DNA of 64,000 nucleotides from Gemmatimonadales bacterium (GTDB lineage: Bacteria > Gemmatimonadota > Gemmatimonadetes > Gemmatimonadales > GWC2-71-9). The DNA lies in contig DATJVM010000034.1 in NCBI GenBank assembly GCA_035501775.1, positions 44,651-108,650 on the forward strand, written 5' to 3'. The notes beneath the pieces were generated by a model. That model worked only from the letters and a program-made list of their open reading frames with translations. It searched no databases and had not been told where the DNA came from. Of the stretch, positions 1 to 64,000 are shown piece by piece (within the stretch, counting starts at the first letter, position 1; the number at the start of each line of letters is the position of its first letter). The position numbers were made by a program, and so were the translations under genes.

Positions 1-560
1 CGCCTCCTCCCAAAGGCAAGGTGGACAACGCGCTCGCCCCGCGGCGGCTGCTGGCGCTCACCGTGCAGCTCACCGCGGTGTTGCTGGTCGGCATTCCTCT
101 CGCCGTCGCGACTCTTCCGTTAATCCCCGGGTTCGGCGGCCTGCTCGTGCTGGCAGGGGTGCTGGCACTTCTCGGGACTGGCTTCTGGCGGCGCGCCCAG
201 GACCTCGAGGGGCACTTTCGCGCTGGTGCCGAGGTTGTAGTCTCGGCGCTGGCCAAGCAGTCGAGTGGCGAGCAGCCGAGCGTCGAGTTGGCGAGACGGC
301 TCCTTCCGGGCCTCGGCGACTTCACCGCGCTTCGCGTCGCTTCCGGCAGCGAGGCAGACGGCGAAACCCTTGGTGACCTCAACCTGCGGGGCCGCACCGG
401 CGCCACCGTGGTCGCGATGCTTCACGGGAATCGGCGAACCCCTTTCCCGGAAGCTCATGAGCGCCTGGCAGGCGGCGACCTGCTTGCCCTGACAGGATCG
501 CACGACGCGATCGAGGCCGCCTCGGAGATAGTCGGGAATCCCAAGCCGTCAGCTTCGTGA
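1..560 (+). CDS. C-terminal part of a membrane transporter with a cytoplasmic RCK/TrkA-C-like domain (5' end probably outside window)
   Basis: The reading frame is open to the window edge (track ORF 21..560). Hydrophobic helices (LLVGIPLAVATLPLIPGFGGLLVLAGVLALLG) are followed by a TrkA-C-like segment (GETLGDLNLRGRTGATVVAMLHGNR...GDLLALTGSHDAIEAA). Confidence 0.6.
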   Translation, partial: PPPKGKVDNALAPRRLLALTVQLTAVLLVGIPLAVATLPLIPGFGGLLVLAGVLALLGTGFWRRAQDLEGHFRAGAEVVVSALAKQSSGEQPSVELARRLLPGLGDFTALRVASGSEADGETLGDLNLRGRTGATVVAMLHGNRRTPFPEAHERLAGGDLLALTGSHDAIEAASEIVGNPKPSAS

Positions 561-890
561 GGCGGAGTTAGTGATGCAGGACACAGAGCCAGTCTGTCCC
601 ACGGAGCAGGACAGAGTGACCCTGAGGGCGCGCCGATGGATTACAAACTGTTCACGCGCCGTTGGCCGCGCGCTGGCAAGCGGTGCCCACGGGCTCGACC
701 TTCCGTGAGGCAACTCATCATCATCGCCGCACTTCCCGCGCGGCTCGATAGCGGATGGCTTGGGTATGAGGTCGCGTTCCGGGGGTTGGTACAGTAGCTG
801 CACTGCGCGCGGTTGGCGCCGGAACGTTTCCGGTACTGCCGAGCGAGCGCCGCCTCGCCCGGTTGAAGAACCTCTCATGGAGAAGCCAGC

Positions 891-1145
891 ATGTCCCGTT
901 CCCTGACCGCTGCCGCCCTCGCTCTCGCCCTGTCGACGACCGCGTTGGCCGCCCAGCAGCAGCCTACCGCGACGGTGAAGAAGGATTCCACCGCTGCCAA
1001 GGCCGCCGTAACGACCACGGCCAAGACCGCCAAGCACAAGGCGACCACGACGGCCCACAAGGCCAGCACCTCCACCCGGAAGCACGTGGCCTCGACCAAG
1101 AAGGCGATGACGGCGAAGAAGGACAGCACCACCACCAAGCCATAA
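891..1145 (+). CDS. small secreted Lys/Thr/Ala-rich low-complexity protein
   Basis: Sec-type signal peptide (MSRSLTAAALALALSTTALAAQQ), then a basic T/K/A-rich tail with KKDST at both ends. A hairpin terminator follows. Confidence 0.45.
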   Translation: MSRSLTAAALALALSTTALAAQQQPTATVKKDSTAAKAAVTTTAKTAKHKATTTAHKASTSTRKHVASTKKAMTAKKDSTTTKP

Positions 1146-1162
1146 CTCGGCTTCGGCAATCG

Positions 1163-1196
1163 AAGAGCCCTGGCACCTTGTGGTGTCAGGGCTCTT
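1163..1196. terminator. hairpin between convergent genes (possible bidirectional terminator)
   Basis: AAGAGCCCTG (1163-1172) pairs with CAGGGCTCTT (1187-1196) and TT follows. The 3' arm overlaps the stop of the minus-strand gene 1186..1866. Confidence 0.45.
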
Positions 1197-1866
1197 TCGC
1201 GTGCCAGGCCCCGGCGAGCCGGATCTCCGGAACCTCGAGAACCCGCACTCCGTCCGCCGGCTGCTCGATCGCGAAAACCAGGGCCCGAAGCATCTGACCG
1301 ATCGTCACCAGGCCGACTCGGCGGGCACCATCCCGAGTCGCAGGGACCGCCGAGGCCACCCAGTAGATGGGCGACAGAATGATCGGCCACCAGTGACCGG
1401 GTCCGAGTACGTACCAGGGCCGGAGGATCGTCGTCGCGAGGCCGCTTTCCCGAACCAGGGCCTCACCCCGGACCCGCGCGGCTTGGTAGGCGTGCATCAC
1501 GGGCGCGGGGTGCGCGACGCTGACGTAGACGAAGTGCCGCACGCCGGCCGTGACCGCCGAGGGAACCGCCGCGGCCACCGAGGCAAGGTCCACACTGAGA
1601 AACTGCTGCGCCTTGGCCGGACTCGGCCGCGCCACTCCGACGAGGTGCACGAAGGTATCGGCTGGCGCGATCTGACTTGCGTAGCTCACGCCATGCAGAG
1701 CGTCCCCGATCACGGCCTCGGTGCCCTTCGGGAGGCGATGCTCGGCTCCCGGGCGGACCAGACCCCGAACCCGATGGCCTCGGGCCAGGAGCCGGTGGGT
1801 GAGACGGCGTCCGAGGTAGCCCGTTGCGCCCGTTATGAAAATGTGGCGCCCGTGCGCCTCCGTCAC
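1186..1866 (-). CDS. NAD(P)-binding SDR/NmrA-like oxidoreductase
   Basis: N-terminal Rossmann motif IFITGATGYLGRRL; length 226 aa; 4-nt overlap with the upstream xdhC-like gene. Confidence 0.8.
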   Translation of the reverse strand: MTEAHGRHIFITGATGYLGRRLTHRLLARGHRVRGLVRPGAEHRLPKGTEAVIGDALHGVSYASQIAPADTFVHLVGVARPSPAKAQQFLSVDLASVAAAVPSAVTAGVRHFVYVSVAHPAPVMHAYQAARVRGEALVRESGLATTILRPWYVLGPGHWWPIILSPIYWVASAVPATRDGARRVGLVTIGQMLRALVFAIEQPADGVRVLEVPEIRLAGAWHAKEP

Positions 1867-3005
1867 GGCGCTCCGGACTCGTGACTCACGGCGGTGGCCG
1901 CTCTCGCCCCTTCCCCCGACCGGCCGTAGCGCACCTGCGTGATCTCGGCCATGATGGCGAGTGCCGTCTCCGCGGGACTCCGACCGCCCAGGTCGAGCCC
2001 GATCGGGCCGTGCAGGCGATCCAGGTCCCGAGGGGTGAAGCCCGAGTCGAGGAGCCGCTGTCGTCGTGCCCCTTGGGTCTTCCGCGACCCGATGGCCCCG
2101 ATGTACGGGGCTGGCGAGCGCAAGGCCAGATCAAGCGCCGGCTCATCGAACTTGGGATCATGGGAGAGGACGCAGACATACGTCGCGCGATCGAGCCCGA
2201 GCCTCGCGGCGGCCTGGTCCGGCCAGGCGACGATCAGGTCGTCAACGTCCGGGAACCGCTCGCGCGTGGCGAATGCCTCGCGCCCGTCCACCACGACGGT
2301 GCGGTACCCCAGCGAGCGTGCCAGAGGGACCAGCGCCATCGCGATGTGCACGCCGCCGAAGATGACCAGCCTGGGCGGACGCGGGAAGAGTTCCACAAAG
2401 ACGGAGAGCACCTCGCCATCGTGGGTGATCTCGACCGTGCGACTGGCTTCCTTCCCGAAGGCCTCCATCGCCGCATCGCGCACGGCCTCTCCGACCCACC
2501 GATCCTCCGGCGCGGCCTCGATGGTGCCATCGTCATGAATCGTGACCGAGCGGCCCAGCTGGGGGCCGCTCGGATCGGCAGCGCCGATGATCGTCGCCAC
2601 CAGCACACCCCCCGCGCCGGCGGCAGCCGCCCGGACCCGGTCGCTCACCCGCGGCTCCACGAAGACTTTGATGGTGCCGCCGCAGGCGAGCCCCACCTCC
2701 CAGGCCCGTTCGTGGCTCACGCCGTAGGTCACGAGTCGCGGCGATCCGCGTATGATCGCCGCGGCGATCTCCTGCGCCGTGGCGCTCTCGACGCAGCCGC
2801 CGGAGACCGACCCGGCAATCCGGCCGTCGTCCGTGGCCAGGAGCCAGGCGCCCTCGGGTCGCGGCGCCGATCCCCAGACGCTCGTGACCACGGCTCGGCC
2901 GGTGGGCCGTCCGGTTCCCTCCAGGACCGTGAGTTCGGCGAGCAGATCGTGCATGGCGTCTTCCTTCGTCATAGGATACCGTTCCCCTCGCCGCGGGGAA
3001 AGCAC
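1863..3005 (-). CDS. xdhC: XdhC/CoxI-family Mo-hydroxylase maturation factor
   Basis: N-terminal XdhC_CoxI-like segment (VVTSVWGSAPRPEGAWLL, SGGCVES) and a C-terminal Rossmann-like half (LVIFGGVHIAMALVPLA). Confidence 0.85.
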   Translation of the reverse strand: MLSPRRGERYPMTKEDAMHDLLAELTVLEGTGRPTGRAVVTSVWGSAPRPEGAWLLATDDGRIAGSVSGGCVESATAQEIAAAIIRGSPRLVTYGVSHERAWEVGLACGGTIKVFVEPRVSDRVRAAAAGAGGVLVATIIGAADPSGPQLGRSVTIHDDGTIEAAPEDRWVGEAVRDAAMEAFGKEASRTVEITHDGEVLSVFVELFPRPPRLVIFGGVHIAMALVPLARSLGYRTVVVDGREAFATRERFPDVDDLIVAWPDQAAARLGLDRATYVCVLSHDPKFDEPALDLALRSPAPYIGAIGSRKTQGARRQRLLDSGFTPRDLDRLHGPIGLDLGGRSPAETALAIMAEITQVRYGRSGEGARAATAVSHESGAP

Positions 3006-3080
3006 CCATTAGCTTTGATCCTCGAGCATTGCCGTAAACCGTTCCCAACCTGGCTGAGACGGAAAGGGGCCTCGCTGCAC

Positions 3081-4364
3081 GTGCCGGAGACGAACGAGCG
3101 GGACGCGCGGATCAGCCGGGCCGTCGACGCCGCCCGCGGGCGGACTGTCGAACTTTTGCAAGCCTTCGTGGGAGCGCGGTCGGTCACAGGAGACGAGGCG
3201 GCAATGGCCGCGCGGGTCGCGACCGGCTTTCGGGATACCGGCCTTGAAGTGGACACCTGGTCGGCCACCAGGGAGGAGATGCTTCCCTACCTGGAGCACG
3301 TGGGCGAGCAGGGCCGGTATGACGGACGCCCCAACGTAGCCGGCCGCCGGGCCGGGGTCGGGGGCGCGGGTGCTCGCTCGATTCTGCTGAATGCCCACAT
3401 CGATACGGTGCCGGAAGGGGATCACACCCTCTGGACCCAGCCCCCCTTCGGCGGCACGCTGGTCGATGGCCGGGTTTATGGTCGCGGCAGCTGCGACATG
3501 AAGGGTGGATTGGTCACCCACTTGGCCGCCCTCCGGGCCCTGGCCGACTGCGGCATACAGTTGAAGGGTGACGTCATCGTCTGCGGCACGGTCGGCGAGG
3601 AAGATGGCGGGCTCGGGGCGCTGTCGACGGTGCTCCGCGGCTATCGTGCCGATGCGGCCCTGGTAACCGAGCCTACGCGTCTCGCATTGGTGACTGCCTG
3701 CGAAGGCTCACTAGTCTTCCGGATGACCATCACCGGGCGGTCGGCCCACGCCGCGACGCGGAACGAGGGCGTGTCGGCGCTGGAGAAGTTCGTGCCGCTC
3801 TTCAACGATCTCCTGGCCTTCGAGCGCGAGCGCAACCTGACGCTGAGCCACCCGCTGTACGCGGGGTTTGTCAACAAGGCCCCGGTGAATGTCGGAGTGG
3901 TGCGGGCCGGGAACTGGGCCTCCACCGTGCCGGAGCAGCTGGAAGCGGAGGTCCGCGTGGGGCTCCTTCCCGGGGAGGACCTGGAGCCATTCAAGCAGGT
4001 CGTGATCGATCGGATCATGGCGGCGGCGGGGCGGGACAAGTGGCTCCGCGCGCATCCACCGGTGATCTCGTTTTTCGGCGGCCAGTTCATCGCCGCCGAG
4101 ACGCCCGCAGACGATCCGTTCTGTATGGCGGTACGGGCCGCGCATGAGCGAGTCACCGGCGCGCCCGCCACGACCGAGGCCGTGACCTACGGTGCGGACA
4201 TGCGGCACTTCATCGCCTTCGGCAAGATGCCCTGCGTCATGTACGGAGCCGGGGACATCCGCCTCGCTCACGCGCCCGACGAGTATATCGAGGTCGACGA
4301 GTTGCTGACCGCCGTGAAAGTGGTCGCCACCCTGTTGGCGGACTGGTGCGGTGTAACAGGCTGA
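3081..4364 (+). CDS. M20-family metallopeptidase (ArgE/DapE-like deacylase)
   Basis: Motifs LLNAHIDTVPEGD, GRGSCDMKGG and GEEDGGLG. In-frame GTG at 3081. The upstream 400 codons of track ORF 1881..4364 are antisense to xdhC. Confidence 0.85.
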   Translation: MPETNERDARISRAVDAARGRTVELLQAFVGARSVTGDEAAMAARVATGFRDTGLEVDTWSATREEMLPYLEHVGEQGRYDGRPNVAGRRAGVGGAGARSILLNAHIDTVPEGDHTLWTQPPFGGTLVDGRVYGRGSCDMKGGLVTHLAALRALADCGIQLKGDVIVCGTVGEEDGGLGALSTVLRGYRADAALVTEPTRLALVTACEGSLVFRMTITGRSAHAATRNEGVSALEKFVPLFNDLLAFERERNLTLSHPLYAGFVNKAPVNVGVVRAGNWASTVPEQLEAEVRVGLLPGEDLEPFKQVVIDRIMAAAGRDKWLRAHPPVISFFGGQFIAAETPADDPFCMAVRAAHERVTGAPATTEAVTYGADMRHFIAFGKMPCVMYGAGDIRLAHAPDEYIEVDELLTAVKVVATLLADWCGVTG

Positions 4365-4375
4365 GCCAGCTTCGG

Positions 4376-4408
4376 CCCTCTCACCTCTCACCTCTCACCT
4401 CTCACCGC
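4376..4408. repeat. heptamer array, H1 module (TCACCTC x3 + TCACCGC)
   Basis: Read directly from the sequence. It lies between convergent genes, and the coxE stop codon (4402-4404) is inside the last unit. Confidence 0.9.
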
Positions 4409-5559
4409 CGTTCTCCCGCCCTCCCCAGCACCTCACCCAGCCTCTCGAGCGACGCCACGTTAGCGCAGGGAAGAAACTCATCCACATGGGGGAGCGCGGC
4501 GCGAAGCCCCAGAGTCGACGGCTCGAATCCCTCGTGTCCGGCGAAGGGGTCGAGCCAGAGGAGGCGGTGACAGGAGCGGTGCAGGCGGACCATCTCGCGG
4601 GAGAGCAGCTCGGGGTCACCGCGCTCCCACCCATCCGACACGAGGAGCACGATCGCTCCCCCCCGCAGGGTGCGCCGGACCCACCGCTGATTGAACTCAC
4701 GCAGGCTTTCGCCGATGCGTGTGCCTCCGCTCCAGTCCACCACCGCATGCGCGACACGTCGCAGAGCCTCCTCGGCGCTGCGACGCCGGAGCTGGCGCGT
4801 GATTCGCGTGAGTCGCGTGCCGAATACAAAGACCTCGAGCGGGGCGCCCGAGCGGGCCAAGGTATGGGCAAAGCGGAGCAGGAACCGGCTGTAGCGCTCC
4901 ATGGAGCCGCTGATGTCGCAGATCACCGTGATCGGCCGCGGGCGCTGGCGCCGCCTGAGCCAGGACCAGACCAGCGGCTGGCCGCCGGTCGCCAGCGATC
5001 GGCGGAGCAGCCTGCGCATGGCGGGTCGAGGCCCGCTCCGTCTCACGACGCCGCGCCGCGCTGGCCGCATGGGAAGGCGAGGGCGGAGCGCCGCCAGCAT
5101 CCGGAGGGCGTCGACTTCTTCGGAGGCGCTCAGGCTTCCGAAATCGGCCTGCCGCAGTACCTCGGTAAGCGAGGCTGACCCTCGCACAACAGTGGTAAGG
5201 GGCTCGCTCCGCTCCGCTTCACCAGCCATCGCCTCTGAGAGATCGAGCCCACCCGTCAGGCGCTCGTGCTGCCGGATCCTGGGCAGCCGCGTCGCGAGCT
5301 GTGATGGCGGCATGTGGCGGCGCCAGAAAAGCGCAAAGGCCTCGTCAAAGGCCGCCTGGTCCTCCCGCCGCCGCACGAAGATCGCCCGACCGGCGGCCCG
5401 AACGTCGGCCTTTCGAGCGACGCCCACCAGCGTGAGGGCCAGGGTGAAGGTCCGGGTCTGGTCCGGATCAACCATGAGCCCGGCCCGGCGGAGCAGCCGC
5501 CCGAACTGCACACAATTGGCCGCGAGGGCCCGACCGTCTACCTCCACAATCTCGGTCAC
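4402..5559 (-). CDS. coxE: VWA-domain CoxE-like protein
   Basis: MIDAS-like VICDISGSMERYS. GTG at 5559 overlaps the coxD stop (GTGA), so the longer track ORF to 5865 is unlikely. Confidence 0.85.
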   Translation of the reverse strand: MTEIVEVDGRALAANCVQFGRLLRRAGLMVDPDQTRTFTLALTLVGVARKADVRAAGRAIFVRRREDQAAFDEAFALFWRRHMPPSQLATRLPRIRQHERLTGGLDLSEAMAGEAERSEPLTTVVRGSASLTEVLRQADFGSLSASEEVDALRMLAALRPRLPMRPARRGVVRRSGPRPAMRRLLRRSLATGGQPLVWSWLRRRQRPRPITVICDISGSMERYSRFLLRFAHTLARSGAPLEVFVFGTRLTRITRQLRRRSAEEALRRVAHAVVDWSGGTRIGESLREFNQRWVRRTLRGGAIVLLVSDGWERGDPELLSREMVRLHRSCHRLLWLDPFAGHEGFEPSTLGLRAALPHVDEFLPCANVASLERLGEVLGRAGERR

Positions 5560-6443
5560 CTCGCCAGCACCTCCGCGAGGAGGGTACGGGCGCCGCCGTT
5601 CTTCATTGCGGCCACGTCTTCCTGGTACTTGAGCAGGACTCCGAGTGTTTCTTCCACCTGTCCGGACTCGAGGTGGCTGGCGCCCAAGGCCGTGAGGGCC
5701 GCGGCCCAATCGAGCGTCTCGGCGACCCCCGGGACCTTGGTCAGGTCCGCCTGACGCAGCCCCTGCACAAACCGAACGACCTCGCGCGCCAGTCGCTCGT
5801 CGATTCCCGGCTGCCGCGCGAAAAGAATCGCCAGCTCCCGTTCCGCCGTCGGGTAGTCGATCCACTGGTAGAGGCAGCGGCGCTTGAGAGCATCATGGAT
5901 CTCGCGGGTGCGGTTGGAGGTCAGAATCACCCGGGGGGGCCGCGTGGCCCGCAGGGTTCCGATTTCGGGAACTGTCACGGCGAAATCGCTCAGGAGCTCG
6001 AGGAGGAAGGCCTCGAATTCCTCATCCGCACGATCCACCTCGTCGATCAGAAGGACCCGCGGTTCCCCTTCGCCCCCTTCGATGGCCCGGAGCAGCGGGC
6101 GGCGGATCAGGAACTCCTCGCCGAAGATGTCCTTCGTCGCCGCGGTCCTGGCCTCACCCCGCGCTTCGAGGAGCCGGATCTCGAGCATCTGGCGGGGATA
6201 ATCCCATTCGTATACGGCCGTGTTGACGTCGATGCCTTCGTAACACTGGAGGCGGATGAGCTCGGCCCCGAGCACGCGCGCAAGGACCCGGGCCACCTCC
6301 GTCTTGCCGACGCCGGCCTCCCCCTCCAGGAGGAGCGGTCTCTCCAGGGTGAGCATTAGGAACACGGCCGTCGCCAGCTCCCGATCGGCGACGTACCGCT
6401 CGGCCTGCATACGGGCCTGAATCTGGTCGATGGTCAGCGTCAT
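5556..6443 (-). CDS. coxD: MoxR-type AAA+ ATPase (CoxD-like)
   Basis: Walker A GEAGVGKTE and Walker B LLIDEVDRA; ATGA overlap with the upstream gene. Confidence 0.9.
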   Translation of the reverse strand: MTLTIDQIQARMQAERYVADRELATAVFLMLTLERPLLLEGEAGVGKTEVARVLARVLGAELIRLQCYEGIDVNTAVYEWDYPRQMLEIRLLEARGEARTAATKDIFGEEFLIRRPLLRAIEGGEGEPRVLLIDEVDRADEEFEAFLLELLSDFAVTVPEIGTLRATRPPRVILTSNRTREIHDALKRRCLYQWIDYPTAERELAILFARQPGIDERLAREVVRFVQGLRQADLTKVPGVAETLDWAAALTALGASHLESGQVEETLGVLLKYQEDVAAMKNGGARTLLAEVLAR

Positions 6444-7528
6444 GAATGCGTTCCCGCCACCGGGGGGGCCTCGAGATCCTTCGCGTACGCCGGAAACCGA
6501 AACCGCATCTCCTTCCCCAGCAGTCCTCCATGTCCCAGGTCGGCGAGCGTGTCGGCGGTGACCTGCTCACCGGTGAGGAGTCGAGGGAGAACCAGGTCCG
6601 CGGCCGTCGCCATACTGAACATTCCGCACTGTGGCAGGCCGAGCAAAGTGGTGGCCTCGAGGGATGCGAGCCAGATCATCGAGCCGGGATGGGCCGGCAC
6701 CCCCCGCCGAAGCAGCCGACCTCCCAGCCTGGCCAGTGCCTCATAGAGCGGCGAGAGAGGATCGCCCGCGGAGACGCCGCCGACCAGAAGGATGGGCACC
6801 CGCCGATCAAGCGCCAGCTCCCGGAGCACCCGCTCCAGGCGTCGGCTGGCTTGAGCGGGGTCCCGTTCCGCGACGTTCACCGTCCCCTCGAACCGACCAC
6901 CGAGAGATAGCACCTTGGTTCTGGCGGCGCGATCGAAGCGCTCGAGACCCTCCGGGGGGAGCGATTCCGCAGCGATTGCGATGATCTCGAGGGGGAGGTA
7001 CGGATCGACATTGAGGAGCGGGCGGTCGGCTTGGGCCACCGCTTCGCCCGCCTCCACCGCCGCGCCCGGAACCAGATGCGGCGCCACCTTGACGCTGCCC
7101 ACGGTCTGGCCCGCCCGTACCGCCTGTCCATGGAAGAGGGTGAAGATCTCGAGCGGGTCGATACGGTTGACGAGGCCGAGCCGGTCGACCTTGACCCGCA
7201 GCACCCCGTCGCTGCGGGCCGTCAGATCCACGCGGCTCTGGGCCGGGGTGCCGATCGCGATCCCCGGACCGGACACCGCGGAGGCCAGGCGCAGCGCCGC
7301 ATCATCCTCGTGCAGGTCGCCGGGATCGGGCCATCCAAGTCGCAGCGGGGCGACGAGCAGCCCCCGCCCAGCCGCCTCCCGGAGGGTTCGCGCCAAGGCC
7401 GCATCGACCCGCGTCCCCTTCTGGATCGTGCTGTCGCCGACGTGGGCCGGGGCGAGCATCACCGCGCCGAGCAACGGCTCGGCTGGTCCGGAGATGATCT
7501 CCTCCACCGGCACCCGCCTGAAATGCAT
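6440..7528 (-). CDS. molybdopterin-binding (MoCF-biosynthesis/MoeA-CinA-like) domain protein
   Basis: The C-terminal half (ILLVGGVSAGDPLSPLYEALARLGG...GVPAHPGSMIWL) resembles MoCF_biosynth folds, and the gene is translationally coupled to coxD. The family assignment is tentative. Confidence 0.55.
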   Translation of the reverse strand: MHFRRVPVEEIISGPAEPLLGAVMLAPAHVGDSTIQKGTRVDAALARTLREAAGRGLLVAPLRLGWPDPGDLHEDDAALRLASAVSGPGIAIGTPAQSRVDLTARSDGVLRVKVDRLGLVNRIDPLEIFTLFHGQAVRAGQTVGSVKVAPHLVPGAAVEAGEAVAQADRPLLNVDPYLPLEIIAIAAESLPPEGLERFDRAARTKVLSLGGRFEGTVNVAERDPAQASRRLERVLRELALDRRVPILLVGGVSAGDPLSPLYEALARLGGRLLRRGVPAHPGSMIWLASLEATTLLGLPQCGMFSMATAADLVLPRLLTGEQVTADTLADLGHGGLLGKEMRFRFPAYAKDLEAPPVAGTHS

Positions 7529-7553
7529 GGCCGCTCTCCAGGGAGTTCACGGC

Positions 7554-9419
7554 CTAGTTTATCCCCGGCGAGCCGTCCACGGCTACCTCCGCGTACAATG
7601 CCTCGATGGCCCCCCTGAAGTGCTGCTCGACCAGTCGCCGCCGGACCTTGAACGTCGGCGTCAGCAGCCCCGCGTCCACGGTGAGCTCCTCGCTGAGGAG
7701 CGCCAATCGCTTGGGGCGCTCGAACTGGGCCAGGTGCTGCAGCCGCCCGAGGGTCTCCTGTTCCATGAGCCGGCGGACCGTTGCTGTCGCGAGCAGACGC
7801 GTCCGATCCGCGACGTGGATGCCGTGCTCAGCGGCCCAAGCCTGCAGCCTCGTGAAATCCGGGACGACCAGAAGCGCCGGATAGGGACGCCGATCACCCA
7901 CCAGAATCGCCTGGGCTACGAACGGCGACAGCTGTGTCTGTCCCTCGATGGGCTGGGGGGCGACCTTCTTCCCCCCGGCGGTGATGATCAGCTCCTTGAT
8001 GCGATCGGTGATCTTGAGATAGCCGTCCGCGTCGATTGCTCCCACATCGCCGGTATGCAGCCATCCTTCCGGGTCGATCGCCGCCCGCGTCGCATCGGGG
8101 TTGTTCCAGTAACCCTGCATGATTGATGGACTCCGGGCGAGAACTTCGTTCTCCGGGCCCAGCCGCAACTCCACTCCCGGGTACGGAGTGCCGACGGTGC
8201 CGAGCCGCCAGCGGTCGGGCCGGTTGGCCGCGAGGACCGGCGAGCTCTCGGTCAGCCCATAGCCCTCGTACAGGGGAATGCCTGCACCGAGGAAGAACCG
8301 CCCGACCACCGGTGACAGTGGTGCCCCGCCGCAGATCATGGTTTCCAGCCGACCACCCAATTGGCGGCGGATCTTCCGGAAGACGAGCAGGTCCGCGAGC
8401 CGATGGCGCATGGCCAGCCAACGGGATGGCCGCTCACCGCGACCCCGTTGATCGGTCACCGCCCCGCCTACTCGGGCTGCCCAGGTGACCAGTCTCCCCT
8501 TGAGTCCGGTCGTGCCCATGACCTTGCCATAGACTTTGTCGAACAGCCGCGGCACGGCGATCATGATCTGGGGGCGGACTTCCAGCAGATTGGCCGGGAC
8601 CGCCGTGATCGATTCGGCATAGGCGATGGTGACGCCATTGTCCCAGTAGTAGTAATCGCCGGCGCGTTCCAGCACGTGAGACAGGGGCAGCAGCGACAAT
8701 GCGACCATGCCCGGGCGGGTGGAGAGGGAACCGTGCTGCCGGGACGCCGCCACCATGGCTGCCAGGTTCTGGTGGCTGAGCATCGCTCCCTTGGGGGTCC
8801 CGGTCGTGCCGGAGGTATAGATGATCGTTGCGATACTTTCGGCCGCGATGCCATAGGCCTTTTTGCGCAGCTCCCGGATCCACCCGCCGTCAGAGCTCGC
8901 CGCATCGTCGAGCTGATGCTCCAGGGACTCGACCCCCTCCCCTTGCGCCGCCCGGTCGAACACAACCACCCGTTCGAGGGCCGGCGCCCGCGCCTGAATC
9001 ATCCGGATCTTCTGCAGTTGCGCCGCCGTCGAGACGAAGACCAGGCGGGCACCGGCATCCCGCAAGATGAACTCAACCTGATTGGGAGGTAGCGTTGGGT
9101 AGATCGGCACGACGATGAGCCCAAGCGCCAGGGCCGCGTAATCGACAAAGGCCCACTCGGGGCGATTCTCCGAGAGGATTGCGACCCGGTCGCCGGGGGT
9201 GAGCCCGCTGTCCCGGAGCAGCTGCGCCGTGTGTCCGACCCGCAACTCGACCTCGCGATAGGTGAGGCTCTTCCAGACGCCGTCGCGCTTGTACCGGAGC
9301 GCCTCCCCCGGGCCGAATCGGTCGATGGCTTCGAAGAAGATCTGATTCAGGGTGCGGCGGTCGTAGGGCGCCAGAGGTACGAGCGGGACGATCGGGGCGG
9401 GAGCAGTCGCGGTAGTCAC
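7554..9419 (-). CDS. fadD: long-chain fatty-acid--CoA ligase (AMP-dependent synthetase)
   Basis: AMP-binding motif IIYTSGTTGTPKGAML, plus YGLTE and GWLHTGD motifs; 621 aa. Confidence 0.9.
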   Translation of the reverse strand: MTTATAPAPIVPLVPLAPYDRRTLNQIFFEAIDRFGPGEALRYKRDGVWKSLTYREVELRVGHTAQLLRDSGLTPGDRVAILSENRPEWAFVDYAALALGLIVVPIYPTLPPNQVEFILRDAGARLVFVSTAAQLQKIRMIQARAPALERVVVFDRAAQGEGVESLEHQLDDAASSDGGWIRELRKKAYGIAAESIATIIYTSGTTGTPKGAMLSHQNLAAMVAASRQHGSLSTRPGMVALSLLPLSHVLERAGDYYYWDNGVTIAYAESITAVPANLLEVRPQIMIAVPRLFDKVYGKVMGTTGLKGRLVTWAARVGGAVTDQRGRGERPSRWLAMRHRLADLLVFRKIRRQLGGRLETMICGGAPLSPVVGRFFLGAGIPLYEGYGLTESSPVLAANRPDRWRLGTVGTPYPGVELRLGPENEVLARSPSIMQGYWNNPDATRAAIDPEGWLHTGDVGAIDADGYLKITDRIKELIITAGGKKVAPQPIEGQTQLSPFVAQAILVGDRRPYPALLVVPDFTRLQAWAAEHGIHVADRTRLLATATVRRLMEQETLGRLQHLAQFERPKRLALLSEELTVDAGLLTPTFKVRRRLVEQHFRGAIEALYAEVAVDGSPGIN

Positions 9420-9464
9420 AGGAACCGGCCTTGAGCAGCTTGGGCAATACTAGGATCGAGCGTC

Positions 9465-11201
9465 TTAAGATGGCATGAAGACCTCTTGTGAAGGTTCGAC
9501 ACTTCGCGCCGGTACTCTGCTCATGGCGTACTCGGCCAGCGCAGTGATCGTCAGGCTCGGATTCACCCCCGGGTTGGCGGGCATGATGGATCCGTCGATC
9601 ACGTAGAGCCCCGGGAAGCCGTGTACCTGGCAGTCGGGGCCGATGACCCCCTCCCCGGCGTTGCTTCCGAACGGGACTCCTCCGAGGATGTGAGCGGTCA
9701 GCGGGATGTTGAACAGTCCTTCATTGACCGACCCCATGGCGATCCCGCCGGTGCGCTCGGCGAAGGTTCGGGTCACCTGATGGCCGATGTCGATGGAGGT
9801 CGGGATCGTCGCCTCCGGATCGGGTTCCGACACCAGGTCCCGGCGAAAGCCGGTGAACAGGCTGCGCCCCTGACGGAGGCGTATGCGGTTGTCTTCCCAC
9901 TGCATCACCAGAATGATCGTGGTCCGCTCCGCCCAGCCGGGGAGTATGTGGGTCCGAAGGAAGTCCCCTGGGCGGCGGGCGATTTCCAGTATCGACTGCC
10001 CCAACCGGGAAGGAAGACTTCCCGAGGAGATCATGGGACCGCCCAGGAGGCGCATCGCAGAGGACCCGGCGGGGTAGCGCACCGGCTCGACCGTAGTGAC
10101 CGGGTCGGCCCGGAAGATCGAGGTAATCGCGATCCCCTTGGAATAGTCGGTGGTGGCGTGGCGAGCGACGCTGCCCAGGAGGGCCTCGTTATTCGTCCGC
10201 ACCAGCGTACCCAACCGCTCGGAGAGTCCGGCGAGCGAGCGAGTGGTGTCACGGCAGCGGAAGAGCAGGCGCAAGGTCCCGAGGGTTCCGGAGGAGACGA
10301 TGACATTCTTCGCGCGGAGCGGTTCGCCCCTCGGGTGCCACCATCCCGTAGTGCGCCGATAGTGGACCTCGTATCGGGCGCCGTCGGACTGGACGTCCCT
10401 GAGGGGACGGATGTCCCGAACTGTCATCTCGGGGATGATCTCGGCTCCGTAGCTTTCGGCGAAGTGGAGGTAGTTCTTGGGAAGGGTGTTCTTGGCATTG
10501 TGCCGGCAGCCCACCATGCAGGCGCCGCAATACTGGCAGCCGCGTCGGGCGGGACCCTCGCCCCCGAAATAGGGATCGGGAACCTCTCGGCCTTCCTCGC
10601 CCGCCTTGCCGAAGAAGGTGCCGACAGGAACGGGACGAAAGGTGGCGCCCTGTCCCAGTTCATCGGCGATGTGCCGAAGCACCTGGTCGGCCGGGCCAAG
10701 GCGCGGGTTCTCGGTGACGCCGAGCATCCGCTTGGCTGTGGCATAGTGAGGCTCAAGCGCTCGCCGCCAATCGACCGGCCTCTGCCACGCGGGAGAATCG
10801 AAGGCGGCTGGTTCGGGCTCCATCAGGACGTTGGCGTAGCCCAGGCTTCCGCCGCCGACCCCCGCGCCATGGAGAACGAAGACGTTGCGGAACGGGCTGA
10901 TCTGGAGGATGCCGTAGCAGCCGATTGCGGGGGCCCAGAGGTAGCGCGGAAGATTCCAGGTGCTGGTCGCGAAGTCCTCGTCGCGAAAGCGGCGGCCCCG
11001 CTCCAGCACGGCGACGCGGTAGCCCTTTTCCGCCAGGCGCATCGCCGAGACGCTGCCACCGAAGCCCGACCCGACGATGACGTAATCGTAGCTGTGAGTC
11101 ACGCCGAAGCGTAGAGGACGGCCCGGCGCCTCGCAAGCATCCACGGCAACCTTGGACAGTCGGGGTTGGCCGAACGCGCCTCGGGTGATATGATGGCGCA
11201 C
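9465..11201 (-). CDS. GMC-family FAD-dependent oxidoreductase (cholesterol-oxidase-like)
   Basis: FAD motif YDYVIVGSGFGGSVSAMRLAEKG and a C-terminal GMC segment (VIDGSIMPANPGVNP). The start is uncertain: in-frame GTG at 11201 or at 11102. Confidence 0.8.
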   Translation of the reverse strand: MRHHITRGAFGQPRLSKVAVDACEAPGRPLRFGVTHSYDYVIVGSGFGGSVSAMRLAEKGYRVAVLERGRRFRDEDFATSTWNLPRYLWAPAIGCYGILQISPFRNVFVLHGAGVGGGSLGYANVLMEPEPAAFDSPAWQRPVDWRRALEPHYATAKRMLGVTENPRLGPADQVLRHIADELGQGATFRPVPVGTFFGKAGEEGREVPDPYFGGEGPARRGCQYCGACMVGCRHNAKNTLPKNYLHFAESYGAEIIPEMTVRDIRPLRDVQSDGARYEVHYRRTTGWWHPRGEPLRAKNVIVSSGTLGTLRLLFRCRDTTRSLAGLSERLGTLVRTNNEALLGSVARHATTDYSKGIAITSIFRADPVTTVEPVRYPAGSSAMRLLGGPMISSGSLPSRLGQSILEIARRPGDFLRTHILPGWAERTTIILVMQWEDNRIRLRQGRSLFTGFRRDLVSEPDPEATIPTSIDIGHQVTRTFAERTGGIAMGSVNEGLFNIPLTAHILGGVPFGSNAGEGVIGPDCQVHGFPGLYVIDGSIMPANPGVNPSLTITALAEYAMSRVPARSVEPSQEVFMPS

Positions 11202-11221
11202 TTCTCGAGGAACGGTTCTTC

Positions 11222-12115
11222 ATGAAGCTGCTTGACGGCCTGGCGAGACTGCAACTGGTAGTGGTCACCGGCAAAGGCGGTGTCGGCAAGACCACCGTCG
11301 CCGCCGCGCTGGCGCGGCTGCTGGCCGAGGGCGGCCGGCGGACTTTGCTCCTGGAGATCGACCCGCGTGAGAGCCTGCACCAGCTGCTGGGCACCGAGCC
11401 CTCGGGCGGGAAAATTGTGAAGGTGGGGCCCAGGCTTGCGGTGCAGAACCTCCAGGCGCAAGCGGTGATCGAGGGGCTGGTTCGAGAGAAGGTCCGGGTC
11501 GGCGTGCTGGCGAAGAAGATCGTGGCGAGTCCCGTCTTCCAGCATTTCACCGAAGGCGCACCGGGACTCAAGGAAATGGCCATACTCGGATACGCGCTGC
11601 GGACGGTGAAGGGGGAGTACCGGCACCGGGCGGACGTGGTGGTGCTCGATGCCCCCGCCACGGGCCATGGCGCGTCGATGCTCTCCGCGCCCCTGCTCCT
11701 CGCCGAGGCGATAGAGGGCGGGCAGTTGGGCGAGATGGCTCAGGATCTGGCCGGCCTCATCGCCGATCCGCGCCGCTGCGGGGTGGTGCTCACCACCCTG
11801 GCCGAGGAGATGCCGGTGCAGGAGCTCGTCGAGTTGGTCACGCTGCTGCGCGAACGCATGGGGCGTCCACCGGAGCTGGTCGTCGCCAATGCGCTCTATC
11901 CACCTTTTCCCGCGAACGCGCCGGCGCCCCGAAGCGGCGCCTTGACGGAAACCCTCGCTCTCTGGGAGCAGCGGCGGGCGGTAAACGAGCGAGAGCTGGC
12001 GCGACTGGGGCAGGCGTGGAAGGGTCCCCTGGTCGAGTTGCCACTCCTCCCGGTGGACCGCGGTCCGATGCTGCTGGCCCAGGTCGCCGACGCCCTGGGC
12101 GAGGCCCTGTCATGA
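11222..12115 (+). CDS. ArsA/Get3-family P-loop ATPase, half-size subunit 1
   Basis: Deviant Walker A VVTGKGGVGKTTVAAALA and switch II VVLDAPATGHG. Confidence 0.85.
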   Translation: MKLLDGLARLQLVVVTGKGGVGKTTVAAALARLLAEGGRRTLLLEIDPRESLHQLLGTEPSGGKIVKVGPRLAVQNLQAQAVIEGLVREKVRVGVLAKKIVASPVFQHFTEGAPGLKEMAILGYALRTVKGEYRHRADVVVLDAPATGHGASMLSAPLLLAEAIEGGQLGEMAQDLAGLIADPRRCGVVLTTLAEEMPVQELVELVTLLRERMGRPPELVVANALYPPFPANAPAPRSGALTETLALWEQRRAVNERELARLGQAWKGPLVELPLLPVDRGPMLLAQVADALGEALS

Positions 12116-13170
12116 GCCTCAAGAGCCTGGACCGCGAGCTGCTGGTAGTGGTCGGCGCGGGCGGCGTCGGCAAGACCACCCTGGCTGCGGCCCTCGGCCT
12201 CCAGTCGGCGAAGGCCGGGGCGGACACGCTGGTGATGACCTTCGATCCCTCCTTGCGGCTCAAAGATGCCCTCGGCGTCGGCGAAGAGGCCAAGGAACGG
12301 CCCGCAATCGTGAAGGCAGGGACGAAGGGTCGCCTGGAGGTTGCCCTGCTCGATGCGGGAACCACCTTCGACCGCCTCATCCGGCGCTACGCTCCGGATG
12401 CCGCCGCGGCCGAGCGGATCTTCTCCAACCGATTCTACCGGGACCTGGCCGGGAATCTCGCCGGGATCCTCGAATACATGGCCGTGGAACGGCTGTTCGA
12501 GGTTCAATCGGAGCGCCGCTACGCCCGGATCATCCTCGACACGCCCCCGACCCGGCAGGCGCTCGACTTTCTCGAAGCACCGGACCGGATCGTGAATTTC
12601 CTCGACAGCGGGGCGATCCGCATCGCCCTCAAACCGTGGTGGGAGCAGGGAGGCGGGTTGCGGGGGATGCCGATGCGGCTCGCGGCGAAGGGCGTCGAGG
12701 AGATCGCGGATCGGATCATCGGCATGCGGTTGCTCGGCGACATGCTCGAGTTCTTTCGCGCCTTTGTTCCCCTGTACGACGGCTTCCGGGAGCGGGCGGA
12801 AGAGGTACGGAAGCTGCTGCGGGCTCCGGAGACACTTTTCGTTCTGGTGAGCGGCCCCGGGGCGGATCGGATCCCCGACACACTCTTCTTTGCGCGGAAG
12901 CTGGCGGAGAGGGGTCATCACCTCGGTCCCATCGTCGTCAACCAGGTCCACCCCGAGGCCCCAGCGCCTGGCGCGCCGGGGCCGCTCGCCGCGGGGCTGG
13001 CCCTGTTTCACTTCCTCGGCCAGCGGGATCGAGAGGGGGTGGAGCGACTGCGGCGGCTGCTGTCCAGAGGGGAGCCCCTGCTTGCCGTTCCGCTCGCCGC
13101 CACTCCGCCGACCGACCTCCCGAGCCTGACGAGTCTCGGCGCGACCCTGCTCGCGCAGCTCCCCGGTTAA
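12112..13170 (+). CDS. ArsA/Get3-family P-loop ATPase, half-size subunit 2 (divergent motifs)
   Basis: VVVGAGGVGKTTLAAALG. The switch II position reads IILDTPPTRQA (no GH). ATGA overlap with subunit 1 at 12112-12115. Confidence 0.8.
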   Translation: MSLKSLDRELLVVVGAGGVGKTTLAAALGLQSAKAGADTLVMTFDPSLRLKDALGVGEEAKERPAIVKAGTKGRLEVALLDAGTTFDRLIRRYAPDAAAAERIFSNRFYRDLAGNLAGILEYMAVERLFEVQSERRYARIILDTPPTRQALDFLEAPDRIVNFLDSGAIRIALKPWWEQGGGLRGMPMRLAAKGVEEIADRIIGMRLLGDMLEFFRAFVPLYDGFRERAEEVRKLLRAPETLFVLVSGPGADRIPDTLFFARKLAERGHHLGPIVVNQVHPEAPAPGAPGPLAAGLALFHFLGQRDREGVERLRRLLSRGEPLLAVPLAATPPTDLPSLTSLGATLLAQLPG

Positions 13171-13200
13171 GGGCCCTTTCAGCCGGACTTCACTGGTTCT

Positions 13201-13248
13201 TTACCGCATTGCGGCAGCGCCATCTTGACTTTTTACCGCAATGCGGTA
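13201..13248. promoter_or_regulatory. two copies of a TTACCGCA-N-TGCGG palindromic motif (candidate PhaR operator)
   Basis: TTACCGCATTGCGGCA (13201-13216) and TTACCGCAATGCGGTA (13233-13248). The centres are about 32 bp apart, and the second copy overlaps the -10 box. Confidence 0.45.
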
Positions 13249-13252
13249 TACT
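13225..13252 (+). promoter_or_regulatory. sigma70-like promoter of the phaR-like gene
   Basis: TTGACT (13225-13230), a 16-nt spacer, then TATACT (13247-13252), in an AT-enriched patch. Confidence 0.5.
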
Positions 13253-13277
13253 GGCCATGCCTGAACGGGAGATCGCT

Positions 13278-13757
13278 ATGATCCGGCTCATCAAACGGTA
13301 CGGCGGCGGGAGCCGCAAGCTCTATGACACTGAGGAGAGCCGATACGTCTCGCTGGATGAGATTTCCGCCTGGATTCGGGCCGGGCAAGAGTTGCAGGTT
13401 GTGGATAGTGGCACGGGGGAAGATGTCACTGCGCAAACGCTGGCGCAGATCATTTATGAGGACCACAAGCGTGGTGATTCGTTTCTACCCACCGAGTTCC
13501 TTCACGATGTCATCCGCCGGAGCGGCCGTGTCATCGCCGGCGGGGTAGAGCAGATGCAGGCCGGCGTGGATCGGCTGGTTCGCGCGTCGGTGGACCGGAT
13601 CACCCCGGTCGGAGGGATGCAGGAGGAGCTGGATCTGCTGCGGGAACGGCTGGCGGAGTTGGAAGCCTCGCTCGTGGAACTGGAGAGCGACGAAGCACCG
13701 AAGGCGAAGGGCCGCAAGCCGCAGAAACCGAAGCGGAGGGTCGCTCGGCGCGCGTAG
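13278..13757 (+). CDS. phaR: PHA/PHB-accumulation regulator (PhaR-like DNA-binding protein)
   Basis: N-terminus MIRLIKRYGGGSRKLYDTEESRYVSLDEI is typical of the PhaR DNA-binding domain. GGGAG lies 7 nt upstream of ATG 13278. The alternative ATG at 13257 sits only 5 nt after the -10 box. Confidence 0.8.
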   Translation: MIRLIKRYGGGSRKLYDTEESRYVSLDEISAWIRAGQELQVVDSGTGEDVTAQTLAQIIYEDHKRGDSFLPTEFLHDVIRRSGRVIAGGVEQMQAGVDRLVRASVDRITPVGGMQEELDLLRERLAELEASLVELESDEAPKAKGRKPQKPKRRVARRA

Positions 13758-13818
13758 TCGCAACAGTCGCAGTCCGTTAGTATCCCCGGTCCTCGGGACC
13801 GGCAACCAGGAGGAGAGT

Positions 13819-14238
13819 ATGGCGGCAAAGAAGAACGGCAAGAAGACCCAGACGGTCCCGATGCTCAAGGAGTCGGCGCATGATATCTGGCTGGCCGGGC
13901 TGGGCGCTTTCGCGCTGGCCGGGGAAGAGGGTGGCCGGCTGTTCCGGCAACTGGTCAAGCGGGGCGAGGGGATGGAGAAGGTGAACAAGACGCGGATCCA
14001 GAAGCTGGCCTCGCGGGCCGAGAGCCTGCAGGGTGATGCGCGGCAGGCGGTGGCCCGGCTGGCCACGCCGATCGAAGCCGGCATGACCAACGCCATGCAC
14101 CGTCTCGGGGTCCCGACTCGCAAGGAGATCGCGACCCTGACCAAGCGGGTCGAGGAGCTGACCCGGGTGGTGGCGAAGTCGAAGAGCAAGGCCCGCAAGA
14201 CCCGGCGAGCGCCGAAGGCCGAGACGGTCAGCGTCTGA
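13819..14238 (+). CDS. phasin-family granule-associated protein
   Basis: KESAHDIWLAGLGAFALAGEEGGRLFRQLVKRGE...GVPTRKEIATLTKRVEEL matches the phasin/PhaF-like pattern. AGGAGG Shine-Dalgarno sequence upstream. Confidence 0.8.
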   Translation: MAAKKNGKKTQTVPMLKESAHDIWLAGLGAFALAGEEGGRLFRQLVKRGEGMEKVNKTRIQKLASRAESLQGDARQAVARLATPIEAGMTNAMHRLGVPTRKEIATLTKRVEELTRVVAKSKSKARKTRRAPKAETVSV

Positions 14239-14250
14239 TCGGAGGCAGCC

Positions 14251-15462
14251 ATGGCCACCGCGCGTCGCGGTCGGCGGGGACACCGGCTGGGGCTCGCCTT
14301 GGCCGGCGGGGGAGCGGAGGGCGCGGTCTACGAGATCGGCGCCCTTCGCGCCCTCGAGGAAGCGATTGAAGGACTCGATCTCAACACAATCCATGTCTAT
14401 GTCGGGGTGAGCGCGGGCGCGTTCGTGGCCGCGGCGCTCGCGAACGGACAAACCACGAGCCAGCTGGTGCGTGGACTCGTCAAGCGGGTACCCGGCGAGA
14501 ATCCCTACGATGCGTGGACGTTCTTCACGCCGGCGTACGGGGATTGGGTGCGGCGGGGGATTCGGGTGCCCGCCCTGGCGGGAGACCTGCTCCTGCAGGG
14601 GCTTCGCGAGCCCTGGACCGTCACCCGGTCGCTGCTGAGGCTCTCCCGCGTGCTCCCGCTCGGTCTGTTCGATAACGAGCCGATTCGCCGGTTCCTGGCC
14701 CGCGCATTCTCCCGTCCGGGGCGCACGGACGATTTTCGGCGACTGAGGCAGAAACTGTTTGTCGTCGCGGCGGATCTGGAAGCCGGGGTCCCGATCGTCT
14801 TTGGCCGGGATGGCTGGGACCACATCCCGATTTCAACGGCTGTCCAGGCCAGTACGGCGGTGCCCGGGGTATACTCGCCGGTGGAGATCGAGGGCAGGCT
14901 GTGTGTGGACGGGGTGCTGCTCAAGACCGTGCACGCCTCGGTCGCGCTGGAGGAAGGGGCAGATCTATTGCTGTGCGTCAACCCGCTGGTGCCGGTAGAT
15001 GTTGCGGCGGGAGAGCAGCGCGGGGCACTCCGGCCCGGATCGCTGGTCCGGTACGGTCTCCCCGCGATCATGTCGCAGACCTTCCGGACCCTGATCCATT
15101 CGCGGATGGTCGTGGGAATGGCCCGGTACCGGAGCCGCTTCCCCAGGGCCGACGTGGCGTTGTTCGAGCCCGATCGCGACGAATACCGCCTGTTCTTCAG
15201 CAACGTGTTCAGCTTCCGGGCTCGGCGGGAGATCTGCGAGATCGGCTACCGGGCGACCCGGCGCGATCTCTGGCGCCGGCGGGCCGTGCTCGCCCCGATG
15301 TTTCGCCGTCATGGGCTGAGGCTCCGGGAGGAGCGGCTCCGCGATCTGGACCGGAGTGTGTGGGATGGAGTGGGGCTGGGTCACGCCGAGCGCGGCGCCC
15401 CCGTCAGCGCTCAGCTGGCGGAGGCCCTCACACGCCTGGAAGCTTCATTGGCGACGAGGTAG
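14251..15462 (+). CDS. patatin-like phospholipase
   Basis: Oxyanion motif LAGGGAEGAVYEIGAL, nucleophile motif GVSAGA, catalytic Asp context CVDGVL. Confidence 0.85.
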   Translation: MATARRGRRGHRLGLALAGGGAEGAVYEIGALRALEEAIEGLDLNTIHVYVGVSAGAFVAAALANGQTTSQLVRGLVKRVPGENPYDAWTFFTPAYGDWVRRGIRVPALAGDLLLQGLREPWTVTRSLLRLSRVLPLGLFDNEPIRRFLARAFSRPGRTDDFRRLRQKLFVVAADLEAGVPIVFGRDGWDHIPISTAVQASTAVPGVYSPVEIEGRLCVDGVLLKTVHASVALEEGADLLLCVNPLVPVDVAAGEQRGALRPGSLVRYGLPAIMSQTFRTLIHSRMVVGMARYRSRFPRADVALFEPDRDEYRLFFSNVFSFRARREICEIGYRATRRDLWRRRAVLAPMFRRHGLRLREERLRDLDRSVWDGVGLGHAERGAPVSAQLAEALTRLEASLATR

Positions 15463-15465
15463 AGC

Positions 15466-16755
15466 CTAGACGGCGCGCAGGGCCTCGAACTCCCGCTCGA
15501 ACGCATGGACGAGTTCGAGCGGGTCCGGCACCAGCACGGTATCCGCCAGCACGCCGACCTGCACCTTGCCCGCAAAGCTCAGGATCGAAATGCCCACGCC
15601 GATGTTGGCGCGCTGCGGGACCCAGAACATCATGCTCCGCACCCGCCGGCCGGCGACCGTGATCTCGCGCTGGGGTCCGGGGACGTTGGTCACGACCGCG
15701 GTGCACTTGTTGGCCAGAAAGTCGATCAGGCCGCGACTGACTCCCTGCGGGAGCACGGTGAGCAGCGCCCGCTGGATGCCGTAGACCACGATCGGCACCA
15801 CCGATCGCTTGAGATCATCCATTGCGGCCTTCACAGCGCGAACCCGGGTTTCGAGCGACGCAATGCCGGCCGGCAGCTCCAGCGGCACGGCCGCAAAGCG
15901 GTTGTCCAGAGTCAGCGGTTCGTCGGCGGGACGGATGTTCACCGGCATCGACACCCGCAGGCGGTGGAGGATCTGACCCGAACGCTGCTCCACATAGGCG
16001 CTGAGCGCTCCTGACACCAGGGCCATCAGGACATCGTTCACCGTGGCGTCGAGCCGCTGCCGAGCCCGTTTCACCACGGCGAGATCCAGAGGGGCGGTCC
16101 AGGCGACCTGCTTGCGCCCGGAGACCCTGGGTCCATGGAGGGCGTGACGATCGGGGATCCACAACATCCGCTTGAGCAGGATGCCGGGCGCGGCCAGCGG
16201 GATGGAGAGCGCCTTGAGGATACCGCGACCGGGGGCGCCCGCCGCCGGCCGTATCCCGCCCTTGGGAGGGGCTGCCCCGTGCTCCGCGGTCATCTCCTCC
16301 ATCAGGCTGAACATCACCGACAGCAGCGATACTCCATCCGCGATCGTATGATGAATCCGGGCAATGACCGCGGTCGCGCCGTCCTCGAAGTCTTCTACCA
16401 CCTGGAACTGCCAGCGGGGCCGGTCATCGGGAAGCGGGAGTGAGGCCTCGGCCCCGACGTAGGCCCGCAACTTGGCAGTGGTATTCAGGTCCGGGTCCCG
16501 GGCCGGGATGATCTGGCGACGGATGTCGAAGCCGGGGTCCTCTTCCCAGTGCGGGGTGCCGGCGACATGCACGATCCGCTGGCGGAGCCTGGCAAATCGC
16601 TCGCCGCCCCCGGCCTCCATCACCCGATGGCGGAAGGTGTCGCGGAAGGTCTCCAGGTCCATCCGGTCGGTCGTGAAGATCGCGTTGATCACCATCAGGT
16701 TGGTGGCGGAGTCCTGCAGCCACATCGCGTCGTTGCTGGCAATGCGGGCCCGCAT
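15466..16755 (-). CDS. wax ester synthase / diacylglycerol acyltransferase (WS/DGAT)
   Basis: Active-site HHxxxDG present as IHHTIADGVS. ATG at 16755 gives an N-terminus (MRARIASNDAMWL) typical of the family. Confidence 0.85.
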   Translation of the reverse strand: MRARIASNDAMWLQDSATNLMVINAIFTTDRMDLETFRDTFRHRVMEAGGGERFARLRQRIVHVAGTPHWEEDPGFDIRRQIIPARDPDLNTTAKLRAYVGAEASLPLPDDRPRWQFQVVEDFEDGATAVIARIHHTIADGVSLLSVMFSLMEEMTAEHGAAPPKGGIRPAAGAPGRGILKALSIPLAAPGILLKRMLWIPDRHALHGPRVSGRKQVAWTAPLDLAVVKRARQRLDATVNDVLMALVSGALSAYVEQRSGQILHRLRVSMPVNIRPADEPLTLDNRFAAVPLELPAGIASLETRVRAVKAAMDDLKRSVVPIVVYGIQRALLTVLPQGVSRGLIDFLANKCTAVVTNVPGPQREITVAGRRVRSMMFWVPQRANIGVGISILSFAGKVQVGVLADTVLVPDPLELVHAFEREFEALRAV

Positions 16756-16834
16756 GCTAACCCTCCTCCTGCCCGCCGCGGAGCGGGGGTGCCATCTGTG
16801 GGCGGCGCCTGACGGAGAGTGCAAGCAGCATTTG

Positions 16835-18520
16835 CTAACTCCGCCGCACAGCGAGGAAGAAGGCGATGACAAACAGCGCGACCCAGACGGGCCAGGGGGC
16901 GCCGAAACCCATCGAGATGGCGGCTGCCACCAGGCACGACCCGGCGATCAGGGTGCCGCGGAGGCCGGAGAGCGGGTTCTGCGGCGGCTGCCGCGCGACT
17001 CGCTCCAGCACGCGCAGGCCATCGGAGACCAGCAGCGGCATCTTCGCCATCGCGTCGACCAGGTCGGGCGCCCCGCGCATCCCCTCGGTCAGCAGGCGGA
17101 GCGGACTGAACTGGTGAATGAACAGGGTGCGGATGTGCCGCTTCGAGACTTCCGCGACATCGAAGCCAGGGAGCAGCACGTGTCCGACGCCCTCGAATGT
17201 CACGAGGGCCTTGACCATCAGGACCAGCTCGACCGGAAAGTACATTCCGTACTGGGCCCCGCGCGAAAGTGAGTCGAGGATCAACTGGCCGAGGGAGTAC
17301 TCCTCGAAGCTGGAGGCCCGTTTCCAGCGATTGGAGATCTCGGTCGCCTCGCGGCGGAAGCCATTGGGGTTGGCGCCGGGACCGGGAGTCGCGATCGCGG
17401 TGAGATACCGCGCGGCGTTCTCGGCATCACCCATCACCAGCGCGAAGTAGTAGTAGAGGAGGGCCCGCCGCAGCTCCTCGTCCAGCCGTCCGACCATACC
17501 CAGGTCGATGAAGCCGACTTTGGGGCCGGGGAGGATGAGCAGATTGCCGGGATGCAGATCGGCGTGAAAGAAACCGTCCTTGTACAGCATCCGGATGATG
17601 GCGGCGGCGCCGAGATCGGTCAGGTGGCGCCGTTGGTCCTCCGGTAGTTCCTGCGCCTCGGGCGAGTCGGGCGCGATCCCGTCAAAGAACTCCATGCAGA
17701 GCACGCTGTGCCCGCTGTATTCCCGGTAGATCTCGGGAAAAACGACATCCGGGACATCGGCGAAGTTGGCCGCGAAGATCTCCGCGTTGTCGGCTTCTCG
17801 GCGCAGGTCGACTTCCCGCAGGGTGTAATCGCAGAACTCATTCACCAGCTGCCGCGGCTGGTAGCGGGGGATGATCCCCTGAAGGATGCTGCCGAGCATC
17901 CGGAGCAGCCGGGAGTCGCGCTCAAGGGTTTCCCGGATTCCGGGCTTGACCACCTTGAGGATGACTGGTGTCCCGTCGGCGGTCGTGGCGCGGTGGGTCT
18001 GGCCAATCGAGGCCGATCCCAGGGGCACCGGATCGATCTGCAGGAACATCGCGTGAATCGGTCGCTTCAGGTCCTCCTCGATGATCTCCACCAGCACCGA
18101 GAGCGGCACCACCGGCAGGCGGTTGAGGAGATGCTTGAGTTCGTCGGTGATGGGGCGCGGAAGCAAATCCTCACGCAGACTCAGGATCTGGCCCAGCTTG
18201 ATGTATGTGGGGCCGAGACGCTCCAGCCGCCGCCTCAACTGCTCGGGAAATGGCAGCGGGCGGAGCTCCCGGTCCACGAACGGGGCCGTTGTCCATGCCA
18301 CCATCCGGAGCAGCAGGAACTTGACACCCCGGCCGGTACCGTTCTCCCGCCGGGTCCGGACCTGCGCGGCGAGACCGCCAAACAGGAGACCCAGGAAGTG
18401 TCGCCACGTGGTCAGCAGCCGGCGCAGCAGTCCCTGGGGGGGCCGGAGCCGCATGACCTCGAAGCCCCGCTCGCGGAGGGCCTGCTCTTCCGCTGCCGCG
18501 GGCTCAGCGATTGCGCCCAT
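16835..18520 (-). CDS. ABC1/UbiB-family atypical kinase with C-terminal TM helices
   Basis: Motifs ASIGQTHRA and FFHADLHPGNLL; C-terminal hydrophobic helices. The start may instead be at 18454. Confidence 0.85.
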   Translation of the reverse strand: MGAIAEPAAAEEQALRERGFEVMRLRPPQGLLRRLLTTWRHFLGLLFGGLAAQVRTRRENGTGRGVKFLLLRMVAWTTAPFVDRELRPLPFPEQLRRRLERLGPTYIKLGQILSLREDLLPRPITDELKHLLNRLPVVPLSVLVEIIEEDLKRPIHAMFLQIDPVPLGSASIGQTHRATTADGTPVILKVVKPGIRETLERDSRLLRMLGSILQGIIPRYQPRQLVNEFCDYTLREVDLRREADNAEIFAANFADVPDVVFPEIYREYSGHSVLCMEFFDGIAPDSPEAQELPEDQRRHLTDLGAAAIIRMLYKDGFFHADLHPGNLLILPGPKVGFIDLGMVGRLDEELRRALLYYYFALVMGDAENAARYLTAIATPGPGANPNGFRREATEISNRWKRASSFEEYSLGQLILDSLSRGAQYGMYFPVELVLMVKALVTFEGVGHVLLPGFDVAEVSKRHIRTLFIHQFSPLRLLTEGMRGAPDLVDAMAKMPLLVSDGLRVLERVARQPPQNPLSGLRGTLIAGSCLVAAAISMGFGAPWPVWVALFVIAFFLAVRRS

Positions 18521-20075
18521 ACTCCTCGTGCGACGAGACCCACTCCAATGATGAGATCGCGGCCGCCAGCGAGATCTCGCCGGCGAGCACCACCCCGGCG
18601 ACGATCTCGGCGAACTTGTTGACCTTGCCCTTCCCTACGCAGCCGAGGATCTCGAGGCATTCCCGCTGGGTGGGGAGGTGCGTGCCGCCGCCGTGGGTGG
18701 CGACGATCAGCGATGGGATCGTTATCGACAGGTACAGGTCCTTTTCAGGTGTCAGCTCGGCGTAGGAGATGCCCGCCGATCCTTCGGCCACGTTGGCCAC
18801 GTCCTGTCCGGTCGCGATGAACATGGCCGTGATGGCGTTCGGCGAATGGGCGCCATTGTTGTTCGCGCCGGAGAGAATGGCGCCGACGTTGGCCACGCCC
18901 CAGTGGTAGTGGAGGCTCTCCGGCTCTACTCGCATGACGTCGAGCAGCACGTCGCGCTTGATCACGCACTCGGCGGTCACCCGCTTCCCCCGGGTCCGCA
19001 TCAGGTTCACCTGGGACGCCTTCTTGTCAGTGGCCAGGTTGGACTCCAGATAGAATCGCCGGACCGAGGGGTTGTTCTCGAGAATCCAGCTGCACGCCGC
19101 GAAGGTGGCGCGACCCACCATATTTTGCCCCGCGGCATCACCGGTGAAGAAGTTGAACCGGAGATAAGCGAACTTGCTCGCGAGATAGGTGTCGATGTAC
19201 TGTAGCTTCCCCACCCGGGTGGTGGCCTCGGCCTCGCGCTGAACGTCGGCGATGTGCTCGTCCACCCAGTCACGGAAGGCGCGGGCTTCGCGCGCAGAGT
19301 CGAACACGAACACCGGCGCGCGCTGCATGTGATCGGCCTGGATGGTGCAAGTAACCCCACCGGAAAGGTTCAGCACCTTCATGCCCCGGTTGTAGGAGGC
19401 GACCAGAGTGCCCTCGCTGGTGGCCAGGGGGATGACGAATTCCCCCTGCGCATGCTCGCCATTCACCTTGAGCGGACCCGCGAAGCCGATCGGGACCTGG
19501 GCCACGCCGGTGAAGTTCTCGATGTTCCCCTTGGTGAGCTGCGGGTCGAAGGAGTACCGGTTCAGATGCTGGAGCTTCACTCCGCTGAACTGCTCCACGA
19601 ACCGCTGGCGCTCGGCGATGATGGCCGGGGTATAGTTGTCCTCCTTGGAATAGGGGACCGAACGGGGCCGCTGCTGCGGGTGGGCGACATGATCGTTGAC
19701 CTTGAAGGCCAAGGCGCCGATCCCTTTGACCTCGATCGCGATCTCGATCTCCTGGATCCCCTCCGGCAGCGTCCGACCCGGCGCCCGCAGGTGCGCCACC
19801 TTCCGGAGCGGGAACTCCTCGGGGCGCTCGGGGGTGACGTCGCTCGCCGGCCGCCAGCGGCCGTCGCCCATATCGACCTGGAGGTCGCGCGACGAAATTT
19901 CCAAGGTTCCGAAACGCACCCGGACGATCCGGGTCAGGGTCACGTCGCTCAGGCGGTTCTTCAGGCTGAAGTGCGCGCCATCGGGCGAATTGGTGAGCGA
20001 TCCGAAGGTGTAGAGCTGCCGGAGCAGCAGTTGGGGGATCTTCATGATGGGATTCCGAGAATGAGGTCCATTCAC
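18504..20075 (-). CDS. class I-type HMG-CoA reductase with an extra N-terminal domain of about 130 aa
   Basis: Catalytic motifs EGTLVASYNRG, TGDAAGQNM and VATHGGGTHLPTQ. The first roughly 130 aa lie outside the catalytic core. The start may be at 20045. Confidence 0.85.
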   Translation of the reverse strand: MNGPHSRNPIMKIPQLLLRQLYTFGSLTNSPDGAHFSLKNRLSDVTLTRIVRVRFGTLEISSRDLQVDMGDGRWRPASDVTPERPEEFPLRKVAHLRAPGRTLPEGIQEIEIAIEVKGIGALAFKVNDHVAHPQQRPRSVPYSKEDNYTPAIIAERQRFVEQFSGVKLQHLNRYSFDPQLTKGNIENFTGVAQVPIGFAGPLKVNGEHAQGEFVIPLATSEGTLVASYNRGMKVLNLSGGVTCTIQADHMQRAPVFVFDSAREARAFRDWVDEHIADVQREAEATTRVGKLQYIDTYLASKFAYLRFNFFTGDAAGQNMVGRATFAACSWILENNPSVRRFYLESNLATDKKASQVNLMRTRGKRVTAECVIKRDVLLDVMRVEPESLHYHWGVANVGAILSGANNNGAHSPNAITAMFIATGQDVANVAEGSAGISYAELTPEKDLYLSITIPSLIVATHGGGTHLPTQRECLEILGCVGKGKVNKFAEIVAGVVLAGEISLAAAISSLEWVSSHEEYGRNR

Positions 20076-20112
20076 TAATGTGGCACGCCGCCCGACCCAC
20101 CGCCAATCGGTC

Positions 20113-20931
20113 TCAAGCGCGGCCGCCGGCTCCGAGCCCGCGGACGAGAGCGGCCATCTCCAGCGGCCGCTCGGTGGGCACGGCGTGGCCCGTCTTCGGG
20201 TAGATGACCAGCTTCGATCGCCGCAGGCGGCGGTGCATCGCCTTGGACCAGCGGGGTTTCAAGACCCGGTCCGCACCGCCCGCCGCGATGACGCTCGTGA
20301 CGGTGATCTCGTCCAGGCGCTCGAGGAGTGAGGGGCGGGAGGCGACGGCGTGCAGGGCCTGGATCAGCGCGCGATCCTCCATGGCGCGCACGCTGCTCTC
20401 CCACCGCGCCACCGCGGCCGGATCGGCCTTGCGAAAGGACGGGCTGAAGGTGCTCCGCGCCGCCTCCCGTGCCAAGTACCGGGCCTGGCCCGTGAGCTGG
20501 ATGATGCGGGCCAGCGCGCGGATCTCGAGCGCGCGGAGCAGTTCTTCCGCCGCGGCGCTGGTGCCGACGAGCGCCAGGGCCTCGAGGCGCTTCGGGAAGT
20601 GGATGGCCAGATCGATCGCCGCCATCCCGCCCATGCTGAAGCCCAGCAGCGTTACCCGCTCGATCTCGAGATGATCCAGCAGGGCAACGAGGTCCAGGGC
20701 GAGGTCGCCGATCTCCCACTGGGTGGCCGGGACCGTGGTCCGCCCATGGCCCCGGAGGTCGGGCACGAGTACCCGGTGGTCCCGCGCCAGCTCGGTGGCG
20801 AGGCGGGCAAACATCCCGCCGTCACACCACATCCCATGGGCCAGCAGGACCGGAGGCCCGGCGCCGCGCTCCTCGAGATGCACCACGAGGTCGCGGAGCG
20901 GAATAGCGTGCTCGGTGGCGGATGACGTCAC
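20113..20931 (-). CDS. alpha/beta-fold hydrolase
   Basis: HGMWCDG oxyanion region and nucleophile elbow GFSMGG; 4-nt overlap with coxG. Confidence 0.8.
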   Translation of the reverse strand: MTSSATEHAIPLRDLVVHLEERGAGPPVLLAHGMWCDGGMFARLATELARDHRVLVPDLRGHGRTTVPATQWEIGDLALDLVALLDHLEIERVTLLGFSMGGMAAIDLAIHFPKRLEALALVGTSAAAEELLRALEIRALARIIQLTGQARYLAREAARSTFSPSFRKADPAAVARWESSVRAMEDRALIQALHAVASRPSLLERLDEITVTSVIAAGGADRVLKPRWSKAMHRRLRRSKLVIYPKTGHAVPTERPLEMAALVRGLGAGGRA

Positions 20932-21461
20932 GCCGGGGGTGGTGGCGTCGGCTCGGGAGGTGGAGGAGCGGGCGATGGTGGGGGCGGGGTCGAGGGTGGT
21001 GCCGGACCCTGACTGGCTGCGGCGATGCTGGCGGCGAACTTGGTCCAGAACTGCTCGGTCAACTTGCGAGCTGTTCCCTCCATCAGGCGCGCCCCTATGC
21101 TCGCGACGGTACCGCTGACTTCCGTGTCGGCCTTCCAGCTGAGCCGGGTGCGGGCCGGGTCGATGGGCTCCAGGGAAAGCTCGGCCTGCACTTCGACGGC
21201 CGACCCGGGCGCCTTTCCCCGCGCCGTCATCCGGAAGTAGTTGGGGGGATTCACGTCGGTGAGCTCCACGTCGATGCCGAACCGAACCTTGATGGCGCCC
21301 ACGCCGAAGCCCGTGATCACCTTGAAATGGCGCGGATCCACGACGTCCACCGATTCCACTCCCGGCCCGTGCTTGCCGACGAAATACGGGTCGATGATCC
21401 GGGGCCAGACGTTCGCGAGGGGAGCGGCCACTTCCGGAGCGCCTGAAAAGCTGAGCTTCAT
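20928..21461 (-). CDS. coxG: CoxG/SRPBCC-family protein with a Pro-rich C-terminal tail
   Basis: CoxG-like N-terminal 140 aa (GAIKVRFGIDVELTDV..., SWKADTEVSGTVASIGARL). The tail is PAPPSTPPPPSPAPPPPEPTPPPPA. Confidence 0.75.
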   Translation of the reverse strand: MKLSFSGAPEVAAPLANVWPRIIDPYFVGKHGPGVESVDVVDPRHFKVITGFGVGAIKVRFGIDVELTDVNPPNYFRMTARGKAPGSAVEVQAELSLEPIDPARTRLSWKADTEVSGTVASIGARLMEGTARKLTEQFWTKFAASIAAASQGPAPPSTPPPPSPAPPPPEPTPPPPA

Positions 21462-22186
21462 TCCGTTTGATCCTCGAGGGCGAGGAGGTCCGCCCGGGTG
21501 TCCACGTCCGGGTTGGCGCCCGGCACGTCGATCAGGTCAACGGCGTCCGGTCGCGCGCGCAATGCCGCCCCGAGGCCCTGGTCACCGATCAGATTCTCGG
21601 CCAGCGCCCACAAGGCGCCATCGAGAAGCACGGGGTGCCCTGGCTCGTCCGGGCGACTCGCGTACCGGGGGCGGACGCTTCGTCCCGTGCGGCGCCACGC
21701 GCCCACCAGGCGGGAGATCGTAGCGCCAGAGAGGAGTGGTTGATCGGCCAGCACCACGAGCGCGGCACGAGGGCGGTCAGGCGCCGCCATCACCGCGAGC
21801 TCGCGGAGGCCCACGCGAAGAGACGAGGCCAACCCCGTGTCCGCCTCCGGGTTCACCACGACGCGGAGCCCGGCCGTGGCGAGGTGCCAGCCGAGCGCGG
21901 TGTCGCGAGGCGGCACCACGGCCACGCCGCCCTGGAGCGTGCCGGAGGCGATAGCTTGGCCCACGGCGACCGCCACGTGCGCGATCAGCGGGCGTCCTCG
22001 CCACGGGGCGACCAGCTTGGCGCCGCCGAAGCGGACGCTGGCACCCGCGGCGAGAACCAGCGCATGCGCGTCGCCGCCCGGCGCCGGGCTCCGGTCAGCT
22101 GCCGGCTCGCTCGTAAGCCTGCGAGACCGCCCGGATGGCGGCCACCCTCGCGAGGTGCCGACGGTATTCCCCGGGGGCATGCACAT
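21458..22186 (-). CDS. mocA: MobA/MocA-like molybdenum-cofactor nucleotidyltransferase
   Basis: LVLAAGASVRFGGAKL NTP-transferase motif. The start is uncertain: the longest ORF overlaps coxM by 92 nt, and no ATG/GTG lies close to the motif. Confidence 0.7.
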   Translation of the reverse strand: MCMPPGNTVGTSRGWPPSGRSRRLTSEPAADRSPAPGGDAHALVLAAGASVRFGGAKLVAPWRGRPLIAHVAVAVGQAIASGTLQGGVAVVPPRDTALGWHLATAGLRVVVNPEADTGLASSLRVGLRELAVMAAPDRPRAALVVLADQPLLSGATISRLVGAWRRTGRSVRPRYASRPDEPGHPVLLDGALWALAENLIGDQGLGAALRARPDAVDLIDVPGANPDVDTRADLLALEDQTE

Positions 22187-22955
22187 CGCCCGCGATCTCG
22201 AGATCTTGCACCGCTTCCCGCGCCGCCTTCTCCAGCGCGGCGGAGTCGCACTTGGTCCCGTTCACCTGCTCGAAGGTTGTGCCGAGGAAGGCCTTCTCGC
22301 CGATGCCGGTGTAGGCCACGGTGATCTCCGAGATGGTCGCGCGCTTCCGCCCGACGACCGCGCAGACCCCCACCAGGGCATAGCCCGAGGCAGCCTGATC
22401 GAAGCTCACGTACGCGGCGTGATTGCGGCCCATTGGTCCGAGCAGGATGTCGGTGAACAGTTCTTCGTCCGTCATGGCGGTGGAGAAGGCGCCCTGGAAA
22501 AAGTCGCGGGCCTTGACCGTCCGCCGGCCGCCCTTCTTCGACCGCAGCTGAAACTCGGCGTCGAGCGCGACCATCACGGCGGGCATATCGCTGGCGGGAT
22601 CCGCGTGGGCCAGCGAGCCGCCGATGGTGCCGCGGTTCCGCACCTGGATGTCGGCGATGGTGGAAGCCACCTCCGCCACGATGGGGCAACGCTCCCGGAG
22701 CACCGGGCTCGTGGCCAGGTCGGCATAGGTCGTCGCCGCCCCGATTCGCGCTCCCTTCTTGAACTCCTGCACGCCTTTGAGCTCGTCGATGCGCGAGATG
22801 TCGACCAGCTTGGGCACCTGGACCAGGCGGAAGCGCATCATCGGGAGCAGGCTGTGGCCTCCGGCGATGACCTTGGAGCCGTCTCCGGCGGCGAGCAGGT
22901 TCAAGGCCTCCTTGACCGACCCGGCGCGAACGTAATCGAAGCTGGTCGGGATCAT
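22095..22955 (-). CDS. coxM: Mo-hydroxylase FAD-binding medium subunit (CoxM-like)
   Basis: FAD-binding VIAGGHSLLPMMRFR; 286 aa; ATGA overlap with coxL. Confidence 0.9.
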   Translation of the reverse strand: MIPTSFDYVRAGSVKEALNLLAAGDGSKVIAGGHSLLPMMRFRLVQVPKLVDISRIDELKGVQEFKKGARIGAATTYADLATSPVLRERCPIVAEVASTIADIQVRNRGTIGGSLAHADPASDMPAVMVALDAEFQLRSKKGGRRTVKARDFFQGAFSTAMTDEELFTDILLGPMGRNHAAYVSFDQAASGYALVGVCAVVGRKRATISEITVAYTGIGEKAFLGTTFEQVNGTKCDSAALEKAAREAVQDLEIAGDVHAPGEYRRHLARVAAIRAVSQAYERAGS

Positions 22956-25306
22956 GACTTACCTCCCTTCGCCTTCTGGATGGCGGCCCAGACGCGCGCG
23001 GCGGTGAGCGGCTTGTCGATATGGGTGATCCCGAAGGGTTGCAGGGCATCCACCACCGCGTTCACGAGGCAGGCCGCCGAGGCGATGGTGCCCGCCTCGC
23101 CGCAGCCCTTGATGCCGAGCGGGTTGACCGGCGAGGGCGTGACGGTGTGCGCCACTTCGAGCTTCGGCATCTGGCTCGCCTTGGGCACCGCGTAATCCAT
23201 CATGGTGCCGGTGAGGAGCTGGGCCTCCTCGTCGTAGACGGCGATCTCCTGCAGCCCTTCCCCGAGGCCCTGGATGACCCCGCCGTGGATCTGGCCGTCG
23301 ACGATCATGGGGTTGATCGGCGGGCCGCAGTCGTCAACGCAGATGTAGCGGAGGATCTTCACGGCGCCGGTATCGGCGTCCACCTCGACCGTGCAGATGT
23401 GGGTCCCGAAGGGGTAGACGAAGTTGCTTGGATCGAAGAAGGCGCTGGCCTCGAGGCCAGGCTCGAGGCCCGGCGGCATGTTCCACGCGACGTTGGCCAT
23501 GAGCGCCACCTCGGCGAAGGTCTTCGCCTTGGAGGGCGTGCCCCTGACCTGGAACTTGCCGTCCTTCCACTCGAGGTCGGCCTCGTTGGCTTCGAGCAGG
23601 TGGGCGGCGAGCTTCTTGGCCTTCTCCCGGACTTTGATCGCGGCGACCTTGACCGCCGACCCGCAGACCGCCGTACTGCGACTGCCGTAGGTGCCCCAGC
23701 CCTGGGGTGTGTTGTCGGTGTCGCCGTGGATGATCTCGACGTTCTCTATCGGGTAGCCGAACTCATCCGCCACGATCTGCGCGAACGTGGTTTCCTCGCC
23801 CTGGCCGTGGGGCGAAGCGCCGATGTAGACCTTGACCACGCCGGTCGGGTAGACCCGGACCAGGGCGGAGTCGTACAGGCCTCCGCCAAAGCCGACGGCG
23901 CCGGCAACCTGGGATGGACCGAGACCGCAGATCTCGATGTAGCTCACCACTCCGACGCCGAGGTACCGTCCTTCCTTGCGGGCCTTGGCCTGCTCCGCGC
24001 GGAAGGCCTTGTAATCGAGGATTCCGACGGCCTTGTCGAGGGCCGCTTCGTAGTTGCCCGAATCGTAGATCAGCCCGGTGGCGACGGTGTAGGGGAACTT
24101 GTCCTTGGGGATGAAGTTCTTCCGCCGTACCTCGACCGGGTCCATTCCGATCTTTCGCGCGTAGATATCGACCAGGCGCTCGACAAGATAGGCGGCCTCC
24201 GGGCGTCCTGCCCCGCGATAGGCGTCGACCGGAGCGCCGTTGGTGTAGACCCCGTTGATCACGCCGTGGATGTTGGGGATGGTGTAGGCCCCCGAATACA
24301 CCAGTCCGTGCAGGATCGTGGGAATCCCCGGCGCCGCGGTGGAGGCATAGGCGCCGAGTCCGGCATAGACCTTGGTGCGGAGGCCGGTGATCCGGCCATC
24401 CTTGGTGCCGCACATCTCCACGTACTCGATGTGATCGCGGCCGTGAATGGTGACCTTGTAGTTCTCCGAGCGGTCCTCGGTCCACTTCACGGGCCGGCCC
24501 AGGTCGATCGACGCAAAGGCGGTGAGGGCCTCATCGGCGTAGGCGGGAATCTTGGAGCCGAACCCGCCACCCACCTCCGGCGCGATGACCCGGACCCGGT
24601 GCTCCGGCAGCTTGAGCATGACGGAGCAGAGGAAGCGGTGGATGTGCGGATTCTGGCTGGTTGCCCACAGAGTGAGCTGGCCCGAGCCCTTGTTGTAGCT
24701 GGCCACCGCGGCCCGGGGTTCGATCGCCGTGGGGAGCAGGCGCTGCTGGACGATACGCTCCGCGACCTTCACGTCCGCGGACTTGAACGCCGCCTCCGCG
24801 TCTCCACCCGAGACGGTCCAGGTAAAGGCGATGTTGCCGGGCACTTCGGTGTGCAGTTGCGCCGCGCCCTGAGCGGCGGCCTTCTCGGGGTCGGCCGTCG
24901 CGGGGAGCGGATCGTAATCGGCCTCGATCAGGTCGACGGCGTCCCGCGCCTCGGCCCGCGTCTCGGCCACGACCATGGCGACGGCATCACCCACGTACCG
25001 GACCTTGTCAACGGCCAGAAGCGGGTGTGGCGGCACCTTGAGATCGCAGCCCGGGACGTTCCAGGCACAGGGCACCGGGACGAGCCGGTCGGCCAGGTCC
25101 TTGCCGGTGTAGATCGCCACCACGCCGGGGGCGTTTCGGGCCGCCTTGGTGTCGACCGACTTGAGCCGGGCATGGGCGTACGGGCTGCGGACGAACATCG
25201 CGTAGACCAGTCCGGGGAGCTTCACGTCGTCGGTATACGTCGCGGAGCCCGTGATGAGGCGGGGATCCTCGCGCCGCTTGATGCCTGAGCCAAATAGCGT
25301 GGTCAT
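22952..25306 (-). CDS. coxL: Mo-hydroxylase large subunit, form II CoxL-like (AYRGAGR)
   Basis: ATG at 25306 ([20 protein letters not shown]), 785 aa. The active-site loop reads [12 protein letters not shown], which is the form-II signature, not the form-I AYXCSFR. Confidence 0.9.
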
Positions 25307-25317
25307 GGGCCTTCCCC

Positions 25318-25812
25318 TCAGACGGCGGCGCCGGTCTTCCCGGCGCGCATGGTCGCCGCCGCTGCCTGGATGGCCGCGACGATATTCTGGTACCCGGTGC
25401 AGCGGCAGAGATTGCCCTCGATCGCGTCGCGAATCTCCGCCTCGGTCGGATCGGGATGTCGTGACAGGAAGTCCGCCGCCGTCATGATCATGCCGGGCGT
25501 GCAGAACCCGCACTGGAGCCCGTGCTTTTCCCAGAACGCGGTCTGCAGCGGGTGGTGCTGACCATCTCCGCTCGCCATCCCTTCGATGGTGGTGATGCTC
25601 GAGCCCTCGGCCTGCACCGCCAGGACCGTGCAGCTTTTTACGGCGCGGCCGTCGAGGTGTACGGTGCAGGCCCCGCACTGACTGGTGTCGCAGCCGACAT
25701 GCGTGCCCGTCAGGTTGAGCTCATCCCGTAGTACGTGCACCAGAAGCGCGCGCGGCTCGACCTCGACCAGGTGCCTGTTTCCATTAATCTGGAGTGTGAC
25801 GGAGCGTTTCAT
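25318..25812 (-). CDS. coxS: Mo-hydroxylase [2Fe-2S] small subunit (CoxS-like)
   Basis: Cys clusters [18 protein letters not shown] and CRCTGY; ATG at 25812. Confidence 0.9.
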
Positions 25813-25909
25813 GCGAGCTTCCTCGACGATGCGGAGGGGGCGCCGGAGCGCGGGAACACGAGGCGCCAGGGTGAGGGGGGCCCGGGCGCCCTTTCTGTCC
25901 GGGCGGGTT

Positions 25910-25938
25910 AGGGTACTGCTCACCCGGAACCCGGTCAA
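25910..25938 (-). promoter_or_regulatory. candidate promoter of the cox operon
   Basis: On the minus strand: TTGACC (25938-25933), a 17-nt spacer, then TACCCT (25915-25910), about 95 nt upstream of the coxS ATG. Confidence 0.3.
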
Positions 25939-25951
25939 GACGGCGGCGGGC

Positions 25952-25980
25952 TTGACCCGATCCGTCGTGCCCGGTACAAT
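25952..25980 (+). promoter_or_regulatory. near-consensus sigma70-like promoter with no downstream protein gene
   Basis: TTGACC (25952-25957), a 17-nt spacer, then TACAAT (25975-25980), in a locally AT-rich patch. It is back-to-back with the cox promoter candidate. Confidence 0.5.
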
Positions 25981-25986
25981 ATTCAC

Positions 25987-26120
25987 ACTTATGCATATGC
26001 GGCCTGCGGTGCCCGGAAATCGAAACTCGAACCGTGTCTCCAGGGAGACGGGTCGAGCCTAGGCGCATTCTGCATCCCGCTGCCATGCCGGCCCGTCGCT
26101 CGAGCGGCGGGTTTTTTATT
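25987..26120 (+). ncRNA. candidate small RNA of about 130 nt (or leaderless micro-ORF transcript), family unknown
   Basis: Bounded by the promoter above and an intrinsic terminator. It contains internal hairpins (GTCTCCAGGGAGAC; GCATATGC). It holds only a 23-codon ORF (ATG 25991), which has no Shine-Dalgarno sequence. Confidence 0.3.
26092..26120 (+). terminator. rho-independent terminator
   Basis: CCCGTCGC-TCGA-GCGGCGGG (8-bp stem with one G-U pair) followed by TTTTTTATT. Confidence 0.7.
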
Positions 26121-26199
26121 GCCGGAAAGCACGGAAAGGCGGCGGAGTCGGTCGGGCTTCCGATGTCGCCGGCCGATAGTAAGGCGATCCGATTCTCCT

Positions 26200-26272
26200 T
26201 GGGGTGTAGCTCAACTGGCAGAGCGCCCGGCTGTTAACCGGGAGGTTGCAGGTTCGACCCCTGCCGCCCCAG
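26200..26272 (+). tRNA. tRNA-Asn (anticodon GTT)
   Basis: Hand-folded cloverleaf: acceptor TGGGGTG/CGCCCCA, D arm GCTC-AACTGGCA-GAGC, anticodon arm CCCGG-CTGTTAA-CCGGG, T arm GCAGG-TTCGACC-CCTGC, discriminator G; 73 nt, no encoded CCA. Confidence 0.9.
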
Positions 26273-26435
26273 TATCATCCACCTCTGACAGCGGGACCGG
26301 GGGCTTCCCTGCGCCACGGGCAGCCCTCGAACCGCAGCCTCCTGTGGCCACCCCGCGGAAGCTGGGACCCACCTTCCCTCCGCCCCTCATAACCTCATGC
26401 CTTGAGACGGTTTCGGCGCCGGTTACTTTGATCGC

Positions 26436-27677
26436 GTGACGCACCCAGGCCGTCCTCACGACCCTTACGCCGCGCTTCGGGTCCACGACTTCCGCCGTTT
26501 CATCATCTTCCTGCTGGCCCAGACTCTCGCCACGATGGCGCAGGGTGTTGTCGTGGGATGGCAGGTCTACCAGGTCACGCGGGACCCACTCGCACTCGGC
26601 CTCCTCGGCCTGGCGGAAGCGGTGCCGTTCATCGCGTTTGCCCTCCCCGCCGGCCATCTGGCGGATCGGCTCGATCGGCGACGAATGTGCCTTTCGGCCA
26701 TCCTGGTGCTCATGCTCTGCAGTACCGCGCTCCTGGCCCTGACGCTGGCGGGCCTGGTTCGCGCGGACACGGTATGGGCCGTCTACGCGGTGATCTTCAT
26801 CAGTGGAGTGGCCCGCAGCTTCCTGCAGCCCACCCGCACCGCGCTCTCCGCCGATCTCGTCCCGCGGGAGCTGTACGTCAACTCGATCACCTGGCGAAGC
26901 TCGGTATGGCAGTTTGCCGCGGTGGCGGGCCCGGCGCTGGGCGGGCTGCTGGTCGGGTTCGGCGGGCCAGCGCTCGCCTACGGGACGTCCGCTGTCTTCC
27001 TCGTCTGCGGTTTCCTCGCGCTGTTCCGGGTGGCCACCCGGCTTCGCCCCGCGGCATCCGGCAATGCGCCCGGCTTTTCGGGGCTGCTGGAAGGGGTCCG
27101 ATTCGTCCGCCAGCAGCCGGTCCTGCTCGGAGCCCAGACACTCGATCTCTTCTCCGTGCTCTTTGCCGGCGCCGAGGCACTGCTGCCGCTCTTCGCGGTC
27201 GTCTACCTGCATGTGGGCGCGGAGGGGCTTGGTGTGCTCCGCGCGGCTCCGGCCGCGGGATCGGTATTGATGTCGGTCTTTCTCTCCCACCGACCCCTGC
27301 GCGGCCGGGTGGGGAGGATACTCCTGGTGTCCGTGGCGCTCTACGGTGTGTGCATCAGTGCGTTCGGGCTGTCGCGGAGCTTTCCCCTGTCGGTGGCCCT
27401 GCTCGGGGTCTCGGGTATGTTCGATAACATCAGCGTGGTGCTCCGTTCGACTCTGCTGCAGACCCTCACCCCGCGGGAGGTTCTGGGTCGGGTGGCGGCC
27501 GTCAACGCGATCTTCGTCGGGTCGTCGAACGAGATCGGGGCTTTCGAGTCGGGCGTTGCCGCGCGGCTGATCGGAGCGGTGCCGGCCGTGCTGCTGGGCG
27601 GCATGGTCCCGATGCTGGTGGTGGCGCTCATTGCTTGGCGGGTGCCGGATCTCAGGCGACTGGAGAAGATCGGATGA
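26436..27677 (+). CDS. MFS transporter
   Basis: 413 aa, about 12 hydrophobic helices, MFS loop motif LPAGHLADRLDRRR. Confidence 0.85.
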   Translation: MTHPGRPHDPYAALRVHDFRRFIIFLLAQTLATMAQGVVVGWQVYQVTRDPLALGLLGLAEAVPFIAFALPAGHLADRLDRRRMCLSAILVLMLCSTALLALTLAGLVRADTVWAVYAVIFISGVARSFLQPTRTALSADLVPRELYVNSITWRSSVWQFAAVAGPALGGLLVGFGGPALAYGTSAVFLVCGFLALFRVATRLRPAASGNAPGFSGLLEGVRFVRQQPVLLGAQTLDLFSVLFAGAEALLPLFAVVYLHVGAEGLGVLRAAPAAGSVLMSVFLSHRPLRGRVGRILLVSVALYGVCISAFGLSRSFPLSVALLGVSGMFDNISVVLRSTLLQTLTPREVLGRVAAVNAIFVGSSNEIGAFESGVAARLIGAVPAVLLGGMVPMLVVALIAWRVPDLRRLEKIG

Positions 27678-28588
27678 CGACGACCGTTGCGTTTCTCGGG
27701 CTCGGCGGGATGGGCTCGCCGATGGCGGCCAACCTGGTGGCCTCCGGCTTTGGAGTACGGGCGTGGAATCGCTCGCGCCAGCGGGCGGAGGCATTGGCCG
27801 GGGCCACGGTCGCGGCCACGCCGCGTGAGGCGGCGCTTGGGGCGGAGTTCCTGCTCACGATGCTCGCGGATGACGCGGCGGTCGAGGGAGTGACCGGCGG
27901 CCCGGAGGGCGCGCTCGCCGGGCTCCCGCCGGGGGCGATCCACATCGGACTGAGCACGATCTCTCTGGCCGCGACGCGACGGCTGGTTGCCGCGCACGCG
28001 GCGCACGGATCGGTGTTCGTCGCCGGGCCCGTCTTTGGGCGGCCGGATGCCGCGGCGGCGAGGCAGCTCTGGATCGTGCCGGGCGGGCCGGCGGAGGCGA
28101 TCGAACGCTCGGCGCCGATCTTCCGGGCATTGGGACAGGGCACGTTCCCAATGCCGAGCGCCGAGCAGGCGGCGCTGGCCAAGCTCACGGGCAACTTCCT
28201 GATCGGCGCGGTCGTGGAATCGCTGGGGGAGGCGCTGGCCCTGGGAGAGAAGGGGGGCGTCGACCCGGAGCGGCTGCTGGCGCTGTTCACGGGGACGCTC
28301 TTCAACGCGCCGGTCTATCGCGGCTACGGCGCACGGATCGCGCGGACCGAATTCATCCCGCCGGGGTTCAGGCTCCCGCTCGCGCTCAAGGATCTGACCC
28401 TGGTGCTCGAGGCATCCGCCGAGACGGGAGCGCCGATGCCGCTGGCCGAGCTGGTCCGAGACCACATCCGTGAGGCGCTCCGACGCGGTCGCGACGGCTA
28501 TGATTTCGCGGGGTTCGTCACGGTGATCCGTGAAGCGGCGGGCTTGCCGGAGCGACGGGAGCTTGTATCGCCTTCTCGCCGTGACTAG
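27674..28588 (+). CDS. NAD(P)-dependent 3-hydroxyisobutyrate/6-phosphogluconate-dehydrogenase-like oxidoreductase
   Basis: VAFLGLGGMGSPMAANL Rossmann motif; ATG at 27674 overlaps the MFS stop (ATGA). Confidence 0.85.
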   Translation: MTTTVAFLGLGGMGSPMAANLVASGFGVRAWNRSRQRAEALAGATVAATPREAALGAEFLLTMLADDAAVEGVTGGPEGALAGLPPGAIHIGLSTISLAATRRLVAAHAAHGSVFVAGPVFGRPDAAAARQLWIVPGGPAEAIERSAPIFRALGQGTFPMPSAEQAALAKLTGNFLIGAVVESLGEALALGEKGGVDPERLLALFTGTLFNAPVYRGYGARIARTEFIPPGFRLPLALKDLTLVLEASAETGAPMPLAELVRDHIREALRRGRDGYDFAGFVTVIREAAGLPERRELVSPSRRD

Positions 28589-28656
28589 CCTATGACAGGC
28601 CTCTGACCGGCGGATACGGGAAATCTTCTCCCGCGCGTGACGGTGCGGGGCAACCT

Positions 28657-29811
28657 TTGCGTATGCGAATCGCGATCTTCTCCGAGGTTTACTGGCCGAT
28701 GGTGAGCGGCGTTGGAGTGACCCTCCGCCGCCTGACCCAGGAGCTCGCCGCGCGCGGACACGAGGTCCGCGTCTACACGGCGAGCTACCCGCTTCCGCCG
28801 GGGGTCGATGACTGCCTGGAGGTCCACCGCTCGCCGAGCATCCCGCTCTTCCTTTATCCGGACGTGCAATGGGCCTTCCCCAGGCAGCGGGAGATCACCG
28901 CTGACCTGGCGTTCTTCCGGCCGGATGTGGTGCACGTGGCCACCGAGTTCGCGCTGGGACTGGCGGGGGTGAAGGCGGCGGAGCAGCTCGGTGTGCCGAT
29001 CATCGCGTCGGCCCACACCGACTATCAGAAGTACGCGCAGCGCTACGGGGTGGGCTTCGTGTTGCAGATGGGCTGGATATACTTGCGCTGGTTCTACAAC
29101 CACGCCGAGCGCGTGCTGGTTCCCTCCCGAGTGTACGAGCACTACCTGAACAGCCGCGGGGTGAGTCACACCGGCCTCTGGACTCGAGGGGTGGATCCGG
29201 AGGAGTTCAATCCCGGATTCCGGAGCGAGGGCTTTCGCGCCAGGTTCGGTCTTAAGCCCGGCGATCTGCTGGTGTCCTACGTGGGCCGGCTGGCGCGCGA
29301 GAAGGACCTCGACCGTCTGGTAGAGGCTTGGCAGCGGCTTCGTGCGCGGCGAGGCAATGCCAAGCTAGTGCTCGTGGGTCGGGGCCCGATGGAGGAGGAT
29401 CTCCGCGAGCGGGCTGTGCCCGGGATTCACCTCACAGGCCTGCTCACCGGCCGCGAGCTCGCCGAGGCGTACGCCAGCACTGACCTGTTCGTGTTTCCCT
29501 CGTCCACGGAAACGTTCGGCAACTCACTGCTCGAGGCGATGGCCTCCGGGGCCTGTTCGCTTGGCGTCGCCGCCGGAGGCGTGCAGGAGTTCGCGGAGCA
29601 CGGCCGGAACGCGTGGCTGGTGGGACCCAACGATACGGAAGCGCTGCAAGGCGCGCTCGAGAAGCTGATGGCGGACGGCTCCCTGCGAGCCCGTCTGTCG
29701 AGGGGTGGCCTCCAGACGGCCGAGTCGCGCCAGTGGGGCCGGATCTACGATCAACTGCTCCAGGACTACGCCGCGACCGCGGCGTCAAAAGGTCGGGTCC
29801 AGGCCGCCTAG
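28657..29811 (+). CDS. GT4-family (GT-B) glycosyltransferase
   Basis: C-terminal motif FVFPSSTETFGNSLLEAMASG (E-x7-E); 384 aa. Confidence 0.85.
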   Translation: MRMRIAIFSEVYWPMVSGVGVTLRRLTQELAARGHEVRVYTASYPLPPGVDDCLEVHRSPSIPLFLYPDVQWAFPRQREITADLAFFRPDVVHVATEFALGLAGVKAAEQLGVPIIASAHTDYQKYAQRYGVGFVLQMGWIYLRWFYNHAERVLVPSRVYEHYLNSRGVSHTGLWTRGVDPEEFNPGFRSEGFRARFGLKPGDLLVSYVGRLAREKDLDRLVEAWQRLRARRGNAKLVLVGRGPMEEDLRERAVPGIHLTGLLTGRELAEAYASTDLFVFPSSTETFGNSLLEAMASGACSLGVAAGGVQEFAEHGRNAWLVGPNDTEALQGALEKLMADGSLRARLSRGGLQTAESRQWGRIYDQLLQDYAATAASKGRVQAA

Positions 29812-30473
29812 GGGCGCGGCCCGTCCCGCTCGAAGAGAAGACCCTCCAGCTCGGCGGCGCTCTCGAACCAGAAGTCCGGAGCGCCGGCTTCCAGGTCGCT
29901 CCGCGCGAAGGGCCCCCACAGCGCGGCCCCGGTGAGAACACCCGCTTTCCTCCCGCTCGCGAGATCGTGCACGCTGTCGCCCACGAAGAGAGTGCTGATC
30001 GGCTCGCTGGCGAGCGCCGTGACGGCCCGCTGAACCGGCTCCGGGTGGGGCTTGGGGTGCTCGACGTCATCGGCGCAGACCAGTACCTCGATGGCGTCCT
30101 CCAATCCGATCAGCCGAAGCCCTCGACGGGTTCCTTCTCGGTTCTTGCTGGTCACGACTCCGGTACGGAGCCCCCGCCCGCGGATACCGCGAACCAGATC
30201 GACTACACCCGGAAACGCCGCCACCATCCGGTCGTGGTTGGCCAGGTTGAAATCCCGGTAGGTGGCCACCAGCGCCTGCAGCTCCTCCGGCGAATCCGCC
30301 CAGGGCGCGAGCTGCACCCGGAGCGGGGTGCCGACGCCTCGCATCCATTCGCTATCGGGAACCGGTGCCCGGCCGTGCGCTGCCAGCGTATGCCGGTAAC
30401 TGGCCAGGATGAGTTCGATGGAGTCGATCAGGGTTCCATCGAGATCGAAGAGAACGGTGCGGATGGCAGACAT
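29808..30473 (-). CDS. HAD-superfamily hydrolase (phosphoglycolate-phosphatase-like)
   Basis: Motif I VLFDLDGTLIDS and motif IV FVGDSVHDLASGRKAG. The start overlaps the helicase 3' end by 46 nt. Confidence 0.85.
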   Translation of the reverse strand: MSAIRTVLFDLDGTLIDSIELILASYRHTLAAHGRAPVPDSEWMRGVGTPLRVQLAPWADSPEELQALVATYRDFNLANHDRMVAAFPGVVDLVRGIRGRGLRTGVVTSKNREGTRRGLRLIGLEDAIEVLVCADDVEHPKPHPEPVQRAVTALASEPISTLFVGDSVHDLASGRKAGVLTGAALWGPFARSDLEAGAPDFWFESAAELEGLLFERDGPRP

Positions 30474-32662
30474 CGGGGTAAGCTACTCACCCGCACAACC
30501 CCGGTGACGCGAGGGCGAAAGAGGGCCTGGCCCCTTGGCACCGTAAGGAGCGTTCTCAGGCCAGATGCCAAATCGTTCGTGGGCGTGTGGAGCAGGCGAC
30601 CGACGAGGTGTGCCTCCCCGGCCGTAAGGCCGCCACAGAGCCAGGCGAGCGACTGGTCGATCAGCGAAAGCAGCCGGCCGTCCCGGCGGCAGGCCGCCAG
30701 GCGGGCCAGGCGCCGGAGCCGGGCAACGAGTAGTCGCTGATCGTGCTCCAGGTGGCCGCTCCAGCGTTCAGTATTGGCGAGCCGGAGCTCCTCGCGCGCG
30801 ATGCCGGCGGCCAGGTCCAGGGCCGCATGGTGCTCCTCCGGCGCCGGCGCGCGGCCCCGGCTTTCGCGAGCCGTCTCGAGAATCGGGACCACCTTTTTCG
30901 GATCCTCGGTCCGGCATCCTTCGTTGTCCACCCAGAAGATGCGACCCGGCTCCGGGCGAGCCTCCGGTGTTGGGCCCAGGAGATCGAGCGCCAGGCCGAT
31001 CAGCCAACCCTCCTCTTCCCCCTTGACCACGGTCATGCCCGGGATCCCCGGGCAGGGACGGGCCCACACGGCCATGTCTGACCTCCAGCGATAGAGCCAG
31101 CGGCTCCGCTGGTCGAGCCCGGCATGAAGCAGCAGCTCCCGCTTGATGCCGAGGGACTCGAGCTGGTGCAGGCGTCTTTCGAGTTCCGACGCCGCGGAGA
31201 ACTCGATGACCTCGATGGACTCATGAAGGGAACCCAGCCGCGCCGCGCGCCCGACGCGCTGGTCGAGACGGACGGCGGTCCAGGGGAGGTCGTAGTGGAC
31301 GACCCGACTCACTCGTTGCAGGTCGAGCCCCTCGGCGGCGACGTCGGTGGCGAGCAGGAGCGCAGGCGGGGTACCGCACCGGGGCATGGCGCCGGGCCGA
31401 AACCAGTCGAGCACGGCGTCACGACCGAGCCGGCTCCGGCCGATCCCTGCGGCGTCGCCGGTCACCCACGCGGGCCCATGTCTCGAGAGCCGCGCCCGGA
31501 GCCAGGTGAGGGTGTCTCGAAAGCCGGTGAAGACGAGGGTTGGCGTTCCGTCCCCGATCAGGTCAGCGAGAAGTCGGCACTTTCCGTCGGCCTCTGGCGC
31601 AGCTCGCCGCGCCTTGTCGAGGACGCTGCGGAGACGGGACGCATCGTCCAGTGCGAGGTCGACCGGTTCGTCTGGAATCGGTGCCAGTCCCCAAAGCACG
31701 AGCTGCTCGGGATCTCTGCCCACAAAGGAGCGGATGGCGGCGCGGGTGGGCGATTGCCCCGCCTCTCTGGCCGCGTCCGCATGGTCCAGGAGGCGGGCGT
31801 AGCGCTCGAGCACGCCAAGCAGCGCGCCCGGACTCGAGGCGCAGGCACGCCAGAAGACACTCCGGATGAGGCCAGCCACCGTCGGATCGCGAGAGAGTCT
31901 GAGGCGATCCAACAGCTCCAGGAGTTCATGGCATTGTGGGTCGAGCGAGACGGGCATCGCGCGGCTCCTCACCGCCGGGGCTCCGGCGGGCAGCGGGCGA
32001 CAGATCACCAGGTCGCCCAGGGCGGATGGCGCGGAGCGGGCGCGCAGGGCTTCGAGCAGGCTGGGGCAGCCCCGGCCGGAGAGGGCGTCGTCGCGGACGG
32101 CAAGGAGAAGCTGGTGGGCCAGGTCGCTCAGCTGATTGACGACGGGCGTGGCCGAGAGGAGCAGCACCCGTCGACCGTGCAGCCACGGTGCCAGGGCGCG
32201 ATATCGTCTCGTGGCCGGATTGCGGAAGCGATGACTCTCGTCCACGATCACCAGCCTGCGGTCGGAGGCGGGCAGGTGCCCGCGACTCACCGCCTCGTGC
32301 GACAGGAGGGCCAGCGGGAGAGCGACTCGGTTCGCCGCGTGCCGCCATTGTGAGGCGAGCGCCGCCGGCACGATGGCGACGGTGGGCGCTCCGAGCGCCA
32401 TGGCGGCAGCGAGGGCAATGTAGGTCTTGCCGCTTCCGACCGGATCCGCCAGGACCACGCCGCGATGAATCTCGAGGGCGGCCAAGGCCCGACGAAACGA
32501 CCCTCGCTGCTCCCCGCGGAGCCATGGAGGAGGCGTGTAGCTCGCCTCCGGCGGGGCCACGGACGCCGCCAGCGTCTCCGCGACCTCGCGAGCGGCATCG
32601 GTCGGCGCCACCGAGAGCACGGTCGCGAGCGGGTCGTGGACCTCACTCAGGGCTTCCGCCAC
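30428..32662 (-). CDS. SNF2/SF2-family helicase-like ATPase with an uncharacterised C-terminal region of about 260 aa
   Basis: Motif I LADPVGSGKTYIA, II VIVDESHRFRN, III LLLSATPVVNQ, VI QRVGRAARLGS. GTG at 32662 is the most plausible start, giving a 20-nt overlap with the methyltransferase gene. The track ORF extends to 33019. Confidence 0.8.
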   Translation of the reverse strand: MAEALSEVHDPLATVLSVAPTDAAREVAETLAASVAPPEASYTPPPWLRGEQRGSFRRALAALEIHRGVVLADPVGSGKTYIALAAAMALGAPTVAIVPAALASQWRHAANRVALPLALLSHEAVSRGHLPASDRRLVIVDESHRFRNPATRRYRALAPWLHGRRVLLLSATPVVNQLSDLAHQLLLAVRDDALSGRGCPSLLEALRARSAPSALGDLVICRPLPAGAPAVRSRAMPVSLDPQCHELLELLDRLRLSRDPTVAGLIRSVFWRACASSPGALLGVLERYARLLDHADAAREAGQSPTRAAIRSFVGRDPEQLVLWGLAPIPDEPVDLALDDASRLRSVLDKARRAAPEADGKCRLLADLIGDGTPTLVFTGFRDTLTWLRARLSRHGPAWVTGDAAGIGRSRLGRDAVLDWFRPGAMPRCGTPPALLLATDVAAEGLDLQRVSRVVHYDLPWTAVRLDQRVGRAARLGSLHESIEVIEFSAASELERRLHQLESLGIKRELLLHAGLDQRSRWLYRWRSDMAVWARPCPGIPGMTVVKGEEEGWLIGLALDLLGPTPEARPEPGRIFWVDNEGCRTEDPKKVVPILETARESRGRAPAPEEHHAALDLAAGIAREELRLANTERWSGHLEHDQRLLVARLRRLARLAACRRDGRLLSLIDQSLAWLCGGLTAGEAHLVGRLLHTPTNDLASGLRTLLTVPRGQALFRPRVTGVVRVSSLPRCLPSAPFSSISMEP

Positions 32663-35600
32663 GATCCGCGGAATCGGCCCCCACGAAGCGGGCGAGCAGG
32701 GAGCGCTCCTCCGCCGAAAGCTGGAGGTGCTGGGCGGTGATGGCATCGAGTTCCTTTGCGACTTGCTCGCCTCGGCCAGCCCGGTCGGCGAGGCGCGCCA
32801 GGCGCTGATCGGAAAGCACGGCGGTGGGCAGCGGGAGGCTAGCAACGACGCGGGCATTGAAGCGGGCGAATCCGCCGGAAGCGATATCCGCCGCGGCTCG
32901 GGCCAGTGCCCGGACCCAGGTGCAGTTGAGCCATGCGGAGAGGGTGAGCGCCGTGAGCCGATCCGGCACCGGAAGGACGTAGCAGGTATTGAGAGCCACC
33001 AGCCGGGAGCCCTCGGCATCCACCAGCGCCGCCGCCGTGAGCTGGCGGGCGATATCCGCCCAGATCACCCGGTTCTCGCCTTGGGCATGAGTGACCCGAA
33101 ACAGCGTCCAGAGGGGGCCACCCTGATAGTCCACTCGCGCCGACAGCATCGCCTCGTGCTGCGTCACGTATGCCGCCGCGCCTCGTGGCAGGGTCTGATA
33201 GGGCCCGCCGTTCGCATCATGCGGGAAGAAGAGCCGTGCCCCCGGATGCGCGGAGAATGGCCGGATGTCACGCCCTCTTACGGCCTGGCGCACCAGGGCC
33301 GGCTCAACTGACGGAGGCGGGTCGAGGAAGAGCGCGTTGGCCCCGGTCTTCACTCCCAACCGCGGCGTGAAGCGCTCACCGAGGCTCGGATGGTCGCCGC
33401 GGGCGCGTGCGAGTGCATCGAGGAGGGCGGGCGCCGCCAGCGTCCAGGCCTGGCCACCGACGACGTGCCGTTGCGGACAGCAGTGCCGCTCCATGGAATC
33501 GAGGGTGAGGCGGACGGTGTGGTCAGGGGACGGGGCCCGCCGGGCCGCGACGACCGCCGCGGGATAGGTCGTGGCATCGAACGGGGCACTCCGATCCTCG
33601 GTCAGGTCGGCCAGGACGTGCAGGGTGAACTCCCGGGCCAGGCCGGCCCGCATGGCACGGGCGTAGCCCGCCGTGGTGACCTTGAGGGGAAGGAGGAGCG
33701 CCAGAACCCCGCCGGGCGACAGCAGCTCGGCGCCTCGTTCCACAAATGCGACCGCGAGATCCGGCTGATGGGAGAAGCCGCGGCCGCCGGTCCGCCACCA
33801 GCGGTAGCGGCGGGAGAGGAGTTCGCGCATCGAGGGGCGGAGCTGCTCGGCGCGCACCCAGGGCGGGTTGCCGACGACGAGATCGAAGCCACCGCGGGCC
33901 AGCACGTCGGCCGCGTGCGCCTCATAGCAGAACCAGGTGATCTCTCCGTCGTGGCGGAGTCGCCGCTCGAGACGCCGGACCTCCTTCATGCCTCTCCGCA
34001 GCTGGTTCATGCGCTGCCGGAGGCCGCGGTCGAGGCTGCGCCGCTCGCCAAACAGGTCCGTCGCCCTCGCCACCCGCAGGCACTCGGCCATTTCGGCTTC
34101 GAGCTGTCGGCCTGCCTGATGGAGACATTCCTTGAACGCAGCGGTCTCGGCGCGGCGCAGCTGGCGGCCAAGCTCGCGCTTGTCCGAGCCCGTGGCCTGA
34201 ACGAAGGCTTTGCGCAGGCCGTGCATCGGAGGGCCGTGCGATGGGGAACGGAGCCCATGGCCGGCAAGGGTCCAGGTCGGGTCGAGAAGGCTGTCACCCT
34301 GACGCACCACACCGTCGAGATTGGGCAGAGGTGCCACGGCTTCCGGATCGGTCACCGCTTCCGCGGCGATGATCGCGAGCCAGAGCCGGAGCTCGGCGAG
34401 ACGCACCGCCATCGGGTTCAGGTCTACGCCGAAGAGGTTCTGTTCGAGAATGCGTCGGCGGAGGAGGGCGGGTGGTGCCTCACCGCGGCGGAGGACCGCC
34501 AGGCGTTCCAGGGCGCCGAGCAGAAAGGCGCCGGAGCCCACCGCCGGATCGAGCACCGCAATTCCGCGCAGTACCCGGCGGACGGCGCGGTCCGGTGCCG
34601 TGAGGCGCTCACGCGCCTCCTCCCGCGTGAGCCCGAGGCGTGATGCGATCAGGCTCTCGAGCCCCGCGTCCACCAGACGCTCCACGAGACGGCTCGGAGT
34701 GTAGAAGCTGCCGCTCTTCTGGCGGTCCTCGGGCGCCATGATTCCCTCGAACACCCGGCCCAGCATGTCGGGCGCGATGCGCGAGGGGTCGGCGCTTTCG
34801 ACGGCGGTGAAATGGAAGCGCTCGAACATCTGGTCGAAGGCATCCCGCCAGCAGCGGTTGGGGACATCGCCCCGCCACGATCGCTCCAGCAGATGCGGCT
34901 CGAAGAGCCCTCCGTTGAGAAACGGGATCCGACCGAACGCCTTGGCCCGTCCCCGCTGGTCCGGAGGTCGGTTGAGGGTGCCGAAGAAGAGGGGGCGGAA
35001 GAGGTCGCGGTGCAGATGGCGGCGCCTGGCGAGGGTGTCGTCGACGGCCTGCCTCAGGAAGTCGTGCCGACCGTCGAGCCAGCCCTTGGCGGCGACAAAG
35101 TACAGAAACAGGACCCGCGTGAGTTGAATGAGGGCCAGCGGTCGCCGGTCCCGCTCACGGAGGGAGCCGGACAGCCCGGCGGCCATGAGGTCGAGGGCGC
35201 GCCGAAACTGCCGGAAGAATCGTCGCCCGACGTCGCTCCCTTCGAGCACGGCGCTGGCTCGGAGGGCGAACGCCAGACCGGAAAGAGGCGGCAGAAGGAG
35301 GAGTCGCCGCAGGCGCTCCCGGTCCCCCGGATCGGGGCGATCCAGATCCAGAGAGAGGGTGGCGCTCTGGTCCGCGGTGACCGCGATGGCGAGGCGACGA
35401 GCGCCTGGGTCGAGTGCCATGACGCCCACCAGCCGGCCCCGCTCGGCGAAGGCCTCTGACAGTCTGGCGGCGACCTCGGCCGGCTCCCTCGTCAACACTC
35501 CAAGCCACTCGAAATTCTCCGTGCCGCCCAGCAGTACCGCGGCCTCTGCAGCGACGGGCAGGGCGCCGGGTCCCAATTCCCGGGGTCGGTAGTGCTGGCC

Positions 35601-35669
35601 CAGCGCCTGCACGATGGCGGCCAGATCGGGCAGGGCCCGGATCCCTCCGAGCAGGGTGGCGATATCCAT
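32643..35669 (-). CDS. large N6-adenine DNA methyltransferase, Eco57I/type IIG/PglX-like, with a TaqI-like C-terminal specificity region
   Basis: FLNGGLFE, GSFYTP, motif I AVLDPAVGSGAFLLGA, motif IV DLVVGNPPWV, and C-terminal GVKTGANALF. ATG at 35669 (MDIATLLGG) gives 1008 aa. Confidence 0.85.
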   Translation of the reverse strand: MDIATLLGGIRALPDLAAIVQALGQHYRPRELGPGALPVAAEAAVLLGGTENFEWLGVLTREPAEVAARLSEAFAERGRLVGVMALDPGARRLAIAVTADQSATLSLDLDRPDPGDRERLRRLLLLPPLSGLAFALRASAVLEGSDVGRRFFRQFRRALDLMAAGLSGSLRERDRRPLALIQLTRVLFLYFVAAKGWLDGRHDFLRQAVDDTLARRRHLHRDLFRPLFFGTLNRPPDQRGRAKAFGRIPFLNGGLFEPHLLERSWRGDVPNRCWRDAFDQMFERFHFTAVESADPSRIAPDMLGRVFEGIMAPEDRQKSGSFYTPSRLVERLVDAGLESLIASRLGLTREEARERLTAPDRAVRRVLRGIAVLDPAVGSGAFLLGALERLAVLRRGEAPPALLRRRILEQNLFGVDLNPMAVRLAELRLWLAIIAAEAVTDPEAVAPLPNLDGVVRQGDSLLDPTWTLAGHGLRSPSHGPPMHGLRKAFVQATGSDKRELGRQLRRAETAAFKECLHQAGRQLEAEMAECLRVARATDLFGERRSLDRGLRQRMNQLRRGMKEVRRLERRLRHDGEITWFCYEAHAADVLARGGFDLVVGNPPWVRAEQLRPSMRELLSRRYRWWRTGGRGFSHQPDLAVAFVERGAELLSPGGVLALLLPLKVTTAGYARAMRAGLAREFTLHVLADLTEDRSAPFDATTYPAAVVAARRAPSPDHTVRLTLDSMERHCCPQRHVVGGQAWTLAAPALLDALARARGDHPSLGERFTPRLGVKTGANALFLDPPPSVEPALVRQAVRGRDIRPFSAHPGARLFFPHDANGGPYQTLPRGAAAYVTQHEAMLSARVDYQGGPLWTLFRVTHAQGENRVIWADIARQLTAAALVDAEGSRLVALNTCYVLPVPDRLTALTLSAWLNCTWVRALARAAADIASGGFARFNARVVASLPLPTAVLSDQRLARLADRAGRGEQVAKELDAITAQHLQLSAEERSLLARFVGADSADRGGSPE

Positions 35670-35803
35670 GGCGTACCCGGTTGGCGGGGGTCCACGGTAG
35701 GGCCACGGCCGGTATAACTTGGTAGCAGTCTTGCGGTCGCCCGGCGCCAAATAACCCGCTGGCGGTCGGAGGGCGACGTTCGCGGACTTTCATTGGAGCG
35801 AGT

Positions 35804-36454
35804 ATGAGGCCGTACGAGGCCTTGATCGTGGTGACGCTGCTCGCGCCGGGGGCGGTTCGGGCCCAGGAGAGCGGCGAATTCGTGACTGTGAGGGGCACCG
35901 ACACCGTCGCGGTGGAGCATTTCCAGCGGCAGACGGCGGTCCTCGATGGGAGCCTGGTTCGCACCGCGTCCGCGGCCGCGCGGGAGCGGCTCACATACCA
36001 CACCGTGCTGCTCCCCGACCAGAGCACGCCTCTCATCGAAGTGTCGGTGTGGCGGGCGACAGACCCCGAGGACAGCCCCGCCCGCCAGACGGCGCGGGTG
36101 CTCTTCAAGGGGGACAGCGCGGCGGTGGACGACGCCAGCCGGTGGGACGGCGTCATCACGCACGTGCTGCCCACCCGCCCGGCCGCGGTACCCTATCTCA
36201 ACCTGTCGGTGTCCTTGATGGAACTCGCCACGCGCCGAGCGGCCGGAGCGGGGGCCGACAGCTTGGCCGTCCCCTTCTTTAATCTCGGCGGGGGACAGAC
36301 CGTCACCGGCGTCGTGCAGCGGCTGGGTACCGATTCCGCCGCGGTTCGCATCGGATCGGTAGAGTTTCGCTTCCACGTAGACAAGACCGGCCGCATCCTC
36401 GGCGGCGCGGTGCCGTCACAGGGTCTGGCCATCTCCCGCACCGCCACGGGCTGA
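35804..36454 (+). CDS. hypothetical secreted protein
   Basis: Signal-like N-terminus MRPYEALIVVTLLAPGAVRAQE. No recognisable domain. Confidence 0.5.
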   Translation: MRPYEALIVVTLLAPGAVRAQESGEFVTVRGTDTVAVEHFQRQTAVLDGSLVRTASAAARERLTYHTVLLPDQSTPLIEVSVWRATDPEDSPARQTARVLFKGDSAAVDDASRWDGVITHVLPTRPAAVPYLNLSVSLMELATRRAAGAGADSLAVPFFNLGGGQTVTGVVQRLGTDSAAVRIGSVEFRFHVDKTGRILGGAVPSQGLAISRTATG

Positions 36455-36465
36455 CGGCCACCGCG

Positions 36466-38580
36466 ATGGGGCGCCCGCAGCTCAGCCGGCGACAACTCGC
36501 CCTCTCGATCGCGCTGTTGTACGCGATTCTGGGGTGGGCGTGGATTCTCTTCTCGGACAAAGTGCTGTTCACGCTGACCAGCCTGTCCCGCGACCAGGTC
36601 CAGCGCCTCGGTACTTTCAAGGGACTGATCTACGTCGGGCTCACGGCCCTCATCATCTGGTGGCTGGTGCGTCGGGCCCTGACGGAGGTGGCGGAAGCGG
36701 AGTCGGCCCGTTTCGAGAGCGAATCCCGGTACCGTCAGATCTTCGAGCGGACCACGTCGGTCTGCCTGCTGGTGGACGCGGAGACGCTTCGCCTGGTGGA
36801 CGTCAACCCGGCCGCGGTACTGTTCTACGGCTGGTCGCGCGAGGAACTGATCGGCAAGTCGATCGCGGATATCGACACCCTGCCGGAGCCGGTGCTCCGC
36901 GAGCGGCTCCGGGACGCGCGCGCCGAGCAGCTCAATTTCTTCGTCTTCCGGCACCGGCTCCGCTCCGGCGCGGTGCGGGATGTCGAGGTCCATTCGAGTC
37001 CGATCTTTCTCAAGGGGCGGCCCACCCTCTTTTCGCTGGTCCACGACATCACCGATCGGGTACGGGCCGAGCGCCAGCTGGTGGAATCCGAGGCCAACTA
37101 CCGACGGGCGCTGGAGCAGGCTTCCGACGCCATCATCGTGAGCGACCGGCAGGGCGTGATCCTCGAGGTCAATGCCCGCACCGAGGAGATCCTGTGCTGC
37201 ACCCGCGAGGAGATCATCGGCCGGCGGATGGAGGACTTCGTCGCGCCGGAGGATCGCGACCGCATTCCGTTCCGCCTGCGCGATCTCATCGAGGGGCGGC
37301 ACGGACTCTCCGAGCGGCGCATGCAGCGCAAGACCGGCGGATTCGCGGACGTGGAGATCAGCGCGCGGGACCTGGGTGACGGCCGGTACCAGGCCATCGT
37401 CCGGGACGTGTCGGAGCGGCGACGGCTGGAGGAGCAGCTTCGACAGGCGCAGAAGATGGAGGCCGTGGGGCAGCTCACCGGCGGCATTGCACACGACCTG
37501 AACAACTTGTTGACCGTGGTGCTGGCGAACAGCGAGATGATCGCGGCCACGCTCCCGGCCGAGCGTGACGACCTCAGGAGCGACCTCGCGGAGCTGCAGA
37601 TGGCGGCGCGCCGCGGCGCGCAGATGATCCGCAAGCTCCTGTCCTTCAGCCGGCACGCCCCCCTCACCTACCAGGTGTTCGACCTGGGCCGGCTGATGGA
37701 GGATCTGATCGGCACGATGCGGCGACTGCTCCCCGCGCACATCGAAGTGGTCTGCACCCGGGAAGACGCCCCGCTCCGGGTCCTCGCCGACGCAGGCGCC
37801 GTGGAGCAGATTCTGCTCAACCTCGCCACCAACTCCCGGGATGCGATGCCGCGGGGCGGGACGCTCCGGGTCGAGACACGGCGCATCGACGTGGCCCGGC
37901 CGCCCGCGGGAGCCCTGCCGGGGTCGTATGCCTGTCTCAGCGTCAGCGACAACGGCGTGGGGATGGACGACCGGGTCCGGGCCCGGGTCTTCGAGCCGTT
38001 CTTCACTACCAAGCCGCCCGGGGAAGGCAGCGGGCTGGGCATGGCGATGATCTACGGGCTCACCCAGCAGCACGGCGGGTTCGTCGAGCTGGACAGCTCG
38101 GTCGGCAAGGGCACGACGGTGCGGGTGTTCTTTCCGATGGCTCGCGAGGACCAGCCCATGGCCGAGCTGGCCCCGACCCCCGATGGGCTGCGTGGGGGCA
38201 AGGAGCGCGTGCTCCTCGTGGAGGACGAAGATGGGCTCCGGCGGGTCGCGCAGCGCGCGCTGGAGAAGGTCGGGTACCGGGTCCTGACCGCCGCGGATGG
38301 GCTCGAGGCGCTGGAAGTCTTCAGGCGGAACGCCGGCGAGATCGATCTCATCATCACCGACGTGGTTATGCCGAAGCTCGGCGGCATCGCCCTGTACCGG
38401 GCGGTCCGGCAGGACGGGCATGCGGTCCGCTTCCTCTTCACGAGCGGATACGCCGCCGACGAGATCATGCAGGGCGACACCGGGGACGGCGAGCTCTCGC
38501 TGCTGCAGAAGCCGTGGACCCTGGCAGACCTGACCCATCGAGTGCGTGAAGTGCTGGACCGCGCGCAAAGCGAGCGCTGA
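36466..38580 (+). CDS. membrane-anchored PAS/PAS hybrid sensor histidine kinase with a C-terminal receiver domain
   Basis: Two N-terminal TM helices, two PAS-like blocks, H-box [13 protein letters not shown]2 box [11 protein letters not shown], receiver [11 protein letters not shown]...[14 protein letters not shown]. Confidence 0.9.
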
Positions 38581-38581
38581 G

Positions 38582-39259
38582 GTGGCCGCCGCGCTCAACG
38601 AGCGCGAGCGAGATCCGCTGGCGGTCTGGCCCTCTCCACGCGCCACCACGATCCTGGCGGTGGTGCTCCTCCTGGGGAGCCTGCTCCTCACGGTCAGCGC
38701 CCTGTTGCATCCCCTGCTTCCGCTCACCGCCAGCGGCGATCTCGCCATGATCGAATCGACGCCCTACTGGCGGGCGATTCACATCGCGCTGCTGTATGGC
38801 ACCGGGATGATCATGGTGGGCATCTGGGCGCGCTGGTGCTCGGCCGAGCGCGGGGAGCGCCCGGGGCTTGCCATCTCATTCTTCCTGCTCGGTGTGGGGC
38901 ACGCGCTCAACGGCGTGAACATCGCGTACATGACGGGGGCGGGGACGCTCTTCGCGCGGCTCGCGGCGGGCGGAGCCGACGTGGCCGGAGTCTATCAGGC
39001 CACCCACCTCTTCGCCGTCGCGTGCGGCCGGCTGGGTGGGTTTCTGGTGTCGGCCGCGGCGGGACTCATCGCGCTCACCACCGGGAGCCGTCAGGACGAG
39101 CCGCGCTGGCTGATCTCCGTCGCGACGGTCGCGTGCATCGCCGGACTGCTGGGCAACATTTTCGCGACGCCCGGCAACCCGCTCATGCTGACCGGCATCG
39201 GCATCATGGCCCTCTGGCAGATCGTGACGGCGGGACGGATCCTTCGCGCTCAGCGCTGA
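38582..39259 (+). CDS. hypothetical polytopic membrane protein
   Basis: About six hydrophobic helices. GTG at 38582 lies immediately after the kinase stop. Confidence 0.5.
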   Translation: MAAALNERERDPLAVWPSPRATTILAVVLLLGSLLLTVSALLHPLLPLTASGDLAMIESTPYWRAIHIALLYGTGMIMVGIWARWCSAERGERPGLAISFFLLGVGHALNGVNIAYMTGAGTLFARLAAGGADVAGVYQATHLFAVACGRLGGFLVSAAAGLIALTTGSRQDEPRWLISVATVACIAGLLGNIFATPGNPLMLTGIGIMALWQIVTAGRILRAQR

Positions 39260-40404
39260 CGCAGGTCCGGCCCATAGCGTCGCCCCTTCCACTCGACCCT
39301 TCTTGCGCCGCGGATTGTCGAGAGCCCGACGATATAGAGGCTGAGCGCCGCACCCACCGGATAGCCAAGGCCGTACCAGGGAGGAATCCCCATTCCGAAA
39401 GCGATGGCGCCCCAGAAGAGGACGCTGGCCCCGACCGCTCCCCAGAGGGGTCCCGCGAGCCAGGCGGGAAGCGCGCCGACGGCCACCGCCGCAAGCAGGA
39501 GCCAGGGGACCAGCCAGAAGGCGAGCGCGCCGCCGAGCAGCAGGGGGACCAGCGCTCGCTGAACCGGCTCGTCGGGGAAGGAGCGCCGTGAGCCGAGGTA
39601 GATGTTCTTCGACCATCCCTCGATCAGGTGGCGGAGCCCGGTATACATCCGGGTCTCGATCAACTCGTCGCCGAAAAGCACGCGCAGCCGGTATCCGGCG
39701 CTCCAGAACTCCTGGGCGAGCGCCAGGTCTTCGGCGATCTCGGCGCGCACCACCTCATGTCCCCCGATGGCTTCGTAGGCTGGGCGCCTGACGAGGATGA
39801 ACTGACCGATCGCGATTACCTCGCTCCGGTGGCGCGCGCGGTTGACGAGCCGCGGATGAAAGCGGAGTGCCAGCAGGTAGATGACCTGCGGCATGATGAG
39901 CCGTTCCCAGAGCGTGACGCAACGCTGGCGCGGGGCGATCGTGAGCAAATCGGCCGCCGTCGCCTCGATTGCGCCGACGGCGCGACCGATCAGCTCCGGC
40001 GTATGCCGGGTATCGGCGTCGGTGAAGAGGAGGAAGTCACCGCGGGCCGCGCGGTATCCCTGTTCCAGCGCCCAGGGTTTTCCGTACCAGCCATCGGGCA
40101 ACGGCTCGCCAGCCAGCACCCGGGCGCGCGGGTCGGCGCCAACCGCCTGCTCGGCGAGGGTCCTGGTCGCATCGGTCGAGCGGTCATCGACGACGATCAG
40201 TTCAATGGCGGGGTAGGTCGTGGCGAGGATGGATCGGATGACGGTGTCGATCGTGCTGGCTTCGTTCCGCGCGGGCACGATCACCGACACCAGGCCGCGA
40301 GACGCGGCGGGAAACGCCGTCAACCGCGGCGACCGGCGCGCCAGGCGGAGGAGCGTCACCCAGGGGAGCAACCAGGGCAGGGTGGAGAGCCAGCGGAGAG
40401 CCAC
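39250..40404 (-). CDS. GT2-family membrane glycosyltransferase
   Basis: VSVIVPARNE, VVDDRSTD, LFTDADT (DxD); C-terminal TM helices. Confidence 0.85.
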   Translation of the reverse strand: MALRWLSTLPWLLPWVTLLRLARRSPRLTAFPAASRGLVSVIVPARNEASTIDTVIRSILATTYPAIELIVVDDRSTDATRTLAEQAVGADPRARVLAGEPLPDGWYGKPWALEQGYRAARGDFLLFTDADTRHTPELIGRAVGAIEATAADLLTIAPRQRCVTLWERLIMPQVIYLLALRFHPRLVNRARHRSEVIAIGQFILVRRPAYEAIGGHEVVRAEIAEDLALAQEFWSAGYRLRVLFGDELIETRMYTGLRHLIEGWSKNIYLGSRRSFPDEPVQRALVPLLLGGALAFWLVPWLLLAAVAVGALPAWLAGPLWGAVGASVLFWGAIAFGMGIPPWYGLGYPVGAALSLYIVGLSTIRGARRVEWKGRRYGPDLRQR

Positions 40405-40431
40405 GGACGTCTGACGTTCCTGCCTCGAGCT

Positions 40432-40947
40432 TCAGCGGATCCTTACGACTTGCTGCAGCTCGGTCTCGATCTGGTCGAGCTGCTTCTCGATGTCATGGTC
40501 ATCGAGCGCGCTGTCAGGGGCCGGGACGCCGTTCTGCGTGAACAACGTCGCGACCAGCGCGTCGGTGTAGCCGACCACCGCGACGGCGATGCCCTTGTCG
40601 AGGGTGGCGCTCAGGCGGAGAATGATGGCCATCGCCTGGCGCTGACGGAGGCCGGTGAGAACCGGGCCGATCCGGCGGATGAGAAGCTCGCGCAGGTACT
40701 GGATCTCCTCGACGATCTCTCCGGCGGCGAGGCCGCGCGCCGCGCCGAAGCGGCCGTAGTGTTCCGCGGCGTGATGCCAGACCTCCGCGACCGACCGGCG
40801 CAAGGGCCCCACGCTTTCGGTGAGGATGTCGTACAGCAGGCGAAGTTCACGCTCCAGCGTGCCGGGCGGCCTCGAGGTCGCCGTCGAAACCCTACCGGCC
40901 AGCCAGCCCGCCCATTCCTTCACCACGGCATCGCGATGGTCAGCCAT
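40432..40947 (-). CDS. hypothetical helical protein (RsbR-N-like sensor-type fold suspected)
   Basis: ATG at 40947 (MADHRDAVVKEWAGWL...). Helical with a coiled-coil C-terminus. The family assignment is weak. Confidence 0.45.
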   Translation of the reverse strand: MADHRDAVVKEWAGWLAGRVSTATSRPPGTLERELRLLYDILTESVGPLRRSVAEVWHHAAEHYGRFGAARGLAAGEIVEEIQYLRELLIRRIGPVLTGLRQRQAMAIILRLSATLDKGIAVAVVGYTDALVATLFTQNGVPAPDSALDDHDIEKQLDQIETELQQVVRIR

Positions 40948-41041
40948 CGCTCGGCCGACGGTCAGCAACGTGGGATGCGATGCGCGCAATGAGGCTCCGG
41001 GGGGTGAAAACGACGCGGGGCAATCTACATGGAGGGGTGTA

Positions 41042-42007
41042 ATGGGGTCAAAGACGGTCATACGGCCTCCCCGGCTCCGCGCCGGCAGTCGCGTCGCTCT
41101 GCTCGCGCCGTCCGGGCCGCTCAGCGAGCGGGACGACCTGACGCGGGCGCTGGAGCTGTGCCGCGCCTTCCAGTTCGAGCCCATCGCGGGGACGCACGCG
41201 CTGGAACGGCACGGCTATCTGGCGGGCGAGGACGACGCCCGGCTCGCCGATCTCAACCAGGCTCTGAACGATCCGTCCGTCGACGCCATCTGGTGCCTTC
41301 GGGGCGGCTACGGCGTAACGCGCATCCTCGATCGCGTCGAGACCGAGGGTTTTGTGAGGCGGCCCAAGGTGGTGATCGGCTTTTCCGATGTGACCGCCTT
41401 GCTCCTCGCACTGCACGAGAGCGCTGGCGTGGTGACCTACCACGGCCCGATGAGCCGCTCCCCGCTCTCGCTGTTCAGCCGGCGCCACTTCGAGCTGGTG
41501 CTCACCCGGGTGGGAGCTCCGGGGCTCATGGGAAACCCGCCAACGCCGTCGGGCGTCACCGTGCCGCGGGCGCCGAGGATCGTTGCACTCCATCCGGGTG
41601 TCGCAGAGGGCCCACTGGTCGGCGGGAACCTCACGCTTCTCATGGCCCTGGCGGGGACGCGGCACTTTCCGGACCTCACCGGGGCACTGCTGTTTCTCGA
41701 AGACGTGGGGGAAGACCTGTATCGCATCGACCGCCACCTGGCGCACCTCCGTATGCTGGGCGCGCTCGATCGGCTGGCTGGCGTCATCGCGGGGCAGTTC
41801 ACCGAGATGCGGCGCGGCACGGGAGACGGCGGCGCCTTGGCGCTGGACGAGGTGCTCGGCACCTATCTCACACCGTTAGGCATCCCGGTGGCGATGGGAT
41901 TCCCCATCGGGCATATCGAAGACCAGTGGACCCTGCCGATCGGTGTCAGGGCCAGGCTGGACGCGGGAGCCGGCGAGGTGGAGATTCTCGACGAGTGCAC
42001 CATCTAG
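41042..42007 (+). CDS. ldcA: LD-carboxypeptidase (peptidase S66)
   Basis: RVALLAPSGP, nucleophile context VIGFSDVTALL, C-terminal GFPIGH. Confidence 0.85.
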   Translation: MGSKTVIRPPRLRAGSRVALLAPSGPLSERDDLTRALELCRAFQFEPIAGTHALERHGYLAGEDDARLADLNQALNDPSVDAIWCLRGGYGVTRILDRVETEGFVRRPKVVIGFSDVTALLLALHESAGVVTYHGPMSRSPLSLFSRRHFELVLTRVGAPGLMGNPPTPSGVTVPRAPRIVALHPGVAEGPLVGGNLTLLMALAGTRHFPDLTGALLFLEDVGEDLYRIDRHLAHLRMLGALDRLAGVIAGQFTEMRRGTGDGGALALDEVLGTYLTPLGIPVAMGFPIGHIEDQWTLPIGVRARLDAGAGEVEILDECTI

Positions 42008-42036
42008 GCGCACCGGACCCCAACTTGCACGTTGGC

Positions 42037-42870
42037 ATGGCCACTCCGACCCTCTCCCGTCACTCTCTGGCCGGCGCTCTTGGCCCGCTCTCGATTGAAG
42101 TGCGCACCAGCGATCGAGGCTCGGCGCGGCCCGCCGTCATCATCGTCCACGGCTTCAAGGGATTCAAGGACTGGGGAATGTTCCCCGCCTTCGCGGAGCG
42201 CGTGGCCCGGGCCGGGTTCACGGCGGTTTCTTTCAATCTGAGTGGGAGCGGGGTGAACGATGAGGGCCAGTTCGTCTTTCCGGAGCGGTTTGGGCACAAC
42301 ACCTTTACCGCGGAGCTCGAGGATATCGATCGGGTGCTCCGGGCTCTGGGCGAGGGGCGCCTGGGAGCGGCACCTACCGATCGGTTCGGCCTGGTGGGGC
42401 ACTCCCGAGGCGGCGGCATGTCCATACTCACGGCCAGCCGCGACCCGCGCGTCCAGACGCTCGTCACCTGGGCCGCGATCTCCCACGTGAACCGCTGGCC
42501 GGGGCAGGCGGCGGAGTGGCGCAGGGCCGGCCACCTCGACATCGTCAACGCCCGCACCGGCGAGGTGCTTCCCCTCTATACTGATGTCCTGGACGACATC
42601 GAGCAGCATCAGGTCAATCTGGACATCACGGCCGCCGCGCGCCGGGTCTCGATTCCCTGGCTCATCGTCCACGGGGAAAACGACCCCGCCGTTTCTCCCG
42701 ACGAGGCGCGTGCTCTGGCCCAAGCCGCGTCGCGAGAGAATCCAACCCGCCTGATGCTGATCCCGGGCACGGGGCACACCTTCGGAGCGGTCCACCCGTT
42801 TCAGGGAATGACACCGGAACTGGCGGTGGTGTTTGACGAGACGCTGGGGTGGTTGGGGAGGGGACTGTAG
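42037..42870 (+). CDS. alpha/beta-fold hydrolase
   Basis: VIIVHGFKGFKD and nucleophile elbow VGHSRGGG; ATG at 42037. Confidence 0.75.
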   Translation: MATPTLSRHSLAGALGPLSIEVRTSDRGSARPAVIIVHGFKGFKDWGMFPAFAERVARAGFTAVSFNLSGSGVNDEGQFVFPERFGHNTFTAELEDIDRVLRALGEGRLGAAPTDRFGLVGHSRGGGMSILTASRDPRVQTLVTWAAISHVNRWPGQAAEWRRAGHLDIVNARTGEVLPLYTDVLDDIEQHQVNLDITAAARRVSIPWLIVHGENDPAVSPDEARALAQAASRENPTRLMLIPGTGHTFGAVHPFQGMTPELAVVFDETLGWLGRGL

Positions 42871-42873
42871 GGA

Positions 42874-42958
42874 GCGTACAGCGTTCAGCGTTCGGCTTTG
42901 CCTTACGGCTAACGGCTGACGGCTGATGGCTGATGGCTGACGGCTGATGGCTCACGGC
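42874..42958. repeat. mosaic heptamer repeat, H2 (GCGTACA/GCGTTCA x3) + H3 (TKAYGGC x8)
   Basis: Read directly from the sequence. It fills most of the intergenic gap between 42870 and 42979. Confidence 0.9.
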
Positions 42959-42978
42959 TCTCCCCCTATATTCCGTCT

Positions 42979-43209
42979 ATGCCAATCTACGAATACACCT
43001 GCCCCGACTGCGGCAAGGAGTTTGAGCTGTTCGTTCGAGGAGAGACCAGGCTGGCGTGCCCCGGCTGCCACTGCCAGAAGATCGAGCGCCGCATGTCAGT
43101 GCCCGCCCGTCCGGCCGGTGGAGCCGGCGCGACCACGGACTATTCGAGCCTCGGTCCGCCGAGCGGAGGAGGCGGTTGCTGCGGCGGTGGAGGCTGCGGC
43201 TGCCACTGA
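42979..43209 (+). CDS. FmdB-family zinc-ribbon protein with a Gly/Cys-rich tail
   Basis: MPIYEYTCPDCGKEFE...CPGCHC; tail GGGGCCGGGGCGCH. Confidence 0.8.
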   Translation: MPIYEYTCPDCGKEFELFVRGETRLACPGCHCQKIERRMSVPARPAGGAGATTDYSSLGPPSGGGGCCGGGGCGCH

Positions 43210-43790
43210 GTCCGCTGCAGGCGCGCCTCGCGGAACGGCTCCGGAGCGCACCCGCGGCCCCCACAGAGTCCGCCGATGCCGCGCCACGGGCGGCGGTCGC
43301 GGTGGTCGTCTCGCCGGATCCGGACAGCGTGCTGCTCATCCGACGGGCCGAGCGGGAGGACGATCCGTGGTCCGGGCACATGGGGCTTCCCGGCGGACGT
43401 GCCGACCCCGAGGATCCGGACCTGGTCGCGACCGCGATGCGGGAAACCGTCGAAGAGGTTGGCTTCGCGCTCCGACCGGACGAGCTGCTCGGTGTGCTCG
43501 AAGATGTCTGGCCCCGCTCCCCCCTTCCCCGCCGCATCGTGGTTCGCCCCTTCGTCTTCGCCATTTCGGAACGGCTGCCCGTAACCCTGAGTGGGGAAGT
43601 CCAGGAGGCGTTCTGGATTCCGGTGCAGGAGCTGCTCAAGCCGGAGGTGTACCGGGACACCGTCATTCGGCTCTCCGGTGAGAACCGGGTCTTTCCCGCC
43701 TACCACCTGGACCCCGGCGTGGTCTGGGGCCTTACCGAGCGCATTCTCACCCCGCTACTCTCGCTGATCGCTGACCGTCCGGGGGCCTGA
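43206..43790 (+). CDS. NUDIX hydrolase (CoA-pyrophosphatase-like)
   Basis: Nudix box GLPGGRADPEDPDLVATAMRETVEEVGF. The start is unresolved: no ATG/GTG lies near the expected N-terminus, and CTG at 43206 is used as a placeholder. Confidence 0.65.
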   Translation: MSPLQARLAERLRSAPAAPTESADAAPRAAVAVVVSPDPDSVLLIRRAEREDDPWSGHMGLPGGRADPEDPDLVATAMRETVEEVGFALRPDELLGVLEDVWPRSPLPRRIVVRPFVFAISERLPVTLSGEVQEAFWIPVQELLKPEVYRDTVIRLSGENRVFPAYHLDPGVVWGLTERILTPLLSLIADRPGA

Positions 43791-43812
43791 GGCCCCAAGA
43801 GGCCGGGGGCTC

Positions 43813-43854
43813 TTGACTTTAGCCGTGTGGCAACCGACAATTAGTTGAGACTAA
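43813..43854 (+). promoter_or_regulatory. promoter plus inverted-repeat operator upstream of mntR-mntH
   Basis: TTGACT (43813-43818), a 17-nt spacer, then GACAAT (43836-43841). This is followed by the palindrome TTAGT-TGAG-ACTAA (43841-43854) in an AT-rich patch. Confidence 0.45.
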
Positions 43855-43879
43855 ACAATCTGTTCGGCGGGAGCAAGTC

Positions 43880-44569
43880 ATGTCGGCAGCCGTTGTCCAT
43901 GAGCCTCTGACCCGGTCGGTCGAGGACTACCTCAAGGCCATCTACCGATTGTCCCTCTCCGGGGCGCCGGCCACGACCAGTGATATCGCCCAGCATCTCA
44001 TGCTGGCGGCTCCCTCGGTGAGCGGAATGATCAAGCGGCTCTCCGAGCTTGGTCTACTCGAGCACGAGCCGTACAAGGGCGTGCAGCTCACCGCCGAAGG
44101 GCGTCGGCTCGCGCTCCGGATGGTGCGGCGGCACCGGATTCTCGAGGCCTACCTGGTGGCCTTCCTCGGCTATGGATGGGAGTACGTGCACGAGGAGGCC
44201 GAACGGATGGAGCACGCCGTGAGCGATCTCCTGATCGAGCGGATGGCCACGGCGCTGGGGAATCCCCACTTCGATCCCCATGGCGACCCCATTCCCGGGC
44301 CCGACGGTACGATCGCGGAGCTGCTCTACACCCCGCTTTCCGAGATCCCGTCCGGCGAGACGGTAGAGGTATGCCGAGTGGACACGAGTCACCCCGACCG
44401 GCTCCGCTACATCGCGAGCTTTGGACTCACCCCGGGGGCCAAGGCCACGGTAGTGGACCGCCAGCCGTTCCACGGACCGGTCACGGTGCGGGTAGGAAAG
44501 CAGCAGCATGTGCTGGGCGACGAGATCGCGCGGCTTCTGCTCTGCGCCCGTCCGGGACTTCAGCCATGA
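43880..44569 (+). CDS. mntR: DtxR/MntR-family metal-dependent transcriptional regulator with a C-terminal FeoA/SH3-like domain
   Basis: N-terminal wHTH ([21 protein letters not shown]), metal-site region (HEEAERMEH), C-terminal ETVEVCRV. Confidence 0.9.
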
Positions 44570-45912
44570 CCACGGTTCCCCAGACTGGTCGGGCGTGGCG
44601 CCAGCCGGCCGCGGGCCCGTCCCTCCCTGAGGCCCACCGCTCGGTGGATGTACCGGGCGGGCCGAGCGTGTGGCGGAAGCTCCTGGCCTTTGCGGGCCCC
44701 GGGTATCTGGTGGCGGTCGGCTACATGGACCCGGGCAACTGGGCCACCGACCTCGCGGGCGGTGCGCGGTTCGGCTACACGCTGCTCAGCGTCGTCCTGC
44801 TCTCGAACCTGATCGCGATCCTGCTGCAGGCGCTTTCGGTCAAGCTGGGCGTGGCGACGGGCCGGGATCTGGCGCAGGCCTGCCGGGAGCACTACTCGCC
44901 CCGGGTGAGCTTCGCGCTGTGGGTGCTGTGCGAGATCGCCATCGCCGCCTGCGACCTCGCGGAGGTGCTCGGCTCGGCGATCGGGCTCAACCTGTTGTTC
45001 GGAATCCCGCTGGTGGCTGGCGTCTGCCTGACGGCGCTGGATGTGCTGCTCCTCCTGCTGCTCCAGCATAAGGGCTTCCGGTATCTCGAGGCGGTCGTGA
45101 TCACCCTGATCGTGACGATCGGGGTCTGCTTCTTCGCGGAGATCGTGCTGTCGCGGCCCGACCTGGGCCAGGTGGCGCGGGGGCTGCTTCCGTCCGCACA
45201 GGTCGTGACCAATCCGGACATGCTGTACATCGCGATCGGCATTCTGGGCGCGACGGTGATGCCGCACAACCTCTACCTGCATTCCTCGATCGTGCAGACC
45301 CGGCGCATCGGCTCCGCTCCGGCCGACCGGCGCGAGGCAATCAAGTACGCGGTGATCGACTCGACCGTGGCGCTCCTGCTCGCGTTCTTCGTCAACGCCG
45401 CGATCCTGGTCGTTTCCGCGGCGGTGTTCCACGGGAGCGGGCACGAGGGTGTGCAGGACATCAACGACGCGTACCGGTTGCTGTCCCCGCTCCTCGGCAC
45501 CACGGCCGCCAGCCTGCTCTTCGCCATGGCGCTCCTCGCCTCCGGTCAGAACTCGACCATCACGGGGACCCTGGCTGGCCAGATCGTGATGGAGGGCTTC
45601 CTCAACCTGCGGCTCCCGCCGTGGCTCCGGCGTCTGATCACGCGGCTCATCGCGATTATCCCGGCCGTCATCGTGACCGCGATCTACGGTGAGCGCGGCA
45701 TCGGCAGCCTGCTCATCCTGAGCCAGGTGATTCTGAGCCTGCAGCTGGCGTTCGCGGTGGTGCCCCTGGTGCAATTCACCAGCGAGAAGGCGAAGATGGG
45801 CGAGTTCGTCAACAGCAGGCTCTTGTCCGCAACCGCCTGGGCGGTGACGATCGCGATAATCGGGATGAACGGCTGGCTGCTGCTCACGACGGTGCGCGGC
45901 TGGCTGGCCTGA
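44566..45912 (+). CDS. mntH: NRAMP-family divalent metal (Mn2+) transporter
   Basis: [20 protein letters not shown] motif; about 11 TM helices; ATGA overlap with mntR. Confidence 0.9.
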
Positions 45913-45942
45913 GGCCGGCCGCGAGGGCGGACGGGGGGAGAG

Positions 45943-46884
45943 CTACTCGCGGAGCGCCGCCAGAAGCCGGACCAGGCGTTGGTCGCGGGCCTCGCGCAGC
46001 TCCGTGGTGTGCCGGGAGTAGGCGCGGTCCACGAGCCGGATCAGTCGCTTCTGGTCCTCCGGGCCAAGCTGCTTCCAGTCGGCGAGTCCCTTCCAGATTT
46101 CCTCGTAGGTCCCGAGCATCTTGGCCACGAACACGTCCACGCCCCACTCGCCGGCGGCCAGGTGCTGTTCCAGGTGCGGCCCCGCCGCCACCCAGCCGAG
46201 GGCTGGCCCCACCGAGACGGCCCGGTCCACGTCCTCCACATCGAGCACTCCATCCACCACCAGCTGGATGCACTCGCGCCACAGTGCGGCGGTGAGCCGG
46301 GCGGTGATGTTGCCCGGCACTTCCTTCTTGAAGACGATGGGTGCCCGGCCGAGGAGGCTCAGCCAGAAGCGGACGTCCTCCACGCAGGCCGGGTCGGTGT
46401 GCGGGCTCGGGACTACCTCGACGAGGGGAATCAGCTCGACGGGGTCGAGCGGGTGAGCCACCATGAACCGGTCCGGTCGCTCGAGCCGGCTCGAGAGGAT
46501 GCTCGGACCCAGGCCGCTGGAGCTGCTGGTGATGATCGCCGCCTGGCGGGCCACCTTCTCCGACTGCTGGAGGGCCTTGAGCTTGGTGGGCAGGTCCTCG
46601 TGGACCGCTTCGATGATCCAGTTGGCCTCGGAGACAGCCTGGAGGAGGCTCCGCCCGATCCGCATCTGGCTCAGGGCCTCCTCCGCCACCATCGCTTCGG
46701 CGCGCTTGAGGCGGACCAGGGCCACCACGCGGTCGCCGATGGCATCCGCGGCGGGATTGAGGACCTCGGCGTCAGCGTCGTAGATGGTGACGGGCCATCC
46801 GGCCGCCACCGCGAGCGCCGCCCAGCCCCGGCCGATCTCCCCGGCCCCAACGATAGCGACACGCGGCGTTTCGAAGCGAGTCAT
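45943..46884 (-). CDS. 3-hydroxyacyl-CoA dehydrogenase-family protein
   Basis: VAIVGAGEIGRGWA Rossmann motif and a C-terminal 3HCDH-like domain. Confidence 0.8.
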   Translation of the reverse strand: MTRFETPRVAIVGAGEIGRGWAALAVAAGWPVTIYDADAEVLNPAADAIGDRVVALVRLKRAEAMVAEEALSQMRIGRSLLQAVSEANWIIEAVHEDLPTKLKALQQSEKVARQAAIITSSSSGLGPSILSSRLERPDRFMVAHPLDPVELIPLVEVVPSPHTDPACVEDVRFWLSLLGRAPIVFKKEVPGNITARLTAALWRECIQLVVDGVLDVEDVDRAVSVGPALGWVAAGPHLEQHLAAGEWGVDVFVAKMLGTYEEIWKGLADWKQLGPEDQKRLIRLVDRAYSRHTTELREARDQRLVRLLAALRE

Positions 46885-46963
46885 GGTGTGGCTCTACGAT
46901 AACGGCGAAGCTGCGGCGCGCCAAGCACGTGTAGATTGCGCTCCACAGCGCTACCAGGTGCAT

Positions 46964-47800
46964 ATGCTCCACACCGCCATCCTTCTTTCCATCAGCTTTG
47001 CAGTCCCGCAGCAGTCGGGTCCGGCTCCCCGACCCGAGCCGATCGCCATCGAACGGCGGGTGGCGGAGCGGCTGGGGCTCCGGGTGGGCGACACGGTCTC
47101 GGTCGGGCTCGAGGTGAACCGGCTTGAAGCCCGGGCGGTGGTGGCTGCCATCTACGAGCCCACCGCCGACCCCTCCGCCGTGGCGCGACGCGACCTCACG
47201 GCGCGGTTTCACCTGCCTTACCTCGCGCGCCTCCTCGGAGCGCCGGACCGGGTGGACCGCTTCGCCATCGCGGTCGACTCCGGGGTGGAGCCTGCCGTGG
47301 CGGCTGGTGTGCTCAACCGGGCGGCCTTCGGCTTCCGCGCGTTTCCGTCCCGGGAGATTGCCAGCGAGTCGTCCGAGACCTTCCGCGTGGTAGACCGCTT
47401 TCACCGGGCCATCGGCGTGATCTCGGTGGTGGCCAGCGCGATCTTTCTCCTCTGCATCATGCTGCTCAAGGTGGAGGAACGCCGGGTCGACGCGGCCGTC
47501 ATGCGGCTCACCGGAATCAGCCGCCGCACCGTCTTTCTGGCCCTGCTCATCGAGGCGGTCCTGATCGCGACGGTCGGATCGGTAATGGGAGTCGCGCTAG
47601 CGGAGGCCGCGAGCGCCACGACCAATGCCTACTACCAGCGCTTCTTCGATACCACACTGGTGTTTTCGATCATCACCTCCGGCATCCTCCGTTTCAGCGT
47701 GGCGCTCTCCATCGGCCTCGGCCTCCTCGCCGGCGCCCTGGCCGCGCGGCGCCTGGTGAAGACCGCGCCGATGGTGCTGTGGGGGAGGGGAGCAGAGTGA
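46964..47800 (+). CDS. short FtsX/MacB-type ABC permease
   Basis: N-terminal anchor MLHTAILLSISFAV, a small ectodomain, and a C-terminal FtsX-like three-helix bundle (VISVVASAIFLLCIMLL...VGSVMGVALA...LGLLAGALAA). Confidence 0.7.
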   Translation: MLHTAILLSISFAVPQQSGPAPRPEPIAIERRVAERLGLRVGDTVSVGLEVNRLEARAVVAAIYEPTADPSAVARRDLTARFHLPYLARLLGAPDRVDRFAIAVDSGVEPAVAAGVLNRAAFGFRAFPSREIASESSETFRVVDRFHRAIGVISVVASAIFLLCIMLLKVEERRVDAAVMRLTGISRRTVFLALLIEAVLIATVGSVMGVALAEAASATTNAYYQRFFDTTLVFSIITSGILRFSVALSIGLGLLAGALAARRLVKTAPMVLWGRGAE

Positions 47801-47929
47801 GAAGTGAGAGGTGAGAAGTGAGAGGTGAGCGGTGAGCGGGAGCAGCGTTAACCGCAGCGTCCAGCGTTCAGCTTTCAGGGCGTGGTCCTGCCCTGTTCTG
47901 CTGATGGCTGACGGCTGATGGCTGACGGC
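47797..47929. repeat. mosaic heptamer repeat: H1 (GTGAGMR x6) - H2 (CAGCGTY x3) - hairpin - H3 (TGAYGGC x4)
   Basis: Read directly from the sequence. The first unit contains the upstream stop codon (47798-47800). The hairpin is CAGGGC/GCCCTG at 47876-47895. The last unit ends 2 nt before GTG 47932. Confidence 0.9.
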
Positions 47930-47931
47930 TA

Positions 47932-49128
47932 GTGTCCACCGGCTTCCGTCTCAGTATCCGGAATCTCATGCGGCATCGGGTTCGAACCGTCCTGGCCGTG
48001 GCAGGGGTCGCGGTGACCACCGCGATGCTCCTCGACATGGTGCTCCTGGCCGGAGGCATCGAACGGTCCTTCACCCGCCTCCTCGAGGGGAGAGGATTCC
48101 AGATCCGGGTCTCGCCCAAGGGCACTCTGCCGTTCGATACCGAGGCGACGATTCCGGACGCCGCGGGGGTTCGACGCCGGATCGCCGCCGACAGCGCGGT
48201 GGTCGCGGTAGGGCCGGTGCTCGCCACGTCGCTCTACGCCCGCCATGGGGACTCGCTGGTGACGCTCTTCGGCTACGGCATCGATCCCACCGCCCAGGCC
48301 ATCTACGAGGTGGAGCGGGGCCGCGATCTCGGGCCCGACGACTCGACCGGGGTGCTGCTCAGCGTTCCGGTGGCGGAGCGATTCGGCCTCGTACCGGGCG
48401 ACACTCTGATCCTGCAGAGCCGGCTCGATCCCGAGGCTGTCCGGGCGGCGGTGTCCCGGCGCCTGGTGGTGCGCGGGATCGTGCGCTGGCTCTACGACTA
48501 CAAGGGCCAGCCGTCGGTCGGGACCATCGTGACCGTCCTGCAGGATCTCGCGGGGCTCCGCGCGGGCGACCGGGTATCGGCCTTTGCCGTGAAGGTCCGC
48601 ACCGACGCCGAAGCGGCCGCCGCGACCGAACGCCTCAGGAGCGCCCTGCCGAGGCTCGAGGTCAACAGCATCGCCGACTTCGTCCGGCGCTTCCGGGAAC
48701 GGCTGGTGTACTTCAGACAGGTGTCCTACATCATCGGCTCGATCAGCCTGATCGTGACGGTCCTCCTCCTCTCCACCCTCCTCTCGATCACGGTGAATGA
48801 GCGGCGGGGGGAGATCGCCACGCTGCGTGCGATCGGCGTGGCGCGTGGCACGATCGTAGGGGGCGTGATGCTCGAGGGCGCCCTCCTCACCCTGGTGGGT
48901 GGCGCCCTGGGTGCGGCCTTGGGCGCCGTGACGGCGACCTACCTCGACCGCATCCTCACCGCCTTTCCGGGGCTCCCGGCATCGATCTCCTTCTTCGTTC
49001 CGGATCCCCAGAGTCTTACCCTCGCCGGAGCTTTGCTGGTGGCGACCGGTGTCCTCGCCGGGGCCTATCCCGCGCTCCTCGCCGCCCGGGCGCCGATCGC
49101 GGCCACGCTCCGCGCGGAGGCGACGTGA
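47932..49128 (+). CDS. FtsX/MacB-type ABC permease
   Basis: FRLSIRNLMRHRVRTVLAVAGVAV TM1, a roughly 230-aa ectodomain, and a C-terminal FtsX domain. Confidence 0.85.
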   Translation: MSTGFRLSIRNLMRHRVRTVLAVAGVAVTTAMLLDMVLLAGGIERSFTRLLEGRGFQIRVSPKGTLPFDTEATIPDAAGVRRRIAADSAVVAVGPVLATSLYARHGDSLVTLFGYGIDPTAQAIYEVERGRDLGPDDSTGVLLSVPVAERFGLVPGDTLILQSRLDPEAVRAAVSRRLVVRGIVRWLYDYKGQPSVGTIVTVLQDLAGLRAGDRVSAFAVKVRTDAEAAAATERLRSALPRLEVNSIADFVRRFRERLVYFRQVSYIIGSISLIVTVLLLSTLLSITVNERRGEIATLRAIGVARGTIVGGVMLEGALLTLVGGALGAALGAVTATYLDRILTAFPGLPASISFFVPDPQSLTLAGALLVATGVLAGAYPALLAARAPIAATLRAEAT

Positions 49129-49838
49129 GCGGGCTCCTCACCGCGGTTGGCCTTCGCAAGGACTACCCGATGAACGGGGAGGTGGTGCACGCGCTCCGGG
49201 GCGTCTCTCTCACCATAGAGCGGGGCGAGTACGTGGCCGTGGTGGGGCCCTCGGGCTCCGGCAAATCCACGCTGCTGCAGCTCCTGGGGGGGATCGACTC
49301 TCCGACGGCGGGCAGCGTCCACCTCGACGGGGTGCACCTCGAAGCTCTCTCGGACCGGGAACTCACCCGCATCCGCCTTACCCGGATCGGGTTCGTCTTC
49401 CAGCGGTTTCATCTGCTTCCCGTGCTCACTGCTCTGGAGAACGTCGAGCTTCCCATGGCGGAGGCGGGGCTCGCCAGAGCCGAGCGGCGCGCGCGGGCCC
49501 GGGAGCTGCTCCGCTACGTTGGGCTGGAGAGCCGCGTGAGTCACCGGCCCACGGCGCTCTCCGGCGGCGAGATGCAGCGGGTAGCGATTGCCCGGGCGCT
49601 CGCCAATCGCCCTGCCATGATCCTGGCCGATGAGCCGACCGGCGAGCTCGACGCGGCGACGGGGCACACTATCCTCTCGCTGTTCCGGCGCCTGCACGAC
49701 GATGGTGCCACGCTGGTGGTGGTGACCCATGATGAGCATCTGGCGCGCGAGGCGGGCCGCGTGGTCCAGATGCTGGACGGGAGGATGGTGGCCGACCCCT
49801 CCGGCATCGCGCCCGAGCAGGTGGCAGACGGATGCTGA
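49125..49838 (+). CDS. ABC transporter ATP-binding protein (MacB/LolD-type)
   Basis: Walker A GPSGSGKST, signature LSGGEMQR, Walker B ILADEPTGELD; GTGA overlap with the permease. Confidence 0.9.
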   Translation: MSGLLTAVGLRKDYPMNGEVVHALRGVSLTIERGEYVAVVGPSGSGKSTLLQLLGGIDSPTAGSVHLDGVHLEALSDRELTRIRLTRIGFVFQRFHLLPVLTALENVELPMAEAGLARAERRARARELLRYVGLESRVSHRPTALSGGEMQRVAIARALANRPAMILADEPTGELDAATGHTILSLFRRLHDDGATLVVVTHDEHLAREAGRVVQMLDGRMVADPSGIAPEQVADGC

Positions 49839-51286
49839 TCGTCCTTGCGGTGCGTCATCTCCTGGTCCACAAGGGGCGATCCCTCCTGCTTCTCCTTGGC
49901 TACGGCCTGGGCGTGGCGGTGATGGTGGTACTGCTCTCCGTCGGCGCGGCGATGCTCGAGCAGTCGCGCGACGTCGCCCTGGTGGGCGGTGGCGAGGTGA
50001 CGGTGCTGCCGCTCGGCATCGACGTCGAGGCGATTCGCACCGGCGGAGCGAGCGGCATGTTCTTCGGCATCGACCGGGCACGCTTTCTCACGCGGCAGCT
50101 CCTGGGGGGCCCGCGCCATGCGGGGGTGATGCGGGCGGTGAGCCCGACCATCGAGAACAAGCTGGTCTATCTTGGCGCGCACGGTCGGGTCGTTCCGGTG
50201 CGTGCCGGTGCCGAGCTTCCGAGCCGGGCCCGCGCCGTTGGCGCCGGGCTGCCGGTTCGGGAAGGGACGTGGCAGGACCAGGCCGAAGACTCCGCCTGGT
50301 TCGCGCCGACCCGGCAGGAGCTGTACGACGAGTTGGATCACTTCCACCTGCCGCCGGTCGCGGATTCGACCTGGGCGGAGTGGCACTACTTCAACGTCAC
50401 TGTGGGGCCCAACGAGTGGTGGTACCTGACCTATCTGGTCGCGGGTCAGGTGATGCGAGGCCGCTGGGGCGGCCAGCTGCTCGTGTCGCATCGCAAGCCT
50501 GACGGTGGTTACGACCGGTGGGTCGAGCCCGTCGCGGCGGATGTCATATCTCTGGATACCGCCCGGGCTGACCTGGCCCTGGGCCGGAGCGGAGTGCGGC
50601 AGGAGGATGGAGTCTATCGTCTGCGGGGTCAGGCGACGGGGCCCGCTGGCGCGCTTTCGTTCCAGCTGGCGCTCACCCCCGACGCCAATCGCTACTTCCC
50701 TCCCGCCGATCTCCGGGAGGGAGCCCTGGTCTCGGGGTATGTGGTGCCGGCCCTCAGCGGGCGGGTATCGGGCGAGATCTGCCTGCGGGGGCGGTGCAAG
50801 GCGCTTCACTCCGTACCCGGCTACCACGATCACAACTGGGGCGTCTGGCGTGGCGTCACCTGGGACTGGGGCGCCGCGCGCGGGAAGAGACTGGATCTGC
50901 TCTATGGCGCGGTCTACGCTCCGGACGACACCCTGTTCAGCGGGACCACGGCGCCGCGGATACTGGTGGCAGTCGTCGACTCCCTCGGCGTGCGCCAGAT
51001 CCTCCGGGCCAGAACGATCGCATATCACGGCGGCACGGTTCCGACGGCCTTCTCCTTCGTCGCCTCGCGGGACGACGACACCCTTCGGGTCAGCGCCAAG
51101 GTAGCCGACTATCAGGTCACGCAGCGCGGTTCGGCCGGCCGGGCACAGCACTTTCTGCAGATGCGGGGGACGTTCGAGGTCGAGGGGACGATCGCCGGTG
51201 AGGCGGTGAGAGACGAGGGAGAGGGGTTCTTTGAGACGTATGTGGGGTCAGCCATCAGCCGTCAGCCATTAGCCGTTAGCCGTTAG
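49832..51286 (+). CDS. membrane-anchored protein: FtsX-like N-terminal TM/ectodomain fragment fused to an AttH/CrtC-like lipocalin-type domain
   Basis: The N-terminus VRHLLVHKGRSLLLLLGYGLGVAVMVV resembles FtsX TM1. The middle has AEWHYFNV...NEWWYLTY, reminiscent of AttH/CrtC. The last 12 codons lie in the heptamer array. Confidence 0.55.
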   Translation: MLIVLAVRHLLVHKGRSLLLLLGYGLGVAVMVVLLSVGAAMLEQSRDVALVGGGEVTVLPLGIDVEAIRTGGASGMFFGIDRARFLTRQLLGGPRHAGVMRAVSPTIENKLVYLGAHGRVVPVRAGAELPSRARAVGAGLPVREGTWQDQAEDSAWFAPTRQELYDELDHFHLPPVADSTWAEWHYFNVTVGPNEWWYLTYLVAGQVMRGRWGGQLLVSHRKPDGGYDRWVEPVAADVISLDTARADLALGRSGVRQEDGVYRLRGQATGPAGALSFQLALTPDANRYFPPADLREGALVSGYVVPALSGRVSGEICLRGRCKALHSVPGYHDHNWGVWRGVTWDWGAARGKRLDLLYGAVYAPDDTLFSGTTAPRILVAVVDSLGVRQILRARTIAYHGGTVPTAFSFVASRDDDTLRVSAKVADYQVTQRGSAGRAQHFLQMRGTFEVEGTIAGEAVRDEGEGFFETYVGSAISRQPLAVSR

Positions 51287-51820
51287 CCGTTAGCCATTGG
51301 CCGTTAGCCATTAGCCGTTAGCCATTAGCCGTTAGCCATTAGCCGTTAGCCATTAGCCGTTAGGTGGACCCCGCGCGGATTCACCCTGCACGCTGGACGC
51401 CGTTGTCCTCGCCCGGCCCGCGGCCGAAGCCGCGGCTCGGCCTGCCTGTCGCTTAAGCGACGGGGCAGCCGTTAGGCGTTAGCCGTCAGTCGTCAGCCGT
51501 CAGCCGTCAGTCGTCAGCCGTCAGCCATTAGCCATTAGCCGTTAGGTGGACCCCGCGCGGATTCACCCTGTACGCTGGACGCTGTTGTCCTCGCCCGGCC
51601 CGCGGCTGAAGCCGCGGCTCGGCCTGCCTGTCGCTTAAGCGACGGGGCAGCCGTTAGGCGTTAGCCGTCAGTCGTCAGTCGTCAGCCGTCAGCCGTCAGC
51701 CGGACCTTGCCTCGGCTCACCCTGTACGCTGAACGCTGTACGCTGAACACTGCTGTTCCCGCTCACCGCTCACCGCTCACATCTCACCTCTCACGTCTCA
51801 CTTCTCACTTCTCACTTCAC
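51251..51820. repeat. 570-bp mosaic repeat block: H3' arrays (16, 11 and 7 units) interleaved with two 105-nt structured cores (182-bp period), then H2' (x4) and H1' (x8)
   Basis: Hand-counted. The cores at 51363-51467 and 51545-51649 differ at 3 positions. Each contains the hairpins CCGCGGC-YGAA-GCCGCGG and CTGCCTGTCGC-TTAA-GCGACGGGGCAG. Confidence 0.9.
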
Positions 51821-53286
51821 AACCCCACCCTCACACTGACCGCCCCCGTGTAATAGTGATACGCCCCGGTCGCGCTGCTGATGGCGCTGTTCGAGATGCC
51901 GCCCGAGAGGGCTAGCTCGTTCGCGACCCCCCAGTGGCGGGCGATGCGGAGGTCGCCATGCCATTCCGCCTCGGTGCCGGCGCCGTTTGCGACTTCCTCG
52001 ATCCCAAGGCCGGCGGCGAGCCGCCCTTCCCAGCGTCCCAGGCGGCGGGCGTAGGTGCCGCGCACCTCGCCCAGCAGGAAGCGATCCGGCGAGAAATAGC
52101 CGTTGCCCCTGAAGTCGTACCAGAGCCCGCGACCATAGGCTCCGACCGTGAGCTGACCATTCAGCCGCTCGGTGAGGGCCAGGACCAGCGAGCGGCGGTG
52201 GTTGTTGTCCGAGAGGTAGCCCAGCCCTCCGCCGACTCCCAGGGTGAGCCGCTGGGCCAGAACCGCATCGGCGTCGGCGGTGACCTCGTTGATATCGAGC
52301 CGGTCGGAGAGGAGAAAGGCGGTCTCGTCTATCGTGTAGTGAGCGAACCCGGCATCCACTCCAGCCCACGACGCCAACCGGTAACTCGCGCCGAGGCGAA
52401 TGGTCGCAAGGGCGCGGCTGAATCCCGAGTCAGCGCTGAGCTTCCGCACGCCAACCGCGGCGGTCACGCTTCCATCTCCGCGGTTGAGGGTGGCTCCCGC
52501 CTCCGCCGAAACGCGGGTTCCACTGCGGAGCGGATCTCCGGCCTCGAAGCTCCCCACCGTGGCGAACCCGCGTAGTCCGGGCCCGATGAGAAGCGAGGTG
52601 CCGAGGCTCTGCCACCAGACGGTGTTGTGATCGGAATCGTGGGCGAGTCCGAAGGTGGCCTCGAGGTCCGGCCGCCGGAGGGCGCGGAGCTCGGGCTCCA
52701 GCTTGAGGGCATCCGGGTCCTGGGGGGACGCGAGGAGCGCCATGCCGTTGTACCGATCGGCTTCCTCGGGGCGGCCCTGCCACATGCGGAGCCGGGCCAG
52801 CGCGACCAGCGCTTCCGTGTCCTTCGGGTCCTTCTCCAGGAGCGCCCGCAAGGCGCGGTCCGCCTCGGTGTAGCGTCCCCACCAGGCGAGGGCCTGCGCG
52901 CGCCCGAAGCGCGGGTCGCGCTGATCGGGGTTTTCGGCGATGAGCGAGTCATACCGCGCCACGGCGCCACGGTAGTCCCCGTTCCACGCGAGGATCTTCG
53001 CCTCCCAGAGGCGCACATCCGGATCCTTGGGCTCGACCTCGCGCGCGTCGCGAAGCAGCGCCAGCGCGGAATCGAGGTTCCCGTCCCATCCTTCCAGGAT
53101 CGCCAGGCGGAAGAGAGCCCGCACCGAGCCAGGGTTCTCATGCAGTACCTGGGTGTAGGCGGCGCGCGCTTCCGGGTACTTGCCAGCGGCCCAGAGCGAA
53201 TCCGCCACGTGAGTCTGCGCGGCGAGCGGCAGGGCGCCGAGCCAGAGGCCGATCACCATCACCAAGCGTTGCCCGCGCCGGGTCAC
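51817..53286 (-). CDS. TPR-repeat protein fused to a predicted outer-membrane beta-barrel (YaiO/PgaA-like architecture)
   Basis: Signal-like VIGLWLGALPLAAQ, about 6 TPR-like repeats, and a C-terminal half with alternating-hydrophobic beta-strand pattern. GTG at 53286 overlaps the upstream stop (GTGA). Confidence 0.6.
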   Translation of the reverse strand: MTRRGQRLVMVIGLWLGALPLAAQTHVADSLWAAGKYPEARAAYTQVLHENPGSVRALFRLAILEGWDGNLDSALALLRDAREVEPKDPDVRLWEAKILAWNGDYRGAVARYDSLIAENPDQRDPRFGRAQALAWWGRYTEADRALRALLEKDPKDTEALVALARLRMWQGRPEEADRYNGMALLASPQDPDALKLEPELRALRRPDLEATFGLAHDSDHNTVWWQSLGTSLLIGPGLRGFATVGSFEAGDPLRSGTRVSAEAGATLNRGDGSVTAAVGVRKLSADSGFSRALATIRLGASYRLASWAGVDAGFAHYTIDETAFLLSDRLDINEVTADADAVLAQRLTLGVGGGLGYLSDNNHRRSLVLALTERLNGQLTVGAYGRGLWYDFRGNGYFSPDRFLLGEVRGTYARRLGRWEGRLAAGLGIEEVANGAGTEAEWHGDLRIARHWGVANELALSGGISNSAISSATGAYHYYTGAVSVRVGL

Positions 53287-55916
53287 TGGCCGGACTCCTT
53301 GTCCCAGAGCGCCTTGAGCGAGTCGTACACCGGCTTGAGATGCGAGTGGGAGCGCGGCGTGGTCCACCCGCGCCAGGTCCAGGTGGGAAACGCCGATGCG
53401 TGCCAGCGGCCGTCGCCGCCGGTGGCGGGCAGCGCGCCGAGGATGGAGTCACCCGTCCGAGTCCCGAGGGGCCCTGTCACCACGACGCCAATCCGGAATC
53501 CATCCGAGTGCGCCGTGCCGATGTCGGGACCCGCCGTCTTCTCGTAGAGCACGGTTTCGGTCGATGGGTCGCTTACGTTGATGAGGTTCCAGGGGAGCCT
53601 GAGCTCAAGCAGGCCGGCCGCCTGATCCCAGTACCAGTCGGAGAGGGTCGAAGCCGCCTCGGTGCCGTAGCGCAGCCGGCCGCGGTTCACTCCTTGGGCG
53701 GGGATGAACCGTCCATCCCGCGTGAAGCGCGCTCGATTGGTGATGACGAACATCGAGTCGAAGCGGCCGTCGCTCCGGCTCACAGTCGTGATCGGCCGGC
53801 GGGCAAAGCGGCCGTAGTCGTCACCGTTGACGATCGCGTCGCCGCCCACGTAGGGCGAGTAGTCGGGGATGATGCGGAGCTCGGCGTCGCTGGTGTCCCG
53901 GAAGATGCCCAGGAATTCGAACCCGACGTCGCCATGGAGAAGGCCTCCCGGCAGCGCCTGCTGGCCCAGGTCGCTCCGGTAGGTGTCGAGCGCGATCAGA
54001 AGACGCCGCTCCTTCCATGGATACGCCTGGCTGGCCAGCGCGGGGAACTCGAGAGCCAGGTACAGGTAGGACTCGTCGCTGCCTGCGCGGAGGCGGGCCG
54101 GCGTGCCGGGGGACGGGTCGGAAAGCGATTCGAGCACCGGAAAGGCGAGCCAGCGCGACGGGTCGCCGCCCAGGGCGGGTGTGGTAGTGGAGCCTCCGGC
54201 GTACTCGCCGATGATGCCGTAATTCTGCTCGGCGTCCATCGCGTTGTGCCACTGGCGAGTGTCTTCGAGCGGGTTCTCGTAGTCGATCACGATCCAGTTC
54301 TTCTTGAACCACTCGTCGAGCAGGGCGAAGATGATCCCGCCCGCGGCTCCGCTCTGGCGGATCTCGCGGGTGAGCCGGGCGTCGATCGCGGCCATGGCGG
54401 TCTCGTCATGCCCGCCGTGGTTCCACCCCTGCGGCTGCAGGTGGGCCACGCCGCGGCTCGACGGCACGCCGTACTCCGAGATCATGAGGGGGACGCCGGC
54501 GTGGTGGTGCTTGAGGTCGGTGAGGTAGCCGAAGTAGTTGGACCGACCCTCCGGCGAGCGCGCCTTGTTGTAGACCGGGTCGTACAGCATGAAGTCGGGG
54601 TAGTACGGGTAGGCGTGATAGCTCGCGAACCAGCCCGCGGGGTTCCGGGTGGTGGGGTGGACCACCATCGCATCGAGACCGATCGCGTCGTTCTCGTATT
54701 CGAGCGGCTGCCGCGGGACGGGTCGTCCCACCTTCTCACGCCAGGCTTGTTCCTCCGCCCCGGTCGATTCGGTGATGTGATAGAGTGGATCCAGGGTGGG
54801 CCAGTTGGTGTAGGCCACCGGGCGAATCGTGTTGTACCGATCCACCTCGTAGCTCACCAGGTAGTCGCACTGCTCTGCCATCCAGGCGTCGATGTGGAGC
54901 CCGCCGCTCTCGGTGAGAAAGCGGCCGCGGTAGGTGGCTGGCGTGCCGTGGAACCGTTCCTCGAACGCCTTCACGGCGAACGGCTCCCACTCCCGGCCGA
55001 TGATATAGCCCAGGGTCCAGCGGGAGACATCGGCGTCGTAGCGGCCGGAGGCGTGCCCGGGGCGGTGCGGAATGTCGGCGGCGCCGTGCAGGAGATCCAC
55101 CACGTAGCGCATCTCCTGCCGAAACGCCCCCTTCCAGGTGCTGTCCTCGAAGTCGTGCTCCGGCGGCAGCTCGGTCCAGACCCCGTGGATGAGCCAGAGA
55201 GGCCGAGCGGGATTGGAGATGTTCCACGCCCGGAGCGCCCGGTAGAAGCTGGGCGGGAGGATGGTGTAGAGTCTGACCGCGTTGGCATGCATCCCCGCGA
55301 TCAGTCCCAGCCAGCCGGCGTACGTGGCGGAATCGGGTGGAAACTCCGACGGGAATTTGCCCGGGAGCGCCACTCCCATGTTGACCCCGTTCACATAGAA
55401 GCGGCGCCACGCCCGGCCCGCCGTCGGGATTTCGAAGTAATCCCCCCTGGTTCGGGCATCCACCCGGAGCACCCGTTGGCGCGCCGCCGGTGCCGGAGGC
55501 GGGCGGTCCCAGTCGGGGTCGAGCTGGCCGAGGATACTCCGGACCGCTTCATTCTTCGGATCCAGCTCGACCGCGCGCCGGGCGGCAGCGAGCGCGCCCT
55601 GATGATCGCCCTTCCGCCACTCCGCGAGCGCAAGGCCACTCCAGGCATCGGCGTTGCCGCTGTCGGCGCTGGCGACGATTCGGAACAGAGAATCCGCCGC
55701 CGGTACCTGGTCCTGACGGAGCCGGACGTAGCCCAGGCCCACCTTGGCATCGAGGTTGGCGGGACAGAGCGAGTCGGCCCGGGCAAAGCGAAGGCCCGCC
55801 ACGGCGATCGAGTCGGCGCGATATGCCTGCCACCCCCTGGTCACAAGCTCACCGGCCTCCGGTGGGCAGGGCGGAGCCGCGCAGAGGAGGAGCAAGAAGT
55901 GTAGATTCGTCAGCAT
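53283..55916 (-). CDS. secreted TPR + clan GH-A-like (GH17/GH72-like) glycoside hydrolase/transglycosylase candidate
   Basis: Signal peptide MLTNLHFLLLLCAAPPC and N-terminal TPRs. A TIM-barrel-like core has FYVNGVNMGVALPG, IIGREWEP (putative acid/base) and LMISEYGVPSSRG (putative nucleophile). The start could be 55916 or 55934. Confidence 0.5.
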   Translation of the reverse strand: MLTNLHFLLLLCAAPPCPPEAGELVTRGWQAYRADSIAVAGLRFARADSLCPANLDAKVGLGYVRLRQDQVPAADSLFRIVASADSGNADAWSGLALAEWRKGDHQGALAAARRAVELDPKNEAVRSILGQLDPDWDRPPPAPAARQRVLRVDARTRGDYFEIPTAGRAWRRFYVNGVNMGVALPGKFPSEFPPDSATYAGWLGLIAGMHANAVRLYTILPPSFYRALRAWNISNPARPLWLIHGVWTELPPEHDFEDSTWKGAFRQEMRYVVDLLHGAADIPHRPGHASGRYDADVSRWTLGYIIGREWEPFAVKAFEERFHGTPATYRGRFLTESGGLHIDAWMAEQCDYLVSYEVDRYNTIRPVAYTNWPTLDPLYHITESTGAEEQAWREKVGRPVPRQPLEYENDAIGLDAMVVHPTTRNPAGWFASYHAYPYYPDFMLYDPVYNKARSPEGRSNYFGYLTDLKHHHAGVPLMISEYGVPSSRGVAHLQPQGWNHGGHDETAMAAIDARLTREIRQSGAAGGIIFALLDEWFKKNWIVIDYENPLEDTRQWHNAMDAEQNYGIIGEYAGGSTTTPALGGDPSRWLAFPVLESLSDPSPGTPARLRAGSDESYLYLALEFPALASQAYPWKERRLLIALDTYRSDLGQQALPGGLLHGDVGFEFLGIFRDTSDAELRIIPDYSPYVGGDAIVNGDDYGRFARRPITTVSRSDGRFDSMFVITNRARFTRDGRFIPAQGVNRGRLRYGTEAASTLSDWYWDQAAGLLELRLPWNLINVSDPSTETVLYEKTAGPDIGTAHSDGFRIGVVVTGPLGTRTGDSILGALPATGGDGRWHASAFPTWTWRGWTTPRSHSHLKPVYDSLKALWDKESGQ

Positions 55917-55956
55917 CTTCGGAGAGTGAATCATAGCCACGAGGTGATGCGGTCGC

Positions 55957-56340
55957 ATGACGGAAAGCACGGTCGGAACGACGGCGGCACTGGGGCGGGC
56001 TCTGATCGACGAGTTCGGCCGCGGCTGGTCGCGGGCCAAGGTGGACGTGATGATGAGTGTCTTCGCGCCGGAGGCGGTGTTCCTCGAGACGCCGTTCGCG
56101 GAGCCGCTCCGCGGTGCGGACGCGGTGCGGAGCTACTGGGCCGACGTCCCTCTCCACCAGTCGGAGATCACCTTCACCTCGGGCGAGATCTTCACCGTGG
56201 GGCCATGGTTCGCGACGGAGTTCAAGTGCACCTTCCGCCGCCGCCGGACCGGCGAGTGGGTCGATGCGCGTGGCAGCATCTTCTGCGAAACCAACGGGTC
56301 GCTGATTACGGAAATGCGGATGTACTGGGATCGGCGCTGA
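55957..56340 (+). CDS. SnoaL/NTF2-like fold protein
   Basis: 127 aa; pattern FAPEAVFLETPF...GADAVRSYW...ITEMRMYWD is typical of NTF2-like proteins. Confidence 0.55.
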   Translation: MTESTVGTTAALGRALIDEFGRGWSRAKVDVMMSVFAPEAVFLETPFAEPLRGADAVRSYWADVPLHQSEITFTSGEIFTVGPWFATEFKCTFRRRRTGEWVDARGSIFCETNGSLITEMRMYWDRR

Positions 56341-56369
56341 GCGATGGCGCCGGGTCTGGCCCCGGAGCC

Positions 56370-56846
56370 TTACCCGCCGTGGCGCCGCGCGTAGTCCACT
56401 CCCCAGTGCAGGAGCTCGGCGCCCCTCAGGCCGGCGCGCCGAGCCACGGCGACGGCATCCTCCTCGTCCATGGCGTGATCCAGTATGAGGAGCGGGATCA
56501 GCGGGCCTCCGGTCCGGTTCCCGCTCGCGCAGTGAAACAGGGTCGGCTCGCCGGCGTGGTCGCGCAACGCGGAGAGGATGGACTCCATCAGCTGGTCGGT
56601 GAGAGGTGTGGGGCCGAGCGGGATATTGATGTAGGTGAGGCCAAGGGCGCGGGCCTCCGCCGCCTCGTCGAAGCCGCGTGGCTCCATCGGGGCCCGGATG
56701 TCCACGACCACCCTGCCGCCCGCGGCGTGAAAGGCCCGGAGCTGGGCCGGCCCCGGCTGTCCCCCGCTGATGACGTTGGGCAGGATCTGACTGGCGTTGA
56801 GCACGCCGCGGAGCGCTTCGATGGGTGAGGCCATGTTCGACGGCAA
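56370..56846 (-). CDS. DSP/PTP-like phosphatase-fold protein (DUF442-type)
   Basis: CX5R loop FHCASGNRTG; about 155 aa. Confidence 0.6.
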   Translation of the reverse strand: MPSNMASPIEALRGVLNASQILPNVISGGQPGPAQLRAFHAAGGRVVVDIRAPMEPRGFDEAAEARALGLTYINIPLGPTPLTDQLMESILSALRDHAGEPTLFHCASGNRTGGPLIPLLILDHAMDEEDAVAVARRAGLRGAELLHWGVDYARRHGG

Positions 56847-56864
56847 AAACTAAGGACAGAGGGG

Positions 56865-57251
56865 ATGATCTGGTACATCGCGCTGGGGAGCGCCATCGGC
56901 GGCGTGTCGCGCTACCTCTTTGGCGGCTTCATTCAGCGTCTGACCGGAGGCACCTTTCCCACCGGCACGTTCCTCATCAACGTCGTCGGCTCGTTTCTTC
57001 TCGGACTCTTCTACCGGTACGCCAGTGAGTCGATCGCGGTCACGCCGGAGGTCCGGGCGTTCCTGACGATCGGGTTCTGCGGCGGGTTCACCACCTTCTC
57101 CTCCTTCAGCTACGAGACCGTGCGGCTGCTCGAGGACGGGGAGACGGCGCGGGCGCTCGCCTACGTGGGACTGAGCGTGGGGATCTCCCTGGTGGCGGCG
57201 GTGCTGGGTATCGCCGCGGGGCGGGAGCTGCTGGTGCTGAGGCGGGGCTAG
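56865..57251 (+). CDS. crcB: fluoride channel CrcB/FluC
   Basis: GSAIGGVSRY and GFCGGFTTFSSF motifs; 4 TM helices; 128 aa. Confidence 0.9.
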   Translation: MIWYIALGSAIGGVSRYLFGGFIQRLTGGTFPTGTFLINVVGSFLLGLFYRYASESIAVTPEVRAFLTIGFCGGFTTFSSFSYETVRLLEDGETARALAYVGLSVGISLVAAVLGIAAGRELLVLRRG

Positions 57252-57264
57252 GGGCGGAGCGGAT

Positions 57265-57606
57265 ATGCACGGGCTGACCGGCGAGCGGGTCCTGATGCGG
57301 ATTCACATCGGCGAGCACGACCATGTGAAGGGAAAGCCGCTCTACGAGGCGATCGTCTTGCTGCTGCGCGAGCGCCACCTTGCCGGGGCCACCGTCACCC
57401 GCGCCATCATGGGATTCGGGGCCACCGCGCGGCTGCACACCGACAAGGTCCTCCGCCTCTCGGTGGACCTGCCGCTCGTCATCGAGTGCATCGACGAAGA
57501 GGCCAAGATCGAGGCGATACTGCCCGAGCTGGACGAGATGATCGGTGGCGGGTTGATCACCCTGGAGAAGGTCCGGGTGATCATGTATCGCGGCGAGAAG
57601 AAGTGA
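57265..57606 (+). CDS. DUF190-family protein (commonly linked to crcB)
   Basis: LMRIHIGEHDHVKGKPLYEAIV...GATVTRAIMGFG pattern; position immediately after crcB. Confidence 0.75.
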   Translation: MHGLTGERVLMRIHIGEHDHVKGKPLYEAIVLLLRERHLAGATVTRAIMGFGATARLHTDKVLRLSVDLPLVIECIDEEAKIEAILPELDEMIGGGLITLEKVRVIMYRGEKK

Positions 57607-57630
57607 CCACCATCCGGTAGGAAACGCCAG

Positions 57631-59406
57631 GTGCTGCTCGCGGCCATCGCCCAGTTCCGCCCCGACAAGGGAGACTATCCGGGCAACCTCGTCCGGCTGG
57701 GCGACGTGCTCCGCGAGGTCGCCGCCTGGCCTGAGGCGCCCGGACTCGTGGTCTTCCCCGAGGCGGCGCTCACCGGCTACTTCCTCGAGGGCGGGGTGCA
57801 GGAGCTGGCCTTGCCGGCCGAGCGGCTCTTCGCCGATCTGGAGCGGGTACATCGGGAGAGCGGCGCGCCGCCGCTCGATCTCGCCATCGGCTTCTATGAG
57901 GTCTGGCGCAACGTTCTGCACAACTCGGCGCTTTACGCCAGCCTGGGCGGGAGCGATGCCGGCATCCGTCACGTCCACCGCAAGGTGTTCCTCCCCACCT
58001 ACGGCGTCTTCGACGAGGAGCGGTTCGTCGAGCCCGGCCGGAGCGTCTCCGCCTTCGACACCCGGTGGGGTCGGGCCGCCATGCTGGTCTGCGAAGACGC
58101 CTGGCATTCGCTGAGCTCGATGCTGGCCGCGCTCGATGGGGCGCAGGTGATCCTGGTGCCCAGCGCCACGCCGGGCCGGGGCCTCACCCCTCGCGTGGGC
58201 ACGCCGCGGCCGGCCAACCTGGACCGGTGGGACCGCCTGGCCCAGGGCATCGCGGAGGAGCACGGTCTCTACGTGCTGGTGTCGCACCTGGTGGGGTTCG
58301 AGGGGGGAAAGGGATTCGCCGGCGGGTCGATCGCCGCGGGGCCGCGTGGCGAGATCCTGCTCGAGGCCCCCCTGTTCGAGCCCGCCACCGTGCCGGTCAC
58401 CCTCGACTTCGATCAGATTACGAGGGCCCGCGCCGAGGCCCCGCTCCTGAGCGACCTCGAGGCGCGACTGCCGCACCTCCTGGAAAGCCTCGAGGCCAAC
58501 CGGCGCGCGGCTGGCGGCCGCGCCGCCCCACCGGCTGTCGCCACTCCGCCGCAGGCACCGGCCGTCCGCACCATCCCCTCGGCGGGGACCAATCCGCTGG
58601 CCATCGACCCCGAGCTCACTCGCAAGTGGCTCGTGGAGTTCATTCGGGACGAGGTCATCCGGCGCCGCAGGTTCGACAAGGCGCTGGTGGGCCTCTCGGG
58701 CGGCGTCGACAGCGCGCTGGTGACGTATCTCGCCGTGGCCGCGCTCGGCCCGGAGAACGTCACCGCGGTACGGATGCCGTACCGGACCTCGAGCCCCGAG
58801 AGCCTGGCCCACGCCCAGCTGGTGATCGACGCGCTGGGCATCCCGAGCCGCACGGTCGACATCACCGCCGGCGTGGACGGGATCGTCGCCGGCATCGGCG
58901 GCGAGTCGAGCCCGGGCCGGAAGGGCAACGTGATGGCGCGGATGCGCATGATCACCCTGTTCGATCTCTCCGCTGAGCTTGGCGCGCTGCCCCTTGGCAC
59001 CGGCAACAAGACCGAGCGGCTCTTCGGCTACTTCACGTGGCACGCCGATGATTCCCCGCCGGTCAATCCGATCGGGGATCTCTTCAAGACCCAGGTTTGG
59101 GCTCTGGCCCGGAGCCTTGGAGTGCCCGAGGTGATCGTCACCAAGCCCGCCTCGGCCGACCTGATCCGGGGCCAGACCGACGAAGGCGACTTCGGGATCT
59201 CCTATCCCAAGGCCGATCAGATCCTGCACTGGCTGCTGCAGGGCTTCCGCCCGCAGGAGATCACCACGCTGGGCTTCAGTGAGGCGGAGGTGATGCTGGT
59301 GCGGAAGCGACTCGAGTCGACCCACTGGAAGCGCCGCCTGCCGACGGTGGCGATGGTCAGCCAGACGGCGATTGGGGAGTATTATTTGAGGCCGGTGGAC
59401 TACTAG
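57631..59406 (+). CDS. nadE: glutamine-dependent NAD+ synthetase (CN-hydrolase + NAD-synthase domains)
   Basis: Nitrilase-type catalytic Cys context LVCEDAWH and PP-loop GLSGGVDSALV; GTG start. Confidence 0.9.
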   Translation: MLLAAIAQFRPDKGDYPGNLVRLGDVLREVAAWPEAPGLVVFPEAALTGYFLEGGVQELALPAERLFADLERVHRESGAPPLDLAIGFYEVWRNVLHNSALYASLGGSDAGIRHVHRKVFLPTYGVFDEERFVEPGRSVSAFDTRWGRAAMLVCEDAWHSLSSMLAALDGAQVILVPSATPGRGLTPRVGTPRPANLDRWDRLAQGIAEEHGLYVLVSHLVGFEGGKGFAGGSIAAGPRGEILLEAPLFEPATVPVTLDFDQITRARAEAPLLSDLEARLPHLLESLEANRRAAGGRAAPPAVATPPQAPAVRTIPSAGTNPLAIDPELTRKWLVEFIRDEVIRRRRFDKALVGLSGGVDSALVTYLAVAALGPENVTAVRMPYRTSSPESLAHAQLVIDALGIPSRTVDITAGVDGIVAGIGGESSPGRKGNVMARMRMITLFDLSAELGALPLGTGNKTERLFGYFTWHADDSPPVNPIGDLFKTQVWALARSLGVPEVIVTKPASADLIRGQTDEGDFGISYPKADQILHWLLQGFRPQEITTLGFSEAEVMLVRKRLESTHWKRRLPTVAMVSQTAIGEYYLRPVDY

Positions 59407-59408
59407 AG

Positions 59409-59693
59409 GAGCGTACAGCGTTCAGCGTACAGCGTTCAGGGGCGTGAGAGTTGGCCTGGTGCTGAGAGGGAGGGTGGGCGTAGCTTCGCACCGCGCACCG
59501 CTCAGCGTACAGCGTACAGCGCACAGCGTACAGCGTTCAGGGGCGTGAGAGTTGGCCTGGCGCGGAGAGAGAGGGTGGGCGTAGCTTCGCACCGCTCACC
59601 GCTCACCGCTCACCGCTCACCGCTCACCGCTCACCGCTCACTTCTGACCTCTCACCTCTCACTTCTCACCTCTCACCTCTCACTTCTCACTTC
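59409..59693. repeat. mosaic heptamer repeat: two 101-bp tandem units (H2 array + GGGGCGTGAGAGTTGGCCTGG... core), then 15 H1' units ending flush with ATG 59694
   Basis: Hand-counted. H2 arrays lie at 59411-59438 and 59505-59539. The H1' array at 59589-59693 keeps unbroken 7-nt phase. Confidence 0.9.
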
Positions 59694-60158
59694 ATGCCCC
59701 CCTCCCACCCCATGTCCTTCTCCCGTGCCGAGCTCACCACGCTCGTCATGCCGCACATGCAGAACGTGCTGGGAGACCTGTTCGGCGGCCATCTCCTCTC
59801 CATGGTGGACCAGGCCGCGGCGGTGGCGGCCATACGGCATGCCGGCGGCCCCGCGGTGACGGCGCGATTCGACCAGGTGGACTTCCGGGCCAGGATTCCG
59901 GTGGGCGCGCTGGTGACCTGCCGGGCGCAGGTGGTCTTCGTGGGGAACAGCTCGATGGACGTCATGGTGGATGTGTATGCGGAGGACGTGCCGACGGGAG
60001 AGCGGCGCCACACCCACGTCGCCCATGTGGTGTTCGTCGCGATCGATGCAGAGGGGAAGCCCAAGCGCGTGCCGAGGCTGGTGCCTGGCACGCCGGAGGA
60101 GTTCGAACACTACGAGCGGGCCCGGGTGCGCCGTGAAGAGCGGAAGGGGGCGTCGTGA
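59694..60158 (+). CDS. hotdog-fold acyl-CoA thioesterase
   Basis: LGDLFGGHLLSMVDQAAAVAA and VTARFDQVDFRARIPVG, typical of YciA/Acot-type thioesterases. An alternative ATG lies at 59712. Confidence 0.8.
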   Translation: MPPSHPMSFSRAELTTLVMPHMQNVLGDLFGGHLLSMVDQAAAVAAIRHAGGPAVTARFDQVDFRARIPVGALVTCRAQVVFVGNSSMDVMVDVYAEDVPTGERRHTHVAHVVFVAIDAEGKPKRVPRLVPGTPEEFEHYERARVRREERKGAS

Positions 60159-61021
60159 CCGCGGTCGTGGAAGGGGGGACCACCCCCGGCGTGGTCATGG
60201 TTCTCGGGGGCGGTGGCGCCAAGGCCGCCGCCCACATCGGGGCCATGCGCGCGCTGGAGGAGGCGGAGCTGGTGCCCAATCGGTTCTTCGGCACCTCGAT
60301 GGGCGCGGTCTTCGCGGCGCTCTTCGCGTCGGGGCTGTCGGCGAACCAAGCGCTCGAGCGGGTGGCTCTGATCGGGGAGCGCGACGTGGTGCGGCCCGAG
60401 CCTTTCGCCTTCCTGCGCGGCCTCTGGGCCCGCTCACTCCTCAAGCCGGAGCCGCTCCGGCGCTCGCTCGAGCGTATGCTGGGCATTCGGCGGTTCGAGG
60501 ACCTCAAGCTGCCGCTTACTGTGACCGCCACGGACCTCGATACAGGAGAGCTGGTCCTGTTCGGCGCGGACGGCCGCCAGGCCCCGCTCCTCGACGCGCT
60601 GTTCGCCTCCTGCGCCCTCCCGCTCTTCTTCCCACCCGTGGTGATCGAGGGACGCCGCTACGCGGACGGGGGGCTTCGCGCCGTGGTGCCCCTGGAGGCG
60701 GCCTCGATGGCGCCGGCCCGGCTGGTCGTGGCGGTGGACGCCGGGCCGGGCTTCGATGAGATGAAGGCCGGCGGCCCCCCCAGCGGGCTCCCGCCGGTAG
60801 TGGAGACGCACGACGAGGCCCTGAGCATCCTCATGTCGGAGCAGACCCGCCTTACCCTTGCCCTCTGGCGCCAGAATCCGCATCGTCCCCCACTGGTCTA
60901 CGTGCGGCCGCGGGTGGCGCACGGGGCCACCTTCCGCGTCGACCTGATGCAGCGTCACGTGGAGGAGGGCTACGCCGCCACGCGGGCCGCCCTCGCGGGC
61001 TTGAAATCGGGGCCCGCCTGA
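60155..61021 (+). CDS. patatin-like phospholipase
   Basis: LGGGGAKAAAHIGAMRAL, GTSMGA and YADGGL; GTGA overlap with the thioesterase. Confidence 0.85.
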   Translation: MTAVVEGGTTPGVVMVLGGGGAKAAAHIGAMRALEEAELVPNRFFGTSMGAVFAALFASGLSANQALERVALIGERDVVRPEPFAFLRGLWARSLLKPEPLRRSLERMLGIRRFEDLKLPLTVTATDLDTGELVLFGADGRQAPLLDALFASCALPLFFPPVVIEGRRYADGGLRAVVPLEAASMAPARLVVAVDAGPGFDEMKAGGPPSGLPPVVETHDEALSILMSEQTRLTLALWRQNPHRPPLVYVRPRVAHGATFRVDLMQRHVEEGYAATRAALAGLKSGPA

Positions 61022-61054
61022 GCGCATCTTCCCTCACCTTCATGCTGTGATCTC

Positions 61055-61462
61055 ATGAAAGCCTCCGAAGCCATGGTCCCCGATCCCTTCGTTGCCGTGG
61101 CGAACGCCTCGGCCAGCGAAGTCGCCATCATGTTCCGGGCCCGCAACATCTCGGTAGTGCCCGTGGTGGACGATCACCGGACCCGGCGCTTCCTCGGAGT
61201 GCTGAGCGATCGCGACCTGGTGACCCGCTGCCTGGCGGTGGGGAGCGATCCGCAGCAGACCCGCGCCGATGCGATCATGCGCACCGACAGCTGCGTGGTG
61301 GGCCCCCAGACGGAACTCGAGGGCTTTACCCTCAACATGAATCAGGACTCCAACGAGTCTCACCTTCGGCCCACCATCACCGTGGTGGACGCGGCCCATC
61401 ACGTCATCGGCTTCATCAGCCACCCGGAACAGGTTCCCGGGGTGCAGGTGGTCTGGCGCTGA
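61055..61462 (+). CDS. CBS-pair domain protein
   Basis: Two CBS-like repeats (VVPVVDDHRTRRFLGVLSDRDLV; TVVDAAHHVIGFIS). Confidence 0.8.
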   Translation: MKASEAMVPDPFVAVANASASEVAIMFRARNISVVPVVDDHRTRRFLGVLSDRDLVTRCLAVGSDPQQTRADAIMRTDSCVVGPQTELEGFTLNMNQDSNESHLRPTITVVDAAHHVIGFISHPEQVPGVQVVWR

Positions 61463-61464
61463 CC

Positions 61465-61893
61465 ATGGCGATGCCGCGTATCTTCACGGTCCGGGAGGCG
61501 GAGGCCACGCTCCCGCTGGTGCGGCGTGTGGTGGGCGACCTGCTCGAGGCCTACCCCCGGTGGAAGGAGCTGGTGGCGCGGTACGAACTCCTCACCGCCC
61601 CGCTCCGGGCGGAGTCAGGCGAGCCGGAGGAGATCCGCGAGCTCCGGGAAGCGGCCGCGGTCGAGGCGGCCCGCATCAACGACTACCTCACGGAGCTCGA
61701 GGAGATCGGCTGCGTCTTCAAGGGGTTCGATGCCGGGCTGGTGGATTTCTACGCGCTCATGGACGACCGGCTGGTCTTCCTGTGCTGGCGCATGGGCGAA
61801 TCTCACATCTCCTGCTGGCACGAAGTGGACGCCGGGTTCGCGGGTCGGCAGCGGATCGACGCCTCCATGATGGCCGAAACGGTGATCGAATGA
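61465..61893 (+). CDS. DUF2203-family protein
   Basis: IFTVREAEATLPLVRRVV...GCVFKGFDAGLVDFY...LCWRMGE pattern. Confidence 0.65.
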   Translation: MAMPRIFTVREAEATLPLVRRVVGDLLEAYPRWKELVARYELLTAPLRAESGEPEEIRELREAAAVEAARINDYLTELEEIGCVFKGFDAGLVDFYALMDDRLVFLCWRMGESHISCWHEVDAGFAGRQRIDASMMAETVIE

Positions 61894-62336
61894 CACTCTG
61901 GCACTTGGCCCACATCGTGGGCTTCACGCTCTGGCTCGGCGGCGGGCTCGCCGGCATGTTCATCGGGATCAGCGGCCGGCGCGAAGACCGCCCCAACCAG
62001 GCGCTGGTGGTCCGCATGCTGACCGGGATTCACCGGGTGGTAATGCTGCCCGGTATCGTGCTCACTCTCGCCTCGGGAGTGGCGCTCTCCATTCCCGCGG
62101 CCAAGCTGGGCTCGCCGAGCTCGTGGCTCATGCTCATGCAGATCTGCGGCGTGCTCGCGGGCCTCCTGGTGCTCTTCGTCTCGCTGCCGACGCTGGGACG
62201 GCTGAGCCGCCTCTCCCCGACGGGCGACACCGGCCGCGCCTTCGACGCGCTCCGCAAGCGGCAGGCGATGGCCGGGATGATCGCCGGGATCCTGGGGGTG
62301 CTGGCGATGCTTGGCGGGGTGTTCTTCAAATACTGA
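61890..62336 (+). CDS. small integral membrane protein (4 TM helices)
   Basis: ATG at 61890 overlaps the upstream stop (ATGA). Four hydrophobic helices. Confidence 0.6.
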   Translation: MTLWHLAHIVGFTLWLGGGLAGMFIGISGRREDRPNQALVVRMLTGIHRVVMLPGIVLTLASGVALSIPAAKLGSPSSWLMLMQICGVLAGLLVLFVSLPTLGRLSRLSPTGDTGRAFDALRKRQAMAGMIAGILGVLAMLGGVFFKY

Positions 62337-63009
62337 GGAGCGGAGTCAGGCCCCTCCGGCCGGTCCTGCACCCGGCCCGCACCGGACAGTCGCCGCAGCG
62401 GGCGACCCGGGCCGTGCAGATGAGCGCCCCGAGCTCCATCACTGCCTGATTGAAGGTCCACGCCGCCTTCCCGGCCCGAGGTTGGAGGGCGCGCGCCGTC
62501 TCCCACACCCGCCGCTCCCCTGCCGCTCCGCGGGAGCGAGGATGGAACACCCGCCGGATCACCCGAGCCACGTTGGTGTCTACCGCCGGGTGCGCCTGCT
62601 CGAAGGCGAAGGTCGCCACCGCGCCCGCGGTATAGGGCCCCACGCCCGGGAGCCGCGCCAGGGCGGCGGGATCGTCGGGCACTCGGCCGCCGTGCTCGGC
62701 CACGACGGTTCGGGCCAGGCGATGCAGGTTGGCCGCGCGGCGATAGTAGCCCAGCCCTTCCCAGGCCTCGCGCACCTCCGTGGCGGCCGCAGCCGCGAGA
62801 ACGTCAATCGTCGGGTAGCGCGCGAGGAAGCGGGCGTAGTACTCGGTCACCCGTTGGACCTGCGTCTGCTGCAGCATGAACTCCGAGACCAGAATGGCGT
62901 ACGGATCACGGGTGCGCCGCCACGGCAGGTCGCGGCCCTGACGCCGGAACCAGGCCGTGAGGCGGCGACGGAAGGTGCTGAGCTCCGAGCTGGCGCGGGC
63001 GCGCGTCAT
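62326..63009 (-). CDS. mutY: HhH-GPD A/G-specific adenine glycosylase-like protein (MutY catalytic domain only)
   Basis: LPWRRTRDPYAILVSEFMLQQTQV, HhH LPGVGPYTAGAV, Asp context VDTNVARV, and the Fe-S loop CTARVARCGDCPVRAGC. At 227 aa it lacks the NUDIX-like C-terminal domain. Confidence 0.75.
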   Translation of the reverse strand: MTRARASSELSTFRRRLTAWFRRQGRDLPWRRTRDPYAILVSEFMLQQTQVQRVTEYYARFLARYPTIDVLAAAAATEVREAWEGLGYYRRAANLHRLARTVVAEHGGRVPDDPAALARLPGVGPYTAGAVATFAFEQAHPAVDTNVARVIRRVFHPRSRGAAGERRVWETARALQPRAGKAAWTFNQAVMELGALICTARVARCGDCPVRAGCRTGRRGLTPLLSI

Positions 63010-63107
63010 GGGCAGATCGAGTCACCGGTGGCGAGGACCCCCAAAGGTAGGAGCTAGGAGCATCGCGCCAAAGGCGGTAAGTTCCTAGCGCTTCATCCCC
63101 GACTCCC

Positions 63108-63893
63108 GTGACCGCTGCCACGTTCGACATCCGCCGCCCGGTGGGCCGAGCCGTACTCGGCGCGCTGGCGCACGTGGGGCGGTTGAGCATGCTGGTGGCG
63201 GAGCTGGTCCGGAACCTGAGCGACTGGCGGGTCTGGCTGCCGCGGACGATGACGGAGGCGTGGAATATCGGGGTGGGGAGCCTCCCCATCATTCTGCTGG
63301 TTGCCTCGTTCGCCGGCGCGGTGACCGCGCTCCAGACGGGATACCAGTTTACCGGCAACATCCCATACTACGTGGCCGGATCGCTCATCGTCGAGTCGGT
63401 GGTGCTGGAGCTGGGCCCCGTGCTCACCGGGTTGATCCTGGCGGGCCGGATCGGGGCCCGCTACGCGGCGGAGCTCGGGACGATGCGCGTCACCGAGCAG
63501 ATCGACGCGCTGGAGACGCTGGGCCGCTCCCCCGCGAGCCACCTGGTGATCCCGCGGGTGCTGGCCGGCATCGTGATGATCCCCATCCTCACGATCATCG
63601 CCAACGTGACCGGGATCCTGTCGGGATGGCTCGCGGTCCGGCAGGTGCTGCCGGTGACCAACTACGACTTCAAGTACGGCGCGCAGGTTTTCTGGCACCC
63701 ATTCGATGCCTGGTACTCGGTGATCAAGGGGTTCGCCTTCGCCGTGTGCATCACCATCATCTCGTGCTACTATGGATTCAGCACCGAGCAGGGGGCGGAA
63801 GGGGTGGGCAAATCGACCACGGGAGCGGTGGTCGCAAGCTGCGTGATGATCCTGCTTCTCGACACGCTCCTTGCCAAGCTCCTGCTCCACTGA
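63108..63893 (+). CDS. mlaE: MlaE-family ABC permease
   Basis: 261 aa; MlaE-like conserved block LGPVLTGLILAGRIGARYAAELGTMRVTEQIDALE. Confidence 0.9.
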   Translation: MTAATFDIRRPVGRAVLGALAHVGRLSMLVAELVRNLSDWRVWLPRTMTEAWNIGVGSLPIILLVASFAGAVTALQTGYQFTGNIPYYVAGSLIVESVVLELGPVLTGLILAGRIGARYAAELGTMRVTEQIDALETLGRSPASHLVIPRVLAGIVMIPILTIIANVTGILSGWLAVRQVLPVTNYDFKYGAQVFWHPFDAWYSVIKGFAFAVCITIISCYYGFSTEQGAEGVGKSTTGAVVASCVMILLLDTLLAKLLLH

Positions 63894-63905
63894 CGACTCG
63901 GCTCC

Positions 63906-64000
63906 ATGATCGAACTTCGCGGCGTCAAGAAGCGCTTCGGCCAGCAGGTGGTGCTCGACGGGGTGGACTTCACCGTCAGGGACGGAGAAACGGTGGCGCT
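63906..64000 (+). CDS. mlaF: ABC ATP-binding protein, MlaF-like (3' end outside window)
   Basis: MIELRGVKKRFGQQVVLDGVDFTVRDGETVA, immediately after mlaE. Only 31 codons are visible. Confidence 0.7.
   Translation, partial: MIELRGVKKRFGQQVVLDGVDFTVRDGETVA

Follow-up and report, generated by a model that had tools for sequence, protein, structure and literature searches.

A methyltransferase–SNF2 ATPase gene pair without a recognisable nuclease domain, vertically inherited in Gemmatimonadales

Dam, CcrM and C. difficile CamA are DNA methyltransferases (MTases) that come from restriction-modification (R-M) systems, are conserved in their lineages and act on self DNA. A fixed syntenic position combined with vertical descent at the level of an order is atypical of defence systems, and the sensor domains of immune proteins evolve fast. 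To our knowledge, BREX, too, is without a recognised nuclease and yet defends, so that a missing nuclease does not exclude defence. Class 1 DISARM, like the locus described here, pairs an Eco57I-type adenine MTase (DrmMI) with an SNF2-like helicase (DrmD), and BR/Hma/MANTIS (Gao_RL) likewise combines an N6-adenine MTase with a Swi2/Snf2 helicase that bears a RapA-like C-terminal part (PMC12839542). This C-terminal architecture is common to BREX type-3 BrxHII and BR/Hma helicases and frequent in defence helicases, and for RapA itself two Tudor domains in tandem are reported (PMC12839542). In MANTIS, the ATPase can be needed for loading the defence MTase (doi 10.64898/2026.09.23.753747).

Here, we analysed two overlapping genes of a bacterium from Gemmatimonadales, an order of soil bacteria, encoding an MTase and, downstream, an SNF2-type ATPase (hereafter, the helicase), within a 64-kb stretch of DNA referred to as the window (Table 1). 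Weighed against DISARM, BREX, BR/Hma/MANTIS, Type III, Type ISP and Type IIG, the pair fits no named system. The closest profile matches were Type IIG, DrmMI and PglX for the MTase, and DrmD, DpdE, PLD-helicase and BrxH for the helicase, all NCBIfam scores lying far under their cut-offs (DrmD, 87 bits against 610; PglX, at most 60 against 400-900). None of the partner genes DrmA/B/C, PglZ, BrxC and DUF499 was found in the window. The original prediction had described the open reading frames, their lengths, motifs and overlaps, the flanking genes and the lack of partner genes from the sequence alone, and had raised the lack of a matching named family as a possibility; all of these held when compared with sequence, profiles, annotation and orthologue N-termini.

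Table 1 Features of the locus, in window positions; the coordinates of the MTase and helicase genes include the stop codon.
Feature	Residues	Position	Strand	Description or basis
HAD gene		29808..30473	-	PpaX-like HAD-IA phosphatase; overlaps helicase 3' end by 46 nt
Helicase gene		30428..32662	-	744-aa SNF2-type SF2 ATPase, GTG start
Helicase C-terminal region	481-744	30431..31222	-	RapA-like; beta-sheet with two long inserted helices
Helicase motor core	45-480	31223..32530	-	SNF2; motifs below, Pfam
Helicase motif VI, QRVGRAARLG	468-477	31232-31261	-	
Helicase SATP	170-173	32144-32155	-	
Helicase DESH	141-144	32231-32242	-	
Helicase Walker A, GSGKT	76-80	32423-32437	-	
MTase gene		32643..35669	-	1008-aa gamma-class N6-adenine DNA MTase, Eco57I/MmeI architecture
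MTase C-terminal region	721-1008	32646..33509	-	Target-recognition region (TRD); PADLOC MTase_II, TaqI_C in relatives
MTase catalytic domain	301-720	33510..34769	-	Motifs X, I, IV
MTase motif IV, NPPW	601-604	33858-33869	-	
MTase motif I, DPAVGSGAF	374-382	34524-34550	-	
MTase motif X, GSFYTP	320-325	34695-34712	-	
MTase spacer	146-300	34770..35234	-	MmeI-like, helical; MmeI alignment, Pfam in relatives, all-helical AF2 model
MTase N-terminal domain	1-145	35235..35669	-	Alpha/beta, order aa-bbb-a-bbb-a
Intergenic region		35670..35803	.	134 bp, divergent, between MTase and signal-peptide protein genes; read from sequence

The MTase frame runs from an ATG at 35669 to a stop codon at 32643-32645, and its product matched Pfam Eco57I (6e-21), N6_Mtase (4.5e-9) and MmeI_Mtase (2.4e-6), as well as BseCI, CamA, MmeI, BsaXI and BrxX in a PDB profile search. 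More than 240 full-length homologue clusters came from Gemmatimonadales. The catalytic motifs were invariant in 45 diverse homologues, NPPW being present in every Gemmatimonadota locus with an intact frame, and the catalytic domain holds a helical insert of ~115 aa (aa 471-585). Residues 231-432 align with residues 235-429 of MmeI (5hr4), and the spacer, which contains an FLNGGLF block (aa 250-256, 34902-34922), matches Pfam MmeI_hel and DUF7814 in relatives. The N-terminal domain, modelled by AF2 with pLDDT >90, is the fastest-evolving part of the protein (mean pairwise identity 0.40); W55, P112 and G148 were invariant in the 45 homologues, and P112 nearly so in a set of 52 sequences. At the other end, the PADLOC model MTase_II (PDLC03313, Type II MTase) aligns to aa 592-994. 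The original prediction had called this region TaqI-like: Pfam TaqI_C gave no match at E<0.01 on the MTase of the window, and it does match two relatives (L076 and L079). Judged from sequence, we read the GVKTGAN block (aa 772-778, 33336-33356) as TaqI_C-like. Mean pairwise identity was 0.52-0.54 in the C-terminal region against 0.61-0.63 in the catalytic core, and comparison among homologues showed neither hypervariability nor swapping in the TRD.

The helicase frame, from a GTG at 32662 to a stop codon at 30428-30430, is identical to the called protein P0121 and shares 20 nt (32643-32662) with the end of the MTase gene. It matched Pfam Helicase_C (4e-15) and SNF2-rel_dom (1.9e-9) and, in the PDB profile search, a Sso Rad54-like protein and RapA, the latter among its best PDB sequence matches. 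At least 150 full-length representatives at the 50% identity level were retrieved, all of 650-790 aa. The motor motifs were invariant or nearly so in 44 diverse homologues; therefore, as for the MTase motifs, the activity is under selection. Only ~55 aa precede the motor core, Walker A beginning at aa 76, a stretch too short to hold a PLD or Tudor domain at the N-terminus. When the AF2 model of the C-terminal region (pLDDT 81) was compared with the PDB by Foldseek, the top four matches were all E. coli RapA (8so8, E 9.5e-4, prob 0.97; 8spg and 8t0l, prob 0.96; 6bog, prob 0.77), and all remaining matches had E>=0.6. The only invariant residues in this region are W, G, L and R, with no conserved catalytic residues; at a mean identity of 0.36-0.40, this peripheral region is, together with the N-terminus of the MTase, the fastest-evolving part of the pair.

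Neither protein carries a recognisable nuclease domain, in agreement with the original prediction. Its further suggestion, that a nuclease might hide in the two uncharted regions, was not supported by modelling: the N-terminal region of the MTase (pLDDT 88) had no Foldseek match in the PDB at E<=0.001, and the helicase C-terminus resembles nothing but RapA's C-terminal portion. The weak, non-significant matches of the MTase N-terminus were mostly PD-(D/E)xK folds (SPARDA, DrdV, Hjc, RecU/PrfA, TT1808, DUF820). In the homologue alignment, no Lys or His is conserved within MTase aa 1-150, and a single acidic position, D87, is kept in 87% of homologues; no D/E-x-K arrangement was found in the helicase C-terminus. 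Across 79 loci, the neighbours of the pair include no conserved nuclease gene, and none was found anywhere in the window; at L076, a distant locus, the gene after the helicase is UPF0102/YraN-like.

GC3 periodicity favours coding for both frames, and the GC and GC3 of the locus are like those of the surrounding genome. On one side, the pair is flanked by a GT4 and the HAD gene; on the other lie genes for a hypothetical protein with a signal peptide and for a PAS histidine kinase. A PADLOC scan of six flanking genes gave no match, and the entire window is metabolic or housekeeping in content. The HAD product (Pfam HAD_2, 2e-40; NCBIfam PpaX, 183 bits against a cut-off of 218) starts at an ATG at 30473 with an N-terminus, MSAIRTVLFDLDG, that is the same as in orthologues, and its overlap with the helicase gene is therefore real. 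This gene, more conserved than either member of the pair and located at most 50 nt after the helicase in 27/46 loci, is a syntenic neighbour that is probably co-transcribed with them. The intergenic region is the presumed promoter region; a sigma-70 consensus scan, which is uninformative for this phylum, gave no match in it.

Co-conservation of the two genes, raised as a check in the original prediction, proved strict: each of the 70 related loci for which sufficient sequence was available retains the pair, the helicase lying downstream of the MTase in every one and directly adjacent to it in 60. Variable surroundings, raised alongside, were not what we observed. Flanking housekeeping genes are common to most loci (orf250/GT2/hyp216 upstream, HAD/GT4/NAD_binding/MFS downstream), even on contigs where MTase identity is just 49-62%. 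Neighbour-joining (NJ) trees of the MTase and of the helicase are congruent clade by clade, and MTase identity correlates with that of HAD, GT2 and orf250 (Spearman 0.69-0.83) as well as the housekeeping genes correlate among themselves. Upstream of HAD orthologues, the pair was present in four and absent in one of only five metagenome loci with >=5 kb of upstream sequence. The best plasmid relatives were ~31% identical, none covering >=80% of the query, and viral sequences gave only two weak matches. These data show the pair to be a native part of the chromosome that is passed on vertically, at the same place, across Gemmatimonadales.

More distant cassettes in cyanobacteria (L079, L081), with which the PADLOC candidate C3a139 'HKD+Snf2' is grouped, share both homologous genes in the same order. 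Their Type IIG-like MTases are 26-27% identical to that of the window over ~850 aa and have the same type of N-terminal domain, also without a PD-ExK motif; their helicases are linked to ours through a Gemmatimonadota 'long form', at 32% identity per step. By contrast, the SNF2 core of the cyanobacterial helicase is fused to a PLDc_2 domain bearing a HAKAYIFD motif, an intact nuclease that looks active, the MTase has NPPY instead of NPPW, and the cassettes contain extra inserted genes and adjoin OLD-, BstA- and MzaA-like genes in a defence-island setting. The long form retains an N-terminal extension without HKD. From these sequence comparisons, the Gemmatimonadales module likely descends from RM-like MTase + PLD-SNF2 systems through loss of the nuclease, a polarity drawn from rough NJ trees in which one basal short form (L076) complicates the order.

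In view of conserved synteny and vertical inheritance, a domesticated, lineage-wide module gains weight over a mobile defence system. With moderate confidence, we propose that the module derives from an RM-like MTase + PLD-SNF2 system, has become vertically fixed without a nuclease and now methylates the DNA of its own host with the help of the ATPase. Because their genes overlap and co-evolve, the MTase and the SNF2 ATPase would form a complex. The TRD would recognise a short, probably asymmetric site at which the MTase methylates one adenine, and the motor may spend ATP on loading or moving the methylase along the chromosome and clearing bound proteins, or on reading the methylation state; the DNA would stay uncut. 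A former restriction-type defence module may thus have been kept without its nuclease, possibly to mark the cell's own DNA, in an epigenetic or housekeeping role instead of classical restriction.

A serious alternative, though in our view a less likely one, is that the pair is a still active anti-phage or anti-plasmid system without its own nuclease, similar to BREX: the MTase would mark self DNA at asymmetric sites and, on meeting incoming DNA that is not methylated, its complex with the SNF2 protein would translocate and block replication or transcription, for example by displacing polymerases, or recruit a host nuclease. For both proteins, the best-matching profiles are those of defence components, relatives are found in defence islands, the RapA-like C-terminus is shared with BrxHII and BR/Hma helicases (PMC12839542), and the peripheral domains evolve fast. 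However, synteny is fixed and descent vertical at order level, neighbouring defence or mobile genes and copies on plasmids or viral contigs are missing, the TRD is neither swapped nor hypervariable, and every profile score is far under its family cut-off.

The original prediction had wavered between a minimal restriction-like system with a cryptic nuclease and a translocase-coupled epigenetic or defence module outside named families, and our data do not support the former. Restriction would demand that a degenerate REase-like MTase N-terminus, or the helicase C-terminus, cut through non-canonical residues, or that an unlinked gene elsewhere in the genome complete the system. The PD-(D/E)xK character of the weak Foldseek matches, the conservation of D87 and the UPF0102/YraN-like gene at L076 point in this direction; the lack of conserved Lys/His and of D/E-x-K, of any N-terminal match at E<=0.001 and of a nuclease gene beside the pair or in the window makes it unlikely, and in the cyanobacterial cassettes, where the MTase N-terminus is of the same PD-ExK-less type, it is clearly the PLD of the helicase that provides the nuclease. 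We regard as very unlikely that the SNF2 protein is primarily a RapA-like, RNA-polymerase-associated factor and that the MTase works with it while genes are transcribed, for instance by co-transcriptional marking, which would turn the pair into a transcription-linked module instead of a DNA-scanning one. While RapA is the sole significant structural match of the helicase C-terminus and among the best PDB sequence matches of the helicase, the score of 25 bits falls far short of the NCBIfam RapA cut-off of 576, the N-terminal Tudor-like domains have no counterpart in the short stretch before the motor core, and the same C-terminal architecture is frequent in defence helicases (PMC12839542).

Among known systems, the MTase is close to Type IIG/IIL enzymes (MmeI, Eco57I, DrdV), with which it shares the colinear order of alpha/beta N-terminus, helical spacer, gamma MTase with NPPW, and TRD, REase_MTase_IIG being its best PADLOC match (1.6e-31). 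It differs in lacking PD-(D/E)xK catalytic residues in its N-terminal domain, in its obligatory SNF2 partner, where Type IIG enzymes require none, and in its vertical instead of mobile inheritance. DrmD is the top NCBIfam and PADLOC match of the helicase and DrmMI the second-best PADLOC match of the MTase; unlike in DISARM, the order is MTase then helicase, and DrmA, DrmB (DUF1998) and DrmC (PLD) are absent from the window. Neither the DUF499/ORC-Cdc6 AAA+ ATPase nor the DUF3780 protein of BR/Hma/MANTIS is present, the MTase is of the Eco57I/MmeI type and not of the DUF1156 type of BR, and the helicase lacks both the PD-ExK found at the C-terminus in BR type 1 and the HKD found at the N-terminus in BR type 2/MtsD. 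The helicase shares with RapA (HepA) both the SNF2 motor core and the fold that comes C-terminal to it, whereas it has no Tudor-like domains and is coupled to a DNA MTase. Finally, the module resembles the orphan MTases Dam, CcrM and CamA (PDB profile match 7lni, 3.2e-9) in being vertically conserved in its lineage; while these act alone, the predicted function here would involve an SNF2 ATPase, whose overlapping gene is strictly co-inherited with that of the MTase.

The methyltransferase (MTase) gene and the SNF2-type helicase gene that follows it are two long minus-strand ORFs overlapping by 20 nt, both supported as coding by third-position GC periodicity in a window with a G+C content of ~69% throughout. 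The MTase matches the Pfam families Eco57I (6e-21), N6_Mtase and MmeI_Mtase, and carries the gamma-class N6-adenine MTase motifs (motif I and NPPW) followed by a C-terminal TRD, the arrangement of Type IIG enzymes; the PADLOC Type II MTase model aligns over its residues 592-994. The helicase contains GSGKT, DESH, SATP and QRVGRAARLG and shows what is expected of the Snf2 family, namely SF2 motifs I, II (DExH), III and VI and a match to a Snf2-type profile (Pfam SNF2-rel_dom, 37.5 bits; cut-off 24.9). Helicase_C is also matched, the ResIII match is limited to the Walker B region, and a PDB profile search returned the Sso Rad54-like protein and RapA. Catalytic motifs of the MTase and of the ATPase are invariant or nearly so among homologues (45 for the MTase). 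Judged from these sequences, the pair comprises an N6-adenine DNA MTase, equipped with its own TRD, and a Snf2-type ATPase, both apparently active. The ORFs, motifs, overlaps of 20 and 46 nt and flanking genes described in the original prediction were all recovered; its TaqI-like C-terminus of the MTase was recovered in part, Pfam TaqI_C being significant on relatives but not on the window protein. The best matches of the window proteins are named Gemmatimonadales, and a metagenome search located the window DNA in wetland metagenomes. The promoter/terminator scan of the locus was uninformative, and the expression search returned no RNA runs containing the window region. MTase or helicase frames are broken in L017, L023, L051, L052 and L072, loci of MAGs named MFD*, probably through assembly indels rather than as pseudogenes.

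Downstream of the pair, a PpaX-like HAD-IA phosphatase gene (HAD) overlaps the helicase gene, and this 46-nt overlap is real, because the HAD N-terminus, MSAIRTVLFDLDG, agrees with that of all orthologues. The same overlap is kept exactly in the diverged loci L001, L004, L009, L023, L026 and L057, which suggests translational coupling of the phosphatase to the pair. We treat HAD as a syntenic housekeeping neighbour and not as a functional partner, since it is PpaX-like, better conserved than the pair and sometimes apart from it; that it might clear methylated nucleotides is pure speculation.

Coordinates of the gene pair, of other window features and of related loci (L-numbers denote loci in other genomes, metagenome contigs or plasmids; all other positions are those of the window or, where marked aa, of the protein)
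Feature	Position	Strand	Description
MTase gene	35669 to 32643	-	1008 aa
MTase motif FLNGGLF	aa 250-256		
MTase motif GSFYTP	aa 320-325		
MTase motif DPAVGSGAF	aa 374-382		
MTase motif NPPW	aa 601-604		
Helicase gene	32662 (GTG) to 30428	-	744 aa, same length as called protein P0121
HAD gene	30473 (ATG) to 29808	-	PpaX-like HAD-IA phosphatase
Helicase/HAD overlap	30428-30473		46 nt
Conserved hypothetical gene	40432-41184	-	4.7 kb upstream of MTase gene
Lipid/isoprenoid-type cluster and xanthine-dehydrogenase-family genes	14239-20258, 1863-3008, 22095-25986		spans listed jointly
L065	3714-6914		long-form locus
L066	12688-15780		long-form locus
L076	14891-15424		UPF0102 ORF
L079	8555-17038		Aphanothece hegewaldii, MTase + PLD-SNF2 cassette
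L081	9596-19718		Anabaena sp. UHCC 0451, MTase + PLD-SNF2 cassette
L104	6547-7209		HAD orthologue, 45% identical

The original prediction saw no nuclease signature in either protein and left two regions unassigned, one in each. MTase residues 1-300, modelled with AF2 from 52 homologues (mean pLDDT 88, above 90 over residues 1-140), form an alpha/beta domain over residues 1-145 (order aa-bbb-a-bbb-a) and a helical part over residues 146-300; the latter aligns with the MmeI spacer (query 231-432 vs MmeI 5hr4 residues 235-429), and MmeI_hel and DUF7814 match this spacer region in relatives. Foldseek comparison of this model with the PDB gave nothing at E<=0.001 (best E 0.05). The weak top matches of the N-terminus were mostly PD-(D/E)xK proteins (SPARDA nuclease domain, DrdV, Hjc, RecU/PrfA, TT1808, DUF820), a non-significant resemblance of the predicted fold that hints at ancestry only. 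An alignment of 45 homologues shows W55, P112 and G148 unchanged within residues 1-150, where no Lys or His is conserved. In distant relatives, alignment to the MTase family HMM begins only at about position 70-120; their N-terminal patterns look akin by eye, and D...ExK occurs in none of them.

Helicase residues 480-744 (AF2, pLDDT 81) are modelled as a beta-sheet with two long inserted helices, the topology of the alpha+beta domain that Rakesh and Krishnan report at the C-terminus of RapA/BrxHII (PMC12839542). The top four Foldseek PDB matches are all E. coli RapA, namely 8so8 (E 9.5e-4, probability 0.97), 8spg, 8t0l (probability 0.96) and 6bog (0.77), and every PDB match beyond them has an E value of 0.6 or worse. 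Conserved residues in this region are W, G, L and R. The window helicase has no HKD motif and no additional REase, and an N-terminal PLD or Tudor domain is impossible because only ~55 residues precede the motor core. A cryptic nuclease in MTase residues 1-300 or helicase residues 480-744 was thus rejected, AF2 modelling, Foldseek and conserved-residue scans having given none.

Both proteins and all larger window ORFs were scanned with PADLOC, NCBIfam and Pfam. PADLOC returned only partial, domain-level matches, to Type IIG REase-MTase, DrmMI and PglX for the MTase and to DrmD, DpdE, PLD-helicase, BrxH and HmaA for the helicase, and matched 0/6 immediate neighbour genes. All NCBIfam equivalog scores of the pair lie far under cut-off: 86.6 bits for DrmD (NF038317; cut-off 610 bits), 84 for PLD anti-phage (1100), 71 for DpdE (500), 30-60 for the PglX models (400-900) and 25.3 for RapA (576). 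Genes for DrmA/B/C, PglZ, BrxC and DUF499 are absent from the 64-kb window; in three related contigs, the Pfam-marked called genes include no drmA, drmB or drmC, and a gene for DUF499 (ORC/Cdc6-type AAA+) is likewise absent. Named defence systems were rejected, the matches being sub-threshold and domain-level only and the partner genes missing. A literature search found no published description of this MTase-SNF2 pair. The larger window ORFs are all metabolic or housekeeping, among them XDH subunits, MFS, dehydrogenase, GT4, GT2, PAS kinase, Nramp, FtsX permeases, NAD synthase, HMG-CoA reductase and WS/DGAT. They include a lipid/isoprenoid-type cluster (patatin, WS/DGAT wax-ester synthase, ABC1 kinase, HMG-CoA reductase) and xanthine-dehydrogenase-family subunits (FAD, Mo, 2Fe-2S), with the XdhC maturation factor about 19 kb away.

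The pair is widespread in its lineage. More than 240 clusters of MTase homologues were listed, all of ~1000-1010 aa and from Gemmatimonadales/Gemmatimonadota MAGs, with 2520 candidates at E<=1e-50 among those scored; at the 50% identity level, the helicase family counts 150 representatives or more, each of 650-790 aa and matched over its full length. Homologue clusters run into the thousands, in an abundant and largely uncultured soil order. A scan of GTDB species representatives gave at least 79 loci (about 70 of those listed are Gemmatimonadota). In 70/70 listed loci that extend 1.5 kb or more beyond the MTase, the helicase lies downstream of it, directly adjacent in 60, and the neighbours are as in the window even at MTase identities of 49-62%: orf250, GT2 and hyp216 upstream, with PAS kinase present or not, and HAD, PhoU/PHO4 in some loci, GT4, NAD-binding dehydrogenase and MFS downstream. 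HAD starts within 50 nt after the helicase in 27/46 loci. Loci whose MTase is more similar to that of the window also tend to have a more similar HAD (rho 0.83), GT2 (0.72), orf250 (0.69) and helicase (0.68); between the housekeeping neighbours themselves the correlation is 0.81, and the MTase and helicase NJ trees contain the same clades. The composition of the pair is native to the surrounding genome, and the family alignment displays no TRD swapping, with a mean pairwise identity of 0.52-0.54 in the TRD vs 0.61-0.63 in the catalytic core. Among 72,556 plasmids there is no close relative (best ~31% identical, all below 80% query coverage), and an IMG/VR search for the pair gave two weak matches only. 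Taken together, pairing, synteny, co-divergence, lack of mobility and a conserved TRD indicate a vertically inherited, selected pair and not a defence-island cassette.

A plasmid or phage origin was rejected, only distant helicase or MTase homologues being present on plasmids or viral contigs. Two small plasmids, Weissella cibaria pNH9449-1 (L165) and one of Rhodococcus ruber (L166), encode distant SNF2-type helicases of about 1050-1090 aa; one cassette consists of a helicase-related gene, DUF4391, an MTase and a DEAD/DEAH helicase, the other of a helicase-related gene and a DNA MTase. The conserved hypothetical gene upstream of the MTase in the window has no Pfam, NCBIfam or PADLOC match, and its protein probably starts at MADHRD..., giving about 172 aa; in L013, L015, L024, L047, L051 and L069 a homologue immediately precedes the MTase and is oriented alike. 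In an empty-site scan of HAD orthologues in metagenome contigs, most of them too short, the pair was present in 4/5 informative loci and missing in one. On the L104 contig, the 6.5 kb upstream of a HAD orthologue contain neither MTase nor helicase; either the lineage lacks the pair, or this HAD is a paralogue. The methylome of Gemmatirosa kalamazoonensis includes the asymmetric m6A motif ATGCAC (PMC3974934). As a possible motif of the pair, ATGCAC is only a lead, with no cultured carrier among the homologues listed: neither the 240 listed MTase homologues nor the 79 listed GTDB loci include an isolate.

The most distant loci among those listed are cyanobacterial (L079 and L081). Their MTase is a 1100-aa Eco57I/TaqI_C protein with NPPY, and their 1100-aa helicase has an N-terminal PLDc_2 domain with intact HAKAYIFD fused to SNF2, its best PADLOC match being 'HKD+Snf2' (2e-70). 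Between the two lie, in L079, an OLD/AriA-like ATPase gene and, in L081, BstA- and MzaA-like genes, and the cassettes are in defence-island context. No NCBIfam model passes its cut-off on the L079 MTase or helicase, while for the L081 proteins the scan covered PADLOC only; the cyanobacterial cassette may itself be an unnamed RM-like defence system. Gemmatimonadota loci of a long form (L064, L065, L066, L070 and L078) encode an MTase of about 1105-1158 aa and a helicase of about 1030-1066 aa. The latter, with 32% identity to the cyanobacterial helicase (over 657 aa) as well as to that of the window (over 576 aa), bridges the two types. Its 200-230-aa N-terminal extension has no Pfam match and no HKD motif, and may be a decayed PLD domain. 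In NJ trees, which are rough, long-form and cyanobacterial genes fall outside the main clade of short forms, that is, of window-type helicases lacking the extension. These positions fit a putative stepwise loss of the PLD nuclease, the polarity of which is complicated by L076, a basal short form from a MAG labelled Myxococcales. All these relatives share the MTase N-terminal domain type, none has a PD-ExK motif in it, and the nuclease was probably always on the helicase in the wider clade of short-form, long-form and cyanobacterial loci. In L076, a UPF0102 ORF (YraN-like, PD-(D/E)xK-family) directly follows the short-form helicase; it could be chance housekeeping synteny or a separate nuclease partner.

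MmeI-type single-chain enzymes recognize asymmetric 6-7-bp sites and methylate one strand, and Snf2 ATPases move along duplex DNA and displace bound proteins without unwinding. We propose that the module acts like, and descends from, RM-like MTase-helicase systems. The SNF2 protein would bind the MTase and spend ATP, either as a motor that carries the MTase along the chromosome or across nucleoid-bound DNA, or as a motor dependent on methylation state; under neither option would DNA be cleaved. ATPase-dependent loading of a defence MTase has been described in MANTIS, where MtsC cannot bind DNA without the AAA+ protein MtsA (doi 10.64898/2026.09.23.753747). Because of its vertical fixation, we favour a self-directed role for the pair, epigenetic or housekeeping, to which we give an even chance. 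It is a more tentative suggestion that Gemmatimonadales domesticated a restriction-type MTase/SNF2 module into lineage-wide, nuclease-free, remodeller-dependent methylation, with the translocase needed for, or reading, host m6A, and the system serving gene regulation, replication or repair and not immunity; in bacteria, the pair would then parallel the SNF2-assisted DNA methylation of eukaryotes (DDM1/LSH-type).

The main rival to a self-directed role, a possible though doubtful one, is a BREX-like, nuclease-independent exclusion of unmethylated invaders: the window helicase has the RapA-like architecture of the type-3 BREX helicase BrxHII (PMC12839542). The window lacks the PglZ phosphatase and the BrxC/PglY ATPase that accompany PglX in BREX (types 1-6). 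That a cryptic or trans-acting nuclease completes the pair is improbable, the non-significant PD-(D/E)xK-like matches of the MTase N-terminus being set beside the negative nuclease scans. Least probable of all is a RapA-like role in transcription, to which the fold of the helicase C-terminus would point; the N-terminal tandem Tudor-like domains that characterize RapA/HepA are missing from the window helicase.

Immune systems that rely on methylation (R-M, BREX, DISARM, BR/MANTIS) are mostly mobile and patchy, with a nuclease or another effector. By contrast, the MTase-SNF2 pair, its nuclease presumably lost, is fixed at one chromosomal site and has co-diverged with its host lineage. If motor-aided self methylation is true, the pair would clearly exemplify a defence module domesticated for epigenetics, and would be a simple two-protein model for ATPase-coupled methylation, a mechanism that has only recently been described, for MANTIS. 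If instead the pair has kept a defensive function, it would exclude invaders as a minimal system free of any nuclease, and could help explain BREX-like phage arrest without DNA cutting.

Compared with known systems, the window MTase lacks the N-terminal PD-(D/E)xK active site that Type IIG enzymes (MmeI/Eco57I) carry on the same polypeptide. Type ISP enzymes (LlaGI/LlaBIII) fuse an Mrr-like nuclease, SF2 helicase, MTase and TRD, whereas the window has two genes and no Mrr or other nuclease domain. Type III systems pair a beta-class Mod with a Res bearing a C-terminal PD-ExK nuclease, unlike the gamma-class, Eco57I-type window MTase and the RapA-like helicase C-terminus, which is devoid of catalytic residues. 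Class 1 DISARM has a core of drmA (helicase), drmB (DUF1998) and drmC (PLD), which the pair is without, and its DrmD score is sub-threshold. BR/Hma/MANTIS systems share the RapA-like helicase C-terminus with the window helicase, but have DUF499 as a third core gene, a different MTase family and an active helicase nuclease (C-terminal PD-ExK or N-terminal HKD). Lineage-conserved orphan MTases have no cognate nuclease, are kept vertically across a lineage and have demonstrated self-DNA methylation with a regulatory role; the window MTase likewise is without a nuclease and vertically conserved, whereas its methylation activity and regulatory role are putative. In conclusion, the parts of the module are familiar; what is unfamiliar is a two-gene form without nuclease and its vertical conservation across an order.

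Follow-up and report, generated by a model that had tools for sequence, protein, structure and literature searches.

A mosaic of heptamer arrays and paired hairpins between convergent genes of a Gemmatimonadales genome, probably a lineage-specific dispersed repeat

The window, the whole 64,000-nt stretch of DNA analysed here, comes from an uncultured Gemmatimonadales bacterium and holds at 51251-51820 a block of repeats that fills the gap between two convergent genes: a plus-strand gene encoding 484 aa (49832-51286) and a minus-strand TPR gene (51817-53286). These neighbours are housekeeping-type genes, and the homologues of the flanking proteins found by homology search carry Gemmatimonadales names. 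The block extends from stop codon to stop codon. On one side the H1 array begins directly after the TGA stop of the TPR gene (51817-51819), and on the other the first 36 nt of H3 array 1 serve as the last 11 codons and the TAG stop (51284-51286) of the 484-aa gene. Orthologues of the latter protein end in ...ETYVK*; the window protein ends in ...ETYVGSAISRQPLAVSR*, the extension being encoded by the array. By direct reading and tokenising, the gap consists of H3 arrays of 16, 11 and 7 units (TRAYGGC), two 105-nt cores, 4 H2 units (CAGCGTW) and 8 H1 units (GTGAGAR, H1a, and GTGAGCG, H1b), as listed in Table 1 together with the other blocks of the window.

Table 1. Repeat features of the window, with composition written for the strand given unless stated otherwise.
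Feature	Position	Strand	Composition
H1a array	4378-4405	-	GTGAGAG x4, between convergent genes
Partial composite	42873-42958	+	H2 x3, 11-nt spacer, H3 x7-8
Second full composite	47797-47929	+	H1a x4, H1b x2, linker, H2 x3, CAGGGCG, spacer, H3 x4
H3 array 1	51251-51362	-	16 TRAYGGC units (plus strand GCCRTYA), mostly TAACGGC/TAATGGC in alternation
Core copy 1, 105 nt	51363-51467	-	
Hairpin A, copy 1	51418-51435	no strand	CCGCGGC-CGAA-GCCGCGG, 7-bp stem and tetraloop
Hairpin B, copy 1	51442-51468	no strand	CTGCC-T-GTCGC-TTAA-GCGAC-GG-GGCAG
H3 array 2	51468-51544	-	11 units; TAACGGC, TAATGGC, TGACGGC, TGACGAC and TAACGCC variants
Core copy 2, 105 nt	51545-51649	-	hairpin A 51600-51617, hairpin B 51624-51650
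H3 array 3	51650-51698	-	7 units
Spacer with GGTCC, and CAGGGTG junction	51699-51724	-	junction 51718-51724 (plus strand CACCCTG)
H2 array	51725-51752	-	4 CAGCGTW units (plus strand TACGCTG/AACGCTG), the last degenerate (CAGTGTT)
Linker GGAACAG, H1b to H2, conserved	51753-51759	-	GGAGCAG at the 47.8-kb locus; GGAAC... in metagenome copies
H1 array	51760-51815	-	5 GTGAGAN (H1a), then 3 GTGAGCG (H1b); plus strand 8 NNCTCAC
59.5-kb block	59410-59690	+	[H2 array - CAGGGGCG - about 60-nt unit] x2, inverted H1b x7, H1a x6

One of the 16 units of H3 array 1 is the variant GCCATTG. Variation within units is mostly by transitions at two positions, and the period is strictly 7 nt. Tandem Repeats Finder reported period-7 arrays of 4-16 copies in the window; in H3 array 1 a period of 14 fitted better than one of 7 (94% versus 85% matches), and a period of 182 bp was recovered at 51285-51702 (2.3 copies, 91% matches). 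On the minus strand, core copy 1 runs from hairpin B through hairpin A, GGGCGAGGACAA, a relic H2 pair and a CAGGGTG junction to a 19-nt spacer that holds a small hairpin. Core copy 2 differs by three substitutions (97.2% of 107 nt identical), one of which gives hairpin A a TGAA loop where copy 1 has CGAA, and it retains an intact H2 pair (CAGCGTC CAGCGTA) before CAGGGTG. Hairpin A (CCGCGGC-YGAA-GCCGCGG) and the bulged hairpin B (CTGCCTGTCGC-TTAA-GCGACGGGGCAG) are present in both cores. The preliminary description of this DNA, made from the letters alone, had given the same unit counts, two cores three substitutions apart at a 182-bp period, two strong hairpins per core with one substitution in a loop, an alternation of 14-nt dimers and a repeat that fills the gap, and all of these are borne out. 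A CRISPR reading was dropped because of the housekeeping neighbours, the presence of just two 105-nt cores, where a CRISPR array has at least 3 identical repeats of 23-50 nt, and the heptamer arrays, instead of unique spacers, between them; an integron attC reading (GTTAGGC-like cores) was dropped on the same grounds.

Besides the block, the H1-H3 heptamers occur in the window at about 4.38, 42.9, 47.8 and 59.5 kb and nowhere else, and these are the four further loci at which the same modules had been claimed. The order of modules is fixed, (GTGAGAR)n-(GTGAGCG)n-linker-(CAGCGTW)n-CAGGG-spacer-(TRAYGGC)n, and the double hairpin is often attached. The copies at 47.8 and 51.7 kb have identical module order, linkers and gradient from H1a to H1b; partial versions lie at 4.4, 42.9 and 59.5 kb, the last with a higher-order repeat of 101 bp. 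Strict units in runs of at least two number 87, where 100 first-order Markov simulations gave 0.5 on average, and the count rises to about 100 when one-mismatch units are included, which is the figure first estimated. The composite H2-CAGGG-spacer-H3, which includes the H2-CAGGG junction described earlier, matches 4 sites in the window and 0 in 100 dinucleotide shuffles. The arrays are thus head-to-tail tandem copies far beyond chance length, as in heptanucleotide SSRs and LSSRs, and they form a mosaic with other conserved motifs in regular order, as in REP/BIME elements.

All five loci lie between called genes, as SSRs and LSSRs of the intergenic type do, and only the edges of the arrays are read as codons. 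The 47.8-kb composite is placed between FtsX and MacB-type permease genes, with the TGA stop of FtsX inside the first H1 unit (FtsX orthologues end in WGRG*, the window protein in WGRGAE*); the 42.9-kb composite between the stop codon of a hydrolase gene and a small Zn-ribbon gene; and the 59.5-kb block between nadE and a 4HBT thioesterase gene, 3-22 nt before whose start codon it ends. In the 4.38-kb array the TGA stop (4402-4404) of the minus-strand gene falls in the first unit. Stop codons have been overwritten by blocks in two cases, and every unit of H1 and H3 contains TGA or TAA. The modules occupy convergent, divergent and same-strand gaps, and the arrays at 42.9, 47.9 and 59.6 kb stand just upstream of genes, few of the genes called here having a Shine-Dalgarno sequence. 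In same-strand gaps about 6-7 canonical composites point in the sense direction and 1 in the antisense direction, a bias that may reflect selection acting on the RNA or in favour of stop codons.

Searches for a known element gave no match for the block. In Rfam, only a tRNA outside the block reached the gathering score in the window, and a scan at E <= 1 was likewise empty for the block (best score there 11.6 bits, against a gathering score of 90). A consensus scan of 50800-52300 found 0 intrinsic terminators and no sigma-70 consensus; GCCGTTA units or CTCGG, and no U-tract, come after the hairpins. The plasmid search returned chance-level matches inside Tni genes only, and the phage search no match. 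In the literature search, no paper naming the H1-H3 heptamers as bacterial repeats and no description of the repeat content of Gemmatimonadota was found; a paper on triplex repeats (PMC4666352) was set aside as not relevant to the heptamer block. The sequence family seems to be undescribed, in agreement with the preliminary description, although the kind of element is known.

The block was compared with a second assembly, ENA contig ERZ27256514:k141_3889782 (L121), which is 99.75% identical to the window over 21 kb, with 53 substitutions in 21.4 kb. It holds the same block, with the same architecture and junctions and both cores with their 3 differences. Its four largest intergenic gaps are exactly the four with blocks, and no block is present in one of the two sequences and absent from the other. 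Ten of the 11 indels between them lie in heptamer arrays, and those ten are all multiples of 7, from 7 to 42 nt (the listed sizes are 35, 7, 14, 42, 7, 14, 21, 21 and 7 nt); one indel is exactly GCCGTTAGCCATTA. H3 array 1 has 3 fewer units in L121 (-7 and -14 nt) and H3 array 3 is reduced from 7 units to about 1 (-42 nt), the H1 array of the block is longer by 7 and 14 nt, the 42.9-kb H3 array has 5 more units (+35 nt) and the 59.5-kb block is longer by 21, 21 and 7 nt. In a second lineage, the indels between contigs L131 and L133 include +14 and +7 nt in arrays (in the part that could be aligned colinearly, up to the arrays). Such polymorphism between strains in the number of whole units is typical of SSRs and LSSRs, and the gain and loss of 7-nt units and 14-nt dimers between near-identical genomes is the signature of slipped-strand mispairing; indels of 7, 14, 21, 35 and 42 nt are what the claimed duplication by slippage, 14-nt dimers included, leads one to expect.

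An artefact of collapsed or chimeric short-read assembly of low-complexity sequence had been named at the outset as the finding that would overturn the description. The sequence comes from a metagenome, the two assemblies both seem to be based on short reads (k = 141 in the contig name), every array is at most 114 nt long and thus shorter than k, and several related contigs break off inside arrays, as at the end of L122 and the start of L128. True copy numbers in the arrays may be higher than assembled, and some of the array differences between the window and L121 could be due to assembly collapse and not to biology. For the block itself such an origin is extremely improbable, because an independent assembly 53 substitutions apart shows the same architecture, cores and junctions; the same modules are also found in contigs of three other metagenomes, and two pairs of contigs from different samples (L122/L126 and L125/L130) have identical arrays with 0 gaps.

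The composite pattern also matched nine JGI metagenome contigs, with the same modules, order and hairpins at very high density (e.g., about 11 blocks in 6.2 kb of L124, and higher-order units of about 210 bp in L128); any genome-wide abundance is an extrapolation from the 64 kb and from such fragmentary contigs. The modules are thus not confined to the loci of the window, which would have spoken against a family, and the comparison with BIME/REP-like mosaics and STRR-like arrays is upheld by an order that recurs in the window and the nine contigs and by hairpins conserved elsewhere. The core had appeared unique to its locus, as blastn found no other copy in the window and 120 genome loci, but the metagenome contigs overturned this; the 105-nt core is a reused module of the family and is not unique to the convergent gap. 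The stem of hairpin A is also present in L124, L128 and L129, and at least 10 copies of the double-hairpin module were counted in these three and the window, with invariant inner stems (consensus GTCGC-TTWA-GCGAC ... CCGCGGC-TTYR-GCCGCGG). It is therefore a conserved imperfect palindrome repeated in intergenic DNA, as REP/BIME palindromes are; their alternating orientation is absent, the two cores of the block and three in L128 all being direct. In hairpin B the 5 bp of the inner stem are the same throughout the family, and the outer stem varies among genomes yet pairs (CTGCC/GGCAG, CATC/GATG, GGCTATC/GATGGCC and GGCGATC/GAT-GCGCC), as judged by per-copy folds, the gaps in the alignment (A1) misregistering the outer stem. 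The conserved hairpin sequence and the compensatory changes of the outer stem suggest constraint beyond neutrality. Folded as a whole, the core was no more stable than composition-matched shuffles (z = -0.5 and -1.3). Hairpins with stems of at least 10 bp are common in the window, which has 68% GC.

In the syntenic contig L134, three orthologous gaps are just 84, 88 and 57 nt long and contain none of H1-H3, and the convergent gap orthologous to the block holds a single long hairpin. Relatives carry other heptamers (for example GGGAAAG, AGGGAAG, GTGAGCA and TTCAGCG), and a different long palindrome (GTCATCCCGAG...GGGATGAC) between inverted heptamer arrays. With no block in three of the four orthologous gaps and other heptamers in the relatives, the blocks are lineage-specific gains.

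The block is probably a large member of a dispersed family of non-coding mosaic repeats that is specific to the lineage, mainly selfish or neutral, and combines STRR/LSSR-like arrays grown by slippage with a REP/BIME-like hairpin. The arrays are simple-sequence repeats that gain and lose whole units, and the 182-bp unit of core and H3 array may have been duplicated by misaligned pairing or unequal exchange between flanking H3 arrays, after which the two copies would have diverged by the 3 substitutions and in array composition. The composite would also have been copied to new intergenic sites, for which trans transposition acting on the hairpin module, as in REPINs, is one candidate, and recombination or gene conversion between arrays another. 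Selection on the neighbouring coding sequence would be all that limits its spread. Plausible side effects would be stop codons in every frame, from H1 and H3, and GC-rich hairpins at the 3' ends of both convergent transcripts.

A cis-regulatory role of the block is possible. The hairpins could make it a functional cis-acting RNA or transcript-end element, in which they would act as U-tract-independent two-way terminators or 3'-end stabilisers for the two convergent genes; at other loci H1 and H3 would provide stops in three frames, (YTCTCAC)n arrays free of G and close before start codons would form unstructured leaders able to do without a Shine-Dalgarno sequence, and GAGGTGA units would provide Shine-Dalgarno-like ribosome-binding sites. 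The conservation of the hairpin module across genomes with its covarying outer stem, the single long hairpin of L134 in the same convergent gap, the sense bias of about 6-7 to 1 and the scarcity of Shine-Dalgarno sequences are consistent with this, as are pyrimidine-rich, G-free arrays that end 0-22 nt before start codons (59.69 kb in the window, L084 and L124). A similar role was proposed for TAACTGA arrays (MacGregor 2015, PMC4679880). However, the gaps of L134 that lack blocks indicate that the flanking genes do not need them, the modules are found in convergent, divergent and same-strand gaps alike, and array lengths differ freely between strains, one array having 7 units in the window and about 1 in L121. 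Together with a core that folds no better than shuffled sequence, without a U-tract terminator or an Rfam match, this makes a functional cis-acting element unlikely.

The copying step that is left open by the dispersed selfish or neutral repeat would be specified if the block were a non-autonomous mobile element of the REPIN/MITE type, and the two readings overlap for this reason. The double hairpin would then be recognised by a RAYT-like or IS200/IS605-like Y1 transposase, and insertion and excision would either favour the heptamer arrays as target sites or leave them behind as by-products. Dispersed composites with conserved order and linkers, a hairpin module conserved in several genomes and the lineage-specific gain of blocks agree with such an element, and the palindrome of the relatives between inverted arrays has a MITE-like geometry. 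It is made doubtful by the block ends in the window, which abut stop or start codons and show neither terminal inverted repeats nor target-site duplications, by the direct orientation of the two cores, where REPINs are inverted, by the lack of a transposase among the genes called for 41.8-63.2 kb of the window (L121), and by the lack of any whole-block presence/absence difference between the window and L121.

Four tandem copies of TRAYGGC were found at more than 120 loci in more than 15 phyla. The flanks of these loci share no motif, the arrays show no clear bias relative to gene orientation (35 versus 26; 52 versus 41), and in IMG/VR the permuted control heptamers formed 1, 32 and 12 stretches against 44 for H3. 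The idea of TRAYGGC as a special cross-phylum motif was rejected on these grounds, and the unit is treated as part of a general heptamer-repeat phenomenon. As permuted heptamers form arrays too, slippage alone explains the existence of such arrays, and this also bears on whether the arrays are binding sites of a DNA- or RNA-binding protein that makes contacts every 7 nt, its occupancy tuned by copy number in the manner of a contingency locus (either in a nucleoid, gyrase or IHF-type role as in BIMEs, or as a post-transcriptional regulator). The strict period with transitions mostly at two positions, the position of arrays just upstream of genes at 42.9, 47.9 and 59.6 kb and the copy-number differences between strains would suit such a protein. 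We nevertheless consider it very unlikely, given the comparable frequency of permuted arrays, the quite different heptamers at comparable sites of related genomes and the lack of a candidate protein.

There is a slim chance that the ordered arrays and the double hairpin represent an intergenic element of a new class that propagates itself, or else a recognition code. The 7-nt units and the hairpin would in that case be read by a lineage-specific factor, which would either copy the composite to gene ends or use it to govern where transcripts end and translation starts; comparable systems, built on other heptamers and palindromes, would occur across Gemmatimonadota, and possibly in other phyla with TRAYGGC-type arrays. 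If true, the dedicated copying or binding factor would make this a new system, either mobile or regulatory.

The Gemmatimonadota, a little-studied phylum, are abundant in soil, and nearly everything known of them comes from metagenome-assembled genomes. In this lineage the widest gaps between genes are the ones occupied by the repeat family. It alters the C-termini of the proteins next to it, interrupts short-read assemblies and differs from strain to strain, with consequences for gene calling, binning and strain typing. Its variable arrays are ready-made VNTR markers for strains. With fixed-order arrays joined to a hairpin, the family also lends itself to studying the dominance of 7-nt units among bacterial simple-sequence repeats and the way in which REP-like mosaics spread.

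Contingency-locus SSRs and VNTRs of pathogens also change by whole units between close strains, but most of the arrays here are in 3' gaps or gaps between operons, where non-coding steps of 7 nt switch no frame, and no link to surface or virulence genes is seen. TAACTGA direct repeats are intergenic in marine Beggiatoaceae, cyanobacteria and Bacteroidetes (MacGregor 2015, PMC4679880); like the arrays described here, they have stop codons in the unit, the same unit in distant phyla and an obscure function, and often stand a few nt upstream of starts without a Shine-Dalgarno sequence. They differ in the unit itself and in consisting mostly of 2-6 copies of one heptamer, without a mosaic or a hairpin core. 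The REP/BIME elements of Enterobacteria and the REPINs of Pseudomonas (PMC3116915) share with the family intergenic GC-rich hairpins in mosaics with short motifs, frequent positions between convergent or operon genes, tandemly amplified clusters and abundance in one lineage with absence from relatives. In contrast to both, the hairpins here are direct instead of alternating or inverted and show no sequence similarity to them; the partners are long heptamer arrays where BIMEs have short L/S/l/r/s motifs, and no RAYT of the kind that goes with REPINs was seen among the genes called for 41.8-63.2 kb.

The STRR repeats of cyanobacteria and the general class of LSSRs resemble the family in their tandem 7-nt intergenic arrays, with several unit families per genome at many loci, in their slippage-variable copy number and in the heptamer as dominant period. 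The STRR units of heterocystous cyanobacteria are CCCCAGT, TTGGTCA and CAACAGT; the units here are GTGAGAR/GTGAGCG, CAGCGTW and TRAYGGC, and the phylum is Gemmatimonadota. With units that differ and homologues of the flanking proteins in Gemmatimonadales, the arrays are not cyanobacterial STRR1-3 proper; the general class of LSSRs is that of Mrazek et al. (2007, as summarised in PMC4679880). Unlike STRR, which are independent arrays, the arrays here are joined in fixed order by linkers and a hairpin, and it is the composite that is dispersed.

Direct reading and tokenising of positions 51000-52100, together with Tandem Repeats Finder, recovered the unit counts, the two cores with their three substitutions (one in a hairpin loop) and the 182-bp period (2.3 copies, 91% matches) of the preliminary description. 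On the minus strand, the order of the block is H1a(5)-H1b(3)-GGAACAG-H2(4)-CAGGGTG-spacer-H3(7)-[hairpin B-hairpin A-H2(2)-CAGGGTG-spacer-H3(11)]-[same unit with H3(16)], where H1a is GTGAGAR, H1b GTGAGCG, H2 CAGCGTW and H3 TRAYGGC. The duplication of 14-nt dimers suspected earlier is borne out in the first array, which fits a period of 14 better than one of 7. The 182-bp duplication may have arisen by misaligned exchange between the H3 arrays on either side of the core. The 101-bp repeat listed in the table, each unit of which consists of an H2 array, CAGGGGCG and a unit of ~60 nt, is analogous to it.

Repeat block, flanking genes and further features of the window
Feature	Position	Strand	Remarks
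484-aa protein gene	49832-51286	+	no Pfam family; left of block, convergent
16 GCCRTYA units	51251-51362		
Core copy 1	51363-51467		105 nt
11 GCCRTYA units	51468-51544		
Core copy 2	51545-51649		3 substitutions vs copy 1, one in hairpin loop
7 GCCRTYA units	51650-51698		
Spacer	51699-51724		CACCCTG at its end
4 TACGCTG/AACGCTG units	51725-51752		
Linker	51753-51759		7 nt
8 NNCTCAC units	51760-51815		
TPR protein gene	51817-53286	-	right of block, convergent
tRNA gene	26200-26272		sole Rfam match at gathering score in window
FmdB-type zinc-ribbon ORF	42979-43209		76 aa (MPIYEYTCPDCG...), directly after H3 array
101-bp tandem repeat	59410-59605		1.9 copies, 93% matches

The TPR protein is 100% identical to a protein on a 115.7-kb ENA metagenome contig (ERZ27256514:k141_3889782, L121), and its remaining homologues are at most 64% identical, the named ones all being labelled Gemmatimonadales. 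Over 21.4 kb, the window and L121 are 99.75% identical (53 substitutions), with 11 indels between them, 10 of which lie within heptamer arrays (sizes 35, 7, 14, 42 (39+3), 7, 14, 21, 21 and 7 nt; one consists of precisely the dimer GCCGTTAGCCATTA). The third H3 array falls from 7 units in the window to about 1 in L121. A simple assembly artefact is ruled out, because in this second, non-identical assembly both cores, their three differences and every junction are the same; absolute copy numbers are lower bounds, since the assemblies are apparently short-read, with k = 141 exceeding the length of all arrays. In a second lineage (contig L131 vs L133), the arrays differ by +14 and +7, and in two contig pairs (L122/L126 and L125/L130, 99.8-99.9% identical) they are identical. 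The arrays change copy number unit-wise, the signature of slipped-strand mispairing. The sole non-array indel, a single C at 62351 near the 3' end of an HhH-GPD glycosylase gene, could reflect either a frameshift or a mistake in assembly. Several metagenome contigs terminate within heptamer arrays (the 3' end of L122, the 5' end of L128, and L129), and L131 and L133 part ways immediately past an array; short-read assemblies seem to be broken or wrongly joined at the repeats.

A period-7 scan of the 64 kb (68% G+C) found runs at five places only (~4.38, 42.9, 47.8, 51.25-51.82 and 59.4-59.7 kb), the block and the four further loci reported from the sequence alone, with 87 strict heptamer units in runs where 0.5 would be expected. 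Genes were called over 21.5 kb, and there the four longest intergenic gaps (354, 488, 167 and 340 nt) coincide with the four that contain repeat blocks, no other gap exceeding 112 nt. The blocks abut and overwrite stop codons. The 484-aa protein, which ends ...GFFETYVK* in orthologues, ends ...GFFETYVGSAISRQPLAVSR* in the window, its TAG lying within the H3 array after an array-encoded extension, and FtsX gains two residues (WGRG* to WGRGAE*), its TGA lying in the first H1 unit; the TPR protein and a hydrolase stop where their orthologues do, the array beginning at the next base and a few bases past the stop, respectively. The ends of these four proteins thus indicate that the repeats fill all the space that coding-sequence selection permits. 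In the window and L121, the H3 array (51251-51286) encodes the final 11 residues of the 484-aa protein and its stop (...ETYVGSAISRQPLAVSR*), and this tail varies by assembly (GSAISRQ... vs GAAVSRQ...). At all three forward H1 arrays the TGA of the upstream gene (at 47795-47800, 4402-4404 and 51817-51819) lies in or against the first GTGAGAR unit. The zinc-ribbon ORF, with a TATATT box 7 nt before its ATG, is uncalled on the ENA contig; L134 has a called orthologue (PF09723).

The block is one member of a genuine modular family of dispersed repeats. The 47.8-kb locus (plus strand) has the same module order and H1a-to-H1b gradient, with the linker GGAGCAG, and the 42.9-, 59.5- and 4.4-kb loci are partial or rearranged versions. 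The mosaic with a conserved H2-CAGGG junction, proposed at the outset, was captured by the pattern CAGCKTNCAGGG-N(12-32)-GGCTRAYGGCTRAYGGC, which has four matches in the window and none in shuffled sequence. The modules are not confined to these loci: the pattern also occurs in nine JGI contigs from three samples, with the same modules in unchanged order, in either orientation and very densely packed (L124 has ~11 blocks within 6.2 kb, with small genes between; L128 has higher-order units of ~210 bp). These contigs share the double hairpin (consensus CGTCGCTTWAGCGACAG-RNG-GCCGAGCCGCGGCTTYRGCCGCGG), whose inner stems are invariant across copies. The outer stem of hairpin B differs in sequence by genome and keeps its pairing, which, with only four distinct variants, is modest evidence for a constraint on structure.

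Syntenic relatives suggest that such blocks come and go. L134 (TPR protein 58% identical) keeps the gene order of the window over 21 kb, and three orthologous gaps there measure 84, 88 and 57 nt and are free of H1-H3. Its convergent gap holds one long hairpin, and its nadE-4HBT gap a mosaic with different components: (AGGGAAG)n, next a long palindrome (GTCATCCCGAG...GGGATGAC) and then (CTCTTCC)n. This mosaic has a second copy at 520-790. A long palindrome GTCATCCCGAGCG...CGCTCGGGATGAC (L134 520-790 and 3400-3630, at least two copies there; L088 7100-7210) is flanked by inverted purine-rich and pyrimidine-rich heptamer arrays, a MITE-like geometry. L131-L133 (64% identity) carry (GGGAAAG)n from the TPR stop codon onward and GCGGTGA arrays, L135 carries arrays of GTGAGCA, TTCAGCG and CTGAACG, and three further Gemmatimonadota MAGs (L072, L084, L088) show the same style of repeats. 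The blocks were gained in a lineage-specific way, and gain and loss both look lineage-specific. Since the relatives carry mosaics of other heptamers, heptamer-and-hairpin mosaics look like a habit of this clade, with fast turnover of units.

H3 alone is widespread: (GCCRTYA)x4 matched at least 120 loci in GTDB species representatives (Acidobacteriota, Gemmatimonadota, Actinomycetota, Planctomycetota, Cyanobacteriota, Bacteroidota, Chloroflexota, Nitrospirota, Pseudomonadota and others), with TRAYGGC arrays in more than 15 phyla among the matches listed, A/T-rich variants in low-GC genomes and G/C-rich ones in high-GC genomes. Three results speak against a special cross-phylum motif: the flanks of the listed loci share no common motif, array orientation relative to genes has no clear bias, and in IMG/VR three permuted control heptamers also form arrays (1, 32 and 12 stretches vs 44 for H3). 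The distribution agrees with the excess of heptanucleotide repeats known for bacteria in general (Mrazek et al. 2007, as summarised in PMC4679880) and gives no hint of a special function in common. Among the 120 matches listed, co-occurrence of H1 with H3 is essentially restricted to Gemmatimonadota (the exception is one 3-unit GTGAGGN run at a Nitrospira locus), and none has a genuine H2 array. At some Acidobacteriota loci (L001, L005, L093) CAGCTTT-type arrays precede TRAYGGC arrays, recalling the H2-then-H3 order; a long-read Saprospiraceae chromosome (L010) reaches at least 56 TRAYGGC units, and 44 predicted viral contigs in IMG/VR carry arrays of at least 4.

With respect to function, the block matched no Rfam family, plasmid and phage homology searches found nothing, and a scan for sigma-70 promoter and U-tract terminator consensus sequences found none. 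As a whole, the core folds no more stably than its shuffled counterparts (z = -0.5 and -1.3), and comparable hairpins are common in the window. Where a gap separates same-strand genes, the canonical composite runs in the sense direction in about 6-7 cases and in the antisense direction in 1, a suggestive bias that is not significant. In three independent cases a G-free (YTCTCAC)n array stops immediately ahead of a start codon, and called genes seldom have a Shine-Dalgarno-like motif upstream; together with the sense bias, these keep a regulatory reading alive without establishing it. Forward H1a units (4378-4405, 47797-47838, 51760-51815) contain GAGGTGA, a Shine-Dalgarno-like motif perfectly complementary to the usual 3' end of 16S rRNA, and reversed (CACCTCT)n mimics the anti-Shine-Dalgarno sequence itself (the 16S sequence being the general one, not this genome's).

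We infer that composite units are copied by some mechanism, and that the element would be for the most part selfish or neutral, perhaps with side roles at the ends of transcripts. The literature searched names none of the H1-H3 heptamers and describes no Gemmatimonadota repeats, in keeping with the initial view that this is not a described family. Its likeness to BIME/REP and STRR repeats with different sequences also stands: the closest known kinds are STRR/LSSR heptamer arrays and REP/BIME mosaics, but the family belongs to neither STRR nor BIME/REPIN, because it departs from the sequence and taxon definition of the former and lacks the alternating orientation that is a feature of the latter.
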